In this document: in pieces, positions 1-64,000 of the stretch
Layout: each line of letters starts with the position of its first letter
How positions within the stretch are numbered: position 1 is the first letter of the stretch
From: Candidatus Dadabacteria bacterium
GTDB lineage: Bacteria; Desulfobacterota_D; UBA1144; Nemesobacterales; Nemesobacteraceae
Direction of reading: 5' to 3'
Length of the DNA stretch: 64,000 nucleotides
NCBI GenBank assembly: GCA_022822065.1
Contig: JAJECI010000008.1
Span: forward strand, 117,254-181,253
The notes under the pieces: model-generated
Seen by the model: only the letters and a program-made list of their open reading frames with translations
Database searches by the model: none
Told to the model about the DNA's origin: nothing
Program-made: the position numbers and the translations under genes

Positions 1-382
1 CGAGAGATTCAAACCATCGTGGCAAGGCTTCGAGAAAAGCATGCGCCTGCTCAAGCGGGGTTACTCCTGAACCTATCACAAAATATCGGCTAAACACCTT
101 CAGAAATATCTTGATGAGTTTGCGGGTCGCACAAACGTCCGCCAGTTGGATACGATGGAACAGATTAAAGAAGCGATCGGTGGCGTTGTGGGGAGAGGAT
201 TGACTTACAAAGAGTTGATTTCCGAGGTGTCGCTGGGCACCACGGCTCAGCAGGGCGACCGGATCCTTCTGGAACTCCGAGAGGTGGCCGATAAACGGCC
301 ACCCATCGGAAAGCTCTGGAACCCTCTCGCCCGGCTTACGGAAATCGCTACGCAACATAAACCAGAACCCCTCAGTAGATAA
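1..382 (+). pseudogene. IS1595-family (ISXO2-like) transposase, 3' fragment with an in-frame stop; 5' end lies outside the window
   Basis: The frame ending at TAA 380-382 reads ...SWQGFEKSMRLLKRGYS*TYHKISAKHLQKYLDEFAGRTNVRQLDTMEQIKEAIGGVVGRGLTYKELI. This matches the conserved C-terminus of IS1595/ISXO2 transposases (FWSLLKRGY.GTYHHVS.KHLQRYLDEF.FR.N...GKRLTYKEL). An in-frame TGA at 68-70 replaces the conserved Gly codon. No terminal inverted repeat is visible; the 3' end overlaps the convergent gene at 372. Confidence 0.55.
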
Positions 383-1472
383 ACGGGATCAGGATGTAGC
401 GTACCCGCTGGGTGTACAGTTCCCAAAGCCGACCGTACTTCGCGCGGCAACGGCGGTCGTCGCGTCTCGATCGATGCCACAACAGAACGACGAGCCACGC
501 GGGAAGCAGATACGGCACCCAGGACCCGAACCCGGTAGTAAACGTAAAGGCGAAGTAGATGAGGATCTCGCCTGTATAGTTGAGATGTCGTCCGATACCC
601 CAAAAGCCCGAAACCAGCAGACGACCTTCCAAGGATTCGGCCGGCTTGCCCCAGATCATCGCCTTGGAATCCAGCTTGAAGCGGTGCTTCTGCTCGTTTG
701 CGCCCCGGAATATCCAGCCTCCGAACAGGAACAGCAGAATGATTGCGGTGGCGCCGGCTGTGGAGAGGGAATCCGGTGAGTGAATGAGCCACCAGCCGGG
801 CAGGCAGTAGAAAAATGGCACTAACACGTAATCACCCCATATCAACAGCCATCCAAAGCGCTCGCTGATCATGTCCCAGGTATAAGTCATGCCGTATTCA
901 AACTGGAAGTAGTTGAAGAGATACAGGAAAGTGAGAAGCTGGTACACCGCCATCGCCAACGTCAGCTCACCGTACTTTTCGTATTGCACCACGGCGAACG
1001 ATGCGTTGATGAGGGCAAGCGCCACGAGCGAGGGACGGTAGCTAAACAGCTTAAGGTCCACTCCCAGCCAATTAGGGGTGTGATCCAGGCCTAAGAAGAA
1101 ACCACGCCCCATCCCCGGCACCGCGCCACGGGCGCGCCGTCCCGACAGATAGAGCAAGGCGGCCAAAACAAAGGCGAATCCGTTTGCCACGACAAACAAC
1201 GCGGCGAACCGGTCATGTATGGTAGACAGCGAGAACAGGCCGAAGACCTGGGCGAGGCAACAGAGCACCACCACACTCAGGAACAAGGTGAGACCGTTGA
1301 GTTTATAAACCTGCTGTTTACCTTCAATATCCGGCCCTGACCCGGTGCGTCCGGGCAGCACCATCGACCCGGCGAACAGGACCAAGACGAACACGAACAC
1401 CATTATCGCGGCTTCGAATATGGCCTCCCCGGCGAGCGCCGCCGATGAAAGATTGAAGTCAACCATGGGCAC
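372..1472 (-). CDS. ERG4/ERG24-family sterol reductase-like polytopic membrane protein (7-dehydrocholesterol / delta14-sterol reductase homologue)
   Basis: 366 aa and very hydrophobic. It carries the family signature GFWGIGRHLNYTGE (LL.SG.WG..RH.NY..E). The C-terminal block RDDRRCRAKYGRLWELYTQRVRYILIPFIY matches the invariant ERG4/ERG24 end (R.D.RC..KYG..W..Y...VPYRIIP.IY). Confidence 0.7.
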   Translation of the reverse strand: MPMVDFNLSSAALAGEAIFEAAIMVFVFVLVLFAGSMVLPGRTGSGPDIEGKQQVYKLNGLTLFLSVVVLCCLAQVFGLFSLSTIHDRFAALFVVANGFAFVLAALLYLSGRRARGAVPGMGRGFFLGLDHTPNWLGVDLKLFSYRPSLVALALINASFAVVQYEKYGELTLAMAVYQLLTFLYLFNYFQFEYGMTYTWDMISERFGWLLIWGDYVLVPFFYCLPGWWLIHSPDSLSTAGATAIILLFLFGGWIFRGANEQKHRFKLDSKAMIWGKPAESLEGRLLVSGFWGIGRHLNYTGEILIYFAFTFTTGFGSWVPYLLPAWLVVLLWHRSRRDDRRCRAKYGRLWELYTQRVRYILIPFIY

Positions 1473-1917
1473 CTCCTTCGGTTTGCGACAAGTGGTCCCG
1501 CCACTTCCGCATGATAACTTTTGGGAACTCCCGAACCACGGGGTTCAGTTCGACCAGTGGGGCATCCCATTGTTTCTCGCAACCCTGTTGCTTTTCCTCA
1601 ACCGCAACCCAATCCTGCCCCAGCAAAGGGCCGATGAGCATGCGGTTCGCGGTCTTAAAGACCGGGATCATCGCAAAGCAGGGAATGCGAACAGGTATCA
1701 AGGGAAGCTTGATAATCTCAAACAGGACAAAAAAAGGCCCGGGTTGTACGTTCATCAATGGGGAGGACAAACAGCCAGTGCTTGATCTCGTCGTCAATAT
1801 TTGACCACTGATTTGGATATTCAAAGCACAAACCCACGTTATAAGCATCAATCCTGACGCGGCGGTGATTGTCCTCGGTCGCTTGGTCAAGGGTCTTTCT
1901 CCCTTGCGATGGATCAT
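1459..1917 (-). CDS. hypothetical protein (start uncertain; internal Met would give 1459..1755)
   Basis: ORF-track ORF with no recognisable motifs. It overlaps 1718..2128 in a different frame, so one of the two, or a frameshifted single gene, is real. Confidence 0.3.
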   Translation of the reverse strand: MIHRKGERPLTKRPRTITAASGLMLITWVCALNIQISGQILTTRSSTGCLSSPLMNVQPGPFFVLFEIIKLPLIPVRIPCFAMIPVFKTANRMLIGPLLGQDWVAVEEKQQGCEKQWDAPLVELNPVVREFPKVIMRKWRDHLSQTEGGAHG

Positions 1918-2128
1918 ATGTTACCTCACCGCAAAGAAGAAATACACCGGATTGCGATGGATTGCAAGGGACAATGAGAAGAAGACTCATCAGGAACTTG
2001 ATATAAAAACGCCGGATCAGGTTTACTATGGTTTGGACAGGCTTGTGGAGAAGAAAAATGAAAATGGATTCCGGACTAAGCGCTAATTTTGGCTTCCCCA
2101 TAGTTGCATTTTGAAAGACGATGTACAC
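1718..2128 (-). CDS. hypothetical protein (possible 5' part of a frameshifted gene together with 1459..1917)
   Basis: 136-aa ORF divergent from recO. It overlaps the downstream ORF by about 200 nt in another frame. Confidence 0.3.
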   Translation of the reverse strand: MYIVFQNATMGKPKLALSPESIFIFLLHKPVQTIVNLIRRFYIKFLMSLLLIVPCNPSQSGVFLLCGEVTYDPSQGRKTLDQATEDNHRRVRIDAYNVGLCFEYPNQWSNIDDEIKHWLFVLPIDERTTRAFFCPV

Positions 2129-2807
2129 GCTTGAAGCACTGATTTTAAAAAAATCAAGTTACGGGGAAGCCGATCTCCTGGTAACCCTTTTCTCAAGGGA
2201 ACTCGGAAAATTCAGGGCGCTTGCCAAAAACGCGAAAAGAAGCCAAAAGCGCTTTGGAGGACGTCTCGATTTCTTTAACCGCCTGGCAATCGAAGTAACC
2301 CTGAACAAGGGAAGATTCAATCTCATCGGGGACGTTACACTTAAGGAAAGCTACAGGGAGATAGCGGAATCGGTTGACTCTTTCGTCGCGGCAACCCGAG
2401 TTCTCGAGCTCCTTGATTTCCTCGTCCCCGAGCAGGAACCCGCAGACAAGCTGTTCGACCTCGCGGCAGACACCCTGGGGTTTCTCTCGGAAAAACGGGA
2501 ACCGCACTCCGTTTTTCTCGTTTTCTTCCTCCGAGCGCTTACCCTTTGCGGCTACAGGCCCGATCTGCGCTTTGACAGGGAAAAAGACATCGCGGGGTTT
2601 GACGTTGAGAACGGAAGACTCAGCAATCCTGAGAAAACACAGGGAAAAAGAAACGTCTACCCCTTCCACATGGACATAATGAGACATCCGGAAATCATGG
2701 ACGCCAACCCCGAAAAGGTAAAAAACAACATACTGGTTCTCACGAGATACACCGAATACCGGACCGGAAGACGACTTGAGAAAACCGGATTTTCTGGAGA
2801 AACCTAA
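2121..2807 (+). CDS. recO: DNA repair protein RecO
   Basis: N-terminus MYTLEALILKKSSYGEADLLVTLFSRELGKFRALAKNA is typical of RecO (OB-fold N-domain). Size is 228 aa. Confidence 0.85.
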   Translation: MYTLEALILKKSSYGEADLLVTLFSRELGKFRALAKNAKRSQKRFGGRLDFFNRLAIEVTLNKGRFNLIGDVTLKESYREIAESVDSFVAATRVLELLDFLVPEQEPADKLFDLAADTLGFLSEKREPHSVFLVFFLRALTLCGYRPDLRFDREKDIAGFDVENGRLSNPEKTQGKRNVYPFHMDIMRHPEIMDANPEKVKNNILVLTRYTEYRTGRRLEKTGFSGET

Positions 2808-2843
2808 GCATGAAGCGGAGAGCCTCCGCCGGAAGCCTCCGGG

Positions 2844-4022
2844 TCAAGTCCTGTAATCTGAGTTAACCGAGACGTACTCGTGGCTTAGGTCGCTTGTTAG
2901 AATCGAGTAGGCCGCCTCCCCTTCCCCGAGGCTAAGTGTCACGGTAAAGGACGGTTTTTTGAACACGGAAGCGAACCTTGATTCCGGTTTAGACCTTATC
3001 CCTTTTGAAAACACCTCCATTCTGCCGAAATAAAGCCTTATCTTCTCCGGATCGAACTTCACACCGGCTCTTCCGGCGGCCGCCACTATCCTTCCCCAGT
3101 TCGCATCCTCCCCGTAAAACGCGGTCTTAACGAGTTGGGAAGTGGCTATCGTCCTCGCGATCTTCTCGGCGTCCTTTTTGGTCTTAGCTTCCGTAACGCT
3201 GATCCTGACGACCTTCGTAGCCCCTTCGCCGTCCGTTACTATCATCTCGGCGATTTCCCCGCACAGAGACGAAAGCGCATCCACGAACTTGCCGTAATCC
3301 CCGCTTTTCTCCTTGATTTCCCTGTTTCCCAGAACCCCGTTTGCGAGGATAAAAACGGAGTCGTTAGGGGAAGTGTCCCCGTCAACCGTTATGGCGTTAA
3401 AAGAACCACTTGCCGCTTCGGCAAGAGCTTTTGAAAGGGCTTTCCGCTGAATATTAAGATCGGTCATTATAAAACAGAGCATGGTCGCCATGTTAGGACA
3501 TATCATCCCCGCCCCCTTGCCGATAGCCGAGACGGTGGCGGTCTTCTCTCCCACAGCAAGTTGCCTTGACGCATACTTGGGAAAGGAGTCGGTCGTCATG
3601 ATGGCTTCGGCCGCCTCACGGGCGTTGTCTTCCCCAAGGCTCTTTACGAGCTTGGGAATGGCCTTCTTGATTTTCCCGACGCGAAGCCATTCCCCCGTAA
3701 CCCCGGTTGACGAGGGGATCACGAGCGATTCATCTATTCCGAGTCGCCTGGAGAGCGTGTTTGCAACTTCAAGCGAGTCTTCATAGCCCCTTTGGCCCGT
3801 AAAAGCGTTAGCATTTACGCTGTTTATTATTAGTGCCTGGCAGAGCCCACCTGCGATTCTCTCCTGCCCAACAAGCACAGGGGCGCCTTTTATCAGGTTT
3901 TTCGTGAATATGGCGGACGCGCGGGCCGGAACCGTTGAGAATATAAGCGCCAGATCCCTCTTTTCGTTTTTCTTAAGTCCGGCGGATACGCCGCTTAGCA
4001 GAAATCCAGATGTGTTTTTCAT
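2844..4022 (-). CDS. argJ: bifunctional glutamate N-acetyltransferase / amino-acid acetyltransferase ArgJ
   Basis: 392 aa. Contains the ArgJ autoproteolytic-site context PNMATMLCFIMTDL (ATML) and the overall ArgJ layout. Confidence 0.9.
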   Translation of the reverse strand: MKNTSGFLLSGVSAGLKKNEKRDLALIFSTVPARASAIFTKNLIKGAPVLVGQERIAGGLCQALIINSVNANAFTGQRGYEDSLEVANTLSRRLGIDESLVIPSSTGVTGEWLRVGKIKKAIPKLVKSLGEDNAREAAEAIMTTDSFPKYASRQLAVGEKTATVSAIGKGAGMICPNMATMLCFIMTDLNIQRKALSKALAEAASGSFNAITVDGDTSPNDSVFILANGVLGNREIKEKSGDYGKFVDALSSLCGEIAEMIVTDGEGATKVVRISVTEAKTKKDAEKIARTIATSQLVKTAFYGEDANWGRIVAAAGRAGVKFDPEKIRLYFGRMEVFSKGIRSKPESRFASVFKKPSFTVTLSLGEGEAAYSILTSDLSHEYVSVNSDYRT

Positions 4023-4305
4023 ATCGCAGGTGCCCGCAATTCAGATCTCTCCGAGGCAGATTTCAGTCTTGATATTCAGTATATCCAAATAATAGTACGC
4101 ATGTTATTTACTTAACGTGGTTCCAAGTATCAAATCAGACTGGCTTGGGAGTAATTGGAGACAGACCCGCGGACCGAACGGAATTGCGGAGCTGTTTATC
4201 GAAGTATGTATTTGATCTGATGACTGTTTTTTAATGCGGATTTCTGCAGGATACGCCCACAGCCTCGCTTGGTGCCTGAGGCTACGGCCATAGTTAAGAC
4301 TGGTT

Positions 4306-4968
4306 TTAGGAAGAAATGAGTGGCCTCAGTTGGTCACGATACGAAAACGGACGCACAGGAAGTTGGTCATGCTCTGGAGCTAGATGCATCCATTCCTCCT
4401 TGATCAGCAAGTCAAATACCTTCCTGTAAGACCTCTCTAACGGGGCGTAAGATTTAAGAACTTTAGTCATAATCATAGCCCCTTTAAACTGAGTAATCAG
4501 GAACTGGGAAACCATCTCGGTATTAATTCCCTCTCGAACCATCCCCAACTCCTTGCAGTCCTGCACGCATGTCGCAACACCGGCTTCGGTTTTTTCGAAA
4601 AACGCATCAATAATGGAGCGGAATTTCTCGTTTTTGGAACCTTGCTCCAATGACATCTTTGCGAGAAAACTGCCCGTCTGTAAAAAAACTTCACGCTTAG
4701 CGTAAATTCCCTCTACGTAGAACTTGACAAAGCGCTCAAGGGGATTGGTATCGCGGTCGAGGAGAATTTCTGATATGAGTTTTTCCTGATGCCTAAGGTG
4801 AATTTCGAGTATCTTCAGTGCCAACTCCTCTTTACTTTCGAAGTAGTAGTAGAAATTGCTCCTGGAAACCCCCGCCGTCTTTATGAGCATGTCGATAGAA
4901 GTTCCATTGTATCCAAAAGAACGAAAAAGCTCATAAGCAGTCTCAGTAATTCTATCCTTGTTGGTCAT
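4306..4968 (-). CDS. TetR/AcrR-family transcriptional regulator
   Basis: N-terminal HTH TAYELFRSFGYNGTSIDMLIKTAGVSRSNFYYYFESKEEL. The start is placed at ATG 4966-4968, which has an AAGGA Shine-Dalgarno about 10 nt upstream. The upstream ATG at 5007 falls inside a TTGACA-N17-TAATTA promoter-like element. Confidence 0.8.
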   Translation of the reverse strand: MTNKDRITETAYELFRSFGYNGTSIDMLIKTAGVSRSNFYYYFESKEELALKILEIHLRHQEKLISEILLDRDTNPLERFVKFYVEGIYAKREVFLQTGSFLAKMSLEQGSKNEKFRSIIDAFFEKTEAGVATCVQDCKELGMVREGINTEMVSQFLITQFKGAMIMTKVLKSYAPLERSYRKVFDLLIKEEWMHLAPEHDQLPVRPFSYRDQLRPLISS

Positions 4969-5152
4969 AGCAGAAAATCCTTTATAACTACTATTTTTAA
5001 TTACCACTCTAAAAAGAAGTTGTCAAGAAATTCTAGAAGTGATTACGGGGGGATACAGAACGATCGGTCCTTGCTTTGGCGATGCTGAAGCTTCTTCGAA
5101 AAAAGCGCCGGAAAAACCTTCCGGGGCCTCTTTTTTTGTGTTCTAATCCGGT

Positions 5153-6250
5153 TCACCCATGAGCCGAACCGGTAATCTCGCTCAGGCTCCCAATTCCGTT
5201 TTGATCCATGAACCTGAGGAGCCCACTGTTTATGGAGTTAGCAACCGAAAGCCCCTCACCCCGAAGGCCAGTGACTATCTGGAGGGCCTTGGCACCCGCG
5301 CGAAGCTTTTCAAGCGCCGAAGCGGTGTCGCACACCCCTCCGACTCCGATTATCTCGACCTGCCCGCCCGTAGTCCTGTAAATGTGAGAGATAATGGACG
5401 CGGAAAGCGACTTGTACTCAAAATCGTTTCCGCTTATTCCTCCCGGAAGACCTTCCCACCTCGTGCCGTATTTTCCTTTGACGAAGCTGCTGTCGGTAGT
5501 ATTGGTGGCTACCACTCCCGAAATCCCGCAATCGATTACCACCCCCACAACATCGTCTATCGCTTCGGTGGCAAGATCGGGAGAGATTTTTACGAACAGG
5601 GGTCGCTCGGAATCCCCGAGGGACTCCCTTACCGCCCGTATTATCTCTTCAAGCCGCCCCCTGTCCTGAAGCCTCCTTAACCCCGGGGTGTTAGGGGAGC
5701 TAACGTTTATGGCAAAGTAGGCCGCGTTGTCGCGAAACTTCCGGGCGACGGCCGCGTAGGCCCGCGGAGCGTCTTCGTGGCTTGTGTCAGAGTTTATTCC
5801 CAGGTTCACTCCAACCGGCATATCGAGGCGGCCGTACCGCGCAAGGTTCTGGAAAACAGCATCCATACCCGGGCTGTTAAGCCCAAGGGAGTTAAGACAC
5901 ACCTCCGGGGTCACCATGAACTGCCTCGGCTTCGGATTTCCCCCCTGTGGTCTCTCAACCACAGAACCCACTTCAACCCCGGCGAAACCCAGCGAGTAAA
6001 GCGCCCGGACCGCCCTCGCGGTCTTGTCCCACCCCGCACCGACGATAAGGGGATTCTCAAAAGGCACCCCGGCGACCGTAACGCCGAGCCTTTTGTCTCT
6101 GACCCTGGCTCCTCCGCTTGCGGCGAACTCAAGAAGTCTCAGCGTAAGACCCGAGAACTCGCAGAGGTGCATAAGTTCCTTTACGTTATGGTGCCACGTT
6201 TCGGAATCAAGACGGTCAAGAACCGGTCTTAGGAAAGTTTTATAGATCAT
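5153..6250 (-). CDS. pyrD: dihydroorotate dehydrogenase (quinone), class 2
   Basis: Motifs GFAGVEVGSVVERPQGGNPKPRQF, NVSSPNTPGLR and FVKISPD. Class-2 N-terminal extension present. Confidence 0.9.
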   Translation of the reverse strand: MIYKTFLRPVLDRLDSETWHHNVKELMHLCEFSGLTLRLLEFAASGGARVRDKRLGVTVAGVPFENPLIVGAGWDKTARAVRALYSLGFAGVEVGSVVERPQGGNPKPRQFMVTPEVCLNSLGLNSPGMDAVFQNLARYGRLDMPVGVNLGINSDTSHEDAPRAYAAVARKFRDNAAYFAINVSSPNTPGLRRLQDRGRLEEIIRAVRESLGDSERPLFVKISPDLATEAIDDVVGVVIDCGISGVVATNTTDSSFVKGKYGTRWEGLPGGISGNDFEYKSLSASIISHIYRTTGGQVEIIGVGGVCDTASALEKLRAGAKALQIVTGLRGEGLSVANSINSGLLRFMDQNGIGSLSEITGSAHG

Positions 6251-6308
6251 GCCCTTTGGAAAATTCTATCCGAACAAGGCGTCTGCAGGCAAAACCGAGC
6301 GTAGCAGG

Positions 6309-7409
6309 TCAAACATTGAACCTGAAAAATATGACGTCCCCGTCGCAAACCTCGTAATCCTTCCCCTCAAGCCTCATCTTCCCGGCTTCCCTCACCAGCT
6401 GCTCGGAACCTTCCCCCACGTAATCCTCGTAGGATATGGTCTCGGCCCTTATGAAGCCCCTTTCGAAATCGCTGTGGATAATCCCGGCCGCCTGGGGCGC
6501 CCTGGTTCCCTGCCTGACCGTCCAGGCCCTTACTTCTTTAGGCCCCGTGGTGAAATAGGTAAGAAGCCCGAGATTCGAGTACGCGCAGTTAACAAGCCTG
6601 TCAAGGCCGGAATCGCAAAGCCCGAGTTCCTCAAGAAAAGCCTCCTTCTCCTCGCCCCCGAGTTCAGCTATCTCGGCCTCTATCTTGGCCGAAACAATGA
6701 TAACATCATCCCCCAAGCTGCTTGCGTGCTCTCTCACCTTCTTAACCTCGGCATTCCCTTCAGCTCCCGAAACTTCGTCCTCCGATACGTTACAGACATA
6801 GATAACAGGCTTTGAACTGAGAAGAAAAAGCCCCCGCATGGTATCCGCGCATTCCTCTCCCCCGGGAAAATCACGCGCGCGCTTCCCCGTCTCGATAAAT
6901 TCCCTAAGCGGCCTTACCGTCTCAAGCTCCCTGATTACGTCCCTGTCCCCGCTCTTAGACTGGTTCGCGAGTCTTTCCTCTCTTTTCTCAACGGTTTCAA
7001 GGTCCTTCAGGATAAGCTCGTCCTCTATAGTGCGGATATCGCGGATGGCGTCAATCCCCTCCTCCACATGGACAACGTTTTCATCCTCAAAACACCTGAC
7101 CACGTGAAGTATCAAATCCACTTCCCTTATATGGGAGAGGAAGGCGTTTCCCCTGCCCTTTCCCTCGGAAGCTCCCTTCACAAGCCCCGCGATGTCAACG
7201 ATCTCTATGCTTGTGGGGACGGTCTTCTGAGGTTTTACGATATCCGAGATGGCGTAAAGTCTGGGGTCAGGAACTCCGACCACTCCTATGTTCGGGTCTA
7301 TGGTGCAGAAAGGGAAGTTGGAAGCGTCCGCGCCAGCGTTTGTAAGCGCGTTAAAAAGAGTCGACTTCCCGACGTTCGGGAGTCCCACTATTCCGCATCG
7401 AAGTCCCAT
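6309..7409 (-). CDS. ychF: ribosome-binding ATPase YchF
   Basis: N-terminus MGLRCGIVGLPNVGKSTLFNALT, DxxG motif, TGS C-terminal domain. Size is 366 aa. Confidence 0.95.
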   Translation of the reverse strand: MGLRCGIVGLPNVGKSTLFNALTNAGADASNFPFCTIDPNIGVVGVPDPRLYAISDIVKPQKTVPTSIEIVDIAGLVKGASEGKGRGNAFLSHIREVDLILHVVRCFEDENVVHVEEGIDAIRDIRTIEDELILKDLETVEKREERLANQSKSGDRDVIRELETVRPLREFIETGKRARDFPGGEECADTMRGLFLLSSKPVIYVCNVSEDEVSGAEGNAEVKKVREHASSLGDDVIIVSAKIEAEIAELGGEEKEAFLEELGLCDSGLDRLVNCAYSNLGLLTYFTTGPKEVRAWTVRQGTRAPQAAGIIHSDFERGFIRAETISYEDYVGEGSEQLVREAGKMRLEGKDYEVCDGDVIFFRFNV

Positions 7410-7441
7410 CTGTTCTTAGTTTTCCGCTGCCTGTTAGGAAA

Positions 7442-7520
7442 TGGGGTGGATGACCGGATTTGAACCGGCGACCTCTTGGGCCACAACCAAGTGCTCTAAC
7501 CGGACTGAGCTACACCCACC
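7442..7520 (-). tRNA. tRNA-His (anticodon GTG), with encoded G-1 and 3' CCA
   Basis: The reverse complement folds as a cloverleaf. Acceptor gtgggtg/catccac, D-arm gctc-agtccggtt-gagc, anticodon stem cttgg/ccaag around loop ttGTGgc, T-arm gccgg-ttcaaat-ccggt. There is an extra 5' G opposite discriminator C, which is characteristic of tRNA-His. Confidence 0.85.
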
Positions 7521-7746
7521 GTCGAAACCTTCATTGTCTATGGGGTAAAAACCGAATTTGCTAATATACCGGCAAGCTCATTAACAGACAAATTGCCGAG
7601 AGAAAGTCATCAAGAGATCAGCCGTTAACCTCGGCAAGAGGCTATCAACTGGAACTATGCCCATTGAAACTCCTTTATCATACTTCCAACCTGCGCTTAC
7701 TTGTCGTTCCGTGGAAAAATCTGACCGTACCTAGTATAGTATTAAG

Positions 7747-9507
7747 GTGGCTACCGATACTTCTGCTTCGCGATCAGGCGTTCGCTACGAACCTAACGAC
7801 AAGCCGCCGACGCTACTCGTAGCCGGGCTAGGCTTACAGCTAGCCATTCTCACCATAGCGGGGATCGCCATCACGCCGGTCATCGTGATCAAGGCCGCCG
7901 GCGAATCCGAGACTTACATGTTGTGGGCGGTATTCGCGTCAGTCGTGATTAGCGGGGTCAGCACTATACTGCAGGCCGTCAGAGTTGGTCGAATCGGCGC
8001 AGGATACGTTCTCCTGATGGGCACCTCCGGCGCATTCATCGCAATCTGCATCACCGCGATCGCGAAAGGCGGACCCGCCATGTTGGCGACGCTCGTCATT
8101 ATCTCGTCTTTGTTCCAATTTGCCCTGGCGAGACGCCTTTCCCTGTTTCGGCGGATACTCACCCCCACGGTCGCGGGCACGGTAATCATGCTGATTTCCG
8201 TCACCGTGATGCCGATAATTTTCGATCTCCTGGACAAGGTTAAGGACACCGCAGACCCTCAGGCCGCTCCCCTCAGCGCGCTTGTGACCGTGCTTGTCAT
8301 TACAGCCATCGCCATCAAGGGTACCGGCGTATTCCGACTTTGGGCTCCCGTAGCGGGCATCATCGCAGGGTGTATTGTTGGCGGCTTCTTCGGAATTTAT
8401 GACACGACGCGCATTTCCGAATCCGCCTGGATCGGGTTTCCGCAAGGAGGCTGGCCCGGCTTTGATCTGAGTTTCGGACCGACGTTCTGGACGCTCCTGC
8501 CCGGGTTCATCTTTGTCACCATGATTGGCGCGATCGAGACAATTGGCGACGCCGTGGCAATTCAGCGCATTTCGTGGCGACGGCCGCGAGCCGTAGACTT
8601 TCGCTCCGTTCAGGGAGCCGTGACTGCCGACGGGGTGGGTAACCTACTGTCCGGGCTCGCCGGCACAGTTCCAAACACGACGTACTCGTCCAGCGTATCG
8701 GTAACGGAACTTACCGGAGTGGGGGCTCGGGGAATCGGAATTGCCGCGGGCACCATATTTATCATCTTGGCATGCTTCCCCAAGGCGCTCAGCGCAATTC
8801 TCGCGATTCCGAATCCGGTGGCCGCGGGGTACCTGGCCATCCTGGTGGCTATACTGTTTGTGGTTGGAATGAAGGTTGTCGTCCAAGACGGAATCGACTA
8901 CCGCAAGGGCATGATTGCGGGAGTTTCATTCTGGGTGGGTGTCGGCTTTCAGCACGGCGCAATCTTCCCTGAGTATTTCGCGGAATTTGCCGGCGGCCTG
9001 CTGCAGAACGGCATGACGGCAGGCGGTCTCACCGCCCTGCTCCTTACGCTTTTTGTCGAAGTCACTGAACCTCGGCGCAGACGCATAAATCTTCCGTTTC
9101 ACATTACGACATTGCCGAAAATCCGGGAGTTTCTGCAATCGTTTGCTTCCCACAGCGGCTGGGGGGAGGCGATGGCCAACCGCCTTGACGCCGCCAGTGA
9201 AGAAACCCTGCTCACGCTGCTTGAGCGAAAAACGACGTCAGGCGAGGAAGAACCTTCACGGCGATTGCACATTATTGCGCACAAGGAAGGCGACGAGGCC
9301 GTGCTTGAATTCATAGCGTCAGCCACCGAAGAAAATCTCCAAGACCGGATCGCGCTGCTAGGCGAGCGAGCGTCGGAAGCCTCGACTGAACAAGAGGTGT
9401 CTCTGCGACTGTTGCGACACATCGCCTCGTCGGTACAACATCAGCAATATCACGACACGGATATCCTCACTATCCGCGTGAAGGCACCGGCTCCTACGTC
9501 CGATTGA
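7747..9507 (+). CDS. NCS2 (xanthine/uracil permease)-family transporter with a ~150-aa C-terminal cytoplasmic extension
   Basis: Polytopic protein. The GLGLQLAILTIAG block corresponds to the NCS2 GLQHvLvmyaG motif, here with Leu in place of His. The following VISGVSTILQA block is also NCS2-like. The hydrophilic tail (aa ~440-586) has no recognisable motif. Confidence 0.6.
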   Translation: MATDTSASRSGVRYEPNDKPPTLLVAGLGLQLAILTIAGIAITPVIVIKAAGESETYMLWAVFASVVISGVSTILQAVRVGRIGAGYVLLMGTSGAFIAICITAIAKGGPAMLATLVIISSLFQFALARRLSLFRRILTPTVAGTVIMLISVTVMPIIFDLLDKVKDTADPQAAPLSALVTVLVITAIAIKGTGVFRLWAPVAGIIAGCIVGGFFGIYDTTRISESAWIGFPQGGWPGFDLSFGPTFWTLLPGFIFVTMIGAIETIGDAVAIQRISWRRPRAVDFRSVQGAVTADGVGNLLSGLAGTVPNTTYSSSVSVTELTGVGARGIGIAAGTIFIILACFPKALSAILAIPNPVAAGYLAILVAILFVVGMKVVVQDGIDYRKGMIAGVSFWVGVGFQHGAIFPEYFAEFAGGLLQNGMTAGGLTALLLTLFVEVTEPRRRRINLPFHITTLPKIREFLQSFASHSGWGEAMANRLDAASEETLLTLLERKTTSGEEEPSRRLHIIAHKEGDEAVLEFIASATEENLQDRIALLGERASEASTEQEVSLRLLRHIASSVQHQQYHDTDILTIRVKAPAPTSD

Positions 9508-9778
9508 ACGGTTAAAGGAGGAGGCACGCACGGGCCCGCTACCCGCGGATTGATTGTCAGCCTCACTCACACGCCCATTTTCCCCTGCAAAGTCTCGAGC
9601 ACCGCCAGCTTAAAAGCTTCATCTCCGCTCGCCCGCAGGATCCCGCCCAAAGCTGAAAAACCGCCGATTTTCCCGACCCCTGACGGGTTCCAACCGGGAT
9701 ATTTGATTTAATCGAGAACTTGTTTATACTAGGCTGTTTTTATTTGACCACAACAGGCATCCGAGGAGCGAAGAACCA

Positions 9779-11662
9779 ATGGCTACCACACTGCACATAA
9801 GAGACAACATCGAGCAATCCTACGGGGACGTGTACACGCCGGAGGCGCTAGAGGCCCTTGAATTCATGACCCGCTTCAACGGCGAGCAGAAGGCCCTCAT
9901 GGAAAAAAGGACCCGGAGAAGAAAAAGGCGCTACGAATCCAAGGAAAGAATAACCTTTCTTGATCCCAACTCCCTCATCCCGCGCACCAATATCAAGGTC
10001 CAGGACGCGAGGGACGGAAAATTCGAGGGCCCCGAGATCCCCCATGACCTAAAAAGACAGTGGATACAGGGAACGGGCCCCGCGGCAAAACCTAATTCTC
10101 CGGTTGAAAACAGCATAAGAAACGTCGCCTACGCCCTTCTCTCGGGCGCTGACGGGTGGATGTTCGACGGCGAGGACGCGCTGGGGCAGATCTCGACCAT
10201 GTCCCTTGACAACCAGCGCAACCTCAAGCTCGCGATCGCAAGGGACGAGGTGTTCATGAAAACCGCGGAAGTCGTGGCAGGGCAGATGAACAGGTGGGGA
10301 CAGGAGTTTTTCGGACATGACATAATCGAGGACTGGGAAAAGCAGCTTGACTTCACCACCGTGATTTTCAGGGCGAGGGGACTTCACCTGGACGACCGCC
10401 ACATACGGGACGCAGACGGCGTCGCGCTTTCGGCTTCCGTGGTCGATATGACGCTTTTTGTCGTTAACAACTACAGGGAACTCGCCAAGAGAAACTCATC
10501 CATAGTCCTTTACCTGCCGAAGATACAGACCGCCGAGGAAGCCGCGCTCTGGAACGAGATGCTCACCGCCCTTGAGGGCCACATCGGACTTCCCGAAGGC
10601 ACGATAAAGGTATACGTGCTGATAGAGCAGCTTGAGGAAACGTTCCAGCTCATGGAGATAAGGGCGGTTTTGGGCAAGCACTTCGCCGGGTTTAACACCG
10701 GCAGGTGGGATTACATAAACAGCGTCTCTGACGCCGTGGCGTGGGATGCGGATTTCGTTAACCCGAACATAGAGTCGATCACCATGACGTACGGCTACAT
10801 GAGAAACTACGAGGACCGCGTGAGAAGGGCCGTGAACACCCCGGACGTAAACGGGAACTTCGCGCTCTGGCAGGGAGGCATGGAGCCTAACATACCCGTG
10901 GGGTCGAAGGAAGGCGTTGAGAGCAGCATGGAGAAGGCCTACGCCGGGGCCGTAAGGGAGCAGCAGGAAGGAGCAAGCGGCAAATGGGTCGCCCACTGGA
11001 AGATGGTCCACATAATAAGACCCGTATGGGAAAAAGTCGGCGAGGAGAACCAGCTCGGAAGAGAGTTTCCTCCGCTTACCTATACCCAGGAAGACGCGGA
11101 CGGCCTCACACTTCTGGAACCCGCCCCGAGAACCATAAGAGGGGCGCGTAACCTGCTTAGCGTCGGACTTCAGTACGGAAACGCGTTCGGCCAGGGATTC
11201 CAGGCCGCGGCGCTCAAGCCCGCCGATTTCTTCGGAAACGACGACATCCTCTACCTTATGGAGGACGCCGCTACCGGGGAGATAAGGCTCAGCATACTCT
11301 GGGAGTGGATCCACAAGGGAGCGGAACTAACCGAGGATGACCCCGAGACGGGGCTTAAGGCCGGGGACACGTTCACCGCCGAGGTCTTCGAGAGGCTTCT
11401 TGAGGAAGAATACGAAAAGCTCCAGGCGGCAAGCGACAGGGACGTCCATGACATCTCAAAGCCCACCACCCTTCCGATAGCGAAACAGATAGTGAGAGCC
11501 TACGTGCTTGACGACGTCAAGGTGCCGTGGTACATAGACCTGCTCAACATCAACCTTAACAACCACGACCACGACGTGGCCTCGCAGAGAATCGAACTCT
11601 ACATGACGGAGTTCGCGGGCAACGACAGGAGAATCACCGAGAACCTCGATTTCGTAATCTAG
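9779..11662 (+). CDS. aceB: malate synthase A
   Basis: Blocks [33 protein letters not shown] and [21 protein letters not shown] align with E. coli AceB motifs ([42 protein letters not shown]). Confidence 0.9.
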
Positions 11663-11706
11663 GTTCTCGAAGAAACAACCATTTTTATTTTCAGGAGAGC
11701 ATATCG

Positions 11707-13983
11707 ATGAGCCAGTTAGAAGCTGAGATAAGGAAGACGAAAAGGTATTTCTCAAGCGCGCGCTTTAAGGGAATAACCCGTCTTTACTCACCCCGCCAGG
11801 TGGTGGAGCAGAGAGGAACCATAAGAAGGGACTACTCGATCGCGAAAAACGCGGCGGATGCGTTCTACAAGAGACTCCGCGAGCTTTTCTCGGAGCGAAA
11901 GCAGATAACGTCCTTCGGCCCCTATTCGCCCGGCCAGGCGGTCATGATGAAAAGAAAGGGAATAGAGGGCATATATCTCGGCGGATGGGCCACTTCGGCA
12001 AAAGGATCGATCGGCGAGGACCAGGGAGCGGACTTGGCAAGCTATCCCCTCAGCCAGGTGCCGGACGAGGCGGCTCCCATAGTGAGAGCCCTTCTCGCCG
12101 CGGACAAGAACCAGAGATACAACCGCGCAAGGATGACCGAAAAGGAGAGGGAGCAGACTCCCGAGATTGACTACAGCCCATTCATAATCGCCGACGCGGA
12201 CACGGGACACGGCGGAGACGCCCACGTGAGAAATCTTATCAGAAGGTTCGTCGAGGCGGGAGTTACCGGCTATCACATAGAGGATCAGAAGCCCGGAACC
12301 AAGAAATGCGGTCACCAGGGCGGAAAGGTTCTCGTTCCTTCTGACGAGCAGATAAAGAGACTAAACGCCGCCCGGTTCCAGCTCGATATAATGGAAGTGC
12401 CCGGGATAATCGTTTCGAGAACCGACGCCGAAGCCGCCACCCTTCTTGACGGAAACGGGGACGAGCGCGACCAGCCGTTTGTCCTGGGAGCAACCAAACT
12501 CAACATCCCCAGTTACAAAAACGCCTACCTGACGATCCTGAGAAGGATCCACGAAAAAGGCGTAAAGGAGATAAACGGCCACAAGCTCTACAAGATAAGC
12601 AAAGAGACCTACGCGGAAACGGACAAGTGGCTTGAGGAAACCGGCATAGCGTCGTTTGTGGACGAGAACATAGAGGCAATGAAGGGGGACACCCAGGAAC
12701 TTGAAACCGCTCTTGATTCCATAGTCACCAAGTTCGTCGAGATATGGGAAGAGGAATCCGGTCTCACCACCTTCGGCGAAACGATAGAGACGCTCATGGA
12801 GTTTAACATGGAGCAGGGCGTTGAATTCGACATGACAGTCGAGCAGTGGAGGGAGTTTGCCAAGACCGCTTCCACGAAAGACGCCATGGAGAAGGCCGAT
12901 TCCCTAGGGATCGACTACATATGGGATCCCGAGATTTCAAGAACCCCCGAGGGATACTACCAGGTAAAAGGCGGAATCGAGTACTCCATCGCCAAGTCGC
13001 TTGCCGTGGCGCCCTTTGCCGACCTGCTCTGGATGGAAACCAAGACGGCGGACCTTGAGGACGCAAGGAAGTTCGCAGACGCCATCCACGAGGTTTTCCC
13101 GGACAAGATGCTTGCCTATAACCTCTCTCCCTCCTTTAACTGGGACACGACGGGAATGACAGACGAGGAAATGAAGAAATTCCCGGAAGAGATAGGGAAG
13201 CTCGGCTTCGTGTTCGATTTCATAACCTACGGAGGCCACCAGATCGACGGCATGGCCGCCGAAGAGTTCGCAACCGCGCTTATGGAAGACGGAATGCTCG
13301 CCCTGGCCCGCGTGCAGAGAAGGCTGAGGCTCATAGATTCGCCTTACAAGACCCCGCAGACCCATGTCGGGGGACCCCGCATGGACGGAGCGCTCGTCGC
13401 GAGTTCCGGAAGAACCGCGACCACGAAGGCTATGGGCAAGGGTTCGACGCAGTTCCAGCATCTGGTCCAGACGGAGGTTTCCATCAAGCTTCTTGAGGAG
13501 TGGTTTGAGTCCTGGGCGAGGCACTATAAAATCAAGGACACATTCACCGCCGAACTTAAGCCCCACACCGTGGGAACTTTCGTTCTTGAACTTAATATCC
13601 TAAACGGCAAGGGCGAGAAAGTGGCGGACGTCATATTCGAGATACTGCAGGACAGAAAAGGAGAGAAAATACTCACTGTAAGGGATGAGAATAATTTTGA
13701 TACATCCCTTCGCCGGAAACGCCTCGCGACTATACTTCACCTGTTCCTGATTCACCGTTACAGAACGGATTTCGTGCATTACGTAAGCCCCACGGAAGAC
13801 AACCTCATGCAGACCAAGGGAATGATGAAGCTCGGAATCTACGAATCGGTCAACACCGAAGTCGGCCATATAATAGTGACCAAGGTAAACGTCGATTACG
13901 TGAAGGAGCTGCTGAGCCCCGACCGCAGGGAACTCAAGAGGCTCATCGCGAAAAAAACAAAACCCCGTCGTAAAAAGAAATAA
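11707..13983 (+). CDS. aceA: isocitrate lyase, long (ICL2/eukaryote-like, 758 aa) form
   Basis: ICL signature KKCGHQGGK (K-[KR]-C-G-H), plus [11 protein letters not shown] and SRTDAEAA. The length indicates the long form with an inserted domain. It sits immediately downstream of aceB. Confidence 0.9.
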
Positions 13984-14001
13984 AAATTTCTTTTCTTGCA
14001 T

Positions 14002-14060
14002 GGCCAAGGCGAGAAGTGTCGCTTTTCGCCTTGGCCGCAGCTACTTTTATCTTGTTTTTT
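14002..14060 (+). terminator. intrinsic terminator after aceA (stem ggccaaggcgagaag / cttttcgccttggcc, then T-rich tract)
   Basis: Inverted repeat at 14002-14016 and 14022-14036, matching 14 of 15, with a 5-nt loop. It is followed by gcagctacttttatcttgttttttg. Confidence 0.5.
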
Positions 14061-14422
14061 GCGAGATATCTCTTTATCTCTTGCCGACAAAATCTCGCTT
14101 CCTGATCTGATAACCATGCTCCCATAGGAGTTATGGGCAACCATAACAACAAAGCAGGTGAATGGATGGTCTCTTACCGCTACGGTTTCATGAAGATGGA
14201 CGAGAACAGCCTGACGATTGAGATCGGATTACCATTCTACCAACATCTCGACAGTCTGCAGTTTAAAAGCGATTACAGTTTTACAATCGGCTGGCAGTTT
14301 TCAATCTGAGAAAAAAATCCGATTAAAAACTCTCGATTAACACAAAGGCCTAGTATTGCCATTGACATTCTTTCTCCTTCATAAATAAACCCCGAAAACT
14401 AGACGGAGTCTTAGTAGCGTAT

Positions 14423-15367
14423 TCACTCAGTATGTTGAGATTGTATTCTTGAGGTTAATCTATTTTTTCTCCGGCTTTTTGATGGCCACCGTAATATTCC
14501 ATCAAGCTCTTCAAGTAATAGCGGTTCCCCATAACCAACATCGTAAGGCTGAATTTCACCTGCAGGTTTCAAGCTTTCATCAAACCAGAGGATAGAAAGA
14601 CATTGATTCCATTCTTTTATAAAGATTGCTTCTTCACACAGCATGTCGTAATTTCCGACACCATTGTTGAACCAAATCTCAGTAGGAATCTCTTCATTGT
14701 ATTGCTCAGTCTCAGATCGGTTTTTGATCAGGTGAAAAGCTACGCTGTTTTGAGGAACCGGTACACCGATGTCAATCCATCCCTTAAGTTCGCGTAGAGA
14801 CTTTGAACTGGAAACATAGCGAATTTGACCTTCTTCAATAAGAACAAAGGAACAGAGCCCTTCACAGTTGGCGGCGAACCTGGAACCCGTAGAGTGTATA
14901 GAGGCTCTATAACGTTTTGACAGCTCCTTTATCGTATCGAGACATATATCAACATCCTCAATATCTTTCTTGAAAAAATCATATGGTAAGAGGCATTCCG
15001 CTGCAAAAATATCGCATAAAACCTCTTCCTCGGGACGCTGTCTGTAACTCATTAGATCGGTTGTTTTTATAGAACCATCTTGATGCTTTGAGGGTAGTTC
15101 CAGAATGATATGGCCAATTTCGTGTAGAATAGTAAACCGCTGTCTTTCCTCCGTATGTTTCCCGTTAACAGTGATAATGTTCCTTCCGTTTAAGAAAAAA
15201 GTTTGACCCGATTCTTCATCGTCAAGATCATGGCAAACTTCAATTTCAGCCCCAGCAACCGCAGAGTAAAGCTTAAGGTTAACAGGCACGGAATTTATTT
15301 CAGATTCCCTAATGAAATCGCGTGCCTTTAAAACGACTTCAAGTTCTTTCGCTTTGTGCTTACCCAT
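14423..15367 (-). CDS. CapP-like ImmA/IrrE-family Zn-metallopeptidase (CBASS regulator)
   Basis: HEIGH motif (FTILHEIGHIIL) in a DUF955/ImmA-like core, 314 aa. It overlaps the upstream HTH gene by 8 nt and is divergent from the CBASS operon. Confidence 0.75.
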   Translation of the reverse strand: MGKHKAKELEVVLKARDFIRESEINSVPVNLKLYSAVAGAEIEVCHDLDDEESGQTFFLNGRNIITVNGKHTEERQRFTILHEIGHIILELPSKHQDGSIKTTDLMSYRQRPEEEVLCDIFAAECLLPYDFFKKDIEDVDICLDTIKELSKRYRASIHSTGSRFAANCEGLCSFVLIEEGQIRYVSSSKSLRELKGWIDIGVPVPQNSVAFHLIKNRSETEQYNEEIPTEIWFNNGVGNYDMLCEEAIFIKEWNQCLSILWFDESLKPAGEIQPYDVGYGEPLLLEELDGILRWPSKSRRKNRLTSRIQSQHTE

Positions 15368-15737
15368 TCTTCATAAACTCTTCCAACCGTTCAGCCCACT
15401 TGCGCCATTCATCCTTAGTTTTAGGTCGTCTTCCCCTGAAGCTCATAGATGATAAAGACTCGAAAAGTTCTATTGGGCGTTCTTCGTCCTCAAGAAAAAC
15501 CTCAATAAGCTGGTCACTGACTGTTTGTCCGACAAGGAGGTGTAATAGGTGTGCCCTGCGCCTATCAAGCTTGAGGGTATTAATGAGGGAATCGACGGTT
15601 TGTTCAGACGGAGAGGTTCTTTCTTCCTTTTCCAAGCGATGAATATAAGTATAGTGGATCCCGCATAATTTCCCGAGTTCTCGAAGAGTTAAACCACGTC
15701 TCTTGCGAAACTTTCTCAAAGCGTAACCAAAAGACAT
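15360..15737 (-). CDS. CapH-like XRE-family HTH transcriptional repressor (CBASS regulator)
   Basis: N-terminal HTH LRKFRKRRGLTLRELGKLCGIHYTYIHRLEKEER (XRE/Cro-type), 125 aa. First gene of a two-gene operon with the ImmA peptidase. Confidence 0.75.
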   Translation of the reverse strand: MSFGYALRKFRKRRGLTLRELGKLCGIHYTYIHRLEKEERTSPSEQTVDSLINTLKLDRRRAHLLHLLVGQTVSDQLIEVFLEDEERPIELFESLSSMSFRGRRPKTKDEWRKWAERLEEFMKNG

Positions 15738-15759
15738 TCTATATTTCTTAAAAAAATTC

Positions 15760-15788
15760 TTGACAAAAAAAGAAAGATTGATTATTCT
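15760..15788 (+). promoter_or_regulatory. candidate sigma70 promoter for the CBASS operon (TTGACA-17 nt-TATTCT) in the capH/CBASS divergent intergenic region
   Basis: TTGACA at 15760-15765, 17-nt spacer, TATTCT at 15783-15788. Downstream are two CAACATT-containing repeats (acagacaacattcta and tctgtcaacattata) that could be CapH operator half-sites. Confidence 0.4.
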
Positions 15789-15973
15789 GTTGCCTGTACA
15801 GACAACATTCTATGCTAATTCACTAAAACAAAATAAAATTTAGCTCGATGAACATGTATAAAGCGTAGCTTGTTTCTGTCAACATTATAATAGAAACTGC
15901 AGATTTTCTCAAGCGTTTTTTACCGTTGGTCTTAAAAAATAGGGCTGAGAGAGAAAAAGAATTCGACGAAGTT

Positions 15974-16969
15974 ATGAGAAAGGATACTGAAATAGCGAAA
16001 AAACGAATCCTATGTATTGACGGAGGGGGAGTCCTCGGCACTTTTCCTGCAGCATTTCTCGCTGAACTGGAAAAACACCTTGATCACCCTATTGGAAAGT
16101 ATTTCGACCTAATTGCGGGAAGTTCCACAGGAGGAATTATTGCACTTGGTCTCAGCATGGGAATTTCCGCATCGCAACTGTTGAATTTCTACGAAAACAG
16201 AAGTTATGAGGTATTTGGTAAAAATAATAGACCGTTTCTGAGTTTTTTCCTCAGAAAAATCCGAGCAGTTAAATGGTGCTTTCTAAGAAAGTATAACTCT
16301 GAACCTCTCCGAACTGTTCTTTATGATGTGTTTGGGGAAAAACGTATAGGTGAAGCGAAAACCCGGTTACTTATTCCAGCTTGGAATCCGGTGGCTAATT
16401 CCGTCTACATCTATAAAACAGCACATCATCCCCGTCTAAAAACAGATTATAAATCAAGCGCGGTTGATGTAGCTATGGCGACATCAGCAGCTCCTTCCTA
16501 TTTCAAGCAACACGTTACACAGCATGGTGTTGTCCTCATTGACGGCGGCATATGGGCAAACAACCCCGTAGCGATTGCTGTTGTTGAGGCCATCTCCCTG
16601 CTGAACTGGCCAAGAGAGTCACTTCGCATCTTAAGCCTAGGGTGTCTGCAGGAGGCATACAATATACCAAAACACGCTGGCCTCGGAATGCTTAACTCAA
16701 AAATTATTAACTTATTCATGGACGGACAGTCTCAAGGGGCTATGGGTATCGCAAAGCTGTTAACGGGTCATGAACACGAACGTACCGCTATATACAGGGT
16801 GAATCAGACGGTTCCATATAATACCTACAAAATGGACGACACAAAGACCATACAAGACTTAAAAGGACTCGGCCATTCCGAGGGGCGAAGTTGGCAACCC
16901 AACCTTGAGGCTATATTTTTCGACAAACCGGCAGAAGTTTTCAAACCATATTATAAGTTGGAGGATTAA
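15974..16969 (+). CDS. patatin-like phospholipase (CBASS effector, CapV/CapE-like)
   Basis: Oxyanion-hole motif ILCIDGGGVLG, nucleophile motif GSSTGG (GxSxG) and catalytic DGG in IDGGIWANNP. Start is taken at ATG 15974. The ORF track starts at an in-frame TTG at 15926, which is less likely. Confidence 0.85.
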   Translation: MRKDTEIAKKRILCIDGGGVLGTFPAAFLAELEKHLDHPIGKYFDLIAGSSTGGIIALGLSMGISASQLLNFYENRSYEVFGKNNRPFLSFFLRKIRAVKWCFLRKYNSEPLRTVLYDVFGEKRIGEAKTRLLIPAWNPVANSVYIYKTAHHPRLKTDYKSSAVDVAMATSAAPSYFKQHVTQHGVVLIDGGIWANNPVAIAVVEAISLLNWPRESLRILSLGCLQEAYNIPKHAGLGMLNSKIINLFMDGQSQGAMGIAKLLTGHEHERTAIYRVNQTVPYNTYKMDDTKTIQDLKGLGHSEGRSWQPNLEAIFFDKPAEVFKPYYKLED

Positions 16970-16971
16970 GA

Positions 16972-18171
16972 ATGAGAATTGATGAAGCTAGATATTCTAA
17001 CTTTTTAGACGAAGTTGCAGGAAACCTAGATATTTCCCCGAGCAAGTACAGAGATGCTGTCGACCGCTACCAAGCTGTTGCGAAATGGCTCGAAGGCGGA
17101 GATTACCCCGGACCTTCTGATTCTGGGTTAGACATCTATCCACAAGGCTCATTTCGTTTAGGTACAGTCACGAGACCAATAAGGAACAGTATTGAAGCAG
17201 ATTATGACATTGATCTTGTGTGCGAAGTCCCCTTGCTAAAAGAGTGGGCCAAGCCTGAGTACGTAAAGCAGTTAGTCGGCGACAGACTAAAAGAACACGA
17301 CATGTATAGGAGAATGCTAGATGAAGAAGGTAGGCGATGCTGGACGCTAATATATTCTGAGCAAGACAATATTGGCTTCCACCTGGATGTTCTGCCGTCA
17401 GTCCCCTATTTGGGAGGCTACCTAAACACGGCGATTGCGATAACGGACAAAGATCTTTCCCTTTACAGGTGGTCAATAAGCGATCCTAAGGGTTACGCTC
17501 AATGGTTTGATGATAGAAACATGTCCGCATTTAACCTGGTATCTGCTGAACAGAAGAGACTTATTCAAAATCAAGCCCCGGAAATATACGCAAGAATCGA
17601 AGACGTACCTAATCAATTAGTTCGTACTCCCCTTCAACGTGCAATTCAAATTATGAAACGTCACCGTGACATTAAGTTCAATGACACAAGATCTATTGAG
17701 TATGCCCCGATTTCAATAATCATTACGACTCTCTCCGCATATTTCTATCGAAACGAACCAGATGTCTACTCCGCTCTGAAGAATATTGTAGGTAGTTTAA
17801 ATGCACATTCTGCCCTATTTGAAAATCGGGTTCTTGATCCTGCTCTCAAATCAATTACTCCCATAAAAAGGACCTCTGATGGCAAATGGCATATAGGCAA
17901 TCCTGTTAATCCAGAGGAAAACTTTGCAGACAGGTGGCATGAGAATAACCATGCCAGAGCAAAAGCATTCTTTCAGTGGTTGGACTCTCTACAAAAAGAC
18001 CTTATTAACATACTTAATGAAAACAATCGAGACCTAGCAAAAAGCACCCTTATCTCAGCCCTAGGCAGTGTCCCAGTATCGCAAAATCTGGAACTGATAA
18101 TCCCTCCTAAAGTAATCGAAAGCCCCCCGAAGATTCATATTTCTAGGCCAGCGCAACCGTGGAAAGACTAG
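16972..18171 (+). CDS. cGAS/DncV-like nucleotidyltransferase (CD-NTase, SMODS domain) of CBASS
   Basis: Pol-beta-type NTase motif QGSFRLGT...DYDIDLV (GS...[DE]h[DE]h), with a third acidic residue in GFHLDVLPS. GGAGG Shine-Dalgarno 7 nt upstream. It lies between a patatin effector and an E2-like gene and is translationally coupled to the next gene (TAG-a-ATG). Confidence 0.8.
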   Translation: MRIDEARYSNFLDEVAGNLDISPSKYRDAVDRYQAVAKWLEGGDYPGPSDSGLDIYPQGSFRLGTVTRPIRNSIEADYDIDLVCEVPLLKEWAKPEYVKQLVGDRLKEHDMYRRMLDEEGRRCWTLIYSEQDNIGFHLDVLPSVPYLGGYLNTAIAITDKDLSLYRWSISDPKGYAQWFDDRNMSAFNLVSAEQKRLIQNQAPEIYARIEDVPNQLVRTPLQRAIQIMKRHRDIKFNDTRSIEYAPISIIITTLSAYFYRNEPDVYSALKNIVGSLNAHSALFENRVLDPALKSITPIKRTSDGKWHIGNPVNPEENFADRWHENNHARAKAFFQWLDSLQKDLINILNENNRDLAKSTLISALGSVPVSQNLELIIPPKVIESPPKIHISRPAQPWKD

Positions 18172-18172
18172 A

Positions 18173-18901
18173 ATGAAAGGCAAAATCAGAAAAGAGATTT
18201 GCGAGTTGAAGCAAACTTACAAATGCCTCACAGACATATCTCATCGAAAACAGGAAACAATAATAAAAGGCCCCCTTTCATTTGAAGCGTCTTTTGACGA
18301 GTTCCCGGTGATTGTTGAGTGCTTTGATATTGAACTAGCTATTCCTGACTCTTACCCAGAAGTCCTTCCAATTGTACGAGAAACAGGTGGAAGAATCGAC
18401 CAAGATTATGAACACCTGAATCAGGATGGAACCCTTTGTCTTACTACACCGATTGAGAAACGCCTGCTTTTTCTAGAGCAAAAATCTTTACTCGGATTCG
18501 TAAATCTTCTTGTTATCCCATATTTATATGGTTACTCCTACTGGAAAAAGTATGGTCATCACCCTTTTGGTGAGCGTGCACACGGAGTTGAGGGAATTAT
18601 TCAGTACTATCAGGATGAGTTAGGTTTAAGCGGTAATGTACATATACTAGCAATGCTCGCTTTTCTTTTCCAGTTCGGTTATCGTGGCCATCTTCTCTGT
18701 CCCTGCGGAAGCGGATTTAAAGTTCGGGAATGTCACAGCGAAACTTTATTAAAGCTTCATAAATATCACTCTAATCACACCTTAAGAAATGATTTCTTAT
18801 ATCTACTTTCTCTTTGCTTAGAAAAAAAAGAAGAGTTCTCTGAAGAGCTTTCAAAACAGATAGATCGAATACTAAAAAAAGAAAAATTAAGAAAAAAGTA
18901 A
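18173..18901 (+). CDS. Cap2-like E2 (UBC-fold) protein without E1 or JAB partner, with a C-terminal SEC-C-type zinc-binding motif
   Basis: IELAIPDSYPEVLPIVRE resembles the E2 block (FP.DYPFKPPKV.F). HLNQDGTLCLTTP resembles the HPN-x(n)-G-ICL active-site Cys region. LLCPCGSGFKVRECH is a SEC-C-like CPCGSG.K...CH metal knuckle. Confidence 0.65.
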   Translation: MKGKIRKEICELKQTYKCLTDISHRKQETIIKGPLSFEASFDEFPVIVECFDIELAIPDSYPEVLPIVRETGGRIDQDYEHLNQDGTLCLTTPIEKRLLFLEQKSLLGFVNLLVIPYLYGYSYWKKYGHHPFGERAHGVEGIIQYYQDELGLSGNVHILAMLAFLFQFGYRGHLLCPCGSGFKVRECHSETLLKLHKYHSNHTLRNDFLYLLSLCLEKKEEFSEELSKQIDRILKKEKLRKK

Positions 18902-19469
18902 AGACTAAGCTTTCACTGATGCGGAGGAAGTTTTTGGATTTTCCTCAAAAAATCCCACGGCAAGTAATTCATGACAAATCAGGAAAAAATTTAATCAGAG
19001 AATACAACGAATTTCAGCACTTTATCTTTCGAAGTAATAAGGACTTCGATAGATGCAGGTACGGGTGTAAAAGCAAAACATTCTAACGATCGTAGGTCTT
19101 TGACAGTTGCTTTTCAACATGGCAATTCTGAAGCCGAGAAAACTCTAAAAGCTTGTGGAGCAAAATTTTAAAAAGTAACCAAGAGAAAAGAACTTTTCCG
19201 AAGAAACCAAGTCTCACAGAACCGATTCCCACAACGATGGATCAAGTAGTTAAGTCGTTCCTCGCCAATAATCCCAAGCCTAAGAAACCTCCCGAGAAAA
19301 GTAAAAAGAAGCAAACACCCTCACACAGAGCATTATAACTTGGCTATCATTATATATAATCCCCTATATTTTTTGTAGTAATCGATACCGAAAACTGTAT
19401 TCTAATCTGTTCAGAAAAGGAGCAGTGTCTCAACACGCCTCCTGAAAATACGGAACCGAGAGTAATTCG

Positions 19470-20843
19470 ATGGCGGTTAATCTCAAAAAAACGGTAAAGA
19501 AGATAGACAGGGCTCTTAAGAAGGAGAACTGGGATGCAGTTAGAAGCATAACCCAGTCCATGCACCCCTCCGAAATAGCGTCCCTGATACAGGCTTCCCC
19601 GCAGGAAAAAAAACACCTGATACTCGAGGCTCTCGACGCGGAGGTAGCCTCCGAGGTTTATTTCCAGCTTAACACCGAAGAGCGCGTAAGCATACTGAAA
19701 CTCATGCGGGAGACCTCCCTCACCGCAATGGCCGAAGAGATGGAATCGGACGATGCCGCCGACTTCCTGGGAGAGCTGCCGGAAGATGTGGCGAAGAAGG
19801 TTCTCGAAGCCATGGATCCGGAAGAACGGGAGGAGGTAACGCCGCTTCTAGAGTATCCGCCCGATTCCGCGGGCGGAATCATGCAGACCGAGGTTCTGAA
19901 AGGTTCGCATGACGCTACTTCCAGGGAAACCGTCGAACTCATAAGACAAATCGAAGAGGAAGACGAAGACGACGTAGAGGACCTGCACATGGTCTACGTG
20001 GTGAACGAAACGGGAAGGCTCGTCGGAAGGGTGTTTCCGCTTAAGCTCTCAACGGCGGCGCCCGATTCTCCCCTCTGGACCATAATGGATCCGGTCGAGA
20101 TCATGGTCACTCCGGAAATGGATCAGGAAGAAGTGGCCAAGATCTTCAGAAAATACGATGAAGTCTCGCTTCCCGTGGTAGACGATTCCGGAGTTCTGCT
20201 CGGCAGGATAACGGCCGACGACATACTAGACGTCATATCCGAAGAAGCCGGGGAAGACATATACAAGCTCGGGGGAATAAGCGGTGAAGGACTCCACCCC
20301 ATACACACGTCCATATACGATAACGTGAGGCTGAGAGCTCCCTGGATAATGCTCGCTCTCATGGGAGAGCTCCTGGTGGCGTTTATAATAATGCAGAAGT
20401 TTCAGACCACGCTTGAGAATTTCATCATACTCGCGGCCCTGCTTCCCCTGGTCATGGCCACCGGCGGAAATGTCGGAGTTCAGACGAACACCATCACCGT
20501 CAGGGTACTGGCCACCGGCGATTTCGTAAAAAGCCAGATAAAAGGCCTTCTCCTGGCGGAACTCAAGGTGGGACTGGCCCTCGGGATCATAAGCGGCCTT
20601 CTGGGCTCCCTGATCGGACTTCTGCTGAATACCGCGGACACCGATTTCGTAAGGCTGTTTCTGGTAATATTCGCGGGGATTGTCGGGGCCACGCTTACAA
20701 CTTCGTTTCTTGGTGTTGCGGGCCCGCTGGTTCTTAACAGGCTAAAGATGGACCCGGCGGTATCTTCGGGACCGTTTCTCGTTACTTTTAACGATATCTT
20801 CGGTACTGCTTTCTATCTCTTTTTAGGCGCGGCACTGCTCTAG
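19470..20843 (+). CDS. mgtE: magnesium transporter MgtE
   Basis: N-terminal MgtE-N domain, tandem CBS domains, and C-terminal 5-TM domain with the GGNVGVQTNT motif. Size is 457 aa. Confidence 0.9.
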   Translation: MAVNLKKTVKKIDRALKKENWDAVRSITQSMHPSEIASLIQASPQEKKHLILEALDAEVASEVYFQLNTEERVSILKLMRETSLTAMAEEMESDDAADFLGELPEDVAKKVLEAMDPEEREEVTPLLEYPPDSAGGIMQTEVLKGSHDATSRETVELIRQIEEEDEDDVEDLHMVYVVNETGRLVGRVFPLKLSTAAPDSPLWTIMDPVEIMVTPEMDQEEVAKIFRKYDEVSLPVVDDSGVLLGRITADDILDVISEEAGEDIYKLGGISGEGLHPIHTSIYDNVRLRAPWIMLALMGELLVAFIIMQKFQTTLENFIILAALLPLVMATGGNVGVQTNTITVRVLATGDFVKSQIKGLLLAELKVGLALGIISGLLGSLIGLLLNTADTDFVRLFLVIFAGIVGATLTTSFLGVAGPLVLNRLKMDPAVSSGPFLVTFNDIFGTAFYLFLGAALL

Positions 20844-20873
20844 GAAAGGGGATTTCTGCACCGCGCGGAAATG

Positions 20874-20948
<75 letters not shown>

Positions 20949-20983
20949 CAAAAAAACCAAACACGCATCAAATCACGAAGAAA

Positions 20984-21059
20984 TGGTCGGGGTGAGAGGG
21001 CTCGAACCTCCGACCTCAGCATCCCAAATGCTGCGCGCTCCCAGCTGCGCCACACCCCG
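20984..21059 (-). tRNA. tRNA-Pro (anticodon TGG), CCA encoded
   Basis: Reverse-complement cloverleaf. Acceptor cggggtg/caccccg, anticodon stem cagca/tgctg with loop ttTGGga, T-arm ggagg-ttcgagc-cctct. 3' end is ACCA. Confidence 0.85.
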
Positions 21060-21125
21060 ATTTAAAAACGAGTAATTATAACGACAGGACCCGAAGAAAA
21101 CAAAACCGCAATTCTGATAAAAAAC

Positions 21126-22022
21126 TCAGGAAGCCGGAAGCCTGTACTTCTTCCAGTATCTTATAAGGCCGCCAGCGTTCATGTGGTAAGGGGCCATAAG
21201 ATCATACTTTTTATAGACCTCTTCGTTTACGCCCTCACGCTCGAATATCTCGCTGAAGTAGGCACCGAACTCCTCGGTTATCTCTTCGTCGCTCTTTCCG
21301 GCCGATACTCTCTCGCCGATCCACTCAGACCACTCTTCGAGTTCTTCGGCAGCGGAGTCAAGCATGGGACCCACATCCGTGTACCCGCCGAAATGGGTTA
21401 GATAAATTATGTCGGGGGATATCTCCCTCATCTTGTCAATGGAAGCGTTCCACTTCTCAAGGTGTATCTCGGGAGGAGGAGTCGCGGGAATCATGGGACC
21501 GCCCGCCATCACACACCCCGCCGTATCCCCGGTAAAAAGCGCATTCTCGATCAGGTAGCAGTGATGATGCCCGGCATGTCCGGCGGTCTCTACGACCCTT
21601 ATCTCAACGCCTCCTATGTTGATTCTCTGGCCGTCCTCAATGGCAACCACGCGGTCTTTATCTATTCCCCCGACCTCGCCCCAGAGGCGTTTCATGCTGT
21701 CCTCCCCGTATATCCTCGTCGCGGATTTCATAAGTTTTTCCGGCTCTATGAGGTGCGGAGCTCCCACCGGGTGAACGTATATCGTCGAACCCGTCTCGGC
21801 GAGACGCCAGGCGCCTCCGGAATGATCGAGGTGGATATGGGTTACGAACACATGTTTTACGTCAGAGAGGGCGTATCCCAGATCTGAAAGCCCGCTTTTG
21901 AGATTCTCGAACACGGTCTCGGGACCCGTCTCTATAAGTATCGGCCCCTCGCCGGTTTCGATAACGTAAGAGGCTATCGTTTCAGTCATAAAGAAATTAA
22001 GGTCAATGATCTTCAAGTCCAT
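21126..22022 (-). CDS. MBL-fold metallo-hydrolase
   Basis: Metallo-beta-lactamase motif VTHIHLDHSGG (HxHxDH), with downstream His and Asp ligands. Size is 298 aa. Confidence 0.8.
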   Translation of the reverse strand: MDLKIIDLNFFMTETIASYVIETGEGPILIETGPETVFENLKSGLSDLGYALSDVKHVFVTHIHLDHSGGAWRLAETGSTIYVHPVGAPHLIEPEKLMKSATRIYGEDSMKRLWGEVGGIDKDRVVAIEDGQRINIGGVEIRVVETAGHAGHHHCYLIENALFTGDTAGCVMAGGPMIPATPPPEIHLEKWNASIDKMREISPDIIYLTHFGGYTDVGPMLDSAAEELEEWSEWIGERVSAGKSDEEITEEFGAYFSEIFEREGVNEEVYKKYDLMAPYHMNAGGLIRYWKKYRLPAS

Positions 22023-22052
22023 TTGGTTTTGTCCTCCTGAATTGTTCCTTGT

Positions 22053-22532
22053 TTAGAATCCGAAACGTAAACCCGCGTGAAAAGTAGTATTGTCGACTGA
22101 TAGTGAGTCTATTAAGTCGCTGCTCCTGGCGATCCCCAGTTTCAGCCTTGCGCTCTCTCCCAGGTTAACAAAACCCGCCAGGGCCAACGCGGTATTGCCT
22201 ACGCAAGGGTCTCCGTCCTTCACCGGGTAAGAGGTCCCGTTTGTATAGTGACTGATGCCCATACCTAGTTTCACTCCCGCCACCTTGAAGCCCGCTCCCC
22301 CCGTAAACACGCTGATATTGTCAAGCTCCGAGTACTTTTCATCAAACGGGGTATGCGACGCCGTTACGTCAAACGTAACCTTCTGGTGAACGAGTTCCGG
22401 CACCGCGTGAATCGCGAGATTGTTGTTTTCAACAGTGCTGCAATCGTTCGCGGCCGCCAGCGTCGGCATAATAGCTATTAAGCCCGCTATCAGGACCAGA
22501 TTGATTTTATACATTTCACTACCTCCTTTCAA
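22053..22532 (-). CDS. small outer-membrane beta-barrel protein (OmpW/OmpX-like), signal peptide present
   Basis: N-terminal signal peptide (LVLIAGLIAIMPTLAAA), alternating amphipathic beta-strand pattern, and C-terminal ...GLRFGF ending in Phe, which is the OMP signature. Confidence 0.5.
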   Translation of the reverse strand: MKGGSEMYKINLVLIAGLIAIMPTLAAANDCSTVENNNLAIHAVPELVHQKVTFDVTASHTPFDEKYSELDNISVFTGGAGFKVAGVKLGMGISHYTNGTSYPVKDGDPCVGNTALALAGFVNLGESARLKLGIARSSDLIDSLSVDNTTFHAGLRFGF

Positions 22533-22614
22533 CTAGGACCAAACCTTTTGCGCCTCACGGCTAACTAAATCACGATAATTCTTCCTTTTCAGATGTTTTT
22601 GGCAATTATACCGA

Positions 22615-23706
22615 TCACGCGCCCGCTTTTACCCGGCCTGAGTCAACGAGAAACGAGTGGAATTCTCCCCGACGGGGTATCTCGTTCTTATCGGTCGAGG
22701 TGACGAATACCTGCCCGGTGAATTCCGAGAGAGTTTTGAAAAGAAAGCTCCTGCGTTTTATGTCGAGTTCGCTCGTTATGTCGTCGAGAAGAAGTATGGG
22801 GTTAGTCCCCGTGTGTTCCTTAAAAAGCCTTATCTCGGAGGCCTTAAGCGCCAGAACCAGGTTTTTCGACTGTCCCTGCGAGGCAAAGCGCGAAGCGTCC
22901 TGTCCGTTAAGCAGAAAACCGACCCTGTCCCTGTGGGGACCCACCGTCGTGTGGCCCCTTTTTCTGTCGGAAGGAAAGTTCTTGGAAAGCGCCTCCCTTA
23001 TCGCCTCCGCGAGATCCGCTCCTCGCTCAAAAGAAAACCCGTAGCTCACGCGCGCCGACGTGTCCGATTCTCCGTGCTCCCCGTAAACCTCGGCGAGCTT
23101 GCGGTTAAAGCTTTTTATCATCTCGATGCGCCTGTCCACGATGTCGGCCCCGATTCTGGCTATCTGCTCGTCCCAGAGTTCCACGGAAAGCAAAGACACC
23201 TTTTCCTTTAATCCCAGCATGTGGTTTCTCTGGCTAACGGCCCTCTGGTAGTCGCGAAGCTGCTTTATGTGGGCCGGGTGGATGGCGCTTACGACGGAAT
23301 CAAGGTAATTCCTCCTCGCCTGAAGACCTCCCTTCACTATCTCTATGTCCGAGGGAAGAAACAAAACGACCTTGAACCGGCCGAAGTGCTGGCTTATGCT
23401 CCGCACGGTCTTTGAGTTAAGCCGCGTGTGGCGGCCCTCTTTTTTTACGGTTATGTGCACTTCGTTAAGACCGTTTGCGGAAAGAATCTCCCCTTTAACA
23501 AGAGAGGCTTCGCAGCCGAAGCGCACGAGCTCGGAATTTTTCGCGCCCGAAAAAGGCCGCATCCCGCAGACAAGATAGACGGCCTCGAGAAGGTTGGTCT
23601 TCCCCTGGGCGTTTCGTCCGTGGATAACGTTCAGTCCCGTATAGAACGGAAGGGAGAGGCTCTCGTAATTTCTGTAGTTCCTAAGGCTCAGATGTTTAAG
23701 CTGCAC
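22615..23706 (-). CDS. recF: DNA replication and repair protein RecF
   Basis: N-terminus MQLKHLSLRNYRNYESLSL..GLNVIHGRNAQGKTNLLEAV (Walker A), SMC-like ABC ATPase with Walker B LLLDDITSELD. Size is 363 aa. Confidence 0.9.
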   Translation of the reverse strand: MQLKHLSLRNYRNYESLSLPFYTGLNVIHGRNAQGKTNLLEAVYLVCGMRPFSGAKNSELVRFGCEASLVKGEILSANGLNEVHITVKKEGRHTRLNSKTVRSISQHFGRFKVVLFLPSDIEIVKGGLQARRNYLDSVVSAIHPAHIKQLRDYQRAVSQRNHMLGLKEKVSLLSVELWDEQIARIGADIVDRRIEMIKSFNRKLAEVYGEHGESDTSARVSYGFSFERGADLAEAIREALSKNFPSDRKRGHTTVGPHRDRVGFLLNGQDASRFASQGQSKNLVLALKASEIRLFKEHTGTNPILLLDDITSELDIKRRSFLFKTLSEFTGQVFVTSTDKNEIPRRGEFHSFLVDSGRVKAGA

Positions 23707-23818
23707 TTGACTTGCCGACCGTTTTTCCGCGGGAGAAAACCGCTTTCCCCCTTCCCGCGGGGGCTTTCTTGACCATAAAATTTTAAGCGTTAATATCTTT
23801 TTTGAAAGGTACGGACTA

Positions 23819-25918
23819 ATGATATCGCTTAAAATATCGGAAATCCACTCGAGGGACTCGGGAAAGGGTTACGCCAGGATAAGCCCCATGGACATGCAGG
23901 AACTGGGCCTTACGTCCTGGGACCTGGTACAGATAGACGGAAGAAGGAAAACCGTCGTGAGAGCCCTGCCGCTTGACGCCGAAGAACAGGAAACGGAGTC
24001 CGTAATAGAAATAGACATGGTAACCAGAGAGAACGCGGGGGTTGAGCTTGACGACATAGTAATAGTGACGAAAGCCGACCTTGAGAAGGCGAGCAGGATA
24101 ACCCTGTGCCCGAGGAACAAGGCGTTTCTCTACGACCCGGCCAAAAGCAAACGCCTCTGCAACAGACTCGAAGGGCTTGCGGTAACGGTCGGAGACAGGG
24201 TGTCTGTGAGAGTGTCGGCCGCCAAGACCGAAGATTTCGACGTGCTTACCACGATGCCCGAGCACTCGGTTGTCATAAGCCAGAAAACCCGCATGGACGT
24301 GATACAGAGACCGAGAACCAAGGTGGACGCGGAAAGGGTTTCGTATACGGACATAGGGGGACTTTCAAGCCAGATAAAAAGAATAAAGGAGATTCTCGAA
24401 CTTCCGATACGCTTCCCCTCGCTTTTTGAAAAACTCGGGGTTCAGCCGCCCAGGGGAATCCTTCTTACGGGCCCCACGGGAAGCGGAAAAACCCTGCTTG
24501 CGAAAGCCATAGCGTTTGAGACGGATTCAAATTTCCAGGTAATAAACGGTCCCGAGGTAATTCACAGGTTCTACGGAGAGAGCGAAGCCAATCTGCGCCA
24601 GATATTCGAGAATGCGACCAAGAACCAGCCGTCAATAATATTCCTCGACGAGCTCGACGCGATAGCTCCCCGCCGGGACAAGGTCACGGGAGACGTTGAA
24701 AAAAGGGTGGTGGCCCAGCTTCTATCGCTCATGGACGGACTCACGCACAGAGGAAACGTTACTGTTATCGGAGCGACCAACCTTCCGGACATGATCGACC
24801 CGGCGCTTCGCCGCCCGGGCAGGTTTGACAGGGAAATCCACCTTCCGGTTCCCGATACCAAGGCCCGCCTGGAGATATTCCAGGTTCACTCAAGAAGCAT
24901 GCCGCTTTCAAACGACGTGGATCTTCAGAGGCTCTCCGAGCTCTCAATCGGCTACGTGGGAGCAGACATAGAAAATCTCTGCAGGGAGGCGGCCATAAAT
25001 TCTCTTACCGACATTCTGCCGGACATGGAACAGGACTTCGTCTCCAATGTCGCGGGGAGCTTTCTTGTCGAAGTCGGAATGGAAGACTTCCTTGAGGCGC
25101 TTCGAAATATCCATCCCTCCGCAATAAGGGAGATAGTGGCCGAGATACCGAAAACCTCTTGGGATGACGTCGGAGGTCTTGAGAACGTAAAAGACGACCT
25201 TATTGAATCCGTCATATGGCCCATGAAGCACAGAAACTTCTACGAGGCCCTGGACGTAGAATCGCCCAAGGGAATACTGCTTCACGGCCCTCCGGGAACG
25301 GGGAAGACCCTTCTCGCGAAAGCTCTTGCCAACAGAACCGAAGTCAACTTCATCTCCATAAAGGGGGCGGAGCTTCTCTCCAAGTATGTCGGCGAGTCGG
25401 AGCGCGCCGTAAGGGAAGTTTTCAAAAAGGCGAAGCAGGTTTCTCCCTGCATAGTGTTTTTCGACGAGCTTGACGCCCTTTGCCCGAGACGCTCCGAATC
25501 CAACTCGACCCGCGTTAGTGAAAGGGTGGTAAGCCAGCTGCTTGCCGAGATTGACGGGGTTGAGGAACTCCCGGATGTCCTGGTGCTTGCCGCGACAAAC
25601 AGGATTGACATGATAGAACCGGCGCTTCTGAGACCGGGAAGATTCGATCTGGTGGTCGAGATTCCGACTCCGTCAAAACAGGAAATTCTCGAGATCCTGA
25701 AGATCCACACCCGGAAAAAGCCTCTCGGAACGGACGTGAAACTCACCACGCTCGCGGAACAGCTTGAGGGCAGGACCGGAGCGGACGTAAAGCTCGTATG
25801 CAACAGGGCTTCTCTTCACGCGATAAAGGAACATCTGGGGAAAAACAAGAAAATCATCAAGATCTGCAGAAGACATTTTGACCTGGCGCTTTCGGAACTG
25901 CAGAAAAGAAACGCCTAA
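23819..25918 (+). CDS. CDC48/VCP-like double-AAA+ ATPase
   Basis: N-terminal CDC48-N-like domain followed by two AAA modules. D1: [13 protein letters not shown]...IIFLDELD. D2: [13 protein letters not shown]...IVFFDELD. Both have the second region of homology. Size is 699 aa. Confidence 0.85.
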
Positions 25919-25947
25919 CGAAAGCCACAACTGGGACAGGAGTCGCC

Positions 25948-26814
25948 TTGGAAAGTTCTTCTTTCTTTTTTCACAGCATCGTTCCCGAAATATGGTTTTT
26001 CATTCTGGGAGCAGCACTTGGAAGCTTTGCAAACGTCTGCATAAGGAGAATTCCAGCCGGTGTATCCATAATCTCGCCCCGTTCCCGCTGCACAAGCTGC
26101 GAAACCCCCATAAGGGCTCTTCACAACATTCCGATTCTGAGCTGGCTATTGCTCGGAGGCAGGTGTGCCTACTGCGAAGAGCGGATATCAGCTGAGTACC
26201 CGCTCACAGAACTTCTCTGCGCGGTGCTGGCGGTTTTTCTCTACAGGGAATTCGGAGTGTCCCTTGAACTGCTTTTCTACCTGGCGCTATGCACTGGGCT
26301 CGTGGCCATAACACTGATAGACATAAGACACCTCATTATTCCCGACATGATAACCCTTCCCGGAATAGCGGCCGGGGTCGCACTAAACGCGATCAGAACC
26401 GACTGGGCAGCCACGGCCGAGGCAGTTTTCTCCTCCGGCCTCGCGGACTTTCTGCCCGCAACGGCCAGTATCGCCATTTTTAATTCGATAGGAGGGGCGC
26501 TGCTCGGAGGAGGGGCTTTTTTACTGATCGCCATGGCATACAGGAATTTGAGAAAAAGAGAAGGAATGGGAATGGGCGACGTAAAGCTCGTGGCGATGCT
26601 GGGAGCTTTTTTCGGAATGTGGGGGGTGCTGGTCGTAATATTTCTGAGTTCCATCCTGGGAACTCTGATCGGACTCTCGGTTATAATACTGCGCAGGAAA
26701 GATCCGGGACATGCGATAGCCTACGGTCCCTTTCTTTCGCTTGCGGCCATTCTGTACCTGCTCGGAGACGATCTTTTCCTCCTTGCCGGAATAAATATCG
26801 GGTCGCCTGGATAG
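25948..26814 (+). CDS. type IV prepilin peptidase (A24 family, PilD/TadV-like)
   Basis: Zinc-binding CTSCETP...CAYCEE tetra-Cys, multi-TM core, and the active-site Asp motif in GMGMGDVKL. Confidence 0.8.
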   Translation: MESSSFFFHSIVPEIWFFILGAALGSFANVCIRRIPAGVSIISPRSRCTSCETPIRALHNIPILSWLLLGGRCAYCEERISAEYPLTELLCAVLAVFLYREFGVSLELLFYLALCTGLVAITLIDIRHLIIPDMITLPGIAAGVALNAIRTDWAATAEAVFSSGLADFLPATASIAIFNSIGGALLGGGAFLLIAMAYRNLRKREGMGMGDVKLVAMLGAFFGMWGVLVVIFLSSILGTLIGLSVIILRRKDPGHAIAYGPFLSLAAILYLLGDDLFLLAGINIGSPG

Positions 26815-26818
26815 GGAC

Positions 26819-27634
26819 ATGAAAAGAATAATAAAAAATCTCTTTCTTCTGGTCGTCATAGTTATCGCAGCCAAGTTTCTGCTCACGGTCTTCGGAAAGG
26901 ACCTCTCGACCGCACACTCTGAGAAAGTGATTCTCGGGGACTGGACGCAGCAGGAGATAGAAACCCTCATGGAACAGGCCGCTTCAAAAGACGGTCCCGC
27001 CGCGAAAATAGAATTTCTCTCGGAAAGCTTTCTTGAGACTCCCTACGCGGGAAACACCCTTGGGGGAGCAAGCGGCGAGACGGAGCAGCTCACAGTGGAC
27101 CTCTCGGGGGTTGACTGCTTTACCTATATCGACTACGTCGAGTCGCTCAGGCTTTCTGGAAGCTTCGGGGAATTCAAGGAAAAGCTTGCGAAAACAAGAT
27201 ATAAAGACGGCGCCGTGCGGTGGGAAAACAGGAGACATTTTTTCTCCGACTGGGTAAGCGGAGACGATAAGAACGCCCGTGATGTGACCCGGGAAGTCGG
27301 GGGCGACGCCACGGCAACGGTGACCAAGGAGCTTAACAAAAAAGCAGACGGCTCTTCGTGGCTTCCGGGACTTGCGACGGTAAAAAGGGACGTAAGCCAT
27401 GTTCCCTCTGAGAAATTAAGCCCTACTGTCCTCCAGGAGATAAAAACGGGGGATTACATCGGGATCTACTCCGATAGAGATGGCCTTGACGTCTCTCACA
27501 CGGGAATCGCCGTCAGAAAGGACGGCGTGGTTTACCTGCGTCACGCCTCCACGGTACACGCAAAAGTACTGGACGAGGAGCTTGCCGCCTACATGAAAAA
27601 CAAGCCCGGGCTTCTTGTATACAGGGTAAAATAA
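26819..27634 (+). CDS. membrane-anchored DUF1460-like protein (putative amidase or transglutaminase-like hydrolase)
   Basis: N-terminal TM anchor, conserved Cys in GVDCFTYIDYVE, His near the C-terminus. Assignment is by recollection of the DUF1460 pattern only. Confidence 0.35.
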   Translation: MKRIIKNLFLLVVIVIAAKFLLTVFGKDLSTAHSEKVILGDWTQQEIETLMEQAASKDGPAAKIEFLSESFLETPYAGNTLGGASGETEQLTVDLSGVDCFTYIDYVESLRLSGSFGEFKEKLAKTRYKDGAVRWENRRHFFSDWVSGDDKNARDVTREVGGDATATVTKELNKKADGSSWLPGLATVKRDVSHVPSEKLSPTVLQEIKTGDYIGIYSDRDGLDVSHTGIAVRKDGVVYLRHASTVHAKVLDEELAAYMKNKPGLLVYRVK

Positions 27635-27700
27635 TCAATTATGTGTTAGAATCAGAACTGTTCCCGGGCGGGGCACGATCGCAACCAAGGAGGCGGGTTA

Positions 27701-28123
27701 ATGTCTTTAAATACAAACGTAAAGGAACTAACGCAATGTCTTAAGGAAGTGAAGAAGGCGCAGGACTCTCTTGATAATCTTCTTGACTTCGTAGACCTCA
27801 TGAAAAACATAAAGGAATCTTTTCCGGGAGATGTGGCGACCCCGGCGGAGAAAGTCAAGGAAATCTCAAGCACCGCGGCGCCCTACATAAAAGAGATAAA
27901 AGCCATTTTTGACGGGGAGCTCAACAAGCTTCCGATAAACGACGAAGAGGTTTACGACGCCGCTAAGAAACTGGTGCTCTACCACGGAGACCACATGCAG
28001 GTTCTAATCTGGGCCGAACAGCAGAAGGCAAACCACGAACCGGACTCCTACTGGTGGAGATACTGGGAAGGTATAACGGGAAACGTAAAAAAAGACATAG
28101 CGGAGCATCAAAAACAGCTCTAG
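27701..28123 (+). CDS. hypothetical protein
   Basis: 140-aa ORF with good coding character. No recognisable motif. Confidence 0.4.
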   Translation: MSLNTNVKELTQCLKEVKKAQDSLDNLLDFVDLMKNIKESFPGDVATPAEKVKEISSTAAPYIKEIKAIFDGELNKLPINDEEVYDAAKKLVLYHGDHMQVLIWAEQQKANHEPDSYWWRYWEGITGNVKKDIAEHQKQL

Positions 28124-28214
28124 GGCTTCGCCCCGGAGGGGGTCGTCCGAAAAACCGCCCGACCATCCGCAAGACCGAAGCTCCGCCAGATGATTCGCAT
28201 CCACCCAAACCAAA

Positions 28215-29252
28215 ATGCAGTTCATAGACGAGGCGAAAATAACCGTTATATCAGGTAACGGCGGCGCCGGATGCGTCAGTTTCAGAAGGGAGAAGTTCGT
28301 CCCCAAGGGAGGCCCCAACGGCGGCGACGGCGGCAAGGGGGGAGACGTGGTGGTGGTCACGGACGCGAACATGTCCTCGCTTCTTGACTACAGGTACAAA
28401 AAAGAATACAGAGCCAAAAACGGCCAGCCCGGAAGGGGCAAGGACCAGCATGGGAAATCAGGTTCCGACCTAATCATCCCCGTTCCCGCGGGAACAGTGA
28501 TAACTTCCTTTGAAGACGGGGAGACGCTTGCCGACCTGACCGAGGATGGCGAGCGCTTTACCGTAGCCAATGGAGGAGGCGGAGGCAGGGGAAACTCAAG
28601 GTTCGTCTCTCCGACTAACAGGGCTCCAAGAGAAGCGGAGAGCGGACGGCCGGGCGTGCGCAGGGAAATAAAGCTCGAACTTAAAGTGCTTGCCGATGTC
28701 GGCATCCTCGGGTTTCCAAACGCAGGAAAATCAACCCTCATATCGAAAATCTCGGCCGCGAGACCCAAAATCTCGGGCTATCCTTTCACCACTCTCGTTC
28801 CCAATCTCGGGGTAGTGAGCTACGGAGACCACCAGTCTTTCGTAATCGCGGATATCCCCGGGATCATCGAGGGAGCCCACAAGGGACTTGGGCTGGGCAT
28901 TCAGTTTCTAAAGCACGTGGAGAGAACCCGCCTTCTGGTTCACATGCTTGATCTTGACCCGATTTCGGGAAGGGACCCCGTAGAAGATTTTGACAAGATC
29001 AACTCGGAGCTGAAGGAGTACTCGGCGAAGCTCGCAGAAAAGCCTCAGCTGGTCGTTCTCAACAAAATCGACATCGCCGAAGCCAGAGAGAGAGGCGAAG
29101 AGACGGCCAAGCGTCTTAAGGAAAGGGACATCGAGACCTTCAGCATATCCGCGGTCACGGGAGAGGGTTCCCAGCAGCTGGTCTACTTAATCGGAGAGAG
29201 GCTCAGCCTGCTTACTGAAGATTCTCGTAATCAATCTCCTTGCGCGGAATAG
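28215..29252 (+). CDS. obg: GTPase Obg
   Basis: N-terminus MQFIDEAKITVISGNGGAGCVSFRREKFVPKGGPNGGDGGKGGDV (Obg fold). G-domain motifs GFPNAGKST and DIPG. Confidence 0.95.
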   Translation: MQFIDEAKITVISGNGGAGCVSFRREKFVPKGGPNGGDGGKGGDVVVVTDANMSSLLDYRYKKEYRAKNGQPGRGKDQHGKSGSDLIIPVPAGTVITSFEDGETLADLTEDGERFTVANGGGGGRGNSRFVSPTNRAPREAESGRPGVRREIKLELKVLADVGILGFPNAGKSTLISKISAARPKISGYPFTTLVPNLGVVSYGDHQSFVIADIPGIIEGAHKGLGLGIQFLKHVERTRLLVHMLDLDPISGRDPVEDFDKINSELKEYSAKLAEKPQLVVLNKIDIAEARERGEETAKRLKERDIETFSISAVTGEGSQQLVYLIGERLSLLTEDSRNQSPCAE

Positions 29253-29634
29253 GCATAAGGGAAGCGTGGTGAAGCGCCATTTTCCACTCTCCTTCCGCAA
29301 GCTCGAATATGTTGGTCGCCTGGGCCAGCACCACGACCCTGCGATCGTCTATTGAGTAAGTCGCTCTCTCGACGCAGTTAAGCCAAGCCGAGTTTTCCTT
29401 CACATCAACAAAGAAATTTGAAATATCAACCCGGTCAAATCCACCCGTCTCGAAAATGGTCTTCCAGCTCTCCCTTATCGCTTCCCATCCGAGGATTATC
29501 GGCCAGCCTGCGTGAACGCATTTGGCCCTGCCGTCGGTAAGCCAGACCTGCTCTATGAGGTTAACATCGTAGCGATTGCGGGCATCGTAGAATTTCCTGT
29601 TCGCCTTTATTACTTTGTCTTCTTCATGACTCAT
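29212..29634 (-). CDS. NTF2-like / SnoaL-like (DUF4440-type) small protein
   Basis: ~140 aa with the ketosteroid-isomerase-like pattern (W..W...F...D). Start is taken at MSHEED. It overlaps the obg 3' end by ~40 nt in convergent orientation. Confidence 0.45.
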   Translation of the reverse strand: MSHEEDKVIKANRKFYDARNRYDVNLIEQVWLTDGRAKCVHAGWPIILGWEAIRESWKTIFETGGFDRVDISNFFVDVKENSAWLNCVERATYSIDDRRVVVLAQATNIFELAEGEWKMALHHASLMPIPRKEIDYENLQ

Positions 29635-29646
29635 GAAAAACAAACC

Positions 29647-30783
29647 TCAGCTTCGCGGGGAACCAATGGCGTGATGAATTTCTTCCAGCACTTCCCCGTC
29701 GGTTTCGGTTTCAAGCAGCCGCTCAAGCTCACCCCGGCAATCCTCTGCCCCCAGTCTCCAGAGCGCCCAGACCGCGTGAGCTCTTACGATCGGCTCATCA
29801 TCCCCGAGAAGGCTCCTTGCGTATTTTATATACTCCTTATTTCCCGAATTTCCAACAGCCACGAGCACATTTCTCATGAAACCCCTGCGCTTGGCCCTCT
29901 TGACCGGACTCTTTCTGAAAACTTCCCGGAAACCGTCCCCGTCAAGCCCGAGAAGCCATTTGAAATCGGGGCTGAGCAGTTTTTCGCGCGGCCTGAAGTC
30001 CTCCTTGAGAGTAAAAAGGGCGTCGCGGTTCCACGGACACACGTCCTGACACACGTCGCACCCGAAAACATTGTTTTCCACCCCCTCCCTCAGTTCAAGC
30101 GGCATTTTCCCCTTAAGCTCTATCGTGAGGTAGGAGATGCACTTCCTGGCGTCAAGCACGTAGGGCTCCACTATGGCATCGGTGGGGCATGCGTCTATGC
30201 ACCTGGTGCAGGTACCGCAGCGGTCCTCAGCTACCGAGTCGTAGTCAAGTTCCATATCGGTTATCACCTCTCCGAGAAAAAGCCAGGAGCCGACCCGCTG
30301 GTTTATAAGACAGGTGTTTTTGCCCACCCACCCTATTCCAGAGCGGCCCGCGTGCACTTTCTCAAGAACCGGCCCCGTATCCACGTAAGCCCTGACACCG
30401 GCTTTCTCGGGAAAAAGACCCGTTATGTAGTCGGCCAGCCCGCCGAGCATCTCTCCCATCACGTCGTGGTAATCGTCTCCCCACGCGTACCTCGATATCC
30501 AGCCGCCACCCGAAGCTTCCGTCGAGCGTGGATTCTCCGTATTGTAGTTAACGGCGCAGGAAACGACCGACCTGGCGCCTGGGAGAACCCTCTCCACTTC
30601 CTTTCTCTTAAGAAGCCCTCTCTCAAGATAGTTCATCTCCCCCGCGTAACCCCGCCCGAGCCAGCGCTCAAAAAGATCCGCTTCCGCGTAATGGCTCTCG
30701 GCTGGGCTTATCCCCACAAGGTCAAAGCCCATGGCAAGCGCGTGATTCTTTATAAGCATCGAGAGTCGCGTAGTTTCTTTCAT
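29647..30783 (-). CDS. queG: epoxyqueuosine reductase QueG
   Basis: Two 4Fe-4S motifs (CGTCTRCIDACP, CDVCQDVCP), a cobalamin-binding N-domain and C-terminal HEAT-like repeats. Size is 378 aa. Confidence 0.85.
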   Translation of the reverse strand: MKETTRLSMLIKNHALAMGFDLVGISPAESHYAEADLFERWLGRGYAGEMNYLERGLLKRKEVERVLPGARSVVSCAVNYNTENPRSTEASGGGWISRYAWGDDYHDVMGEMLGGLADYITGLFPEKAGVRAYVDTGPVLEKVHAGRSGIGWVGKNTCLINQRVGSWLFLGEVITDMELDYDSVAEDRCGTCTRCIDACPTDAIVEPYVLDARKCISYLTIELKGKMPLELREGVENNVFGCDVCQDVCPWNRDALFTLKEDFRPREKLLSPDFKWLLGLDGDGFREVFRKSPVKRAKRRGFMRNVLVAVGNSGNKEYIKYARSLLGDDEPIVRAHAVWALWRLGAEDCRGELERLLETETDGEVLEEIHHAIGSPRS

Positions 30784-30789
30784 AAAAAT

Positions 30790-31293
30790 CTACCCCCGGC
30801 CTCCCCTTTTCGAGTTAACGATCAGGTTTCCAAGCTCCGTGAAAACCGCTTCTCCATCAAAGTTCGATACGTAGCTCGAAACCATTTTGAGGTCAAGCGG
30901 AGCGGAGCTTGGCGCTACGGAGAAAACCCCGGAGAGAAAAAAATCAATGTCAGAGAGCTCAGAGCCCAGCAGCACGCAGTCCTTTTTCCCCGCCCTGTCG
31001 AGAACGCAAGCGCGGTCATCGGTTATGCGGTGACCGTTTTCTTCGATCAGGTCCCCGAACCCGTTTGTTGAGGCGAATTCTCCGCTACCGGAACCGTAAA
31101 AGACGATCTCCGCTCCAAGCGAACGAAATTCCCGAAGAAGCTCGGGCGGAGACAAGTTCTCGGGAATCCCGAGGTCGCCGGTTGAGGCGCAGTCAAACAC
31201 CGCGACGTTCACCAGGAGGCAAGTGGACTCGCGGAACATCTTTTCCATGTCCGTCCTTATCCTTGTCAGAACATCCGTGCGGCGTTTTCGCAA
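30790..31293 (-). CDS. hypothetical protein, co-directional with and immediately upstream of queG
   Basis: 167-aa ORF 6 nt upstream of queG. No Walker or other recognisable motif. Confidence 0.4.
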   Translation of the reverse strand: MRKRRTDVLTRIRTDMEKMFRESTCLLVNVAVFDCASTGDLGIPENLSPPELLREFRSLGAEIVFYGSGSGEFASTNGFGDLIEENGHRITDDRACVLDRAGKKDCVLLGSELSDIDFFLSGVFSVAPSSAPLDLKMVSSYVSNFDGEAVFTELGNLIVNSKRGGRG

Positions 31294-31338
31294 TTTACCC
31301 TAACTCCCGGAACTGCCTTAAGTATAATTGTCACGATA

Positions 31339-32055
31339 ATGATACCGATTAGAAGCACAATAAAAACCGAAATCGTCCCCTATGTGAATTACGCGCTTCT
31401 CGCCGCAAACTTGGCGGTTTTCGCGTATACCCTTTCTCTGACGGGGGGGACGCTTGAGATGTTCTACCAGACACACGGTATTGTGCCCAGCAAGATAACC
31501 GCCCTTGAAGCCTACGGATTCCTTGGCAGAACGGCAAAATATTTCAGTTCCATGTTCATCCATGAAAACTGGCTTCACCTGGCCGGGAACCTGGTTTTTC
31601 TCTACATATTCGGAAACGCTATCGAGGACCTGCTGGGGCACGCCAGATACCTGCTTTTCTACCTCGTGTGCGGACTGGTAGCCGTATTCATCCATGTGGC
31701 CTTAAACTCCCACTCCGCAATTCCGGTAATAGGAGCAAGCGGGGCGGTCTCCGGAGTCCTGGGCGCGTATATGCTCTTTTTCCCAAGATCAAGGATCCTT
31801 ACGCTCCTCATAGTTCTGGTGTTTGTCTACTTCGTGCGCATAAGGGCTTATCTTTTCATAATTTTCTGGTTTAGCGTTCAGTTTCTGACCGGAATCGGCT
31901 ATATTGGTGACGCGGGAACCGAGGGCCTGTGGGCGCACATGTCGGGATTCGCCTGCGGAGCCATAGCCGGAGGGGGATTTCTTTACACGCGGGGATGGCG
32001 AAGTAAAAAATACAAATCCGGTTACGGACCGGGGTGGTACGGACAAAATGACTAG
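31339..32055 (+). CDS. rhomboid-family intramembrane serine protease
   Basis: Six-TM core with the catalytic Ser motif GASGAVSG and the catalytic His in AHMSGF. Size is 238 aa. Confidence 0.8.
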   Translation: MIPIRSTIKTEIVPYVNYALLAANLAVFAYTLSLTGGTLEMFYQTHGIVPSKITALEAYGFLGRTAKYFSSMFIHENWLHLAGNLVFLYIFGNAIEDLLGHARYLLFYLVCGLVAVFIHVALNSHSAIPVIGASGAVSGVLGAYMLFFPRSRILTLLIVLVFVYFVRIRAYLFIIFWFSVQFLTGIGYIGDAGTEGLWAHMSGFACGAIAGGGFLYTRGWRSKKYKSGYGPGWYGQND

Positions 32056-33295
32056 CAGGAAAATGGATAATCTGGGAATAATAGCGTCCGGAGGGCCCGC
32101 CCCCGGGATAAACGGCGTGATAAGCTCGGCCACCATCGAGGCCACAAACAGGGGGAAGAAAGTAATCGGAATTCTCGACGGGTTTAAGTGGATCTCCATG
32201 GGAGACACCTCGAAAGTCCTGGATCTTGATATCCATAACACTTCAAGGATTCATACAACCGGCGGCTCTATTATCGGAATATCAAGACAAAGTCCCCTCG
32301 CGACTGAGCAAACCTTTAAAAACACGGTTTCCTCGATTGAGAAACTCGGCATAGGAAACCTGATAACCATAGGCGGCGACGGAACAATGTTTCTCGCAAA
32401 AACGCTTTACGAGCACTTCGGGGGAAGATTAAAAATAGCGCACCTGCCCAAAACAATAGACAACAATATCGCCCTTCCCGACTACATATCCACCTTCGGA
32501 TTCGAGACCGCAAGGGATGTCGGGGCAAAGATAATGAATAACATAATGGAAGAGGCTAGAACTACGGGCAGATGGTTTCTGGTCATAACCATGGGCAGGA
32601 GAACGGGTCACCTGGCTCTTGGAATCGGGCAGTCTGCGGGAGCCACGATAACGATAATCCCCGAGGATTTCGAAGAGGAAAAAGTGCCGCTTGAGAAGGT
32701 CGTAGCCATTCTCGAGGGTTCCATAATAAAAAGAATGAGCATGGGGAGGGAATACGGAGTGGCCATACTCGCCGAAGGGATGCTTGACAAGATAGACCCC
32801 GTTGACTTGGGGCTCATGGACAAAGACGGCATGGGAAGAATAAGATACGTTGACGTTAACTTCGGTCAGCTTCTGAAAAAGGCTCTTGGCGAAAAACTGT
32901 CCGAAAAAGGAGTCGAAGCGGAGCTGGTGCACAAGAGGCTTGGCTATGAATTGCGCTCGGCCAATCCGATTCCGTTTGACGTCGATTATACGCGAAAGCT
33001 CGGCTACTGTGCCGTAAAGTACCTGCTCGGCGGAGAGGCAGTCGGGGCTCTTGTATACGTAAGAACGGGGAAGATACAGGCGATCCCGTTTCAGGAACTA
33101 ATAGATAAAAAGACAAACAGCATTAAAGTGAGATATATGGACAGGAACACCGAAGCCTACGAGGTTTCGCAGAAGTACATGATCAAGCTAAGACCCGAGG
33201 ACGTCGAAACGCCCGCGACCCTTAAAAAACTCTCAGAGCAGACCAGTCTCAGCGGCAGCGAATTCAAGGAGTACTTCGCTAAAATCTTCCGCTGA
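32048..33295 (+). CDS. pfk: 6-phosphofructokinase (ATP- or PPi-dependent)
   Basis: IASGGPAPGINGVI, IGGDGT and MGRRTG phosphofructokinase motifs. Size is 415 aa. Confidence 0.85.
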   Translation: MTSRKMDNLGIIASGGPAPGINGVISSATIEATNRGKKVIGILDGFKWISMGDTSKVLDLDIHNTSRIHTTGGSIIGISRQSPLATEQTFKNTVSSIEKLGIGNLITIGGDGTMFLAKTLYEHFGGRLKIAHLPKTIDNNIALPDYISTFGFETARDVGAKIMNNIMEEARTTGRWFLVITMGRRTGHLALGIGQSAGATITIIPEDFEEEKVPLEKVVAILEGSIIKRMSMGREYGVAILAEGMLDKIDPVDLGLMDKDGMGRIRYVDVNFGQLLKKALGEKLSEKGVEAELVHKRLGYELRSANPIPFDVDYTRKLGYCAVKYLLGGEAVGALVYVRTGKIQAIPFQELIDKKTNSIKVRYMDRNTEAYEVSQKYMIKLRPEDVETPATLKKLSEQTSLSGSEFKEYFAKIFR

Positions 33296-33379
33296 CGCCG
33301 CACGCTACGTTCGTTTCCAACGCGAGCAGCTTCTCCACGAAACCGACGGGACGCAAGTCGGAATAAAGGCCAACTAACA

Positions 33380-35074
33380 TCAGTCCTTTATGTGATGTTT
33401 TTCGTGAACCGGTTTTATCAGAAGATTGCTTATCAAAGCGATTATTAATAACGCCGCCATCACATACATCGTCGAGTTGTACAGGGAAGCCGTCGGGTCT
33501 ACCGTCCCCTCGGGCGCGATATCCATGAGCTTCGCGAGCGTTACGGTCTTATTCTGCACGAGTATCTCGAGATCGTTAATTCCGGCTCCGAAAGTCTTAG
33601 TGAATTCATGCGGCGATACCTTTTCGGCGAGGTGGCGGATTTCGGCCATAAGCGAACGGTCTCTAAGCGAGGTGACCGCCAAGGGACCGAGCACGCCGGC
33701 GACGCTCCAAGCGGTCAGCAAACGTCCATAGATGCCGCCTACGTAACGGGTACCAAACAGGTCGGCAAGATATGCCGGGACGGTGGCGAAGACGCCCCCG
33801 TAGAAAGTAAAGATTATCATCGTCGCCGCATAGAACATTAACAGCCAGAGGATCGAAGGATTAAGATTCACTTGGTGGGCGGCCACAGGAATGGACAAAT
33901 ACAGCAAAAGACCGACCGCGCAAAATATCGAACACGTATTGCGTCGCCCCAGCTTATCGGAGGCGCTCGCCCACATAATGCGCCCCAGCATGTTGAACAT
34001 GCCGATCATAAAGACGTAAGTGGCGGCAAAGGTGACGTCAACAATACCCGGGAGCGTGTTGCTGAATATCTCGGTCATCATTGTCTTGGCGACAGAGATA
34101 ATCCCGATGCCGGCCGTAACGTTAAGGCACAGCACGACCCACACCTGGTAGAACTGAGGCGTTCTCAGCGCCTGATCCATATGCACATCTTTCTGACTGA
34201 TCATCCGCCTGCCAGAATCCTCGCCGGCCGGCGGCTCCCATCCTCGCGGTTTATACTCCGGAACCGGGACACGATACAGAAACGCCGAGACCATTATCAC
34301 AAGGAAATAAACCACTCCGAAGAGAAGAAAGGTCTGGGCGACCCCCGCGGAACCGGTGCCAACCACGTACACCCCGGCCGCTTCGGTTCCGGGCGCCAGC
34401 ACATGTGCCGCCTCGGCAGCCCCCGCGACAACAACCTCTTTTAGCTGACCGCCGACTTCAACAAAGCGTCGGCCCGAACGAGTGATCATATCGACGGCAT
34501 CAACCGTCCCCAGGTATTGAGGCGCCTTGTAGAAGTACTGGAGGAGAAATTCCTTGAGCGGCACCGCGATCATCGCCCCACCGCCGAAGCCCATGATCGC
34601 CATTCCGGCAGCCAGGCCGCGTCGGTCCGGAAACCAGCGAATTAAGTTGCTGACCGGAGATACATAACCAAAACCCAGACCGATACCGCCGATTACGCCG
34701 TAACCCAGATAAATCAGCCACAGCTGATGCAGAGTAACACCGAGGCTGCTGAGCATGTAGCCCCCACCCCAGAAACACGCTGCCATCACGCCGACCATGC
34801 GTGGTCCCACCTTCTCAACCCATTTGCCGGCAAACGCCGCCGTAAGCCCGGTGAACGCGATAGCGACGCTGAATATCCACACCACCTGGCGCAGAGTCCA
34901 GTCGTCCGCCGCGCTAGTGGCGACGCCAAGCACCTCAATTAACGCGGGATTATATATGCTCCAGGCGTAAACGGAACCAATGCACAGGTGAACCGCAACA
35001 GACGGAGGTACAACCAGCCAGCGGTTGAATTCCGGACCTCTAACGATACGTTCCTTTGATAAAAGACTCGCCAT
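33380..35074 (-). CDS. MFS transporter, oxalate:formate antiporter (OFA)-like family
   Basis: 12-TM MFS topology with a long central loop. Start is moved to MASLLSKER (35074) so the gene does not overlap tRNA-Thr. Confidence 0.7.
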   Translation of the reverse strand: MASLLSKERIVRGPEFNRWLVVPPSVAVHLCIGSVYAWSIYNPALIEVLGVATSAADDWTLRQVVWIFSVAIAFTGLTAAFAGKWVEKVGPRMVGVMAACFWGGGYMLSSLGVTLHQLWLIYLGYGVIGGIGLGFGYVSPVSNLIRWFPDRRGLAAGMAIMGFGGGAMIAVPLKEFLLQYFYKAPQYLGTVDAVDMITRSGRRFVEVGGQLKEVVVAGAAEAAHVLAPGTEAAGVYVVGTGSAGVAQTFLLFGVVYFLVIMVSAFLYRVPVPEYKPRGWEPPAGEDSGRRMISQKDVHMDQALRTPQFYQVWVVLCLNVTAGIGIISVAKTMMTEIFSNTLPGIVDVTFAATYVFMIGMFNMLGRIMWASASDKLGRRNTCSIFCAVGLLLYLSIPVAAHQVNLNPSILWLLMFYAATMIIFTFYGGVFATVPAYLADLFGTRYVGGIYGRLLTAWSVAGVLGPLAVTSLRDRSLMAEIRHLAEKVSPHEFTKTFGAGINDLEILVQNKTVTLAKLMDIAPEGTVDPTASLYNSTMYVMAALLIIALISNLLIKPVHEKHHIKD

Positions 35075-35122
35075 TGGCTGTATCACGCGGTTAGTCGCCG
35101 AGGGGGAACTGAAGTTACATAC

Positions 35123-35194
35123 AGCCGACGAGGGGATTCGAACCCCTGACCTGCTCATTACGAGTGAGCTGCTCTACCACTGAGCTACATCGGC
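35123..35194 (-). tRNA. tRNA-Thr (anticodon CGT)
   Basis: Reverse-complement cloverleaf. Acceptor gccgatg/cgtcggc, D-arm gctc-agtggt-agagc, anticodon stem gctca/tgagc with loop ctCGTaa, T-arm agggg-ttcgaat-cccct. Confidence 0.85.
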
Positions 35195-35370
35195 AGTAAT
35201 CATCCGGTTAATTATGACACAGGAAAAAATTTTGTGAATATGCGTTGTTAATAGCTACAACCGTTAGTGCAGATTTCCTTGCAATCTGACCTTGTTTGCG
35301 GTTGAATTTAGGAATAACCGATCATACGTTACGATATCAGTAGAGTAAAAACACAGGAGATAATATCAGG

Positions 35371-36822
35371 ATGAAATTCAGGATACACGAAATGTTATTG
35401 AGTCTGTTTTTTATACTGGCGTTTTGTTTTTCGTTCAGCACTGAAGCGTCGGCCCATGAGTACACCGATTCCGACGGAAACGTTTATACACACAGTGAAG
35501 ACATCAACATAAGCGCGGCGGACGTCGACCCTACAAATGAAGCTCAAATGAAGAAGTTCGTCCGTCATCTGGCCAAGCATACGGACCTCATTAATAGCCA
35601 GGACAAGCTCAACGAAACGAAACTGGAGAAATCAAGGGAGATCGTAATATTCGGAAGACGAGCCAGGGAAAGAGCCGGAGAAGGAGAAACCCCTAACGTC
35701 CTCAATCACGGTGATGTCTATAGAATCCTGACCTTAAACTTAATAGATGCTGTAGGGAATCACGGGCTGTATCCAGATCTCTACGGCCGCAAATATGATT
35801 CTTCCCAAGATCCGCTGAAAACTTTACTCGGCGATGACGTCCCCGAATTCTCGGACACCGTTGTTCCGCTGTGCAAAAGGTATGGCGAAGAGAACAGGGT
35901 GGCCTGCGCGGTCAGACAAGAGATCCCCGCGGGGCCGGTAACGACCATGGCGGGCTTTCATCACGCGGAAGACGATCCCGTTGTGCTAGCTCCCGACTGT
36001 TCTGATTTCATTCCTCCGGTTACGGCCGAAGAGGTCGAGAACGAAACAGATCTCGATAAGAAGAGAGAACTTCTTAGACAGTACGTAAAAGGCGTTATTA
36101 AGATCACCAATAAGATATTTGTAGATGCGGCGAAGATGTTTTTTGCAGATACGGGGGCGGAAGCACCCCTGACAGAACTACAACTAATAAGAAGACTACA
36201 AGCAGAAGCTGGTGCAAGGTTCTTCCCAAAAGCGCCTTGTTTTAGGTCACCTGATTTACGTCACGGTTCCATATACTCTTTCATTATGGACCCGATACGT
36301 GGAGTTTCATTTATGAACCCGAACGATCATAACCTAAACGGTCTAAGCGTTTCGCTAAATGACCCGGACCCGGTTCCGTATGACGATCAAGGGAATATTG
36401 AACCAAATGTCCTGGTCGCTTTTCAGAGGGTACTGACAAACACTCCACCACCAGATCCCCCCAACCCGAATAGCATAAAACATGGAGACTCAGGCTTCGT
36501 CACATATCACTGGGCCCATCCCACAAAAACAGAGCTTAACATCCCTGACTATCTCGACCGCGACGTGGTTCCCGGCAGAGCGATCAAGGAAAGCTATATC
36601 GAGGTAGCGGACCTATTCGATGGCGCTGATCCTCCGCCGCTTCCGTTGCCTGTCCCCTTCGTGTTTGGTTCCGGATTCTACCCGCCAGAAATGATGGCGG
36701 AAGAAGGCGATGACGGGTGTTCCATCGCCGCAACCGGCAATACGTCTCAAAGCGCTTTGCTTAATCTTTTCCTGATAGCATCCGTTTTATTCTCAGCCGT
36801 TATCCTGAAAAAGCGCGTTTAG
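35371..36822 (+). CDS. secreted acidic protein, family member 1, with a C-terminal Cys-containing sorting-like tail
   Basis: Signal peptide MKFRIHEMLLSLFFILAFCFSFSTEASA|HE with an AGGAG Shine-Dalgarno. C-terminus GDDGCSIAATGNTSQSALLNLFLIASVLFSAVILKKRV, which is motif, then TM helix, then basic residues. Closely paralogous to 37012..38409. Confidence 0.6.
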   Translation: MKFRIHEMLLSLFFILAFCFSFSTEASAHEYTDSDGNVYTHSEDINISAADVDPTNEAQMKKFVRHLAKHTDLINSQDKLNETKLEKSREIVIFGRRARERAGEGETPNVLNHGDVYRILTLNLIDAVGNHGLYPDLYGRKYDSSQDPLKTLLGDDVPEFSDTVVPLCKRYGEENRVACAVRQEIPAGPVTTMAGFHHAEDDPVVLAPDCSDFIPPVTAEEVENETDLDKKRELLRQYVKGVIKITNKIFVDAAKMFFADTGAEAPLTELQLIRRLQAEAGARFFPKAPCFRSPDLRHGSIYSFIMDPIRGVSFMNPNDHNLNGLSVSLNDPDPVPYDDQGNIEPNVLVAFQRVLTNTPPPDPPNPNSIKHGDSGFVTYHWAHPTKTELNIPDYLDRDVVPGRAIKESYIEVADLFDGADPPPLPLPVPFVFGSGFYPPEMMAEEGDDGCSIAATGNTSQSALLNLFLIASVLFSAVILKKRV

Positions 36823-37188
36823 GCGGAGGAAAATATTTTTTCGCGACTAATCCAGAGAGGAAAGGTTTGAGTAATTCTATTCACCCGAGCCGTATGGAGC
36901 TTTCACAGCCTGCGATGTTCGGTTGACGTCGGTAATCCTGTCAACCTAGAAAAATAATGTAGCAAGTAACTAGTTATAGGGGTAATTACCAAATATTGGA
37001 GGTAATATCAGGTGAAGTTCAGAGCACATGGAATGTTGTTGAGTTTGTTTTTTATGCTGGCGTTTTGTTTTTAGTTAAGCACTGAATCGTCGGCCCAAGA
37101 GTACACCGATTCCGACGGAAATATTTATACACACAGTGAAGACATCAACATAAGCGCGGCGGACGTCGATCCTGCGGATGAAGCTCAA

Positions 37189-38409
37189 ATGAAAAAATTC
37201 GTCCGTCATCTGGCCAAGCATATAGACCTCATTATTAACCAGGACAAGCTCGACGAAGCGAAACTGGAGAGATCAAGGGAGGTCATAATATTTGAAGGAC
37301 AAGCCAGAGAAAGAGCCGGAGAAGGGGAAGACCCTAATGTGCTCAATCACGGAGATGTTTACACTACAACCACTCTTAACCTTAACAGGGGGGTTATAAC
37401 GAATCACGGGCTGTATCCAGATCTCTACGGCCGCAAATATGATTCTTCCCAAGATCCGCTGAAAACTTTGCTCGGCGATAACGTCCCCGAATTCTCGGAC
37501 AACGTTGATCCGCAGTGCGTAACGTATGACAACGGAAACAGGGTGGCCTGCTCAGTCAGACAACTGATCCCCGCGGGGCCGATAACAACCATGGCGGGTT
37601 TTCATCACGCGGAAGACGATCCTGTTGTGCAAACCCCCGACTGTTCTGATTTCACTTCTCCGGTTACGGCCGAAGAGGTCGAGAACGAGACAGATCTCGA
37701 TATGAAAAGAGAACTTCTTAAACAATTCGTAAAAGGCATTGCCGAGATCACTAGAAAGGTATTTTTAGCTACGGCGTTGGAAGTGGCATCCAGCGTACCC
37801 CCAGAGGATGTAATACCAGCATCCGTTGCAAGGGTATACGAAGAAGTGCCTTGCTTTAGGTCACCTGGGTTACGTTCTGACTCCATATATTCTTTCGTCA
37901 TGGATCCGATACGTGGAGTTGGGTTCCTGAACGCGAACGATTTTACCCTTAACGGTCTAAGCGTTTCGTTAAATGACCCGGACCCGATCCCGTATGATGA
38001 TCAAGGAAATATTGAACCAAATGTCCTGGTTGCTTTTCAGAGGGCACTGACAAATACTCCGCCACCAGATCCCCCCAACCTGGATAGCATAAAAAATGGG
38101 GACTCCGGCTTCGTCAGATATCATTGGGACGACCCAAGAACTGAAGAGGATAACGTCGAGGGCTTTTTGGCAAAGGGCGTGGTTCCCGGCAGGTCGGTCA
38201 AGGAAAGCTACATTGAGGTAGTGAATTTGGTCGAGGGTCTTCCGTCCCCGCCTGTCCTCTTCGTGTTTGGTTCCGGATTCTATCCGGAAGAAGGCGATGA
38301 CGGGTGTTCCATCGCCGCGACCGGCAATGCGTCTCAAAGCGCTTTGCTTAATCTGTTTCTGATAGCATCCGTTTTATTCTCGGCCGTTTTCCTGAGAAAG
38401 CGCGTTTAG
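37189..38409 (+). CDS. secreted acidic protein, family member 2 (tandem paralogue); the upstream signal-peptide region 37012-37188 is in frame but interrupted by TAG at 37072-37074, so this is a probable pseudogene or phase-off allele
   Basis: Roughly 75-80% identical to the 35371 gene over its length. Same C-terminal tail (GDDGCSIAATGNASQSALLNLFLIASVLFSAVFLRKRV). GTG start at 37012 with a GGAGG Shine-Dalgarno. Codon 21 is TAG where the paralogue has TCG. Confidence 0.5.
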   Translation: MKKFVRHLAKHIDLIINQDKLDEAKLERSREVIIFEGQARERAGEGEDPNVLNHGDVYTTTTLNLNRGVITNHGLYPDLYGRKYDSSQDPLKTLLGDNVPEFSDNVDPQCVTYDNGNRVACSVRQLIPAGPITTMAGFHHAEDDPVVQTPDCSDFTSPVTAEEVENETDLDMKRELLKQFVKGIAEITRKVFLATALEVASSVPPEDVIPASVARVYEEVPCFRSPGLRSDSIYSFVMDPIRGVGFLNANDFTLNGLSVSLNDPDPIPYDDQGNIEPNVLVAFQRALTNTPPPDPPNLDSIKNGDSGFVRYHWDDPRTEEDNVEGFLAKGVVPGRSVKESYIEVVNLVEGLPSPPVLFVFGSGFYPEEGDDGCSIAATGNASQSALLNLFLIASVLFSAVFLRKRV

Positions 38410-38443
38410 GCTAAGGCAAATATTTTTCCGCGACTGATCCAGC

Positions 38444-38474
38444 GAGGGCAGCTTTTAATAAACAAGCCGCCCTC
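38444..38474. terminator. possible bidirectional hairpin between convergent genes (gagggcagc...gccgccctc)
   Basis: 9-bp imperfect inverted repeat with a 13-nt loop. The T-tract is weak, so confidence is low. Confidence 0.25.
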
Positions 38475-38583
38475 GTATCTTTCCCCGTGTTTTAACTCCC
38501 CACCTCATTAAGGGAACCCGCGGGGGTTGCGGCTATATAATCCCCTAGAACATACTCCCCTCTCGTTTCTGTTCTTTCACCGC

Positions 38584-39981
38584 TCAAGGGACCATATCCA
38601 CATGAATTTTTCTGGCTGCAAGCTCCGCTGAACGCACGCAATCGGGAATACCAACGCCAAAATAAGCCGCTCCGCAAAGCGCAAGCCCCGAGTGGCGAGA
38701 AAGCCTGTGCATAACCCCCGAGATCTCCTCTTTGTGCCCCAGCGCAAAGCGCGGCATGGACATCTTATATCTCCTTATGTAAATCTCCGCCGGGTGGTTA
38801 TCGAATCCGAAAATTCTGGCAAGTTCTTCCCTTAAGACAGTTTTTATTTTCTCCTCATCCCAAAGCACCGCATCGGGGTTAAGCTCTCCTCCGAGAAAGC
38901 ATCTTATCACCACTTTTCCGCCCCCGGATTTTTCGGGAAACTTGCTGCTGTAAAGCGAACACGCAACGAGGTTCATTCCCTCCCTGGAAGGAATTATGAT
39001 CCCCAGGCCGTCCGGAAGACCGCGGAAATCATTCTTGTCGAAAACAAGAGTCGCAACGACGGAAGAGACATATCGCACGCCCGAGAGTCTGGTTCCAATC
39101 TGCGGATCCACATCGGAAAGCAGCCGGCCGGCCGCATCGGCCCCGACGGACAGAATGACAGCGTCAAATTTCTCTTCCCCGCGGTCGGAATTGACAAGCC
39201 ATCCGTTTTCCGATTTTTTAAGGGAAAGGACCGGGGTCTTGTAATCCTGCCTCGCAAATTCGGCATTTTCGCAAAGTCTTTCGACGATAACGGACATGCC
39301 TTCGGCCGGGGTGAGAAAAAGGCCGTATCTGGCACCGCTTTCCCCCCGGGACGTCGGAGGATTGCGAAGAAGGTCCCGAAGAACGCTTCCGCTTCGCTTC
39401 TCCATATCTAGGAACTGGGGCATTGTGGCCGAAAGACTCAGCTTTTCGGGGTCGGCCATGTAAATTCCGCCCAGAAGAGGCTGCGCGGCCTTATCGAAGA
39501 TCTCCCTTCCGAACCTCCTTTCCACAAACGAACGGACGCTTTCGTCCACTCCCCCACCGCGCGGAATCAGAGGCTCAAGAAGCACCCTGAGCTTGGCCCC
39601 GGCGCTGAACAGCCCGCTGCGCAGAAACGGCAGAAGCTTCGAGGGAGCCATCAGAAAAAAACCCTCGGGAAGAGCCCGGAGTTTTCCCGCCTGATAAACG
39701 AAAGTGGTTTTCCCCTTGCCGTATCCCACACCAAGGAGCGAATCCTCAAGTCCAAGCTCTCTTGCAAGATCAAGGGCCCAGGGCTTTGACGTTATAAAGG
39801 AGTCGGGCCCTAGTTCAAGAACCATGTCTTCTTTTTTTACGGTATCAAGAACCCCGCCCGGATGCGCTGAGGACTCGAAAAGAACAAGCTCGAGGGGAAC
39901 ATTTCCCTCGCGACAGAGCTTTCTCAGATAGTGGGCCGAGGAAAGACCCGAGATTCCAGCGCCGACAATCGCGACTTTCAT
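38584..39981 (-). CDS. hemY: protoporphyrinogen/coproporphyrinogen oxidase, FAD-dependent HemY type
   Basis: N-terminal dinucleotide fold MKVAIVGAGISGLSSAHYL. Size is 465 aa. Adjacent to hemH and hemD/E. Confidence 0.8.
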   Translation of the reverse strand: MKVAIVGAGISGLSSAHYLRKLCREGNVPLELVLFESSAHPGGVLDTVKKEDMVLELGPDSFITSKPWALDLARELGLEDSLLGVGYGKGKTTFVYQAGKLRALPEGFFLMAPSKLLPFLRSGLFSAGAKLRVLLEPLIPRGGGVDESVRSFVERRFGREIFDKAAQPLLGGIYMADPEKLSLSATMPQFLDMEKRSGSVLRDLLRNPPTSRGESGARYGLFLTPAEGMSVIVERLCENAEFARQDYKTPVLSLKKSENGWLVNSDRGEEKFDAVILSVGADAAGRLLSDVDPQIGTRLSGVRYVSSVVATLVFDKNDFRGLPDGLGIIIPSREGMNLVACSLYSSKFPEKSGGGKVVIRCFLGGELNPDAVLWDEEKIKTVLREELARIFGFDNHPAEIYIRRYKMSMPRFALGHKEEISGVMHRLSRHSGLALCGAAYFGVGIPDCVRSAELAARKIHVDMVP

Positions 39982-39996
39982 AACGAATTATCTTAC

Positions 39997-40938
39997 TTAC
40001 TGCCGGGAGTTTTCTGAATCGATGAGCCTCAGCACCCCGTCGCCCAGAGCCTTTATGTAGCGGTCATCGTCGTTCACGGTCTCGGCCCTGTAGAGGTTCA
40101 CCCCGCACTCGCGCGCAGCCTCGGTTGCCTCAACCCCTATATCGAAAAGCACCTCGATATGATCGCAGACAAATCCTATCGGCTGAATCACGATATCCGT
40201 GAAGCCCCGATCGGCAAGATTCCCTATCACGTCGCATACGTCCGGTTCAAGCCATTTTTCATTCGGAGAGCCGCTCCTGCTCTGATAGGCGGTCATCCAT
40301 TTTTTGTGCCCGACTCTGTCCGCCACCAGCATTGAGGAAGTTTCAAACTGCAGGGCATAGGGAGATGAATCCGACATCCTCTCGGGAATGCTGTGAGCCG
40401 TAAACACAAGCATGGTGGTATCGAGCCTGCTTTCGGGAATGTCTTGCATTCGCTCCGTCACCTTGGCCGCCGAGCCCTCTATGAAAAGAGGATGGTTAAA
40501 AAGCGGAGGAACATATTCCACGTGAAGCTCCATCCTGAGATCTTCGCAGGCCTCGCTTACATCCCTCATGTACCTCTCCCAGCTCGCATCGGAACGGTAA
40601 ACGGCCATTATGAGGCCCACCAGGTTCTTCACGCCATTCTCCCGCATCCGCTCAAGGGAATCCTTGATGAACGGATGCCAGTTTCTCATCCCGACGTAGA
40701 CCGGAAGATCGTACCCCCATACTGAAAGAAGCTTCTCAAGTTTTTGGGCCTGCTTGTAGGTGAATTCGTTGAGTGGAGACTTCCCGTCGAAGATCTCGTA
40801 GTGATGGGCGACTTCCCGCAGCCTGTCTTCGGGTATCGGTCTCCCACTGGCCACATTTCTTAGAAAGGGCATTATGTCCTCTTTTTTCTCGGGAGCCCCG
40901 TATCCGATCATCATTACGGCGTCAAAATTATTTCGCAT
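39997..40938 (-). CDS. hemH: ferrochelatase
   Basis: Ferrochelatase motifs FTAHSIP and YQSRSGSP, plus the conserved His/Glu region. Size is 313 aa. Confidence 0.9.
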   Translation of the reverse strand: MRNNFDAVMMIGYGAPEKKEDIMPFLRNVASGRPIPEDRLREVAHHYEIFDGKSPLNEFTYKQAQKLEKLLSVWGYDLPVYVGMRNWHPFIKDSLERMRENGVKNLVGLIMAVYRSDASWERYMRDVSEACEDLRMELHVEYVPPLFNHPLFIEGSAAKVTERMQDIPESRLDTTMLVFTAHSIPERMSDSSPYALQFETSSMLVADRVGHKKWMTAYQSRSGSPNEKWLEPDVCDVIGNLADRGFTDIVIQPIGFVCDHIEVLFDIGVEATEAARECGVNLYRAETVNDDDRYIKALGDGVLRLIDSENSRQ

Positions 40939-40949
40939 GGAGCTTTTTT

Positions 40950-42911
40950 CTAGGCCTCCCCTCGCGCGGAATACTCGTGAACCTCGTCAATCAGCCTCAG
41001 AACATTGTCAACCGGCGTCTGCGGCAGTACTCCGTGACCCAGGTTGAATATGTGCCCAGGCCTTCCTCCCACTCTGTCAAGTATCTTCCTCGCCTCTCCC
41101 ACGACGTGAGAGGAGGTTGAGAGCATTGAAACCGGATCAAGATTCCCCTGGACCGCAAGAGAACTCCCGGCCCTCTGCCAGCCGTCAAGAATGTCGACCC
41201 TCCAGTCAAGACCGATAACTCCAGCTCCGGTCTTTCCCATGAGTTCGAGCAGGGAACCGGTTCCGGTTCCGAACAGTATTACCGGAACTTCCGGAGGAAG
41301 GGCCGAGATAAGTTTCTTCACGTGCGGGAAGACGAATCTTTCGTAATCCGCCGGGGAAAGACAACCCACCCAGCTGTCGAAAATCTGCACGGCGTCGGCC
41401 CCCGCGCCCACCTGGGCGCAGAGATAATCCGAGATGCTCTCGGTAAGAATCTCCATGAGCCTCTCCCACAGGGAAGGATCACCGTACATCAGTTTTTTCG
41501 TGTTTACGTAGTTTTTCGAACCGCTCCCCTCAACCGCGTAGGAAGCCACGGTAAAAGGTGCGCCGCTAAAACCAATAAGCGAAACTTCGGGGGCAAGCGC
41601 CTTTCTCGTGATACGAAGAGCCTCGTAGACGAAATCCATGCTCTCGGGATCAAAGTCCCTCAGGGCCTCTATGCGCTTTCGGGTCCTAAGAGGCTTGGCT
41701 ATCACGGGACCGTCGACGCTTGAATACTCAAGGGAAAGCCCCAGGGGCTCCAGTATGAGCAGTATGTCCGAGAAAATGATGGCCGCGTCCACGCCGAAGC
41801 GGTCAACCACCATCAGCGTGATTTCCGAGGCCATATCAGGGGTCTTGCAAAACTCCTTGAAAGAAACGCGGGAGCGGGCCTCCCTGTATTCCCGAAGAAA
41901 TCTGCCCGCCTGCCGCATGAGCCAGACGGGAGTATAATCGGCTTTCTCAAGGCGACACGCCTTCATAAACGCCCCTTCGGAAGTGACTTCCCTCCTTTGG
42001 TCCTGCGCGCCGTCCCCTGACCAGACCATCTGCGTGCGGTTCCAGTTCCGGGTATCCACACCGTTTTTAAATGCCGTTCTTTTCTTGGCGAGGAGCGTCG
42101 CCGACCTTCTGGCCACCTCTCTCACCAGGTTTCCCATTTTCGGGCTGTCGGGCTCATAGTCAACGGATATGCCGTTTTCCCTGAGCGTCTCCGTGGTGGT
42201 CGGCCCGATCGAGCATACAAGCGCCTTTTTCACTCCCTCGATGAATTCGGCGACACGCTCCTCTTTGCCCGCCACCTCAAAAAGGTTTGATACCTGCCGG
42301 GAACTTGTGAACAGGAGGCAGTCCTCCTCCCCCTCGGATACGGATATTACGGCGTCGCGCAGGGGACCCAGATCCTCCGGAAGCGCCCACCTGTAGATGG
42401 GAATTCTTCTCACGTCGGCCCCTCTTTTCTCAAGAGAAGCGAGAAACTCCTCGTTTGAAACCCCGTATTCCTGAACGTACACGACTAGGTTCTCAAGCGA
42501 CATGTCCCTCTGGTCAAAAGTGGAAAGTATGTCCCTCCACGTGTTCGGTTCGGAAACGGTTATATCCGGTTTCATCCCGAGTTTGCGAAGGACCGCCACG
42601 GGTTTAGGACCTCTGGCAAGAATCGTCGTTCCGCGCAGGGCTTCGACATATTCCTTTTCTCCCGATTCCGCAATTACGATGTCGGAGAGTATTCGCGTTC
42701 CTACCCCGGTCATGAGAACAAGAAGGTCGATTTTGCCCGAGAAGAGATCATCGGCAAACCCGGCAACGTAAGGACTTTTAAGATCGGGGACTTCCCTCAT
42801 CGAGGGCGCGACCCTGGGCACGCCGCCGTGATAGGAGATGAGTTTTTTCATCTCCTCGCAACGGCGACTTTCAAAAGACGTTACCTTAAGCCCGTTAAAA
42901 CCCTGTTTCAT
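40950..42911 (-). CDS. hemE: fused uroporphyrinogen-III synthase (HemD-like N-domain) and uroporphyrinogen decarboxylase (HemE C-domain)
   Basis: The C-terminal ~340 aa carry the UroD signature PVWLMRQAGR and the rest of HemE. The N-terminal ~300 aa have the HemD (HEM4) two-lobed pattern. Total 653 aa. Confidence 0.8.
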   Translation of the reverse strand: MKQGFNGLKVTSFESRRCEEMKKLISYHGGVPRVAPSMREVPDLKSPYVAGFADDLFSGKIDLLVLMTGVGTRILSDIVIAESGEKEYVEALRGTTILARGPKPVAVLRKLGMKPDITVSEPNTWRDILSTFDQRDMSLENLVVYVQEYGVSNEEFLASLEKRGADVRRIPIYRWALPEDLGPLRDAVISVSEGEEDCLLFTSSRQVSNLFEVAGKEERVAEFIEGVKKALVCSIGPTTTETLRENGISVDYEPDSPKMGNLVREVARRSATLLAKKRTAFKNGVDTRNWNRTQMVWSGDGAQDQRREVTSEGAFMKACRLEKADYTPVWLMRQAGRFLREYREARSRVSFKEFCKTPDMASEITLMVVDRFGVDAAIIFSDILLILEPLGLSLEYSSVDGPVIAKPLRTRKRIEALRDFDPESMDFVYEALRITRKALAPEVSLIGFSGAPFTVASYAVEGSGSKNYVNTKKLMYGDPSLWERLMEILTESISDYLCAQVGAGADAVQIFDSWVGCLSPADYERFVFPHVKKLISALPPEVPVILFGTGTGSLLELMGKTGAGVIGLDWRVDILDGWQRAGSSLAVQGNLDPVSMLSTSSHVVGEARKILDRVGGRPGHIFNLGHGVLPQTPVDNVLRLIDEVHEYSARGEA

Positions 42912-42939
42912 GACTTAACTACCAGGCGCCGTTTCGACA

Positions 42940-44205
42940 CTAAAGAAATTCCGCGATGCTCTCGGCTTTAAGCAGATCCTCGAGAGTCTCCCTGGCCCTT
43001 ATCTCGCAGTACCTCTCACCGCTCACAAGAACCTCGGCAGCCCGGGGTCTTGTGTTGTAATTAGACGACATCACGAAACCGTACGCCCCCGCGCTGAAAA
43101 CCGCAAGCAGTTCGCCCGCGGAAACTTCGGGAAAACTCCTGTCTCTTGCCAGAAAATCGCCCGATTCGCATATCGGGCCGACTATGTCCACCACCTCGCG
43201 GGACTCGGAACCTCCCGCGCGCACCGGCTCTATTCGGTGAAAGGAGTCGTAAAACGCGGGTCTCACGAGGTCGTTCATCGCGGCGTCGACTATTACGAAT
43301 TTCTTCGATGTTCCCTCCTTGACGTAAAGCACCCTGGTGGACATTATTCCCGCGTTGCCCACCAGCGATCTCCCGGGCTCAAGGACCAGCCCGTAGCTGG
43401 TATCGCGAAGGTGTTCCTCGAAAACCCGCGCGTACTCGGACTTCGCCGGGGGCCTCTCCCCGCTCTCGTAGCTTATCGCGAGGCCCCCTCCTATATCTAT
43501 GTAGGAAATCTCAATCCCGTCGCTCCCGAGCCTGTCGGCCAGATGGACGAGCTTCGATATGGACTCGGAGAAGGAGGAAAGATCGAATATCTGGGAACCT
43601 ATATGGGCGTCAATTCCCCTTATCTCAATTCCCTCCATCCGCGAGGCGTTTCTGTACACATCCGCCGCTTTTTCGATCCCGATTCCGAACTTGCTTTTCT
43701 CAAAACCCGTCGATATGTACGGATGGGTGTCGGGATCGACATCAGGATTGACCCTTATCGCGACCGGGGCCTTCTCTCCGAGCGAGACGGCCACATCGTT
43801 TATCTTCTGAAGCTCCGCTTCGGATTCCACGTTGAAAAAAAGTATCCGGGAGCGGATGGCGGCCTCTATCTCCTCTTCTGTCTTTCCGACTCCCGAGAAC
43901 ACCACTTTCGAGGTGTCTCCCCCGGCGGCAACAACCCTCCGCAGCTCCCCCGAGGAGACTATGTCGAAACCGGAATCCATGGAGGAGAAAACCTTGAGCA
44001 CGGATATATTGGAGTTCGCCTTTACGGAATAGCAGATCAGGGGATCGATTTCAGAAAACGCCTCCTTGTACTCAAGGAAGCTTGAGCGGATGGAATTGTG
44101 GCTGTAGATATAGACCGGAGTTCCAAAGTCCTCGCATATTTTCCTCACGGGAACTCCCTCAACGTAAAGTTCGCCGTCAGTATATTCAAAATCGGAAGTC
44201 ATCAT
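42940..44205 (-). CDS. lysA: diaminopimelate decarboxylase
   Basis: PLP-fold motifs YSVKANS, LEPGRSLV and GPICESGD. Size is 421 aa. Confidence 0.9.
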   Translation of the reverse strand: MMTSDFEYTDGELYVEGVPVRKICEDFGTPVYIYSHNSIRSSFLEYKEAFSEIDPLICYSVKANSNISVLKVFSSMDSGFDIVSSGELRRVVAAGGDTSKVVFSGVGKTEEEIEAAIRSRILFFNVESEAELQKINDVAVSLGEKAPVAIRVNPDVDPDTHPYISTGFEKSKFGIGIEKAADVYRNASRMEGIEIRGIDAHIGSQIFDLSSFSESISKLVHLADRLGSDGIEISYIDIGGGLAISYESGERPPAKSEYARVFEEHLRDTSYGLVLEPGRSLVGNAGIMSTRVLYVKEGTSKKFVIVDAAMNDLVRPAFYDSFHRIEPVRAGGSESREVVDIVGPICESGDFLARDRSFPEVSAGELLAVFSAGAYGFVMSSNYNTRPRAAEVLVSGERYCEIRARETLEDLLKAESIAEFL

Positions 44206-44515
44206 GTAAATCCCCGCAGCTTGAAGCTAGAAAATCTACCCGAAAAAAACAGCGGAAAACAATCACGGAATCCAAAGCCAGGGAAAGCTCCGCAAGCCCG
44301 GGGCGCCGGCTATGCAATTAGCTTATTACTAACAACTCCGATCTCTCCTCTTGACAGAAACGACCGGTCCTACTATACTTTGCCGCTTATGTGAACAACC
44401 GGTCCTTGCAAACCGGCCCGCTCGAATTTGATTTTGAAACTTCCGCCGAGCAAGGAAAGGAAAGCAGAAAAAAGCAGTTTCAGGAGGAATTTTCATGAAG
44501 TCAGTTAACTCTACT

Positions 44516-44526
44516 CCCCCCCCCCC
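44516..44526 (+). repeat. homopolymeric poly-C tract (C11) seven codons after an ATG with a strong AGGAGG Shine-Dalgarno
   Basis: ATG at 44495-44497 preceded by caggagga. Then atg aag tca gtt aac tct act, followed by 11 consecutive C. Confidence 0.9.
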
Positions 44527-44609
44527 ATGTAAACCGGCGGCCTAGCTTCGCTGTCACCGGGAGTTTTCCTCTCCCTCTTCTTTTTCTCGCCCTTCTACTA
44601 GTCTCGCTG

Positions 44610-46124
44610 GTGTTGCTCGTCGCTCCACGGGCACAGGCGCAGAGAACCATCTGGTCCGCCACGCTGACCGTACAGGATTTTGGTCATAACTTTGGGCTAG
44701 GTTGCTCTGATAGAAGATCGGGCAAGGAATGCAGCAATAACCTCACGGATAATGATTTCACACATGGAGGCACGGATTATCTGGTTAAAGTGGTCTCTAC
44801 TAGAACAGTGGGGGTGAGCCAGCAGCAGGATTTAAGCTTTCAGCTCGACAAAGCAATTCCTCTGGGACTGACGTTGCATGTGGGCAGCAGTTCCTTTACC
44901 GTCGCCAGTGCAACTCTTAGCGATCCCGATGCCCTGGGCGTCAACAAGCTCGCAGTATGGACCAACACCGGCCTGTCTTCTTGGAGCGAGAACCAAAAGG
45001 TTTCGCTAAGGCTGGTGGATCCGTCCGCCGCGCCCCCGCCTCCACCTCCTCCGCCTCCGCCCGTCATTGAGTCCCCAGAAGGGGTTAGCCACAGCGGGAA
45101 CCCTAATGACGGTTTCTCCCTTACTCCCCTTGGAGAAGGAGGAAGCATTGTCTACAGAAAAAGAACTATAGATATTCCCGTCACCCGGGATGAATGTACA
45201 TCTCCCGGAAATCCCGCGCTGATCATATCCCGCAGCACACTTGACCGCGTGAGGGAAATTACCTTTGAACTCTCGGAAACTTCTCCCCAGGACTCTCCCC
45301 CCGGGTTTCGCATGGAGGGCTGCGTTGCGGAAATAGATCCGGGAATAAGACTCGGACAAAGAGAGACAGTGGCTGTATGTCTTCCTCCTGCTGATGTTAA
45401 AGGAGAAGCCTATGTTCACCGTTACGACGAAGAATGGAAGATTCTTCCCTCACGATCAGAAACCGTTAACGGAGAGGAGCTTGTCTGCGGGGATACAGAC
45501 TCGTTCTCCCTGTTCGGAGCTTTCCTGCCAGTGATTGAGTCAGCTGAAGGGGTTACCCACAGTGAAGACAAAGAGTATGGTTTCTCCCTTACTCCCCTTG
45601 GAGAGGGAGGAAGCATTGTTTACGGGGAGAAGACTATAGATCTTTCTGTTACAGGGGATGTGGGTTCTTCGGGAGATCCCGCAGTGATAGTCTCCCGCGA
45701 TGTTCTTGACCGCGTAGAGGAGATAACCTTCGAGCTCTCGGAAGTCTCTCCCCATGATCCTCCTCCGGGGTTTTATCTAGAGGGTTTCTCTGCGGAAGTG
45801 GATCTGGGAGTCACGCTTGAGCCAGGAGAGACAGTGAGTGTGTGTCTTCCGTCTTCCGGGGGAGATATTTACCGTTACAGTGAAGAACTAGGGGAGTGGG
45901 AAGTTCTTGAGTCATCGCGGTCGGAGACTGTTAACGGAGAGGAAGTTGTCTGCGGGGAGGTGGACGCAGTTTCCCTGACCGGAGTGTTTGTCGAGGACAC
46001 GGGAGGATGCGTCATTGCCGCAGTGAGCGGGGAAGGAGTCCCGTGGCGGGGAGCGGTGTTTAACCTTCTCCTCATCATGTCCGTGCTGCTGCTTATTCCG
46101 GGGATGAGAAAGCCTGGGGTATGA
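44610..46124 (+). CDS. proline-rich, internally duplicated cell-surface protein with a C-terminal Cys-containing sorting-like tail; the 5' end is disrupted (the true start is probably ATG 44495, which is in frame but separated by TAG 44543-44545)
   Basis: The ORF begins at the h-region of a signal peptide (..LLLVSLVLLVAPRAQA|QRTIW). Internal features are a PPPPPPPPPP linker and two ~155-aa tandem repeat units. C-terminus GGCVIAAVSGEGVPWRGAVFNLLLIMSVLLLIPGMRKPGV. Confidence 0.55.
   Translation: MLLVAPRAQAQRTIWSATLTVQDFGHNFGLGCSDRRSGKECSNNLTDNDFTHGGTDYLVKVVSTRTVGVSQQQDLSFQLDKAIPLGLTLHVGSSSFTVASATLSDPDALGVNKLAVWTNTGLSSWSENQKVSLRLVDPSAAPPPPPPPPPPVIESPEGVSHSGNPNDGFSLTPLGEGGSIVYRKRTIDIPVTRDECTSPGNPALIISRSTLDRVREITFELSETSPQDSPPGFRMEGCVAEIDPGIRLGQRETVAVCLPPADVKGEAYVHRYDEEWKILPSRSETVNGEELVCGDTDSFSLFGAFLPVIESAEGVTHSEDKEYGFSLTPLGEGGSIVYGEKTIDLSVTGDVGSSGDPAVIVSRDVLDRVEEITFELSEVSPHDPPPGFYLEGFSAEVDLGVTLEPGETVSVCLPSSGGDIYRYSEELGEWEVLESSRSETVNGEEVVCGEVDAVSLTGVFVEDTGGCVIAAVSGEGVPWRGAVFNLLLIMSVLLLIPGMRKPGV
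45063..45995 (+). repeat. two tandem ~465-bp intragenic repeat units (~55-60% aa identity) inside the surface-protein gene
   Basis: Unit 1 begins VIESPEGVSHSGNPNDGFSLTPLGEGGSIVY (45063). Unit 2 begins VIESAEGVTHSEDKEYGFSLTPLGEGGSIVY (45531). Both end ...SETVNGEE.VCG..D..SL.G.F. Confidence 0.6.
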
Positions 46125-46347
46125 CAGGAAGGCAGGGTCTGGATGAAGCAGAGATTTCAAGTCAGTTGAGGTTGATTTAAGAAAATTCCGGAAACCAATT
46201 AATTCAAAAGCCGGTCATTTTAATTCGTTTCCAGTCTGCATTCCGCAAATTTTGCTTGGACAAAACCCGGATTTGTTTTATAATGGTTTCGTTGTATCGA
46301 AAACCAGACTTCGGAGCAAAAACCTCTCTATTCAAGGATAAATCCCC

Positions 46348-46968
46348 ATGGACGCAATTATTGATCTGTTTACCAAGGGCGGAATATATATTTTCCCGCT
46401 GATTTTATGTTCCATATTCGGACTTGCGATTTTTCTTCAGAAGCTCAGCCTCCTTCAGAGGAAAAAGCTTCTCCCCGAAGATTTCCTTTCAAGCCTGTAC
46501 GAGACCGTCGAGACAAAGGGGCTTGAAGAGGCAAAATCCCTTTCCGCATCAAACGATTCCGCGGTAGCAAAAATGGCTCTCGCGGCCGCGCAGAATTCGG
46601 GCAAATCGAAGGAAGAGATGCATGAGGCCATTGAAACGGTCGGAAAGGTCGAGGCGCAGGGTCTTGAGAAATATATCGAGACTCTGCTTACCATAAGCAG
46701 CATAAGCACCCTTATCGGGCTTCTCGGAACGATATCCGGCATGATAAAGGTGTTCGCCGTAATATCGGAGAAGGACATAGTGGATCCGCCTTCCCTCGCT
46801 GGAGGAATCTCGGAAGCACTTTACACGACGGCCCTCGGGCTCACGATAGCGATCCCGGCGCTCATAGCCTACAAGTACACCGACGGGAAGTTCAGGGAGA
46901 TAATCTCCGAGCTTGAGGATGAAGGCAAGAAAATACTTGAAGCTTTTTCCGCAAAGGCATCCCTATGA
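46348..46968 (+). CDS. exbB: MotA/TolQ/ExbB-family proton-channel protein
   Basis: Three-TM MotA/TolQ/ExbB topology with the conserved C-terminal TM pair (GLLGTISGMIKVF, TTALGLTIAIPALIAY). Size is 206 aa. Confidence 0.7.
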   Translation: MDAIIDLFTKGGIYIFPLILCSIFGLAIFLQKLSLLQRKKLLPEDFLSSLYETVETKGLEEAKSLSASNDSAVAKMALAAAQNSGKSKEEMHEAIETVGKVEAQGLEKYIETLLTISSISTLIGLLGTISGMIKVFAVISEKDIVDPPSLAGGISEALYTTALGLTIAIPALIAYKYTDGKFREIISELEDEGKKILEAFSAKASL

Positions 46969-47363
46969 GATTCACGCAGAAAAAAGGTTCGGGCAGGGGC
47001 GGCATAGATCTCGCCCCCATAGTGGACGTGGTCTTTAACCTCCTTATTTTCTTTGCTCTTACGCTCAATTTCGCCATATCAAGCGGTATAAAAGTCAACC
47101 TACCGAAAGCGACCGGCGAAATCGTTGAGATAAAAGACGTAAACATACACATTGACAAAAACGGAAAAGTTTACTTCAACGACGTGCCTATGCGCTCCGC
47201 CAACTCCTTGAAACGGGAGTTTCAGAAGATACCCAACAAAGACACCCTGGTAATAATAAGAGCGGATTCCGAAGCCATGCACGGCCCGGTGGTAAGCACC
47301 ATGGATCTCGCGAAAACCCAGGGGTTCTCGAAAATAGCAATCGGAGTTGAACCGAAGCGATAG
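46965..47363 (+). CDS. exbD: ExbD/TolR-family biopolymer transport protein
   Basis: Single N-terminal TM (IDLAPIVDVVFNLLIFF, with the conserved Asp) plus a periplasmic domain. Overlaps exbB by 4 nt. Size is 132 aa. Confidence 0.7.
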   Translation: MRFTQKKGSGRGGIDLAPIVDVVFNLLIFFALTLNFAISSGIKVNLPKATGEIVEIKDVNIHIDKNGKVYFNDVPMRSANSLKREFQKIPNKDTLVIIRADSEAMHGPVVSTMDLAKTQGFSKIAIGVEPKR

Positions 47364-47409
47364 AACCTAGCAATCGCTTCCCCGGCTGCCCCGACGGTAA
47401 CAAACAAAA

Positions 47410-48360
47410 TTGAATTCAACGAAAAGCGCCTTAACTTCGCTTACAGACCTTATAACAAGGTTCTTCATCCTCTGGATAATTCTCTTCTCGGCCGTCGCGT
47501 ACTTTTTCCCCTCCGTTTTTGAGGATCTCGGGTTCCTCATAGTACCCATGCTCGCGGTGATAATGTTCGCGATGGGGATAACGCTGAGAATAGATGACTT
47601 CAGAAGGGTTTTCTTAAGACCGCTTGAGATTCTGGTGGGCGTCTGCGCTCAATACGTCGTGATGCCCCTTCTGGGTTTCCTGCTCGCCCTTGCGTTCGGA
47701 ATAAACCCGCTGATCGCGGTCGGAATCGTTCTCGTGGGTTCCTGTCCCGGGGGAACGGCGTCAAACGTGATTACCTATCTGGCAAGGGGCGATCTCGCGC
47801 TTTCCGTAACGCTCACTTCGGTTTCAACCCTCCTTTGCCCGTTCCTGCTGCCCGCACTTATGTACATCTACGCGGGAAGGTGGATAGATGTTCCAGTTGC
47901 GGATCTTTTTATCTCCGCGCTTCAGATAGTACTGCTGCCGGTGCTTTTCGGAGTGGTCTTGAGGAAACTGCTCGGGAGAAAATCAGAGACCGTACTGCCC
48001 TTCCTGCCCTCCGTATCGTCTCTCGTGATAGCGTTTGTCGTAGGAATAGTCGTGGCTCTTAACGCGGAATCCATAAGAACCATCGGCGCCGTGGTCTTCC
48101 TTGTAGTAGTCATTCATAACGCCCTGGGACTTACCTGCGGTTATCTTATAGCGAAGGCGCTTGGCTTCCGGGAAAGCAGCGCCAGGGCGATATCCGTGGA
48201 AGTGGGAATGCAGAACTCGGGGCTTGCGGCGGCTCTCTCCCAGTTGCATTTCGGTTATCTCTCCGCCCTTCCCGCCGCGCTTTTCAGCATCTGGCATAAT
48301 ATCTCGGGCGGAGTAATAGCCTCGTTATGGAGAAACAGCAACGTTCATGAACAAACCTGA
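47410..48360 (+). CDS. bile acid:sodium symporter (BASS/SBF)-family transporter
   Basis: 10-TM protein with the BASS-like GVCAQYVVMPLLGF and GSCPGGTASNV motifs. Confidence 0.7.
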   Translation: MNSTKSALTSLTDLITRFFILWIILFSAVAYFFPSVFEDLGFLIVPMLAVIMFAMGITLRIDDFRRVFLRPLEILVGVCAQYVVMPLLGFLLALAFGINPLIAVGIVLVGSCPGGTASNVITYLARGDLALSVTLTSVSTLLCPFLLPALMYIYAGRWIDVPVADLFISALQIVLLPVLFGVVLRKLLGRKSETVLPFLPSVSSLVIAFVVGIVVALNAESIRTIGAVVFLVVVIHNALGLTCGYLIAKALGFRESSARAISVEVGMQNSGLAAALSQLHFGYLSALPAALFSIWHNISGGVIASLWRNSNVHEQT

Positions 48361-49258
48361 GAAAAAAGACAGGCTCCCAATAAAGGGCTATCTCTTTCTG
48401 ATAGCCACCGCTTTTTTCACGGCACTCTCCTACGCCATAGGAAAGGCGCTTGAGCGAAGCGATCTTCACCCCGAGACCACTACGTTTTTCTGGTTCTTCG
48501 GGGCTTTTATAGTCGCCCTGATCCTGTTCCCCTTTCTTCGCGCGCAGAGAAAAGAACTTAAAAGAATCCGCGAGTACCGCGACATTTTCATCTGGAGTTC
48601 CGTTATAACCTCGGCCGGAGCCGCCTTGTGGATGGTTGCGCTCTGGACGATCGGGCCGGCTCTTACCTCGTTCCTGATGAAAGCCCAGACGCTTTTCGCG
48701 CTTCTGCTCGGCATAATTTTCCTGGGGGAAAGACTTAACAAGGGAGAAAGCATAGGAATAGCGATGACGGTGGCGGGCGGATCGGTAGTCGCCTACCAGA
48801 GAGAAGACTACCTCATCTTCGGAACAGCAATGGCTCTCGGGGCCGCGTTTCTGTATTCCTTTCTCTCTTTCATGGTAAAGAAGATAGCGCAGGACCTAAA
48901 CATGCTCACAGTCGCGACTCTCAGAACCCTAGGGGTCTCCATAGTCCTTTTCATCTACCTAATACTCACCGGGACCTTCGAGCCCCCCACTCTAGAACAG
49001 GCGCTTGTGATGGCGGGCGGAGGGGCGTGCGGAGCGTACATAGCCAAGGGGAGCCAGTTTCACGCCATAAAGCTTCTTGATATCTCGAGAACAACGGCCG
49101 TCATGCCGATGGAATCGATTTTCGTGCTGATTCTCGCGCATGTTTTCTTTGATGACCTGCCCTCGGTTACCAAACTTCTGGGGGGAGCATCGATAATCAT
49201 CGGAGTCGTCTTCCTTGTGCTCTTCCGGGGACAGAAAAACGACATTCTCGGCAAGTGA
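48347..49258 (+). CDS. EamA/DMT-family transporter
   Basis: Two EamA-like 5-TM halves. Overlaps the preceding gene by 14 nt. Size is 303 aa. Confidence 0.65.
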   Translation: MNKPEKKDRLPIKGYLFLIATAFFTALSYAIGKALERSDLHPETTTFFWFFGAFIVALILFPFLRAQRKELKRIREYRDIFIWSSVITSAGAALWMVALWTIGPALTSFLMKAQTLFALLLGIIFLGERLNKGESIGIAMTVAGGSVVAYQREDYLIFGTAMALGAAFLYSFLSFMVKKIAQDLNMLTVATLRTLGVSIVLFIYLILTGTFEPPTLEQALVMAGGGACGAYIAKGSQFHAIKLLDISRTTAVMPMESIFVLILAHVFFDDLPSVTKLLGGASIIIGVVFLVLFRGQKNDILGK

Positions 49259-49261
49259 GTC

Positions 49262-50374
49262 CTAGAGGGAACCGGAGAAATCCGTCCTGAGTTCCCTTCT
49301 CATTCTGTGTCTCTGCTCGGCAAGCTCTACCAGCGTCTCGAGCATTTCCCCGACGGGAATTCCGCTTGCCTCCCAAAGTTTCGGGTACATGCTTACGGGG
49401 GTAAATCCGGGGATGGTGTTTATCTCGCTTACAAACACCTGGTCCGTATCGGCGTCGACCAGGAAATCCACCCTTGCCATACCGGTGCAGCAAAGGGCAG
49501 TATAGGAAGCAAGGGCGAGAGCCCTGATTTCCTCCTGAACCTCCTGGTCAAGGTCGCAGGGAATGCAAAGTTCCGTGGATTGGTCGTGGTACTTCTTTTC
49601 ATAATCGTAAAAGCTTCCCTGCACAACGAGTTCCCCGGGAACCGACGCCTTCGGGTCCTGATTTCCCATTACGCTTACCTCGACTTCTCTCAGGTTTAAA
49701 ACGGCTTGCTCGACTATCAGCCTTTCAGAAAAATCAAAAGAGGCCTCCACGGCTTCGGCAACCGCTACGGGAGAGTCCACCCTTGAAACTCCCACGCTTG
49801 AACCCAAGTTTGAGGATTTCACGAAACAGGGAAAACCTATTTCGTCTTCTATGCGCCGGAGAATCGCTTCCTGATTGTTTTCCCATCCGGTCTTCGCGAA
49901 GCCAAAAAAGGGAACTACCGCAATACCGCTATCCCTGAGAATGGCTTTTGAGACTATCTTGTCAATGCAAAGCGAAGACCCGAGCAAATCGGCTCCCACA
50001 CAGGGAACGCCCATAAGGTCAATCAGGCCCTGCACCGATCCATCCTCTCCGAAAGTTCCGTGGAGAACAGGAAAAACAAAATCCACGGAAAAAACCCTGG
50101 TTGCCTCCCCTTCGACTATTTCAGCAAGACGACCGGGAGGAGAACCCTGGAGCATGGGCAGGATCTCGGAGTCGGGAATCAGGGCGGGAGGCTCCCCCTC
50201 CGGCCAGTTCTCAACAACTGCCCTCTGCCAGCGGCCTTCTTTCGAAATAAAGATCGGCAGCACGGCGAATTTTGAAGGATCAAGGTTGGCGATGACGAAT
50301 TTCGAGGAGACAAGCGATATCTCATGCTCAACCGAAACACCACCGAAAAGAACCGCAATTGTTTTTCTGCTCAA
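49262..50374 (-). CDS. ddl: D-alanine--D-alanine ligase
   Basis: N-terminus MSRKTIAVLFGGVSVEHEISLVSS, ATP-grasp domain, C-terminal EINTIPGFT. Size is 370 aa. Confidence 0.9.
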   Translation of the reverse strand: MSRKTIAVLFGGVSVEHEISLVSSKFVIANLDPSKFAVLPIFISKEGRWQRAVVENWPEGEPPALIPDSEILPMLQGSPPGRLAEIVEGEATRVFSVDFVFPVLHGTFGEDGSVQGLIDLMGVPCVGADLLGSSLCIDKIVSKAILRDSGIAVVPFFGFAKTGWENNQEAILRRIEDEIGFPCFVKSSNLGSSVGVSRVDSPVAVAEAVEASFDFSERLIVEQAVLNLREVEVSVMGNQDPKASVPGELVVQGSFYDYEKKYHDQSTELCIPCDLDQEVQEEIRALALASYTALCCTGMARVDFLVDADTDQVFVSEINTIPGFTPVSMYPKLWEASGIPVGEMLETLVELAEQRHRMRRELRTDFSGSL

Positions 50375-50626
50375 CTTATGACCCCCGACGTTTTTGAGAA
50401 AAAATTTTCATGAAAGACCGCGGGAAAACAACAGCCCGGAAAGCCTTGTTTTTAAGAGAGTTCCCACAACATGCTTTGACTATTAGAACTATGTAGTTAC
50501 AGTTATTGTACAAATAACTGATAGAAAAATAAACCGGAAGACTCTCCTCGGGGCATTACCGCACCCTGTTTGACCTAAGAACTACGCAAGCTGGAATGGA
50601 TGAGTCTCCCGGAGTAAAAAAATGAC

Positions 50627-52249
50627 ATGAATTTAATCCTGATACTGTGGGTTCTCTTCGCCGTTTTTATCCCGTGGAACTTCTCTGCCGCCTTAAGCCA
50701 GGACCTGCTGAAACCCCCGACGTCTCTACAGGAACAACGGATCGAATCCGTCGAGTTGGCCCAGCAGACCGAAGAGGTCCCGGCAGTCAAACATCCAGAC
50801 GCTTCGCAGAGCCCTGCCGAAGGGGCTCAGGAAATCGAGAAAACGGATACCGATACCGCGACCCGACCTTCTTCTGATTCTGACACACAAACCCAGCAGG
50901 CTCGGCAGACGGAAACTGAGACTGACAAGATCTTGGCAATACACCGCCCGGATACTCCGCAGAACTATGAAGACAAAAAATTCAAAATAAAGAGAAACTC
51001 AAGGGTTGAGCACTACATCCGGCGGTTCTCGGGAAAAGGAAAGAGAAATTTCGCGGAGATCCTGAGACGCTCCGGGAAATTCCTCCCGGAAATCGAGGAA
51101 ATACTTCGCTCCGAGGGGGTCCCCCCCGAGATCGCTTATCTGCCCCTGATAGAAAGCGGGTTTAACCCCCGGGCCGTTTCGAGAAAAAACGCCGTCGGGC
51201 TCTGGCAATTCATAAGACCGACCGGCCTGAAGTACGGACTCAAAATAAACTACTGGGTAGACGAAAGAATGGACGTCGAGAAATCAACTTTGGCGGCGGC
51301 CAGTTATCTGAAGAAGATGCACAAGGAATTCGGTTCATGGGAACTCGCCCTCGCCGGTTACAACTGCGGAGAGAAAAGAGTGTCTAGGGCTATCAGGAGA
51401 ACGGGTTCGACTGATTTCTGGACACTGTCGAGAAAACTCCCGAGGGAGACAAGAAACTATCTGCCGAAATTCAACGCCGCCCTGATAATAGCCAAAAACC
51501 CCGGGAAATACGGCTTCAGGGTCGCGGAAGCGGAAAAAGATTATGAAACCGTAAGCGTTCCGCCCAGAAAAAGCCTTGCGGAAATCGCCAACCTGCTTGA
51601 CATGGGGTACAAGGAAATCTCCAAGTACAACCCCTCGCTTGTGGGACTCTCCACCCCTCCGGGAGGAGACTATGAACTTAAGGTCCCCAAGGGCTACGCG
51701 GAGAGACTCGTTTCGGTCCAAGACCAGGTAGTCGCCCTCAAAGACATTGAAATTCCTTTCAGCTCAAGGCCCGTAAGATACACTGTAAGACGGGACGACA
51801 GCCTCTGGAAGATATCCAGAAAATTCGGAACGTCAGTCGAGAAACTCAAGTACGCGAACAATCTCTCCAGCTCGATCATACGTCCCGGACAGAGGCTGAA
51901 AATACCCTCGAGGGGAAATCTCGTATACGTAAAGCACAGGATCCGCCCCGGGGAAAACATTTATGTTCTGGCAAAAAGGTACGGAACTACAATCGACGCA
52001 ATAAAGAGGGCTAACAACCTTAAGGGCTCGCTCATAATAGCGGGAAAGACCCTTTCAATTCCCCAGAGGCTCTCCTCCACTTATGTGCCGCGGAGCGTTC
52101 CGAAGAAGTTGCATCACAAGATAATACCCGGCGACACGCTGAGCGAGCTGGCTCTTCGCTACAGGGTATCGGTTCCCCAGATCAAGAGGTGGAACAACAT
52201 GTCCTCAACCACCTTGATAGCCGGAAGAAGCCTCGTCATCTACAAATAG
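50627..52249 (+). CDS. mltD: membrane-bound lytic murein transglycosylase D-like protein (SLT domain plus three LysM repeats)
   Basis: Signal peptide, then the SLT catalytic motif LIESGFNPRAVSRKNAVGLWQF, then three LysM repeats (YTVRRDDSLWKIS.., HRIRPGENIYVLA.., HKIIPGDTLSELA..). Confidence 0.8.
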   Translation: MNLILILWVLFAVFIPWNFSAALSQDLLKPPTSLQEQRIESVELAQQTEEVPAVKHPDASQSPAEGAQEIEKTDTDTATRPSSDSDTQTQQARQTETETDKILAIHRPDTPQNYEDKKFKIKRNSRVEHYIRRFSGKGKRNFAEILRRSGKFLPEIEEILRSEGVPPEIAYLPLIESGFNPRAVSRKNAVGLWQFIRPTGLKYGLKINYWVDERMDVEKSTLAAASYLKKMHKEFGSWELALAGYNCGEKRVSRAIRRTGSTDFWTLSRKLPRETRNYLPKFNAALIIAKNPGKYGFRVAEAEKDYETVSVPPRKSLAEIANLLDMGYKEISKYNPSLVGLSTPPGGDYELKVPKGYAERLVSVQDQVVALKDIEIPFSSRPVRYTVRRDDSLWKISRKFGTSVEKLKYANNLSSSIIRPGQRLKIPSRGNLVYVKHRIRPGENIYVLAKRYGTTIDAIKRANNLKGSLIIAGKTLSIPQRLSSTYVPRSVPKKLHHKIIPGDTLSELALRYRVSVPQIKRWNNMSSTTLIAGRSLVIYK

Positions 52250-52255
52250 CCCCGG

Positions 52256-52900
52256 ATGTTGACAGCACGGTCAATAAGGGAGAGCCTTCCGCAAAAAGCC
52301 CCCGAGATACACCGCAAGCTCAAGGAATTCGAAAGCATCATCCAAAACGCTTCCGAAGAAGTGATCTTCGAAGAACTGGTTTTCTGCATATTCACGGCCG
52401 GAACGAGCGCCAGGATGGGGCTGAGCGCGCTTCAAGCCGTAAAGAGCATACTCCCAAGCGCAAGCGAGGATGAGCTCAGGCAGACGCTTCGGGGAGTATA
52501 CAGATTCCCAAACGTGCGCTCGAAGCACGTGATCCACACAAGAAATTATCTTGACCGCGAGTACGGACTCCGGCTGAGACCGCTTCTTCTGTCGTTTGAA
52601 GATCCGGCCAAGAGAAGAGATTTCTTCGCGCTTAACAAGGATATAAAGGGGCTCGGCTTCAAGGAAGCAAGCCATTTCCTGAGAAACGTCGGCTTCCGCG
52701 GCTACGCGATACTTGACAAGCACATACTCCAGTGTCTTTTCGAACTCGGCATAACAAAATCCACGCGGGCACCGCGCTCAAGGTCAGAATACATTGAGAT
52801 TGAAAACAGGTTCAGGGGATTCACGGAAAAAAACGGATTTGATTTCGATGAAATGGACCTGTTGCTCTGGAGCGAGAAAACGGGCGAAATACTGAAATAA
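52256..52900 (+). CDS. Ogg2-type 8-oxoguanine DNA glycosylase/AP lyase (HhH-GPD), copy 1
   Basis: ~210 aa. HhH-GPD motif DIKGLGFKEASHFLRNVGFRGYAILDKH, with the catalytic Lys and Asp spacing of archaeal-type Ogg. Confidence 0.6.
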   Translation: MLTARSIRESLPQKAPEIHRKLKEFESIIQNASEEVIFEELVFCIFTAGTSARMGLSALQAVKSILPSASEDELRQTLRGVYRFPNVRSKHVIHTRNYLDREYGLRLRPLLLSFEDPAKRRDFFALNKDIKGLGFKEASHFLRNVGFRGYAILDKHILQCLFELGITKSTRAPRSRSEYIEIENRFRGFTEKNGFDFDEMDLLLWSEKTGEILK

Positions 52901-52926
52901 CGCCTCGAAAAAACAGAGCTCTCCGT

Positions 52927-53577
52927 ATGACCGAGAAACAAAAACAAGAACTCCTGGGACTCTACGAGCTTAGAAAAGAAGAAATACAGAACCGCCTTCT
53001 GGAATTCAGACAGGCCTTCCAGGAGGCCGATGACCGCCAGATATTCCGTGAACTCTCATTCTGCATACTGAGTTCCGGGGTCGGTCCCAAAGTAGCCGGC
53101 CAATGCATGAGGGCCATAGGAGAAAAACTTGTGGACGGAGAAGAAGACGAACTGCTGGTACGCATCGGGGCGATTCACAAATACGCCGAGAACGCTTCCC
53201 GCTATATCGTTTTTACCAGGGAATATCTTAAGAAAGAACACGGATTTCTTCTCAGATCGCTTGTCAGTTCATTTGAAAACGGGGTGGAAAGGAGAGATTT
53301 TTTCGCGAAAAACCCCGGGATAAAAGGACTCGGATACATGCAGGCAAGCCATTTTCTGAGGAACCTGGGGTTCTCCGGCTACGCGATTCTTGACCGAAAC
53401 AACCTTGCGTCCCTTTCCGAACTGGGGATCATAGGCGAGACGAAATACCCCCTGACGAGAAAAAGATACCTTGAAACGGAAAGCCTTATGACGGAAGCCG
53501 CACACGAACTGGAAATCAGTCTTGACGAATTTGACCTGCTTCTTTGGTCAAGAAAAAGAAAATACGTTCCGAGATAG
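52927..53577 (+). CDS. Ogg2-type 8-oxoguanine DNA glycosylase/AP lyase, copy 2 (tandem paralogue)
   Basis: ~45% identical to copy 1. Same motif GIKGLGYMQASHFLRNLGFSGYAILDRN. Confidence 0.6.
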   Translation: MTEKQKQELLGLYELRKEEIQNRLLEFRQAFQEADDRQIFRELSFCILSSGVGPKVAGQCMRAIGEKLVDGEEDELLVRIGAIHKYAENASRYIVFTREYLKKEHGFLLRSLVSSFENGVERRDFFAKNPGIKGLGYMQASHFLRNLGFSGYAILDRNNLASLSELGIIGETKYPLTRKRYLETESLMTEAAHELEISLDEFDLLLWSRKRKYVPR

Positions 53578-53579
53578 GA

Positions 53580-54245
53580 TCACCCGGGGTCATGCTTTAT
53601 GAAAACCTCGGCCCAAAGCGGCGCGAATCCGTCCGCGGTGTCATGAAAAGCCCCCCTGTACCTGTTAAGACCCATTATGCCGTCGGTGTAGTCCTTGTAG
53701 GCCGTCTGGCTCCTGTGCGCCTCGATCGCCCGGCGCTTGCGGTCGGCAAAAGACGTTATATCCTCGATCCGGTCATATGAGGGAAACGGCGTCCATACCT
53801 CATATGACCAGCATTCGCACTCAAAAGGGCTTTCCCCAAGCGTCGCGTTAAGACAATCAAGCGTCAGGCGGGAAACCGTCCTGTGGGTTCTGTGCTTGTC
53901 GATTTCGGGATGCGGCAGGTATATCTCACCCGGGCGGAGATCCGTTATTATTTCCGTCATTCTGGAACTGAATCCACGCTTGTTCGAATCGGATTCCATG
54001 TCGGAGAACCCCAGAAGGGAAATCTCCACCCCGAGTATCTCCGAGGATGCCCTGACCTCCCGCTCCCTTGTCCGCACAAGTTCCTCCTGCGAGATACCAA
54101 GGGGATTCGCGCTTCTCCTTCCATCAGTAACGACAACGGAAACCACGTCGACACCTCTTTCCACAAGCAGGCAGGCCGTTCCTCCCATGCCTATTTCAAG
54201 ATCATCGGGGTGCGGAGAAACTATAAGGGCTTTTGCGTCAGGCAT
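53580..54245 (-). CDS. PIG-L/LmbE-family N-acetylglucosaminyl deacetylase
   Basis: N-terminal LIVSPHPDDLEIGMGGT (the PHPDDE zinc motif), plus downstream His and Asp ligands. Size is 221 aa. Confidence 0.75.
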   Translation of the reverse strand: MPDAKALIVSPHPDDLEIGMGGTACLLVERGVDVVSVVVTDGRRSANPLGISQEELVRTREREVRASSEILGVEISLLGFSDMESDSNKRGFSSRMTEIITDLRPGEIYLPHPEIDKHRTHRTVSRLTLDCLNATLGESPFECECWSYEVWTPFPSYDRIEDITSFADRKRRAIEAHRSQTAYKDYTDGIMGLNRYRGAFHDTADGFAPLWAEVFIKHDPG

Positions 54246-54426
54246 ATGAATTCTCTGTGATAAAAGTACTGTTAGAAGTTAGATTCACTGTTAATAATTA
54301 TACAATGAAGCGGGAATTTCTGCGTCCGTGCTTAGCAAACAAGCAGACCGGGGGTTGCCTGTGGGCAAAGCGCATATATAATTTTCGCTCGGCTATGTTA
54401 TCAAATTTCCTCCGAAGGAACGATCA

Positions 54427-55857
54427 ATGGAATACGAAGCGGTAATCGGTCTTGAAGTACACGCGCAGCTTGCCACTGAATCTAAAATATTCTCTTCTTC
54501 CTCAACAAAATTCGGAAGTCCTCCCAACTCCCAGGTGAACCCGGTCTGTCTGGGGATGCCGGGGGTGCTGCCGGTTTTCAATGAAAGGGTTCTTGAGTAC
54601 GCCATAAAAGCCGGACTGGCAACCAACTGCGAAATCGCCGGGAAATCCAGATTCGCGAGGAAAAACTACTTCTACCCGGACCTTCCAAAGGGCTACCAGA
54701 TTTCCCAGTACGATGAACCGCTCTGCCTCAGGGGGCATCTCGAGATAGATTCGGGGGACGGCAAAAAGAAAATCAGGATAACCCGAATACACCTGGAAGA
54801 AGACGCGGGGAAGCTCGTGCACGAGTACTCCGATTTCGAAAGCCACGTTGATCTCAACAGGGCAGGAGTGCCGCTTGTGGAAATAGTGAGTGAGCCCGAC
54901 ATCTCAACCGCCGAAGAGGCCGTTGAATACGTAAAGAAACTTAGGACAATCCTAAAATATATCGAGGTTTGTGACGGGAACATGGAGGAAGGAAGCCTGC
55001 GCTGCGACGCGAACGTTTCCGTGCGGCCGGTAGGGCAGAGCGAACTCGGAACGAAAACCGAGATCAAGAATCTTAATTCCTTCCGCTTCATACAAAGGGC
55101 CATAGAATACGAGACAAAAAGGCAGGAAGCGGTTCTGCGGGGCGGGGGCAAGGTTGTTCAGGAAACAAGGCTCTTTGACTCCCAAAAGGGGGTCACGTTT
55201 GCGATGAGATCAAAGGAAGAGGCTCATGACTACAGGTATTTCCCGGACCCGGACCTTCTGCCGGTCGTGGTGGAGGAGGATTGTCTGGAGAAAATCCGCC
55301 TGTCCCTCCCGGAACTTCCCGAAGAAAAGCTCAGCAGGTTCGCAGATGAATTCAACATACCGAAAAACGATGCCGAGACGCTTTCATCCTCAAGACCGCT
55401 TGCCGAATACTTTGAAGAGTGCGCAAAACACGCAAAAGACAGTAAGGCGGCGAGCAACTGGATATTAAACGAGATGCTGAGAGAAGTTGAGGACGAAGAC
55501 AGCATAGCCGAATTTCCGGTTAAGCCCGAAGACCTCGCGGAACTGCTTAACCTTATCGGGGAAGGAAAAATAAACCGCAAGACCGCCAAGGAAATATTCT
55601 CCGAGATGATAAGCGGGGGTAAACGCGCCGGAGAAATAGTAACCGAGAAGGGACTTACCCAGATCACGGATGAAGACGAAATTTCTTCGATTATAGAAAA
55701 AATAATTGAAGAAAATCAGAAGGAAGTTGAAAGGTACAGAAACGGAGATACTAAGCTTCTAGGATTTTTCGTCGGTCAGGTGATGAAAGCGACAAAGGGG
55801 AAAGCTGACCCCGCGGTCGTAAACCAAATGCTTAGAAAATCCCTTGAAGAAAGGTAA
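54427..55857 (+). CDS. gatB: Asp-tRNA(Asn)/Glu-tRNA(Gln) amidotransferase subunit B
   Basis: N-terminus MEYEAVIGLEVHAQL, GatB/YqeY C-terminal domain. Size is 476 aa. Confidence 0.95.
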   Translation: MEYEAVIGLEVHAQLATESKIFSSSSTKFGSPPNSQVNPVCLGMPGVLPVFNERVLEYAIKAGLATNCEIAGKSRFARKNYFYPDLPKGYQISQYDEPLCLRGHLEIDSGDGKKKIRITRIHLEEDAGKLVHEYSDFESHVDLNRAGVPLVEIVSEPDISTAEEAVEYVKKLRTILKYIEVCDGNMEEGSLRCDANVSVRPVGQSELGTKTEIKNLNSFRFIQRAIEYETKRQEAVLRGGGKVVQETRLFDSQKGVTFAMRSKEEAHDYRYFPDPDLLPVVVEEDCLEKIRLSLPELPEEKLSRFADEFNIPKNDAETLSSSRPLAEYFEECAKHAKDSKAASNWILNEMLREVEDEDSIAEFPVKPEDLAELLNLIGEGKINRKTAKEIFSEMISGGKRAGEIVTEKGLTQITDEDEISSIIEKIIEENQKEVERYRNGDTKLLGFFVGQVMKATKGKADPAVVNQMLRKSLEER

Positions 55858-55917
55858 CGGAATCCCAAGGACAAATTACTAGCAGAAAAGAATTAACTAT
55901 CATCTTCCCTCGCTGGG

Positions 55918-57573
55918 CTACGTTCCATCGGAACTGCGCTCATGGAGAAGGTGTTTGGACAACTCCTTCGCCTCGTCAAGACTGCCCACGAAATGCCCGG
56001 CGGGGACACGGTGGAAGACCTCGAGAGACTGCAGAGTCCTGGCCACGTCACCGGACAGGCCCAACACGACGCAGGCGGTGTCGTCGTCGATGGCAGATTG
56101 GACGAGTTCCTCGATCGCCAGCGCGGCACTATCGTCCACGCTGGTGGTCTCGGAAAAGTCAAGGATGATGATGTGGTGATCCTCTATGTCCGCAGCAATC
56201 GCTCGGGTCAGTTCATTTGCGGAAGCGATCGAGAAATTTCCCCTCAGCATGATGAGTCCGACCGGCAGGTTATAGGCGTCTATGTCTTCCAGAACCGGAG
56301 GAGGACCGATGTCCAAGATTGGTACGGAAAGCACGCTTTGCAGTTCGTTCTGAGCCAAGTCTCTCGAGCGCACCACGCCCGCCACTATCAACCCGATCGC
56401 AACGGCGGTGACCAAATCGACAAACACGGTCACAGCAAAGGTGAGGAGCATTATAAGAACGTATTCAAGGCGGATCGCCCGCAGATGGATGACAAAGCGC
56501 CAGTCAATAATATCCCAGCCGACTTTAATGAGAATGCCGGCCAGAACGGCGAGCGGAATCGGTTCGGCAATCCAGCCGAAGCCGAGCAGGAGGCCAAGCA
56601 GGAGGATCGCGGCCAGGGTGCCCGCAAGCGGGCTGCGTCCGCCGGCCCGGATGTTGGTAACAGTGCCCACAGTGGCGCCTGCACCCGGCAACGCCCCCAG
56701 AACACCGGCCGCCAGATTGCCGAGGCCTTGCCCAACGAGCTCCCGGTTGGGGTCGTGGCGTGTGCGGGTTTGCGAATCCGCTATCAACGAGGTCAGCAGA
56801 CTGTCAATGGAACCGAGAAGCGCGAGGATCAGCGCCGGCTCCACGAAGCCCCCGATCGAGCCCCACCCCAGCTGCGGCATCTGTAACGCGGGCAGTCCCG
56901 CGGGAATCGCACCGATGGTTCGTGCCTCGGCAAGCCCGAAGAGCGCAATGCAGGTGCCTACCACCAGGGCAGCCAGCGGAGGAGGCAGGAAGCGTCGTAT
57001 CCGGCGGGGCCAGAAGACGCAAATAGCCAAGGCGGTCAAGCCAACAACAAGATCGTGCGAATTGGGACTAGTGATGGCACTTGGCCAAGCCGCAATCTGG
57101 ACAAGCGGTCCTCCCGGAACAGGGTCGGCGCCGAGGATGGTCAGGACCTGCAGGATTATGATGATCGCGCCGATCCCAGTCATGAAGCCGGAGACCACGG
57201 AATAGGGAGTGTAACTCACAAAAGTGCCGATCCGGAGAAATCCCAGGGATATCTGCAGCAGGCCGGCCAGCATGACGATGGTGAAGGCGGTCGCCAGATC
57301 GTGGGCATACAGGGTGACAACCGCAGCCATGGCGATAGTCATCGGGCCGGTGGGACCGGAGACCTGCGAAGGCGTGCCACCGAACATGGCGGCAAAAAAT
57401 CCCACCGCGACTGCACCATAGATTCCGGCAACTGGCCCGAGCCCCGAGGCAACACCAAAGGCTAACGCCATCGGCAGCATTACGACCGCGGCAGTAACAC
57501 CGCCAAATACGTCACCTAGGAAAGTGGACCTAATCGACGCAAAAGGGGAATTTCCCTCTTTCTTCCTGGACAA
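55918..57573 (-). CDS. SulP-family anion transporter with C-terminal STAS domain
   Basis: SulP core (GLGPVAGIYGAV..., SQVSGPTGPM) plus a C-terminal STAS fold. Size is 551 aa. Confidence 0.85.
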   Translation of the reverse strand: MSRKKEGNSPFASIRSTFLGDVFGGVTAAVVMLPMALAFGVASGLGPVAGIYGAVAVGFFAAMFGGTPSQVSGPTGPMTIAMAAVVTLYAHDLATAFTIVMLAGLLQISLGFLRIGTFVSYTPYSVVSGFMTGIGAIIIILQVLTILGADPVPGGPLVQIAAWPSAITSPNSHDLVVGLTALAICVFWPRRIRRFLPPPLAALVVGTCIALFGLAEARTIGAIPAGLPALQMPQLGWGSIGGFVEPALILALLGSIDSLLTSLIADSQTRTRHDPNRELVGQGLGNLAAGVLGALPGAGATVGTVTNIRAGGRSPLAGTLAAILLLGLLLGFGWIAEPIPLAVLAGILIKVGWDIIDWRFVIHLRAIRLEYVLIMLLTFAVTVFVDLVTAVAIGLIVAGVVRSRDLAQNELQSVLSVPILDIGPPPVLEDIDAYNLPVGLIMLRGNFSIASANELTRAIAADIEDHHIIILDFSETTSVDDSAALAIEELVQSAIDDDTACVVLGLSGDVARTLQSLEVFHRVPAGHFVGSLDEAKELSKHLLHERSSDGT

Positions 57574-57762
57574 TTTTAAGTTGCCTCCTCTTTCGGCAAC
57601 TTCCCACCCGGACCGTAATAAACTTCATCCGGCATACGCCCTCCAACCCCCCGATGGCATTGAATCTTGCTGTAAGATTCTACCTCTCCCATAGAACTCT
57701 TTGCCTCTCTAACCGAACCATAAGCGTTCAAATACACATCCTCGTTTTTTAAACCGCAAGCG

Positions 57763-59025
57763 CTAAGAATGTCCCATCTTTATATGCTCTTCGAACTCGT
57801 CCCGGAATTTTCTCACTATCGATTCAATAGGCATGGCGCAGCCGTCTGCGAGAGCGCATATGGTCGTTCCCCTCATCTGCGAGCACGCGTCAAGTATTAT
57901 ATCGAGGTGCTCAATGGACCCTTTACCTTCGTCAATCTCTCTCAGTATCTTTTCAAGCCACCACGTCCCTTCCCTGCACTGAACGCACTGCCCGCACGAC
58001 TCATCCCTGTAGAAATGGGCAAGGTTCTGAGCTACCTTGATCATGCTCACCGTTTCATCCATCACCGTCACTCCCGCCGTTCCGAGCATGGAGCCCGCGG
58101 CCGCCACGGTATCGAAATCCATGGCAATGTCCAGTTCATCCGCGGAAAAGACCGCGGAAGAAGAACCGCCGGGAGAAACCGCCTTTATTTTCCTTCCTCC
58201 GGGAGTTCCTCCGCCGTACTCCTCGATCAGCTCAAGGAGGTTTATTCCGAGGGGAAGTTCGTAAAGCCCGGGTTTATTAACGTGTCCGCTCAGCCCGAAA
58301 ATCTTGGTTCCGGTGTTTCTGGGAGTCCCTATCGAGGCAAACCAGTCCGCTCCGTTGTTTATTATATGCGGAACGCACGCGAGCGTCTCCACGTTATTGA
58401 CTATGGTGGGACAACCGAAAAGGCCTATCTGAGCCGGAAAAGGAGGCTTGGGCCTCGGCTCCCCCTTTTTTCCCTCTATCGACTCAAGAAGACCGGTCTC
58501 CTCCCCGCATATGTAGGCGCCTGCGCCTATGTAGAGCTTCATATCGAGATCAAAACCGCTTAGGAGTATGTTTTTGCCGAGATAACCGTGCTCATAAGCT
58601 TCCTCTATGGCCTGCTGTATCCTTTTGGCTCCGTACGGCATCTCCCCCCTTATGTATATGTAAGCCTTATGAGAGCGGATAGCGTAGCAGGCGATTATTA
58701 TGCCCTCGATCATCTGGTGGGGATCTTTCTCCAGAATCTCCCTGTCCTTGAAGCTTCCGGGTTCGCTTTCATCGGCGTTGCAGCAGAGATAAACCGGTTT
58801 CTTGGAATCGGGGGGAATGAAGCTCCATTTTATCCCCGCCGGAAAGCCAGCCCCTCCCCTTCCCCGCAGACCCGATTTCTTGACCGCGTCGGTTATCTCC
58901 CCCGGGGCCATGCCGAGCGCCTTTCTGAGCGCCGAGTATCCCCCCGAGGACAGATACGACCCGACGGTGTAGGAATTGGTCCTGTCGACGTAATTTCTTA
59001 TGATTCTCTGCTCGGGCATCTTCAA
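57763..59025 (-). CDS. nuoF: NADH-quinone oxidoreductase subunit F-like flavoprotein (NuoF/HoxF family), not adjacent to nuoE/nuoG
   Basis: NADH/FMN motifs GRGGAGFP and GAGAYICGEETGLLES, and the 4Fe-4S motif CGQCVQCREG. Size is 420 aa. Confidence 0.8.
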   Translation of the reverse strand: MKMPEQRIIRNYVDRTNSYTVGSYLSSGGYSALRKALGMAPGEITDAVKKSGLRGRGGAGFPAGIKWSFIPPDSKKPVYLCCNADESEPGSFKDREILEKDPHQMIEGIIIACYAIRSHKAYIYIRGEMPYGAKRIQQAIEEAYEHGYLGKNILLSGFDLDMKLYIGAGAYICGEETGLLESIEGKKGEPRPKPPFPAQIGLFGCPTIVNNVETLACVPHIINNGADWFASIGTPRNTGTKIFGLSGHVNKPGLYELPLGINLLELIEEYGGGTPGGRKIKAVSPGGSSSAVFSADELDIAMDFDTVAAAGSMLGTAGVTVMDETVSMIKVAQNLAHFYRDESCGQCVQCREGTWWLEKILREIDEGKGSIEHLDIILDACSQMRGTTICALADGCAMPIESIVRKFRDEFEEHIKMGHS

Positions 59026-59147
59026 GTGCGGTTAAAGCAGCTTCCTTAACGGAAAAAAGGATAAGTACGGATAAATATTAAATGCGATTGCCGGAATTTT
59101 TCAAGGAAAAACGGAAAAAAGCCCCACGTTCACTGCACCTGGCAAGC

Positions 59148-60344
59148 TTACTCCTCAAGCAGAATGTCCGCCACATACTTGGCAAACGACATCGAGGAGG
59201 TAAAAGCGGGAGATATGGCGTTTAGCACGTGAACGGTGTCTTTTTCCTTGCAGACGACGTAGTCCATAACGAGTTTTTTCTCCTTCCAGTCCACAAGCTG
59301 CGAGCGGATGCCGGTTTTCGCAGAAGAAACCAGATGACGGGGCAGGAGGCTGGGAATCAGCTTCCTGGCTTCTGAGTAGAAGTGGGACCCCAGGTATTTT
59401 TTCACCTCGGAGAGCGCGTTTGCCCTGAACCCGCTGTCACTTACGAACATCGACGCGTTTCTGTAGAGAAACCGGAAGGACTCAAGTCCCAGATCCTCAA
59501 GAAATCCGTAGCTCTCCCTTCCCAGGACCGGCACGGCGGTAGGACCGATAAAGACACGCCCCGAAGTGCTCCTCGTAAAGTGCACCCCCAGAAAAGGCAT
59601 TCTCGGGTCGGGAACCGGATAGACATTGCCGCGGACAAGGTAAGTGCTTTTCTTCGTAAGTTCGCTGTAGGAACCCATAAAGGGAATCGACCTGTACCTA
59701 AGACCTACTCCGAAGTGGTGCGCTATGACGTCCGCATGGAGCCCCGCAGCGTTTACGAGTTTTCCGTAACTTATGGTTCCCTTGCTTGTAAGAGCGACGC
59801 GGCTCTCTTTTTCCCCGACAAAAGTCGTATCAAAAAGGACGCGGACTTTTCCGGTTCCCTCAATTTTTGAGTAAAGAGCCTCCAAAACGCCCAGAGGGTC
59901 AAACACCGATGTCGCGGGAGAATATATCGCCCTCTCAAACGTAGCGGCATGCGGTTCTATCTCCGCAAGCTCTTTTTCATCGATAAGATACGACTCCACG
60001 CCGTTTCTTTGTGCCCTCTGCTGAAGTGCGCGGAGTCCTTCAAGCTTCTCTTCGGAGTCCGCCACGATGGCCTTGCCGCATTCGGATATCGCGACTCCGT
60101 TCTCCCTGCAGAAATCTCTCATCAGCCGGTTTCCCTCAATGCAGTACCGCGCCTTAAGAGAATCGGGCGTATAATAAATCCCGGCGTGGAGAACGCCGCT
60201 GTTTCGACCGCTTGAGTGCGCCCCCAGGCCTTTTTCCTTCTCCAAGACAATGATGTTCTTGCAGCCGCGCAGAAGAAGCTCATTTACGATGGCAAGGCCT
60301 ATGATTCCTCCGCCGACAACAAGAAAATCGCAATTTTTATCCAT
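59148..60344 (-). CDS. FAD-dependent oxidoreductase of the L-2-hydroxyglutarate oxidase/dehydrogenase (LhgO) family
   Basis: N-terminal FAD fold DFLVVGGGIIGLAIVNEL, DAO-family layout. Size is 398 aa. Confidence 0.6.
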   Translation of the reverse strand: MDKNCDFLVVGGGIIGLAIVNELLLRGCKNIIVLEKEKGLGAHSSGRNSGVLHAGIYYTPDSLKARYCIEGNRLMRDFCRENGVAISECGKAIVADSEEKLEGLRALQQRAQRNGVESYLIDEKELAEIEPHAATFERAIYSPATSVFDPLGVLEALYSKIEGTGKVRVLFDTTFVGEKESRVALTSKGTISYGKLVNAAGLHADVIAHHFGVGLRYRSIPFMGSYSELTKKSTYLVRGNVYPVPDPRMPFLGVHFTRSTSGRVFIGPTAVPVLGRESYGFLEDLGLESFRFLYRNASMFVSDSGFRANALSEVKKYLGSHFYSEARKLIPSLLPRHLVSSAKTGIRSQLVDWKEKKLVMDYVVCKEKDTVHVLNAISPAFTSSMSFAKYVADILLEE

Positions 60345-60423
60345 TAATCCGACCCTTCCCGTCCGTTTTCTGGCAGACTGAGCATAAATCAGGTATAGTA
60401 TGCGTTTAATATAACTTAATAAA

Positions 60424-60921
60424 ATGAGCAGAAAATTTAAAGCAGGACAAAACGCCGTGTATCCGGTGCACGGTGTGGTTGAGGTTCAGGGGGTTGAGGA
60501 AAAGGAGATCCTGGGGTCGAGAAAATCCTTTTACATACTCAACGTTCTTGAAAGCAACGTAAAACTCATGGTCCCCACGGATAACATAGACTCTGTGGGC
60601 TTAAGGCCCGTGGTGCCCAGAAGAGAAGTAAAGAAAATCCTTGACATACTAAGGGAAGAAAACGGCGAAATACCCAAACTGGGAGTTCAGAGCTGGAACA
60701 AAAGGTACAAGGAATACGCCGACAAGGTTAAAAGCGGCGACATATACGAAATAGCAAGGGTGCTAAGGGACATACACCACCTGAAAAAAGTAAAAAACCT
60801 CTCTTTCGGCGAGAAAAGAATAATGGAAAACGCCCTATCTCACGTAGTTAAGGAACTTTCCATAGCGCTTAGGAAAAAAGAGGGAGAAGTCAGCGACCAG
60901 ATAGAGGAAATCTTCTCCTAA
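60424..60921 (+). CDS. carD: CarD/CdnL-family RNA-polymerase-binding transcription factor
   Basis: N-terminal Tudor-like RNAP-interaction domain (KAGQNAVYPVHGVVEVQGVEEKEILGSRKSFYIL) and a C-terminal helical domain. Size is 165 aa. Confidence 0.8.
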   Translation: MSRKFKAGQNAVYPVHGVVEVQGVEEKEILGSRKSFYILNVLESNVKLMVPTDNIDSVGLRPVVPRREVKKILDILREENGEIPKLGVQSWNKRYKEYADKVKSGDIYEIARVLRDIHHLKKVKNLSFGEKRIMENALSHVVKELSIALRKKEGEVSDQIEEIFS

Positions 60922-60927
60922 AGCCGA

Positions 60928-62346
60928 TCACTCAAGAATATCCTTTCCGTCAACGCCCCGGGGAACTTCAAGTCCGAGATAACGGACGATGCTCGAGAAG
61001 ATATCCGCGGTTCGTACGCAGTCATATCGAGCCGGACGGCTTATAAGAACGGGAACCACCATGTGGTCTTTGTGCAGAGAACCATGGGAACCGTGATGTT
61101 CAGGGTTCTCGTGCGTGGCCCGAAGGTCGTAGCCCGGTTTTGAACTCACCACCACGTCGCCGGTCCGAGGCGATTCGAAAAGCTGGAGAATCTGGAGAGG
61201 GGCATCCGGATAGTCAGAATCGACCGTGAGTTGAAGCGACTCCGAGGGGTTCATCTTCTTTGAGGAAAAGCCGTAGCCGAGAGGGTCCCCTGAAACATTG
61301 CTGTAGCAGATCAGTCCTTCTTCATCCACGCTCACGAGAGCCTCTCCCCTGGGATTGGTTATTTTCACCTCCCCTCCCGCCCCGCCGGTTCTGGCGCAGA
61401 CGACATCCACTTCCGGCCGCCCGGAGAGTTCGTCAACTATATCCGCTATTTCTTCACAACGCGTATGTCTTTTCCATCCATCGGAATTTTTAAAATAGTA
61501 ATGCGCCATGGAGTTTCCAGAGACCATGACGGATGAATCGGCGTCTAGGAAATGCCTGAACACGTTGGTGTAGTAAAGCGGCTTGAAACCCCGCCTGCGA
61601 AGAAAGCCCAGGGAATCGAAATGAGAATGCGTGGACGTAAGGCCGTGGTCGCTTCCAACGACGAAAAGCGTATCGTCAAGCTCGCCTCGCTCGGCGATCT
61701 TTTCCGCGACCATTCCTACGTACCGGTCAAGCCTTCTGTAGGATTCTATAACCTTGCGGTGAAACGGATGGTAGCGGTGGGAGTAGGCATCCGCCGCGGT
61801 GAAAACGCAGAAAACGAACCGCGGAGAACTCCTAAGAGAGTCAACCAGAATTCTTCCCGCGGCCTCTTCAACACTGTCGCTTCTGTCCGTGAAGTGGCTT
61901 TTTACGACCAGATAATACTTAAGGTACTTGGTCTTGTTGTTCCCCGAGGGGTTTATGTCCCTGGTTATCTCGTTTAGGATGCTTACGCTCCCCGGAACCA
62001 GGCCGAAAAGCGTCGGGGAGCTGCACTCTATGTCCCGGTTGATAAGAGACGCCTGGGGACCCGCGTAGCTTCTGAATCTTCGAAGGGAAAACGGGGTCTC
62101 ATCGTAATACCTTCTGTCAAACCACCTTATGCCGGGAAGGTTGCATCTGCCTGGAAATCTGCCGAGAAGGTACGGAGTATAAGCCGGGCCCGTTGTCGAG
62201 GGAAAAACCGTGATTCCCCTAAGAAATTTTCCCGGCTCCACGACGTACTTCTGTATGTTCTCAAGATCTCCTCTTTTGAAAAGTTCGGCAAAGACATCCA
62301 GCCTCGTGCCATCGGCAAGAAAAAAAATGCATTTCCTTTCATCCAT
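60928..62346 (-). CDS. alkaline-phosphatase-superfamily phosphodiesterase / nucleotide pyrophosphatase-like protein
   Basis: Type I phosphodiesterase core. Metal-ligand motifs FFLADGTRLD, VGSDHG and HHGSHGS. Its ATG overlaps the stop of the upstream glnE-like gene (ATGA). Confidence 0.6.
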   Translation of the reverse strand: MDERKCIFFLADGTRLDVFAELFKRGDLENIQKYVVEPGKFLRGITVFPSTTGPAYTPYLLGRFPGRCNLPGIRWFDRRYYDETPFSLRRFRSYAGPQASLINRDIECSSPTLFGLVPGSVSILNEITRDINPSGNNKTKYLKYYLVVKSHFTDRSDSVEEAAGRILVDSLRSSPRFVFCVFTAADAYSHRYHPFHRKVIESYRRLDRYVGMVAEKIAERGELDDTLFVVGSDHGLTSTHSHFDSLGFLRRRGFKPLYYTNVFRHFLDADSSVMVSGNSMAHYYFKNSDGWKRHTRCEEIADIVDELSGRPEVDVVCARTGGAGGEVKITNPRGEALVSVDEEGLICYSNVSGDPLGYGFSSKKMNPSESLQLTVDSDYPDAPLQILQLFESPRTGDVVVSSKPGYDLRATHENPEHHGSHGSLHKDHMVVPVLISRPARYDCVRTADIFSSIVRYLGLEVPRGVDGKDILE

Positions 62347-64000
62347 CAGGCGCTTTCCAGAAAATATTTGTTATAAATTCCCCTGATATCCCCGGTTACG
62401 CGCGCGTATTCGGACCTGAGAAAATCTCCCTCTCCGCCGGAACCGCCGAATTCAGGCGCCATCCGGTCAAAATCGCCCTGCGTGATTTCGTTTTTGCTCC
62501 TGTCATTGAAAAGACTCAGCAGATTTCCCATCTTTCTTAAAAACAGATAGCCTTCGCCAAGCGTCAGGGCCTCGTCTCCTTTAATTAACCCGGCCCCGTA
62601 AAGCGTCCCTACAGCCTCCATGGTGTTTGCCGTTCTTAGTTCGGGGTTTGCGGGACCATGGGCAAGCTGAAGCATCTGGATGAGGAACTCAATGTCCACC
62701 AGTCCTCCCCTGCCCATTTTCAGGTTAAACCTGAATTCCGTCTCGTTTGCGAGCTCCTTTTCAATTCTCCCGCGAAGCCTGTGAATTTCCTTATGAAAAT
62801 CCGGAACGGTCTCCTTCGCGTAAACGAAGTTCTCTATGACTTTCATTACCTTCTCGCCGAGCGCACGGTTTCCCGCAACGGCGCGGGCTTTTATAAGAGC
62901 CTGCTTCTCCCAGATCTGAGCACTTGAATTATGATATTCTTCAAAGGCCTCAAGCGAGCTAACGAGGGTGCCCGATTTCCCCGACGGGCGAAGTTCCACG
63001 TCCACCTTGTAACAGAAGCTCTCGGAGGTGTAAACCGAGAGATTCGATATGAACCTCTGGGCGTACTTGGAGAAAAGCTCGTGGTCATCCCCCTCGTAAA
63101 TGAAAATTATGTCAAGATCGGAAGCGTAGCTCATTTCCCCTCCTCCGAGTTTGCCGAGCCCCAGAACGACCATTTTATCAAGAAGCTTCCTCTGTCTGGC
63201 GGAACACTTAATAGAATTCCTGGCAAGTTCGAGGCTTGAGTCCATTACCACGTCCGCCACCATCGACAGATATTTTCCCACGTAGATCGGTTCCAAGTCC
63301 TCGGAAAGCTCCTTGAAGCAAAGTTTAAGGGACTCGATGTGCTTGAAGCTTCGAAGAGTGTTGAGTTTGTCCTCTAAGAACTCCTCTTCCGAGAGGGCTT
63401 CCTCGAGAGCCCGCGCCATGGCATCTTTCGAATCGTAAAACTGCGTCACGTCCTTTAGGATGATGGAGTCAAGATACTCGGGATGCCTGATAAGAAAATT
63501 AGACAGCATGCCGCCTCTTGAAAAGAGCCTGGAGAGCAGAGGAATGATTTTCGGGTTTTCAGTCAGAAGAAAGTAGACCGACATCCTGGAACCCAGACCG
63601 GAGATAAACCTTTCAAGATTTAAAAGCGCAGAGTCCTGCTCGCTAAGCTTGATTATGTTTGAGAGAAAAGCCGGTATCACTTTTCTCGAAAGTACCCTTC
63701 CCCTTTCCGTGAGTCCGGCCCTCTGGGGATTCATGAGGCTCGATATTATTTCGATCGCGTCGTCCGGCGCCGAGAACCCGAGATTTCCGAGGGTCGAAAT
63801 CGCTTCCTCGCGGTTTACGTTTCCCTCGGCCATAAAATCCGCCACCTCCCAGAATTCCCTGCCTTTTTCCTCAAGCTCCACCTCGGGATCGGAGAACAGG
63901 TTCCCGCAGTTCTTCACGACAAGCGAGGTTATCTCTTCGTAAGCGGCCTTGAAGTCCGCCGTCATTTCAAACCCCATCCTCCTTGAGAGTCTGGCGAGCG
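62346..64000 (-). CDS. glnE: glutamine synthetase adenylyltransferase GlnE-like nucleotidyltransferase, 5'-partial (the ORF stays open to the window edge)
   Basis: GlnE motifs GLGKLGGGEMSYASDLDIIFIY, KVDVELRPSGKSG, ALIKARAV, KMGRGGLVDIEFLIQ and EGYLFLRKMGNLLS. No stop codon lies between the first Met (63977) and the window end. Confidence 0.75.
   Translation of the reverse strand, partial: LARLSRRMGFEMTADFKAAYEEITSLVVKNCGNLFSDPEVELEEKGREFWEVADFMAEGNVNREEAISTLGNLGFSAPDDAIEIISSLMNPQRAGLTERGRVLSRKVIPAFLSNIIKLSEQDSALLNLERFISGLGSRMSVYFLLTENPKIIPLLSRLFSRGGMLSNFLIRHPEYLDSIILKDVTQFYDSKDAMARALEEALSEEEFLEDKLNTLRSFKHIESLKLCFKELSEDLEPIYVGKYLSMVADVVMDSSLELARNSIKCSARQRKLLDKMVVLGLGKLGGGEMSYASDLDIIFIYEGDDHELFSKYAQRFISNLSVYTSESFCYKVDVELRPSGKSGTLVSSLEAFEEYHNSSAQIWEKQALIKARAVAGNRALGEKVMKVIENFVYAKETVPDFHKEIHRLRGRIEKELANETEFRFNLKMGRGGLVDIEFLIQMLQLAHGPANPELRTANTMEAVGTLYGAGLIKGDEALTLGEGYLFLRKMGNLLSLFNDRSKNEITQGDFDRMAPEFGGSGGEGDFLRSEYARVTGDIRGIYNKYFLESA

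Follow-up and report, generated by a model that had tools for sequence, protein, structure and literature searches.

Three proteins encoded in a 64,000 nucleotide stretch of Candidatus Dadabacteria DNA (the window) end with similar short tails, and the question raised by this locus is whether the tail is a protein sorting signal and, if so, which enzyme would process it. The three open reading frames, here called P1, P2 and P3, had been described in a sequence-only reading as sharing a tripartite tail, and this is borne out by the sequence at the end of each of them. The motif, given there as G-[DG]-G-C, in fact reads D-D-G-C (P1, P2) or T-G-G-C (P3). The most likely reading is a sorting signal that belongs, as a new variant, with the MYXO-CTERM type and is processed by a CAAX-protease-like enzyme, not by the rhomboid encoded nearby.

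The tailed proteins of the window

P1 (35371-36822, forward strand) is an intact client of 483 amino acids, in which a Cache-type ectodomain lies between the signal peptide and the C-terminal tail. The signal peptide (35371-35454, forward strand; MKFRIHEMLLSLFFILAFCFSFSTEASA), read from the sequence, carries an A-S-A cleavage-type site followed by H, at which cleavage would be expected from the AxA rule, and has a mean pairwise identity of 61% across the P1 family. The protein ends with ...EEGDDGCSIAA-TGNTSQS-ALLNLFLIASVLFSAVIL-KKRV and the stop codon. All four parts of this tail lie on the forward strand: the acidic/Gly run with the signature EEGDDG-C-S-I-A-A (36700-36732; the invariant Cys450 is codon 36718-36720), the polar spacer TGNTSQS (36733-36753), the TM helix (36754-36807), in which column conservation marks Asn465 and Ser471, and the basic cluster KKRV (36808-36819), predicted to be cytoplasmic. 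The AF2 model of P1 (pLDDT 88, pTM 0.83) has a helix at residues 458-482, and residues 451-460 have a pLDDT below 50. The P1 body itself reaches just 11.6 bits with the Pfam Cache models (PF17200 / PF08269), while relatives score above the Pfam cutoffs (dCache_2 72 bits, sCache_2 54.6 bits), as does P0218. The P1 family comprises 156 homologues, all unnamed or hypothetical, and both of the two with an organism label are from Dadabacteria. Within the family the tail is on average 66% identical and the body 41%.

P2 (37012-38409, forward strand) is a paralogue of P1 with a GTG start at 37012. Its tail (38287-38406, forward strand; Cys codon 38305-38307, TM helix 38341-38394) is that of P1 except for four residues. 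Read from this GTG, P2 has a P1-like signal peptide. An in-frame TAG at 37072-37074 interrupts the window copy of the gene; the sister assembly L001 has TCG in place of the TAG, and there the gene is intact and encodes 465 amino acids. The window and L001 differ at four positions over 21.4 kb, all of them inside 26 bp at P2.

P3 (44495-46124, forward strand) contains two copies of a repeat of about 150 amino acids, and its body is unrelated to the bodies of P1 and P2. Its true start, the ATG at 44495 with an AGGAGG ribosome-binding site, and its body are in different frames, owing to a run of eleven C at 44516-44526; with ten C the N-terminus would read MKSVNSTPPPHVNRRPSF...LLVAPRAQA, and the N-termini of P3 homologues read MK..S[TA]PPP. 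The tail of P3 (45990-46121, forward strand; Cys codon 46008-46010, TM helix 46053-46106) consists of VEDTGG-C-V-I-A-A, the spacer VSGEGVPWRG, the helix AVFNLLLIMSVLLLIPGM and the basic end RKPGV. It is conserved in the P3 family, which has 35 matches, the two with an organism label again being Dadabacteria, and in which the N-terminal modules differ between members (LRR, Calx-beta, SWM repeat). All three proteins had been credited with signal peptides on the basis of starts at 35371, 37189 and 44610. This holds for P1; position 37189 is an internal Met of P2 and not its start, and position 44610 falls within the signal peptide of P3.

An HMM made from P1-family tails alone (107 of them) found the P3 tail with 22.3 bits (E=1.2e-6 among the 319 window ORFs), the next-best window ORF scoring 3.1 bits, and one made from P3-family tails alone (21) found P1 and P2 with about 18 bits each (E about 2e-5). 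The likeness among the three tails exceeds chance, and these HMM tests are not circular. A six-frame scan of the window gave no fourth copy of the tail.

Anatomy and distribution of the tail

The tail module can be divided into five parts: first an acidic/Gly run, then the Cys, set in C-[AS]-[IV]-A, next a polar spacer, then a TM helix in which an Asn and a Ser are conserved, and finally a basic end. All 107 P1-family tails of the most frequent length (40 residues) have the Cys, and in them it is followed by A or S at +1, I or V at +2 and A at +3. The same pattern is seen in 234 diverse tails, 198 of which have a single Cys. One exception outside the 107 tails, P0076, has Y in place of the Cys. 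In the alignment, which includes the P3 tail, N22, L25, S28 and L30 are near-invariant. Several genomes encode doubled fusions, such as L030:7499-10129, with the order ectodomain, tail, basic loop, signal peptide, ectodomain, tail; since the basic cluster lies directly before the second signal peptide in these homologues, they support the predicted cytoplasmic position of the basic end.

An exhaustive profile search of 1.84e9 representatives with a 40-position tail profile gave 151 clusters (50% identity) at E<=1e-3, and in 237 of the 258 tail domain matches fewer than 15 residues follow before the protein ends. The bodies carrying the tail include the Cache superfamily, LRR proteins, proteins with eight FN3 domains, Calx-beta plus PKD, SWM repeats and one unclassified family, the grouping being made by Louvain clustering plus Pfam, which sets the Cache superfamily apart from the others. 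For one tail family of 357-423 amino acids an identity as SBP_bac_3 solute-binding proteins was considered and was unconfirmed by Pfam. Intact homologues, like P1, carry signal peptides. The worry that the tail might occur only in paralogues is not borne out, as unrelated bodies carry it. Most of the carriers do belong to the single Cache superfamily, so that part of the spread of the tail is due to common descent.

Among 185,579 species genomes, 62 tail loci were confirmed, all from Dadabacteria bar one MAG deposited as "uncultured Spirochaetia". These searches place the tail in 26 Dadabacteria genomes, and the number of tail ORFs per genome ranges from at least 1 to at least 13 (lower bounds). 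On chromosome OZ240231.1, P1-like, LRR and Calx-beta clients are present together. A literature search found no paper linking Dadabacteria with CTERM signals, and none was among the top matches of a broader search. The proposal that the tail is a sorting signal and not a quirk of paralogues stands up well on these data: it is joined to unrelated bodies, several per genome, at the extreme C-terminus. Since it is modular and confined in this way to the C-terminus and to Dadabacteria, and since the window tails match no CTERM model at threshold level, its assignment as a lineage-specific sorting signal is well supported.

Comparison with known C-terminal signals

It had been foreseen that the tail could turn out to match an existing CTERM model; none of the NCBIfam CTERM models matched the window tails at threshold, nor was there a match even at E<=10. 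For related Dadabacteria tails the nearest model is MYXO-CTERM (TIGR03901.2, cutoff 20 bits), with sub-threshold matches for five of 36 family tails (best E 0.019). A variant tail scored 15.2 bits with this model, and one Dadabacteria tail scored 21.6 bits when isolated and 14.9 bits as a full-length protein. The invariant Cys, which the sequence-only reading took to distinguish the tail from MYXO-CTERM, does not do so: MYXO-CTERM and three other known signals have an invariant Cys, and all four of these Cys-containing tripartite signals are linked to CPBP "myxosortases" (Haft 2023). The myxosortase MrtX has been experimentally proven (Guo et al. 2025).

The Dadabacteria tail and MYXO-CTERM share the Gly-rich run, the invariant Cys, the TM helix and the basic end. 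Both have multiple unrelated clients per genome, and the housekeeping enzymes of the known systems (MrtX, MrtC, MrtP) are likewise unlinked to their clients. They differ in that the Dadabacteria tail usually has one Cys and no GCGC, while MYXO-CTERM often has a second Cys (GCGC); in the motif, fixed here as C-[AS]-[IV]-A; in the polar spacer of about 7-10 residues ahead of the Dadabacteria helix, which leaves the Cys about 12 residues ahead of it, farther than in MYXO-CTERM; in the Asn and Ser conserved in the Dadabacteria helix; and in lineage, MYXO-CTERM being found in Myxococcota and Bradymonadales.

JDVT-CTERM, processed by MrtJ (NF033191, NF033192), resembles the tail in its single invariant Cys, its conserved helix residues and its CPBP enzyme, and its model NF033191 gave weak matches for two of 36 tails (best E 0.75; cutoff 27 bits). 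Its DP motif nine residues past the Cys is, however, missing from the Dadabacteria tails, and it has one client per genome beside MrtJ, whereas the Dadabacteria clients are many and unlinked. Synerg-CTERM, the partner of MrtS (TIGR04564, NF040589), is also a short Cys-containing tail, but it is shorter still, carries an invariant Pro within its Leu-rich helix and belongs to another phylum; its best score among Dadabacteria tails elsewhere was 10.6 against a cutoff of 22.5, and the window tails did not match it. In the archaeal CGP-CTERM the motif is CGP, while the residue after the Dadabacteria Cys is A or S and not G-P. GlyGly-CTERM shares a Gly-rich motif, TM helix, basic tail and secreted carriers with the tail, and a rhomboid-family gene, rhombosortase being the GlyGly-CTERM enzyme, is indeed present in the window; the Cys, however, is not required in GlyGly-CTERM, and the window tails have no match to its model. 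The tails also differ from PEP-CTERM, the exosortase signal, in having neither a PEP motif nor a match to the model, and no exosortase was found in any annotated stretch.

A further resemblance is to the eukaryotic CaaX box. The sequence C-[AS]-[IV]-A fits the pattern Cys-aliphatic-aliphatic-X, and the candidate CPBP described below belongs to the family of Rce1 (PF02517). The CaaX box, however, occupies the final four positions of a cytosolic protein and requires prior prenylation, whereas the Dadabacteria motif is extracytoplasmic and has about 30 residues still downstream, and we regard the apparent resemblance as a lead.

The candidate protease and competing readings

The candidate CPBP is a protein of 201 amino acids (L068:1153-1758; PF02517 by precomputed annotation) in which the catalytic motifs EExxxR, FxxxH and HxxxN are present as EEFFFR, FAVAH and HFAAN. 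Its top six NCBIfam matches are all models of sorting-system CPBPs (Mrt), each under its cutoff: MrtP 76, Mrt_core 72.7 (cutoff 100), MrtS 60, MrtC 56.5, MrtX 42 and MrtJ 40.9 (cutoff 75), with MrtZ ranked eighth (36.9). The match to Mrt_core (NF040914) covers profile positions 3-101 of 108; the protein differs from a typical myxosortase in its small size as well as in this sub-cutoff score. Orthologues are 85-90% identical and share a conserved gene neighbourhood, lipB-CPBP-nadE. In three of three genomes checked, one chromosome encodes both the CPBP and tail proteins (directly in L068 and ptg001184c, indirectly for OY763921.1), a co-occurrence that any core Dadabacteria gene would match. The window and its flanks of 10 kb (84 kb in all) showed no copy of the gene, whose presence in this MAG is assumed. 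A myxosortase-like CPBP is nevertheless a better candidate enzyme than the rhomboid.

The reading we favour, and consider fairly probable, is that the tail is a lineage-specific, Cys-containing tripartite sorting signal of Candidatus Dadabacteria, a divergent relative of MYXO-CTERM cut by a CPBP. The clients would be exported by Sec via the N-terminal signal peptide and held in the inner membrane by the stop-transfer helix, N-out/C-in, with the basic end in the cytoplasm. By analogy with the known systems, the Cys of C-[AS]-[IV]-A would be modified, probably by lipidation, and the conserved helix (N..L.L..S.L) would be recognised by a housekeeping enzyme of the myxosortase kind, a CPBP/Rce1-like glutamic intramembrane protease, and cut off distal to the Cys; the candidate is the conserved 201 amino acid gene beside lipB in Dadabacteria chromosomes. 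The ectodomain would then stay attached to the cell envelope or surface.

The alternative that survives best, though we think it unlikely, is that the tail is a permanent, uncleaved membrane anchor, whose helix contacts a partner and whose Cys is engaged in a disulfide or acylated, and which has spread by domain shuffling within the lineage. The conserved Asn and Ser in the helix are typical of helix-helix contacts, and most carriers are Cache superfamily proteins without a cytoplasmic output domain, which would need a membrane partner such as a signal transducer. Yet the adhesin-like carriers with LRR, FN3 or Calx-beta have no reason to share a common signalling partner, and known cleaved signals have a matching tripartite layout, with an invariant Cys and a basic end. 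None of the 62 tail loci has an adjoining enzyme gene, which speaks for an anchor; housekeeping sorting enzymes, however, are not expected beside their clients (Haft 2023), and a myxosortase-like CPBP is conserved in Dadabacteria. The search around the loci (10 kb, 62 loci) gave 29 clusters of multi-pass membrane ORFs, which represent only transporters and housekeeping functions, including H+-PPase, M50, TauE, MlaE, UbiA and steroid reductase, and the CPBP motif regex had no match within the same distance. Three unannotated "membrane ORFs" near tail loci looked like antisense artefacts.

Less probable again is a sorting signal cut by some other enzyme, be it an exosortase-like, archaeosortase-like or wholly new intramembrane enzyme or a different CPBP paralogue. 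Leaving room for this are the curated cutoffs, under which the CPBP falls, its link to the clients, which consists of homology and three co-occurrences, and the extent of the inspection, which covered about 1.3 Mb of Dadabacteria DNA. On the other side, the tails have no PEP or LPXTG motif, CPBP is the enzyme in every Cys-containing precedent (Haft 2023), and no exosortase or sortase was found in the Pfam-annotated stretches or the tested multi-pass membrane ORFs, most ORFs at the 62 loci being unannotated.

Least probable is cleavage by the rhomboid in the manner of GlyGly-CTERM and rhombosortase. The gene named in the sequence-only reading (31339-32055, forward strand) is genuine, a bona fide PF01694 member (E=1e-25) with the GASG and AH..G catalytic motifs; the tail, a type-I (N-out) helix after small residues, is a general type of rhomboid substrate; and in Vibrio cholerae one shared substrate is cut by two rhomboid proteases at distinct sites (PMC11389362). 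The membership of this gene product in the system, and with it the proposed role as the cognate enzyme, is nevertheless unsupported: the protein scores 20 bits with the rhombosortase model TIGR03902 (cutoff 84), its gene shares 8 nt with pfk (32048-) and has an opposite-strand MFS gene between itself and P1, the 10 kb around each of the 62 tail loci of 26 other genomes contain no homologue of it, a protease that reads only small residues leaves the invariant Cys unexplained, and none of the known Cys-containing signals uses a rhomboid (Haft 2023).

Returning to the reading of a CPBP-cut signal, its fuller form, on which our judgement is evenly balanced, is a fifth, as yet undescribed Cys-type CTERM/myxosortase system peculiar to Dadabacteria, with a CaaX-like signal, a minimal 201 amino acid CPBP, dozens of output-less Cache clients, polyproteins and an S8-paired sister clade. 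If it is true, myxosortase (CPBP) sorting, whose range so far is Myxococcota, Bradymonadales, Synergistota, some Proteobacteria and Thermococcales, would extend to the uncultured and globally distributed Dadabacteria, and the unusually small enzyme with its sharp motif could serve as a model for how a CPBP reads a Cys-containing signal. For annotators, the new tail HMM would allow hundreds of "hypothetical proteins" to be re-annotated as predicted to reside in the envelope or at the surface. From the dominance of Cache clients it would seem that many ligand-binding modules lacking a built-in signalling output are displayed on the Dadabacteria envelope. The two-in-one polyproteins would be split by signal peptidase and the sorting enzyme, and with their two ectodomains and two tails they offer a natural test of the function of an internal signal.

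The CPBP reading is also supported by association, as relatives of the CPBP (35-53% identity) are found at no fewer than 11 metagenome loci at a distance of 3-450 bp from S8 proteases, the two genes lying tail to tail. The best model for these relatives is MrtS, and the adjoining S8 proteases end with GGGC[SA][IV]G, a spacer, a TM helix and RR. In other uncultured bacteria this sister clade of the enzyme may have Cys-tailed S8 proteases as its dedicated partners.

Tail proteins of the window

The window has a GC content of about 52%, and the named relatives of its proteins belong to Candidatus Dadabacteria, a class in Thermodesulfobacteriota. Three plus-strand proteins carry the Cys-bearing C-terminal tail, and a six-frame scan found the motif in no other ORF of the window. 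P1 (35371-36822) is an intact ORF of 483 amino acids, with a signal peptide ending in A-S-A before H and a tail composed of EEGDDG-C-S-I-A-A, TGNTSQS, ALLNLFLIASVLFSAVIL and KKRV. P2 (37012-38409) is a paralogue of P1 (73-75% identity) with the same tail; its start, placed at 37189 by the sequence-only reading, is the GTG at 37012, 37189 being an internal Met, and its signal peptide resembles that of P1. In the window P2 is broken within this signal peptide by an in-frame TAG (37072-37074), a codon that reads TCG in a sister assembly, where the gene is intact. Only four differences separate the two assemblies in 21,452 bp (C>A, C>A, G>T and T>A), all inside 26 bp of P2 (37072-37098), and over this stretch the sister assembly has exactly the sequence of the corresponding part of P1. 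Pseudogenisation, gene conversion and assembly collapse of the paralogues are possible explanations. Between P2 and P3, within a hemY-hemH-hemDE cluster, uroporphyrinogen-III synthase (HEM4) and uroporphyrinogen decarboxylase (URO-D) are fused in a single ORF of 653 amino acids (40950-42911).

P3 (44495-46124) has an unrelated body with two repeats of about 150 amino acids and a tail composed of VEDTGG-C-V-I-A-A, VSGEGVPWRG, AVFNLLLIMSVLLLIPGM and RKPGV. Its true start is the ATG at 44495, preceded by AGGAGG. The frame is lost at a C11 run (44516-44526) coding for Pro-Pro-Pro just past the start codon, while C10 would restore MKSVNSTPPPHVNRRPSF...APRAQA. The C11 run is found in both assemblies, and P3 homologues, which start with MK..S[TA]PPP, keep the prolines; the run could be a phase-variable contingency locus of a surface protein or a homopolymer assembly error. 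Of the original observation of three secreted tail proteins, the tails are real; the signal peptide details stand for P1 but not for P2 and P3 as given.

The resemblance of the P1 and P3 tails is beyond chance. A profile built from 107 P1-family tails alone matched the P3 tail with 22.3 bits (E=1.2e-6, 319 window ORFs), the runner-up ORF reaching only 3.1 bits, and the reverse profile of 21 P3-family tails gave scores of about 18 bits for both P1 and P2. The P1 family comprises 156 matches, the best 120 of which were examined for the tail; among these, incomplete entries aside, the tail is kept in all but P0076, where Tyr replaces the Cys, and it is retained even where body identity falls to 33-35%. 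The Cys is present in 107/107 P1-family tails of the commonest length (40 residues), residues +1 to +3 after it are [AS]-[IV]-A, and the helix consensus is LLNLFLIASVLFS.VFLR[KR]R. In pairwise comparison the tails are on average 66% identical, against 41% for the bodies, and the signal peptide (61%) is nearly as conserved as the tail. The h-region of the P1 signal peptide (35371-35460) resembles the tail helix, and the tail HMM partly matches its residues 8-21. The predicted mature N-terminus of the P1 superfamily is a conserved His (A-x-A followed by H-[ED]); invariant residues include His 41, 131 and 198 and Cys 168, 179, 210 and 290, a pattern which hints at metal binding and disulfides.

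Carriers, topology and distribution of the tail

An exhaustive search of the tail profile against 1.84 billion cluster representatives gave 151 clusters with E<=1e-3, of which 59 reached E<=1e-10, and 237 of the 258 tail-domain matches finish less than 15 residues before the C-terminus. About 200 carriers form one superfamily, identified as Cache-domain proteins, several of which exceed the cutoff for Pfam dCache_2 and sCache_2. The remaining carriers are unrelated to it and include proteins with LRR arrays (P0192, P0235, P0246, P0212), eight FN3 domains (P0241), Calx-beta and PKD domains (P0233, P0217, P0195), SWM repeats (P0262) or the P3 repeat, and a family of 357-423 amino acids without Pfam match. 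These bodies are typical cargo of sorting systems, and the comparative evidence supports the initial proposal that the tail would be a new sorting signal.

Fusion of two Cache genes into a single ORF of about 880 amino acids is seen in several genomes (L030:7499-10129; L037:1999-4626, 4716-7262 and 7484-10129, three in tandem in one genome; L041:7481-10126; L043:8723-11443). Such an ORF encodes an ectodomain and its tail, then a basic loop (WKNRSKEKQTTRKKK), a second signal peptide (...AVSTAGA followed by HE) and another ectodomain with its tail, an arrangement that can be understood only with an out-to-in tail helix and a cytoplasmic basic cluster. The doubled proteins may be polyproteins split by signal peptidase and the sorting enzyme.

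Two tail patterns were scanned against one genome per species (185,579 species) and yielded 62 confirmed loci, all in 26 Dadabacteria MAGs, one of them deposited as 'uncultured Spirochaetia'. Local HMM counts in 20-kb samples, which are lower bounds, put the number of tail ORFs in a genome at 1-13 or more. The chromosome OZ240231.1 bears P1-like, LRR and Calx-beta clients.

Relation to known CTERM signals

None of the NCBIfam release 20.0 models matched the window tails, even at E<=10. For 36 diverse tails the sole recurrent weak matches were MYXO-CTERM (5/36, best E 0.019) and then JDVT-CTERM (2/36). A second Cys-tail subtype of Dadabacteria, shorter and of the form GGGC-[AD]-[VL]-G..G-TM-RR, is borne by Calx-beta/LRR-like proteins; such short tails (L119:580-2673; L028:80-1264; P0289) are borderline for MYXO-CTERM at 15-21.6 bits, with 15.2 bits for L028:80-1264 and, for L119:580-2673, 21.6 bits for the tail alone (cutoff 20) and 14.9 for the full-length protein.

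The invariant Cys had been taken as distinguishing this tail. It is common to MYXO-, JDVT-, Synerg- and CGP-CTERM, each of which pairs with a CPBP/Rce1-like 'myxosortase' (Haft, bioRxiv 10.1101/2023.06.07.544157), and MrtX is proven to cleave a MYXO-CTERM protein in a Cys-dependent manner (Guo, Haft and Wall, PMC11980579). Since four known signals share it, the Cys does not set the tail apart and places it in the Cys-containing CTERM class. Among known signals the tail comes nearest to the Cys-containing MYXO-CTERM class, though it fails the HMM membership test of that class. Distinctive features of the Dadabacteria tail are the fixed C-[AS]-[IV]-A, the polar spacer (the distance between Cys and helix Asn is most often 14 residues) and the conserved Asn and Ser of the helix. 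Cleavage of the tail proteins, modification of the Cys and the final location of the clients are putative.

Candidate sorting enzymes

No sorting-type protease is encoded in the window or 10 kb either side, and none recurs near the tail genes of the 62 loci; housekeeping sorting enzymes are not expected to adjoin their clients (Haft, bioRxiv 10.1101/2023.06.07.544157). The best candidate enzyme is a myxosortase-like CPBP protease. The Calx-beta client P0195 is encoded at L068, where a PF02517 gene for 201 amino acids lies 8 kb upstream. The top six NCBIfam matches of its product are all sorting-system CPBP (Mrt) models, with scores of 76.1 for MrtP, 60 for MrtS, 56.5 for MrtC, 41.9 for MrtX and 40.9 for MrtJ, and of 72.7 bits over nearly the full profile for Mrt_core (cutoff 100). 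MrtZ ranks eighth (36.9), just below a CPBP model without sorting link (37.7), and other models of the latter kind stay under 20 bits. The protein has the motifs EExxxR, FxxxH and HxxxN. Other Dadabacteria have orthologues with 85-90% identity, one of which carries the NCBI name 'type II CAAX endopeptidase family protein [Candidatus Dadabacteria bacterium]'; they lie in the conserved context lipB-CPBP-(toxin-antitoxin)-nadE. As the Calx-beta gene is an insertion unique to L068, its proximity to the CPBP gene is incidental. CPBP and tail proteins are on one chromosome in 3/3 genomes checked (OZ240231.1, ptg001184c and, by an indirect link, OY763921.1); in ptg001184c the CPBP lies at 1.55 Mb and the tail-bearing P0046 at 0.81 Mb.

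A metagenome scan with the CPBP recovered remoter relatives (35-53% identity in the core; best models MrtS and Mrt_core). On metagenome contigs, at least 11 loci (L074, L079, L080, L082-L086, L088, L089, L091) pair the gene of such a relative, small at 176-236 amino acids, tail to tail with that of an S8 subtilisin-like protease 3-450 bp away. The S8 proteases end with GGGGGC[SA][IV]G, about 10 polar residues, a TM helix with Pro, and RR; neither partner reaches an NCBIfam cutoff. The adjacency, of the same type as that of JDVT/MrtJ, links the CPBP clade to Cys-plus-spacer tails, and the two genes look like a dedicated Cys-CTERM/myxosortase pair of unidentified bacteria for which there is no model.

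The rhomboid at 31339-32055, first suggested as the cognate enzyme, is a genuine PF01694 member but is not supported in that role: it scores 20 bits against a rhombosortase cutoff of 84, its gene shares 8 nt with pfk, an MFS gene on the opposite strand lies between it and P1, and no homologue was found in the 10 kb around any of the 62 tail loci from other genomes.

Elsewhere in the window, a low-GC island (14423-18901 and 22615-23706; 43-47%) carries a CBASS operon with a CapP-like M78 peptidase, a patatin phospholipase effector, a CD-NTase cyclase and an E2-only Cap2-like protein; a mad3-like AAA ATPase is encoded near the operon.

Follow-up and report, generated by a model that had tools for sequence, protein, structure and literature searches.

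The window, that is, the whole 64,000-nucleotide stretch of DNA analyzed here, is from the genome of a sponge-associated member of the Dadabacteria and includes two adjacent genes, copy 1 and copy 2, for proteins predicted to be secreted, membrane-anchored and sensor-like (Cache fold). The initial annotation of this DNA described these as tandem paralogues, and they are genuine duplicates:

35371–36822, + strand: copy 1 (P0001), an intact open reading frame of 483 aa that starts with ATG; its product is predicted to comprise, in this order, a signal peptide, an N-terminal alpha/beta module, long helices, an sCache_2-like module, an acidic linker and a Cys-motif tail
36823–37011, + strand: inter-copy spacer, 189 nt, with GGAGG at 36998–37002
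37012–38409, + strand: copy 2, a gene of 465 codons with a native GTG start and, in this record, TAG at codon 21

The two copies share 82.4% nucleotide identity over 1392 aligned coding positions (74.4% amino acid identity); their similarity had been recognized from the start, with a figure (75–80%) that was slightly low. With blastn, the identity is 86–87% across the 5′ 780 nt and 81% across the 3′ 636 nt; as first described, the likeness extends into the leader (~30 nt) and the 3′ flank (~45 nt). The ribosome-binding sites are also where they had been placed, with AGGAG located 10 nt 5′ of the ATG of copy 1 and GGAGG 9 nt 5′ of the GTG of copy 2. The mature proteins are acidic (pI 4.9 and 4.5) and have conserved cysteines, four of which, in the ectodomain, are invariant in 106 homologues (with one more in the tail), in agreement with the initial description; an example of a protein region specific to copy 2 is TTTTLNLNRGVITNHG.

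The start codon of copy 2 and the age of the pair

In the start region, ...CAGGATGAAA in copy 1 aligns with ...CAGG-TGAAG in copy 2, and this 1-nt difference converts ATG to GTG. Copy 2 had been said to have lost its ATG; the 1-nt difference is real, but the reading of it as damage does not hold. Three other assemblies (L001, L002 and L003) all have GTG together with TCG at codon 21, their copy 2 being intact or disrupted only elsewhere; because the same GTG is found where copy 2 lacks the TAG, GTG is not damage but the native start of copy 2. The copy-2 orthologues of the window and L002 differ with dS 0.086 and dN 0.014 (omega 0.16), and the comparison with the L001 allele gives an omega of 0.13; copy 2 is under purifying selection, with dN/dS about 0.15.

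The duplication had also been called recent. This is contradicted by dS between copy 1 and copy 2 (0.34) and by the grouping, in which copy 1 pairs with P0002, an orthologue with 84% identity, before joining copy 2; because of these two results, the duplication is old and predates the split from the P0002 lineage. The two genes are best explained as an established and probably functional tandem pair.

Second copies in two other records seemed to suggest a recurrent N-terminal truncation, and both cases were discarded: P0016 is a gene-calling artefact (the full open reading frame starts with the ATG at L047:4821), and P0015 results from a 1-nt frameshift in a Logan contig.

The amber codon and its possible origins

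From the GTG at 37012 to the stop at 38409, the frame of copy 2 comprises 466 codons, and the only internal stop is the amber codon (TAG, 37072–37074) at codon 21; the initial annotation had correctly identified this stop in the signal peptide and the openness of the rest of the frame, but the base that changed is 37073 and not 37072, as first given. This substitution belongs to a close group of four:

37073–37098, + strand: 26-nt segment of the copy-2 signal-peptide region with four private transversions
37073 C>A: S21 to stop (TCG to TAG)
37077 C>A: F22L
37087 G>T: A27S
37098 T>A: H31Q
37189–38409, + strand: residual open reading frame of 406 aa from the first in-frame ATG 3′ of the TAG, without a signal peptide

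None of the four is synonymous, and three belong to the G:C>T:A class. The NCBI gene call for copy 2 (P0126) is the 406-aa remnant starting at ATG 37189, so the TAG belongs to the deposited record; in this record, the amber codon bars copy 2 from making a protein with a signal peptide, as had been claimed.

When positions 9470–62249 of the window (52.8 kb) are compared with ENA scaffold_47, an independent assembly from sample SAMN22237337, the only mismatches are at 37073, 37077, 37087 and 37098; in that assembly copy 2 is intact and encodes 465 aa (P0125). The remaining 1394 nt of copy 2 have zero differences from scaffold_47, so there is no secondary decay in the gene. Comparison with other strains, which had been proposed as a check, finds the TAG in this assembly only: it is absent from L001, L002 and L003, and L002 and L003 have C, C, G and T at the four variant positions. 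A degenerate pattern of 39–42 nt covering both haplotypes gave 0 matches in GTDB genomes and JGI metagenomes. The exact 406-aa remnant has no match in the contig index, though the protein exists as P0126, and the Logan contigs of run SRR16351678, which are interrupted at 31-mer repeats, do not reach the site, the closest one (L046) ending at window position 38289. Because four clustered changes are the only differences from the independent assembly in 52.8 kb, the lesion is either a single, very recent event that produced a brand-new allele or an artefact of the consensus.

In the second case, the true DNA would read TCG/TTC/GCG/CAT, the errors would derive from erroneous or damaged reads, and copy 2 would be an intact gene of 465 aa; we consider this a serious contender, with a probability somewhat short of one half. 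G:C>T:A is the class of change produced by oxidative damage. The confinement of all differences to 26 nt, the exclusive occurrence of transversions (three of the four in this class), the intact sequence in the ENA assembly and two related strains, and the failure of the pattern scans of GTDB and JGI to find the haplotype in any other record are as expected for such errors. However, de Bruijn assemblers retain only k-mers that recur in the reads and favor the deeper branch, so that a haplotype with four errors would probably enter a consensus only at very low local depth or from duplicated damaged fragments, and C>A and G>T on the same strand do not fit damage to a single strand. The opposite artefact is also conceivable: the ENA contig matches copy 1 exactly over 65 nt that include the variant stretch, and 24 nt and 23 nt on the two sides of the variant region are common to copy 1, a layout that may allow a paralogue ‘bubble’ to be merged at small k.

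We estimate the chance that the four changes are real in the DNA, and not consensus errors, to be a little above one half. In de Bruijn assembly, each k-mer in a contig must occur in the reads, and the deeper branch of a bubble is kept; a real allele is favored because a contig of the MEGAHIT type would need read-borne k-mers and would keep the deeper branch. In the likely source study, Illumina reads were assembled per specimen with MEGAHIT (PMC9531527). Counting against a real allele, the pattern (transversions only, all non-synonymous, mostly G:C>T:A) also fits damage or error, the SAMN22237337 assembly is intact, and the GTDB and JGI scans found no second record of the TAG haplotype.

The explanation that we prefer, with confidence only slightly better than even, is that the TAG allele is a very young loss-of-function allele that shares the symbiont population with the intact one. 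A single local mutational event would have hit four positions of the copy-2 signal-peptide region, all inside 26 nt, and would have changed Ser21 from TCG to the amber codon; translation from the GTG would halt after 20 residues, and ATG 37189, the one in-frame start further 3′, would yield a protein lacking the signal peptide. The allele would then be null for the exported copy-2 protein, in a gene that is probably not otherwise decaying and with a stop that is probably not an evolved switch.

The initial annotation had instead offered two other readings. According to the first, copy 2 is a degrading pseudogene that lost its ATG and gained a stop after a recent duplication; in this record alone, the combination of GTG for ATG and TAG at codon 21 would suit this sequence of events. 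However, the GTG is common to strains with an intact copy 2, omega among copy-2 orthologues is 0.13–0.16, the other 1394 nt have no further lesion, and the duplication (dS 0.34) is old and precedes the split of the P0002 lineage. Copy 2 thus lacks the marks of a fixed pseudogene (the TAG is absent in L001–L003, omega is in the range just given and the gene has no other difference), and we regard this reading as highly improbable.

According to the second, the stop is a reversible ON/OFF switch, that is, phase variation; we add to this the possibility that the TAG is recoded or read through in a programmed way. Surface-exposed proteins of host-associated bacteria are often phase-variable; copy 2, which would encode such a protein, has its stop early, within the signal peptide, and both an intact and a stop allele exist, which is what a switch could look like. 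However, the change consists of four substitutions and not of a difference in length, and no tandem repeat, homopolymer slippage site or switch-like or invertible repeat was found at the site, the promoter or the 5′ end. Recoding is opposed by the use of TAG as a frequent, ordinary stop that ends 15 of the 45 long open reading frames in the window, including both copies; neither pyrrolysine genes nor a reverse transcriptase are present in the precomputed Pfam annotation of window positions 9470–62249. A diversity-generating retroelement was rejected on the latter result and on the direction of the changes, since the derived copy changes towards A, opposite to the action of such an element on its target; TAG recoding with pyrrolysine was rejected on the stop usage and the annotation. 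As neither a repeat tract nor an invertible element nor recoding of TAG was found, the proposed switch is the least probable of the explanations, with almost no weight.

Clustered changes could also come from gene conversion over a short tract, the donor being a third paralogue at another genomic location that is diverged or already defective. The family is multi-copy, with at least three loci in single genomes such as OY763921.1, and recombination between copies does occur: L049 is a single hybrid gene with the 5′ end of copy 1 and the body of copy 2. However, no k-mer of at least 13 nt over any of the variant positions is found elsewhere in the window or in the 49 fetched loci, the resulting residues (L22, S27 and Q31) occur in no homologue seen, and the donor itself would have to carry the stop; we consider such a conversion very unlikely. 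Templating by a quasi-palindrome was also rejected, with the variant allele folding no better than the ancestral one (−17.5 vs −18.2 kcal/mol).

For annotation, copy 2 should not be logged as an old pseudogene or as a switch; the 406-aa NCBI call is what is left of a gene of 465 aa, and a second assembly from the same population has that gene intact. More generally, stop codons seen in a single MAG call for read-level support before a biological reading. The amber-codon finding is ordinary; the protein family is mildly interesting.

Protein family, fold and C-terminal tail

The named homologues are all labeled Dadabacteria or Thermodesulfobacteriota, except for one MAG labeled Spirochaetia. 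The regions of the proteins that we use to describe the family are as follows:

35371–35454, + strand: copy 1 signal peptide MKFRIHEMLLSLFFILAFCFSFSTEASA, read from the sequence
36256–36690, + strand: sCache_2-like beta-sheet module (copy 1 residues 296–440)
36709–36819, + strand: copy 1 C-terminal tail DDGCSIAATGNTSQSALLNLFLIASVLFSAVILKKRV, tripartite (Cys motif, hydrophobic helix, basic end)
38296–38406, + strand: copy 2 C-terminal tail DDGCSIAATGNASQSALLNLFLIASVLFSAVFLRKRV

In the copy-1 signal peptide, a K/R N-terminus is followed by a hydrophobic core, and A-S-A precedes the predicted cleavage site (placed by the AXA rule); across the 106 homologues, the mean pairwise identity of this peptide is 62%, compared with 33–48% for the ectodomain. 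The proteins are likely exported via this Sec-type signal peptide, which would be cleaved.

Neither copy has a match above threshold in Pfam or NCBIfam scans, a profile search of PDB sequences found nothing, and Foldseek found no significant match in the PDB; dCache_2 (PF08269) scores below its cutoff of 26.5 in six of the 12 family members scanned (11.6–17.3 bits). The initial statement that the proteins have no recognizable domain is therefore accurate for the Pfam and NCBIfam matches but not for the structure prediction, which had been proposed as a check: the AF2 model (pLDDT 88.3, pTM 0.83) has a recognizable Cache/PAS-like fold, whose alpha/beta architecture of the PAS type includes a long N-terminal helix and is like that of solved Cache sensor domains; the sub-threshold dCache_2 matches point the same way. 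The invariant residues of the sCache_2-like module are Y302, F304, Y379, W381, K406, Y409 and G433-S434-G435-x-Y437. Both the N-terminal alpha/beta module and the sCache_2-like module, which may bind a small-molecule ligand, would be exposed outside the cytoplasm. The protein ends with KKRV immediately after the C-terminal helix and has no cytoplasmic output domain (MCP, kinase or GGDEF).

The tail is strongly conserved, with a mean pairwise identity of 71% across the 106 homologues; conservation reaches 90% or more at D447, C450, I452 and A453, after which come LLNLFLIASVLFSxVFLRKR and the stop. A phmmer scan with the tail retrieved the Cache-like family only, and a word-index search with the 40-aa tail retrieved nothing; in L034, L035 and L038 the same tail is found on unrelated EhuB/SBP_bac_3-like proteins, so that two body types are seen. 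The tail may act as a sorting or anchoring signal, and the proteins may be held, or further processed, via its conserved Cys. No CPBP-family intramembrane protease is present in the Pfam lists for window positions 9470–62249 or beside the L034 gene. GlyGly-CTERM/rhombosortase processing was considered and rejected: the nearby rhomboid (31339–32055) is not a rhombosortase, scoring 20 bits vs a TIGR03902 cutoff of 84, and the linkage is not conserved, with no rhomboid within 8 kb of the homologues in 37 other loci.

No conserved signaling genes lie next to family members in the neighborhoods compared; the neighbors at other loci include bioA/bioB/bioF-like genes, an aldehyde dehydrogenase, an enoyl-CoA hydratase-type gene, prs, L25 and pth. 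A functional link to the rhomboid, PFK, lactate-type MFS or haem genes was rejected, these not being conserved beside distant homologues.

We tentatively propose, at somewhat less than an even chance, that the tail (D-G-C-[SA]-I-A...LLNLFLIASVLFSVVFLRKR) is an undescribed tripartite sorting signal of the Cys type that, together with the unusually conserved signal peptide, marks a lineage-specific, Dadabacteria-type display of Cache-like and SBP-like ligand-binding proteins on the cell envelope via a dedicated processing enzyme. On this view, the sponge-symbiont population would carry, in the amber allele, a segregating natural knock-out of one of the displayed receptors. Cache-fold proteins that are orphans, seem to be anchored by the C-terminus and may bear a new sorting tail could offer a modest handle on the sensing or capture of small molecules by uncultured sponge symbionts.

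Comparison with known systems

The TAG allele resembles nonsense null alleles in paralogous surface-protein genes of host-associated bacteria in having an early stop in one member of a tandem pair while the sister is intact; it differs from them in that the stop is accompanied by three more substitutions within 26 nt and is missing from an otherwise identical assembly.

With the sCache_2/Cache sensors (e.g., Adeh_3718, PDB 4k08; the Vibrio parahaemolyticus MCP, 4exo; and Helicobacter pylori TlpB, 3ub6), the pair shares a predicted fold in which a PAS-like five-stranded sheet comes after long N-terminal helices, as well as the conserved pattern Y-x-F ... G-F-V-x-Y-x-W-x-x-P ... K-x-S-Y ... G-S-G-x-Y; the signal peptide read from the sequence suggests that the pair proteins, too, may be extracytoplasmic. 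In contrast to these sensors, the pair proteins reach no Pfam Cache threshold, add an N-terminal alpha/beta module and four invariant cysteines, and have a domain that is not joined to a chemoreceptor, kinase or cyclase; because they stop ~5 residues beyond a single C-terminal helix, they probably cannot signal across the membrane alone.

The tail has the extreme C-terminal placement of the MYXO-CTERM and JDVT-CTERM sorting signals, a short motif whose Cys is nearly invariant (D-G-C-[SA]-I-A), a hydrophobic helix and a basic cluster; as with those signals, it is better conserved than the body and occurs on unrelated bodies. However, the tails in the window match no NCBIfam CTERM model (in the best case, the SBP-like tail of L034 scores 15.9 bits with JDVT-CTERM, for a cutoff of 27), and the Asp-Pro motif in the helix of JDVT-CTERM is absent.

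The tandem pair in the window and in other assemblies

The two tandem genes for secreted proteins, copy 1 and copy 2, are placed as follows.

35371-36822: copy 1, an ATG-initiated ORF of 483 aa
37012-38409: copy 2, 466 codons from GTG 37012, with a lone internal stop, TAG 37072-37074 (codon 21)

The copies share 82.4% nucleotide identity over 1392 aligned coding positions (74.4% for the proteins), differ by four in-frame indel blocks, and align from ~30 nt 5' of the start to ~45 nt 3' of the stop; the initial annotation was right to describe a homologous pair with shared leaders and 3' flanks, although its 75–80% nucleotide identity was a little low. The 1-nt difference that gives copy 2 GTG in place of ATG is seen in the alignment (copy 1, CAGGATGAAA; copy 2, CAGG-TGAAG), with the Shine-Dalgarno kept (GGAGG, 9 nt 5' of the GTG), and the frame downstream of the TAG is open, as proposed; the amber codon is also present, but the mutated base is 37073, not 37072.

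The TAG is truly in the deposited NCBI record (a 285,399-bp contig), because the NCBI gene call for copy 2 is a 406-aa remnant from ATG 37189 (P0126). Copy 1, identical to protein P0001, is present in both NCBI and ENA. The ENA contig KELL22-1_SAMN22237337_METAG-scaffold_47 covers window positions 9470-62249 (via loci L041, L001, and L043) and matches the window throughout, except at four positions.

Positions at which the window and scaffold_47 differ
37073: window A, scaffold_47 C
37077: window A, scaffold_47 C
37087: window T, scaffold_47 G
37098: window A, scaffold_47 T

In scaffold_47, copy 2 is an intact 465-aa gene with the same GTG start (P0125). Two homologous loci from strains ~98% identical (L002 and L003; sample ERZ26693581) also have the GTG start, with TCG/TTC/GCG/CAT at the four positions; the amber codon is not shared by these strains. 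The SRR16351678 Logan contigs match the overlapping parts of the window at 100% identity; they break at repeats, and none reaches the variant site.

In a co-occurring strain (L049 5001-6570; ERZ26693581 ctg249919_2x_l), a single hybrid gene replaces the pair: it resembles copy 1 in its upstream region and signal peptide and copy 2 in its body, with the crossover within the 5' stretch that the copies share. Either the tandem copies recombined unequally, or the gene is a chimera, the contig having only 2x coverage. Frameshifts split several homologues in other MAGs (L003 4308-7399, L028, L030, L032; e.g., copy 1 of 436 aa and copy 2 of 289+169 aa in a 12x contig), and one break (P0128, L049 contig) follows a C-rich stretch that encodes PPPDPP; the splits probably come from assembly errors at low coverage, not biology.

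Origin of the amber codon

The amber codon lies within a cluster of four substitutions in 26 nt, the sole differences over 52.8 kb; the chance of four independent hits this close is ~(26/52780)^3, or roughly 1e-10, so the cluster reflects a single event or a single artefact. Each of the four changes is a non-synonymous transversion (S21 to stop, F22L, A27S, H31Q), and three are G:C>T:A; the remaining 1394 nt of copy 2 are without change. Searches for a donor of the TAG haplotype and for a hairpin able to template the four changes found neither.

Every k-mer in a de Bruijn contig occurs in the reads, and the deeper branch of a bubble is retained. This favors a real allele because MEGAHIT was likely used: in the likely source study (Kelly et al., 2022; PMC9531527), to which the SPIRE-style study code KELL22-1 points, each specimen's Illumina reads were assembled with that program. 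On balance, we lean toward a real, very young null allele of copy 2. That the TAG haplotype is instead a consensus artefact is a lesser but appreciable possibility: only one record carries the haplotype, its mutation spectrum is compatible with damage or error, and the second assembly has the intact sequence. Besides the assembly method, the ENA contig itself counts toward a real allele: there the stretch is identical to copy 1 over 65 nt, and 24-nt and 23-nt stretches common to copy 1 lie on either side of the variant block, a layout in which the opposite error, paralogue merging in the ENA contig, is conceivable too. If the null allele is real, translation would end after 20 residues, and the next in-frame start, ATG 37189 (codon 60), which has no obvious Shine-Dalgarno, would yield a protein without the signal peptide.

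An ON/OFF switch had also been suggested; a search for tandem repeats and for inverted repeats that could serve one found none. As for recoding, TAG ends 15 of 45 long ORFs, both copies included, and Pfam annotation identifies no reverse transcriptase or pyrrolysine genes in the annotated 53 kb. Nothing found suggests either switching or recoding.

Start codon, selection, and age of the pair

In this species copy 2 natively starts with GTG, and the codon is not a lesion; its recurrence in the intact scaffold_47 gene, L002, and L003 contradicts the view that a lost ATG marks damage. In more distant relatives the corresponding codon is ATG, so a 1-nt loss occurred in the past and is fixed and tolerated. 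Between the window and L002, copy 2 has dS 0.086, dN 0.014, and omega 0.16 (0.13 with the intact allele); copy 2 has thus evolved under purifying selection. Nor is the duplication recent, as had been supposed: the two copies differ by a dS of 0.34, and copy 1 clusters first with P0002, its orthologue at 84% identity, and only then with copy 2. Copy 2 is a functional tandem paralogue whose premature stop, confined to a single assembly, either arose very recently or does not exist; the sequence was read correctly, and the situation is an ordinary one.

The encoded proteins and their C-terminal tail

The Cache fold of the family and its possible new sorting tail are a modest by-product. Named homologues are all from Candidatus Dadabacteria or Thermodesulfobacteriota MAGs, except L023 (uncultured Spirochaetia), and the family is multi-copy, often tandem (L015-L017, L019-L021, L027, L047).

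Layout of the protein
1-28: signal peptide
about 57-195: N-terminal alpha/beta module with invariant H41, Y117, H131, C168, C179, H198
228-292: two long helices
296-440: Cache-like sheet
about 441-446: acidic linker
447-483: tail

The proteins had been said to have no recognisable domain; indeed, neither copy scores above threshold with any Pfam or NCBIfam model, and PDB sequences give no match, but the sheet is Cache-like and the invariant residues form the usual sCache_2 pattern (Y302, F304, Y379, W381, P401, G402, K406, Y409, G433-S-G-x-Y437). Six of 12 family members have sub-threshold dCache_2 matches, and dCache chemoreceptor and kinase sensors rank next behind the leading matches. A cytoplasmic output domain is absent; the proteins are predicted to be orphan anchored binding proteins, not transmembrane sensors, with ligand binding suggested by the fold.

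Neighboring genes in the window
33380-35158 (-): divergent MFS gene matching the NCBIfam L-lactate transporter SfMCT (326 vs cutoff 320 bits)
35123-35194: tRNA-Thr(CGU), between the MFS gene and the pair
15926-18901 and 21126-22022: patatin phospholipase, SMODS/DncV-like nucleotidyltransferase (weak Pfam matches), a third, small gene and, a few kb away, a metallo-beta-lactamase-fold gene

Small carboxylates are ligands of solved sCache_2 domains; the MFS neighbor, whose linkage to the pair is not conserved in other genomes, makes a small-carboxylate theme a weak lead. Judged from precomputed Pfam labels, the patatin and SMODS genes and the small third gene are likely a CBASS-type anti-phage module, and the metallo-beta-lactamase-fold gene has an Anti-Pycsar_Apyc1 match.

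The protein ends are far more conserved than the body (mean pairwise identity 62% for the signal peptide, 71% for the tail, and 33-48% for the ectodomain). The signal peptide, MKFRIHGMLLSLFFALxFCFSFSxEASAH (35371-35454, also 37012-37095), is thus more conserved than the mature domains, which may reflect a dedicated export/recognition step or recombination between paralogues. In more distant relatives from the representative library (P0129, P0131, P0134, P0130; 502-891 aa), a single ORF joins two tandem copies, and the first copy's tail helix and basic cluster run directly into the next signal-peptide-like helix; the product would be a membrane protein with two ectodomains and a consistent topology.

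The tail, D-G-C-[SA]-I-A...T-x-Q-S-x-LLNLFLIASVLFSVVFLRKR and then the stop codon (its start also written DDGC[SA]IA), combines a near-invariant Cys with a hydrophobic helix and a basic C-terminus.

Occurrences of the tail
36709-36819 and 38296-38406: copies 1 and 2
L034 8019-8132, L035, L038: ends of unrelated EhuB/SBP_bac_3-like proteins in several genomes

A nearby rhomboid, tested as a rhombosortase, is not one. None of the curated NCBIfam CTERM models scores above its cutoff on the tail; in architecture it matches the tripartite sorting signals of the Cys type that Haft described (10.1101/2023.06.07.544157), and it looks like an undescribed signal of that type.

Follow-up and report, generated by a model that had tools for sequence, protein, structure and literature searches.

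Position 44495 of the window (the whole 64-kb stretch of DNA analysed here) carries a strong translation start that is followed within a few codons by a run of 11 cytosines and shortly afterwards by a TAG codon, while a long open reading frame with a signal-peptide-like N-terminus lies just downstream. An earlier sequence-only reading took this to be an otherwise intact surface-protein gene with one amber codon, and offered phase variation, pseudogene formation or a sequencing artefact as explanations. The question raised by the locus is therefore how the start codon relates to the downstream frame, and which of these or other explanations best accounts for that relationship.

Reading frames of the leader

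The individual elements of the leader were recovered as previously described. Direct reading of the sequence gave MKSVNST followed by C11, frame translation placed TAG 44543-45 in the frame of ATG 44495, and both the 504-aa ORF from GTG 44610 and the signal-peptide-like ...LLFLALLLVSLVLLVAPRAQA|QRTIW were present, the latter in the main ORF frame. The AGGAGG motif ahead of the ATG was likewise confirmed, at a spacing of 7 nt and not the 6 nt that had been claimed. The way in which these elements had been joined did not hold. The ATG frame had been said to pass through the TAG and into the signal peptide; ATG 44495 and GTG 44610 are 115 nt apart, and as this is no multiple of 3, the two codons are in different frames. 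By three-frame translation, the ATG frame beyond the TAG reads LRCHREFSSPSSFSRPSTSLAGVARRSTG... and has no h-region, and the peptide proposed earlier, 'LRCHREFSSPSSFS|PLLLVSLVLL...', proved to be two frames spliced into one. The main ORF frame is open from 44499 and is bounded upstream by TGA 44496-98. Since it is open all the way back to this stop, the gene is interrupted by a shift of +1 in frame in the C tract and not by an amber codon, and the description of a gene intact and in frame save for one amber must be replaced by that of a gene off by one base at the tract. The TAG itself derives from main-frame xxT AGC (Ser) codons and is kept in most family loci.

Table 1. Positions of the features of the gene, its leader and its cassette within the window.
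Feature	Position	Strand	Remarks
Accessory gene cassette, ~1.93 kb	44314..46246 (approximate ends)	+	inserted in the lysA-exbB spacer; comprises promoter, leader, gene and 3' flank
Candidate sigma-70-like promoter, TTGACA-17-TATACT	44351..44379	+	11/12 consensus match only
Shine-Dalgarno AGGAGG	44482..44487	+	read directly in the sequence; also in L006 and L008
Leader start codon ATG (MKSVNST...)	44495..44497	+	overlaps TGA 44496-98, the upstream limit of the main ORF frame
Poly-C tract C11, proposed switch	44516..44526	+	starts 21 nt past the A of the ATG
Remaining signal peptide (predicted), main frame: HVNRRPSFAVTGSFPLPLLFLALLLVSLVLLVAPRAQA	44526..44639	+	basic n-region, h-region, AQA|Q cleavage motif
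ATG-TAA adjoining the 3' end of the tract	44527..44532	+	TAA 44530-32 is the stop of the other wrong register (C12 or C9)
TAG	44543..44545	+	ends the 16-codon product of the ATG at C11; outside the signal-peptide frame
Mature protein	44640..46124	+	N-terminal domain, Pro10 linker, two repeats, C-terminal tail, stop
Pro10 linker	45033-45062	+	mixed codons
Two ~155-aa repeats	45063-45530, 45531-about 45990	+	in the mature protein
C-terminal Cys-motif, TM, basic tail	46002-46121	+	ends just ahead of the stop codon

The length of the tract determines what the ATG encodes. At C11 its frame stops at TAG 44543 and at C12 or C9 it stops at TAA 44530, while C10 or C13 gives MKSVNSTPPPHVNRR... continuous with the 531-codon ORF, so that a change of one unit toggles the product and other lengths stop early. 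With one C removed (C10), the product of the ATG is MKSVNSTPPPHVNRRPSF…LLVAPRAQA|QRTIW, a canonical signal peptide with a predicted cleavage site at AQA|Q. Loss of one C had been expected to frameshift the gene, and the opposite holds, as C10 would restore it. Homologues with leaders in register read MKPVNSTPPPYVNRRRGF... (P0012) and MKSSSSTPPPLKNCRR... (P0015), and TTCATGAA was nearly invariant among the 13 family leaders compared. The gene of the window is intact, in an OFF register, and one step from ON.

The gene and its leader form an accessory cassette. The flanking sequence shared with related contigs stops at ~44313 and restarts at ~46247, and in at least 10 of these contigs the gene is absent and the lysA-exbB spacer measures 239 bp. 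A comparison of tract length at the same locus in sister strains, by way of the lysA cluster members, was set aside as the gene is absent there. TTGACA-17-TATACT is a candidate promoter by its match to consensus, and the same sequence is found in the positional orthologue L008.

The window gene had also been described as the second family member with a TAG inside the signal peptide, together with a paralogue at 37072. In this assembly the paralogue does have TAG 37072-74 in frame, but the general pattern did not stand: another assembly of that locus has TCG in its place and is otherwise identical over 21,266 nt, with 4 mismatches that all fall within 37073-37098. The TAG of the paralogue is specific to one assembly or strain.

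The poly-C tract across the family

The length of the C11 run is far beyond chance. Counts of C or G runs in the window drop ~4-5 fold for each extra base, the next longest run is 7, and C11 is the sole C or G run longer than 7 within the 64 kb. Across ~216 kb of Dadabacteria loci, every C or G run of at least 8 (15/15) sits in a 5' leader of this family. In PhasomeIt analyses, poly-G/C tracts of at least 9 are an accepted indicator of phase variability (PMC5953494), and the tract described here, in the 5' coding region, exceeds that length. The Pro10 linker of the same gene is encoded by mixed codons (CCC CCG CCT CCA CCT CCT CCG CCT CCG CCC), and no other PPP in the genes of the window is coded CCC-CCC-CCC. 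The pure C of the leader against the mixed codons of the linker indicates that the tract is kept as a homopolymer and not merely as a series of prolines.

We compared 13 family loci, including that of the window, from at least 8 Candidatus Dadabacteria assemblies. An uninterrupted run of C9-C12 was found at the same leader position in 13/13 loci, with diverged flanks. Counting the window, three loci are ON (L006, L007 and L008), six require a +1 shift and four require -1, the registers of L027 and L028 having been derived separately from the tally of the other loci. The positional orthologue in L008 (lysA|gene|exbBD) has C9 and is ON, while the window has C11 and is OFF. Both wrong registers stop close to the tract, at 0-1 and 5 codons past it, in the window and in most other family loci. 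The OFF alleles keep intact ORFs of 514-955 codons 3' of the tract (531 in the window), and pairwise dN/dS between gene bodies of out-of-register alleles is 0.30-0.48 at dS 0.36-0.78; these ratios and the intact ORFs argue that the out-of-register alleles are not old pseudogenes. The tract is maintained by selection, as it is pure in all 13 loci despite this synonymous divergence and its codon choice is non-random.

By source, a scan of GTDB yielded 7 family loci, and a scan of JGI metagenomes yielded 2 loci of the LRR type with an ordinary leader that lacks the tract. A search with the restored 62-aa leader peptide returned no match, a result that stems from the limits of the word index. A second tract type, G10 within the signal peptide, is seen in the LRR member L014, and the paralogue P0006, for which a look-up returned no record, is on the same 285-kb contig as the window gene.

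Frame arithmetic, conservation of the tract, the mixture of ON and OFF lengths, and intact ORFs under purifying selection together point to a phase-variable contingency gene that varies by slipped-strand mispairing at a homopolymer and is currently OFF, a reading to which we assign a probability of about 0.6. Among the three options offered by the sequence-only reading this is the best supported, given C9-C12 in 13/13 loci and the presence of both ON and OFF states. Under this model, the cassette would use its own promoter to produce a secreted, C-terminally anchored surface protein, with a leader of the form ATG-(6 codons)-poly-C. Mispairing at the C tract in replication would add or remove a C, and such changes by DNA slippage are probably frequent within populations. 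At C10 (or C13) the ATG would be in register and direct synthesis of the full pre-protein MKSVNSTPPPHVNRR...AQA|QRTIW...; at C11, the length assembled here, ribosomes that begin at the strong start would stop after 16 codons at TAG 44543, and at C12 or C9 they would stop at TAA 44530.

Other explanations for the out-of-register leader

It is possible, though unlikely, that frame is restored by recoding and not by switching of the DNA, through slippage of RNA polymerase or of tRNA-Pro on CCC-C. The C11 loci would then be served by a shift of +1 and the C9 loci by one of -1, and out-of-register DNA would be the normal state, with leaky expression. It is documented that tRNA-Pro is prone to +1 shifts on CCC-C (PMC7577736), and there are known cases in which transcriptional slippage at a homopolymer rescues an interrupted gene (PMC4256274, PMC5009743). 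A +1 shift at any CCC of the window's tract enters the main ORF frame exactly; the required offset varies within the family, however, with homologues needing 0, +1 or -1, and as a result no single-direction programmed frameshift fits. To our knowledge, the well-documented cases of bacterial RNA polymerase slippage involve A/T runs and not C runs. The predicted RNA fold of 44480-44620 has a z-score of +0.62, 149 of 200 shuffled sequences having folded equally well or better, and neither a stimulatory RNA structure nor an Rfam match to a known RNA family was found near the tract. In prfB the 0-frame stop coincides with the shift site; here it is 17 nt 3' of the tract. Although ten of the 13 loci are out of register, purifying selection acts on their ORFs and these remain intact, as recoding would have it; against this, in-register alleles do exist (L008, P0024/P0055). 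In the five leaders of the form 'ACT-Cn-AT', for which the ON length is 10, the tracts measure 9, 11, 11, 11 and 12 and never 10 (0/5), a pattern that could indicate expression independent of the register of the DNA but that would also fit a register set at random (binomial P=0.32).

The start, poly-C tract and signal peptide might also form a regulatory cassette common to the whole family and expressed from out-of-register templates by slippage of tRNA-Pro or RNA polymerase, which we consider quite improbable. If true, this would provide tunable low-level expression of the whole Dadabacteria surface-protein repertoire that shares a hitherto undescribed Cys-containing C-terminal sorting signal, with EF-P or m1G37 status and growth state as possible cues.

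A homopolymer miscall, by which the true tract is in register (e.g., C10), the assemblies are off by one and the gene is an ordinary intact one, is decidedly unlikely as well. Every sequencing platform is prone to errors in runs of 9 to 12 C, and most loci are exactly one base off ON. The long-read contigs L006, L007, L027 and L028 carry other frameshifts, and two of the three ON loci are on error-prone long-read contigs of this kind (1x and 15x). Illumina-based assemblies of different samples, on the other hand, give C9, C10 and C11, which would demand errors in both directions, and it is unlikely that the consensus is wrong in most loci at the ~35x coverage recorded in the contig names of L009 and L012 (cov_34-37). 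The C11 of the window is found in three assemblies of the locus made with different assemblers, the other two being ENA scaffold_47 and a Logan contig, probably all from one read set or sample. Even if some lengths are wrong, a conserved pure-C tract against mixed codons elsewhere still needs explaining.

It is very unlikely that this strain carries a fixed frameshift and that the gene is a dead one, part of an accessory cassette on its way out. The gene is out of frame here, and its absence from the lysA-exbB spacer of related contigs marks it as dispensable, but no second lesion is present: 531 codons are open after the tract, and the candidate promoter, Shine-Dalgarno sequence and ATG are intact. 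Its dN/dS against other out-of-register alleles is 0.36-0.39. The same single-step defect recurs at the same tract in independent loci, which is the signature of a switch and not of decay. Finally, an in-frame gene with only an amber codon, whether read through by a suppressor tRNA or pyrrolysine or left as a nonsense pseudogene, has next to no probability: TAG 44543-45 exists in frame with ATG 44495, but three-frame translation refutes this reading by placing the signal peptide and the 504-aa ORF in another frame, so that the suggested search for amber-suppressor or pyl genes is moot, and the tRNA genes of the window are His, Arg, Pro and Thr only.

Protein product, significance and comparison with known systems

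The predicted features of the product are a signal peptide with AQA|Q, all-beta repeats and a C-terminal TM tail. Searches of Pfam and NCBIfam returned no credible family, the sole matches being sub-threshold ones to LEF-9 and EcKL, and homologues are confined to Candidatus Dadabacteria assemblies. An AlphaFold2 model had a mean pLDDT of 56; the best Foldseek matches in the PDB were ankyrin ZU5-ZU5-UPA tandems at E=7e-5 but with TM scores of only 0.17-0.21, and are to be read as a lead only. The tail, made up of the motif GGC[AV][IV]A[AS], a hydrophobic helix and a basic cluster, ends many otherwise unrelated secreted proteins, and although this architecture is tripartite, the curated NCBIfam CTERM models gave 0 matches (whole proteins at E<=1; tails at E<=10). 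Paralogues bear LRR, Calx-beta and SWM_repeat domains. The product may be surface-exposed, with a role in host or phage interaction. Its database copy begins at 44790 and is a fragment of 444 aa; gene callers truncate such genes, and the family, its leader and its sorting-like C-terminal tail are unannotated.

Homopolymer contingency loci are textbook knowledge in a few cultured, host-adapted pathogens, among them Neisseria, Haemophilus, Campylobacter and Helicobacter. Sponges commonly harbour Dadabacteria, and this together with the MAG names suggests that the organism is a sponge symbiont; the sample accessions gave no match in a search of the literature. Our full-text literature searches found no paper joining phase variation with Dadabacteria, nor any that deals with homopolymer switches of sponge symbionts. 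If the length heterogeneity is true, the same strategy would be used by an uncultured candidate phylum, with one reusable leader cassette placed on accessory surface proteins of a diversified family, in which LRR, Calx-beta or SWM_repeat domains are present in some members, and the ON/OFF states of populations would be readable directly from existing metagenomes.

Several known systems resemble parts of this locus. The tail is like PEP-CTERM, MYXO-CTERM and GlyGly-CTERM in having a motif, a hydrophobic helix and a basic cluster at the extreme C-terminus, and differs from these types in having neither a curated NCBIfam match nor an identified partner sorting enzyme; this likeness concerns the protein tail and not the poly-C finding. 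As in +1 tRNA-Pro frameshifting at CCC-C (PMC7577736), a slippery run is located at the very point of the required frame change, and the window's ORF is entered by a +1 shift. Transcriptional slippage, which rescues the interrupted tssM gene of C. rodentium, takes place there at a poly-A run (PMC4256274). Unlike programmed recoding, the Dadabacteria homologues have no conserved offset and no stimulatory element was found with them.

The phasomes of Campylobacter jejuni and Helicobacter pylori likewise include several homopolymer surface genes per genome in mixed ON/OFF states. Their tracts sit in unrelated genes, for instance those of glycosyltransferases, OMPs and R-M systems, whereas the Dadabacteria tract is in one protein family and at one homologous leader position. 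With the phase-variable genes of Neisseria, the locus shares a poly-G/C tract 9 or more bases long in the 5' part of the coding sequence for a surface or secreted protein, a single-base change that decides whether the product is full-length or ends early, and a length that differs between alleles or strains. In pilC, as in the window gene, the tract is within the part that encodes the signal peptide. Genic tracts in Neisseria include pilC G(9-20), nalP C(9-13), and those of the lgt and pgl genes (PMC5953494). Unlike the Neisseria genes, the present locus belongs to an uncultured candidate phylum in which the switch is a proposed one, and its protein family and C-terminal tail are without described relatives. 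The Dadabacteria tract is further set apart from those of Neisseria as part of a conserved leader cassette common to many paralogues with differing passenger domains.

Reading frames at the poly-C tract

The putative surface-protein gene with its start at ATG 44495 had been described in the sequence-only reading as intact and in frame except for an amber codon ahead of the h-region of its signal peptide. The AGGAGG, the ATG, the C11, the TAG at 44543 and the 504-aa ORF all exist, but the same-frame continuity between them fails. On three-frame translation, the ATG frame gives MKSVNSTPPPPCKPAA and ends at TAG 44543, and downstream of the TAG it reads LRCHREFSSPSSFSRPSTSLAGVARRSTG... and does not encode the signal peptide. 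GTG 44610, which opens the 504-aa ORF, lies 115 nt from the ATG and in the next frame relative to it; upstream of the GTG, this frame meets no stop until TGA 44496-98, which shares bases with the ATG, and it reads SQLTLLPPPHVNRRPSFAVTGSFPLPLLFLALLLVSLVLLVAPRAQA followed by QRTIW. Because the two frames differ, the gene cannot be called in frame but for an amber; the peptide proposed earlier is a composite, its beginning taken from one frame and its remainder from the other. What separates the start from the ORF is a one-base offset at the C tract. If the tract were C10 or C13, translation from the strong start would pass through MKSVNSTPPPHVNRRPSF... and go on into a canonical n/h/c signal peptide with 494 more codons behind it, while with C11 it would end at TAG 44543 and in the third register at TAA 44530.

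C11 stands out among the C and G runs of the 64-kb window (52% G+C): the second longest is 7, and run counts drop four- to five-fold with each added base. The same C11 is found in an ENA metagenome scaffold (scaffold_47, 99.98% identity over 21 kb) and in a Logan contig (100% identity).

Features of the window and tract states of the family loci (L numbers are fetched comparison loci; ON, ATG and main ORF in register across the tract)
Feature	Position or loci	Basis
Shine-Dalgarno AGGAGG	44482-44487	read from sequence
Start codon ATG of leader MKSVNST	44495-97	read from sequence
C11 run	44516-44526	read from sequence
Accessory cassette with the window's gene	~44314-46246, ~1.93 kb	spacer comparison with related contigs
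Shared tripartite tail, three genes	36718-36819, 38305-38406, 46002-46121	sequence comparison
C9 tract	L008, L009, L010, L011, L012, L013	
C10 tract	L005, L006	
C11 tract	window, L004, L028	
C12 tract	L007, L027	
Register ON	L006, L007, L008	
Register one C too many	window, L004, L005, L028	
Register one C too few	L009, L010, L011, L012, L013 (from its upstream ATG), L027	

Conservation and register of the tract across the family

The window was compared with the DNA of 12 further family loci, all 12 of which carry an uninterrupted poly-C at the homologous site, right behind the first codons of the leader. Conservation in the leader alignment is strongest in the tract and TTCATGAA, with variable flanks. 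The positional orthologue of the window's gene, located between lysA and exbBD in L008, has C9 and is ON. In the window, as in the majority of the other family loci, both wrong registers meet stops within 0-1 and 5 codons past the tract. The long ORFs stay intact in out-of-register alleles and pairs of such alleles show dN/dS of 0.30-0.48 (dS 0.36-0.78), and these alleles are therefore maintained as coding genes; at that divergence, a neutral 9-12-nt run would have been broken up. Two internal controls agree with this: the gene's own Pro10 linker is encoded by CCC CCG CCT CCA CCT CCT CCG CCT CCG CCC, and all 15 C/G runs of at least 8 in ~216 kb of fetched Dadabacteria DNA lie in 5' leaders of this family, the G10 of L014 (see below) being among the 15. 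No CCC-CCC-CCC was found among the other PPP runs in the window's genes. Both the frame arithmetic and the pattern across loci are observed.

Recoding would restore the frame in one of two ways: tRNA-Pro would slip by +1 on CCC-C, where proneness to such shifts is documented (PMC7577736), or RNA polymerase would slip, which can rescue interrupted genes (PMC4256274, PMC5009743). At C11 a +1 slip would carry ribosomes out of the ATG frame into the ORF, 10 of the 13 loci are out of register though conserved, and length 10 is present in none of the five leaders for which it would be ON. However, the offsets are not uniform (+1, -1, 0), alleles in register exist, and three ON loci in 13 are also expected from random register (P=0.32); near the tract there is no stimulatory RNA structure (fold z=+0.62), and an Rfam search gave no match. 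Homopolymer miscalls are a possible source of the register differences, particularly in the long-read contigs, where other frameshifts occur, but three assemblies agree on C11, and miscalls in the Illumina assemblies would have to run both ways. Against a pseudogene, the window's gene lacks a second lesion and independent loci repeat the identical single-step defect at the same tract. Amber readthrough of the window's gene is ruled out by the frame analysis.

A second kind of homopolymer placement is seen in L014, an LRR-type member on a long-read contig, where a G10 at 529-538 lies inside a signal peptide (MSSALSALRCALVCFALAFCILGGG, then a stop) that is out of register with the 1128-codon ORF; an additional C9 run is located at 400-408, ~45 nt upstream of the Shine-Dalgarno. 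A second leader type without AGGAGG occurs at L004 2709-2751, L005 2775-2817, L007 1959-2001, L009 3834-3876, L010 3213-3255, L027 and L028. Here a conserved in-frame upstream ATG, directly 3' of a promoter-like TTGCTT/TTGACT-N17-TATAGT/TATAAT, encodes M(R/H)FE(N/S)E(E/Q)SDL(R/K)(K/E)IF ahead of MK...poly-C; this segment may be a leader peptide, a leaderless start or merely conserved DNA.

The accessory, predicted surface protein and neighboring genes

Searches of Pfam and NCBIfam with the window's protein gave no credible match. Where assemblies bear names, its homologues come only from Candidatus Dadabacteria, plus one "Spirochaetia" record that is probably mis-binned. The mature protein comprises a variable N-terminal domain, the Pro10 linker, two all-beta repeats (~155 aa each, 45063-45990) and a conserved tail, GGC[AV][IV]A[AS]...FNLLL..SVLLLIPG and then basic residues. 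In paralogues, LRR, Calx-beta, SWM-repeat or other domains take the place of the N-terminal part. In an AlphaFold2 model (mean pLDDT 56; repeats ~70-85), the best Foldseek matches in the PDB were ankyrin-G/B ZU5-ZU5-UPA tandems (6m3p_C, E=7e-5, TM 0.17-0.21), a weak lead toward a ZU5-like beta-sandwich repeat. Public gene calls start the gene at GTG 44790, giving a 444-aa product (database protein P0002) from which the signal peptide and some of the N-terminal domain are missing; the first start of the ORF is 44610. Many database family members start within the h-region (MLFAVLSLGAG..., MLALSVFAV..., MLLIAPRASA...), which suggests that out-of-register leaders are common.

The gene is accessory. 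Its cassette has its own promoter-like TTGACA-17-TATACT and is absent from at least 10 related contigs, in which only 239 bp separate lysA from exbB. The comparison of insertion sites covered L016-L019 and L022-L026. Elsewhere, family members are inserted between lpdA and rpsT, between tRNA-His and a xanthine-uracil permease, or beside a yebC-type (TACO1/YebC-family) gene; the tRNA-His/permease site in the window (7410-7746) holds no insert. The tripartite tail runs from an acidic/Gly-rich stretch through G-C-[AVS]-[IV]-A, ~12 residues and [FL]N[LM][LF]L..SVL.. to a basic end. A tail profile matched 101 cluster representatives (50% identity), nearly always at the very C-terminal end of proteins that span 50-1126 aa and differ in their N-terminal domains, and NCBIfam CTERM models did not match it. 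The tail probably represents a Cys-containing C-terminal sorting signal not described before.

A TAG inside the signal peptide of the paralogue at 37012-38409 had been noted earlier, with the window's gene counted as the second family member to have one. The window does have an in-frame TAG there (37072-74), but the ENA assembly has TCG. The paralogue is the second copy of a tandem pair with 35371-36822 (~87% nt identity) and carries the TAG and three further substitutions in 26 bp (37072-37098). Over 21 kb, scaffold_47 and the window disagree at just four positions; these lie within 37073-37098, and at each of them the scaffold equals the first copy. Judged by this comparison, the TAG is a strain- or assembly-specific variant unrelated to the poly-C event, so the family has no habit of carrying TAG in its signal peptides; the four differences could be strain polymorphism, gene conversion or paralogue assembly cross-talk.

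Elsewhere in the window, tRNA-Thr(CGU) (35123-35194, minus strand) shares 36 nt with the very start of the MFS transporter ORF in its longest form (33380-35158, minus strand); the real start of this ORF is probably farther downstream. ORF 40950-42911 (minus strand) is a HEM4 (uroporphyrinogen-III synthase) fused to URO-D (decarboxylase), and the haem cluster to which it belongs also contains ferrochelatase and an amine-oxidase-type gene; calls in related strains are 633 or 653 aa, so its start is ambiguous.

Probable phase variation of the window's gene

In genome sequences, a homopolymer contingency locus has an accepted signature: a surface-protein gene has, near the 5' end of its coding sequence, a G/C tract of at least 9, the threshold for phase variability (PMC5953494); one-base steps toggle between early stops and the full-length product; alleles differ in tract length and register; and the tract is maintained against decay. 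The window's gene, whose product is a predicted surface protein, has this kind of tract and is therefore read as phase-variable, in the OFF register and a single deletion short of ON, with a probability of roughly 60%; we infer DNA slippage within a population. The contingency-locus option raised by the sequence-only reading is thus supported, on grounds other than those it offered. The case is noteworthy because the proposed switch belongs to a conserved leader cassette common to a whole accessory family of predicted surface proteins in an uncultured phylum, and literature searches on Dadabacteria found nothing comparable to it. In having a genic G/C tract of at least 9, the window's gene resembles pilC, with G(9-20), and nalP, with C(9-13) (PMC5953494).
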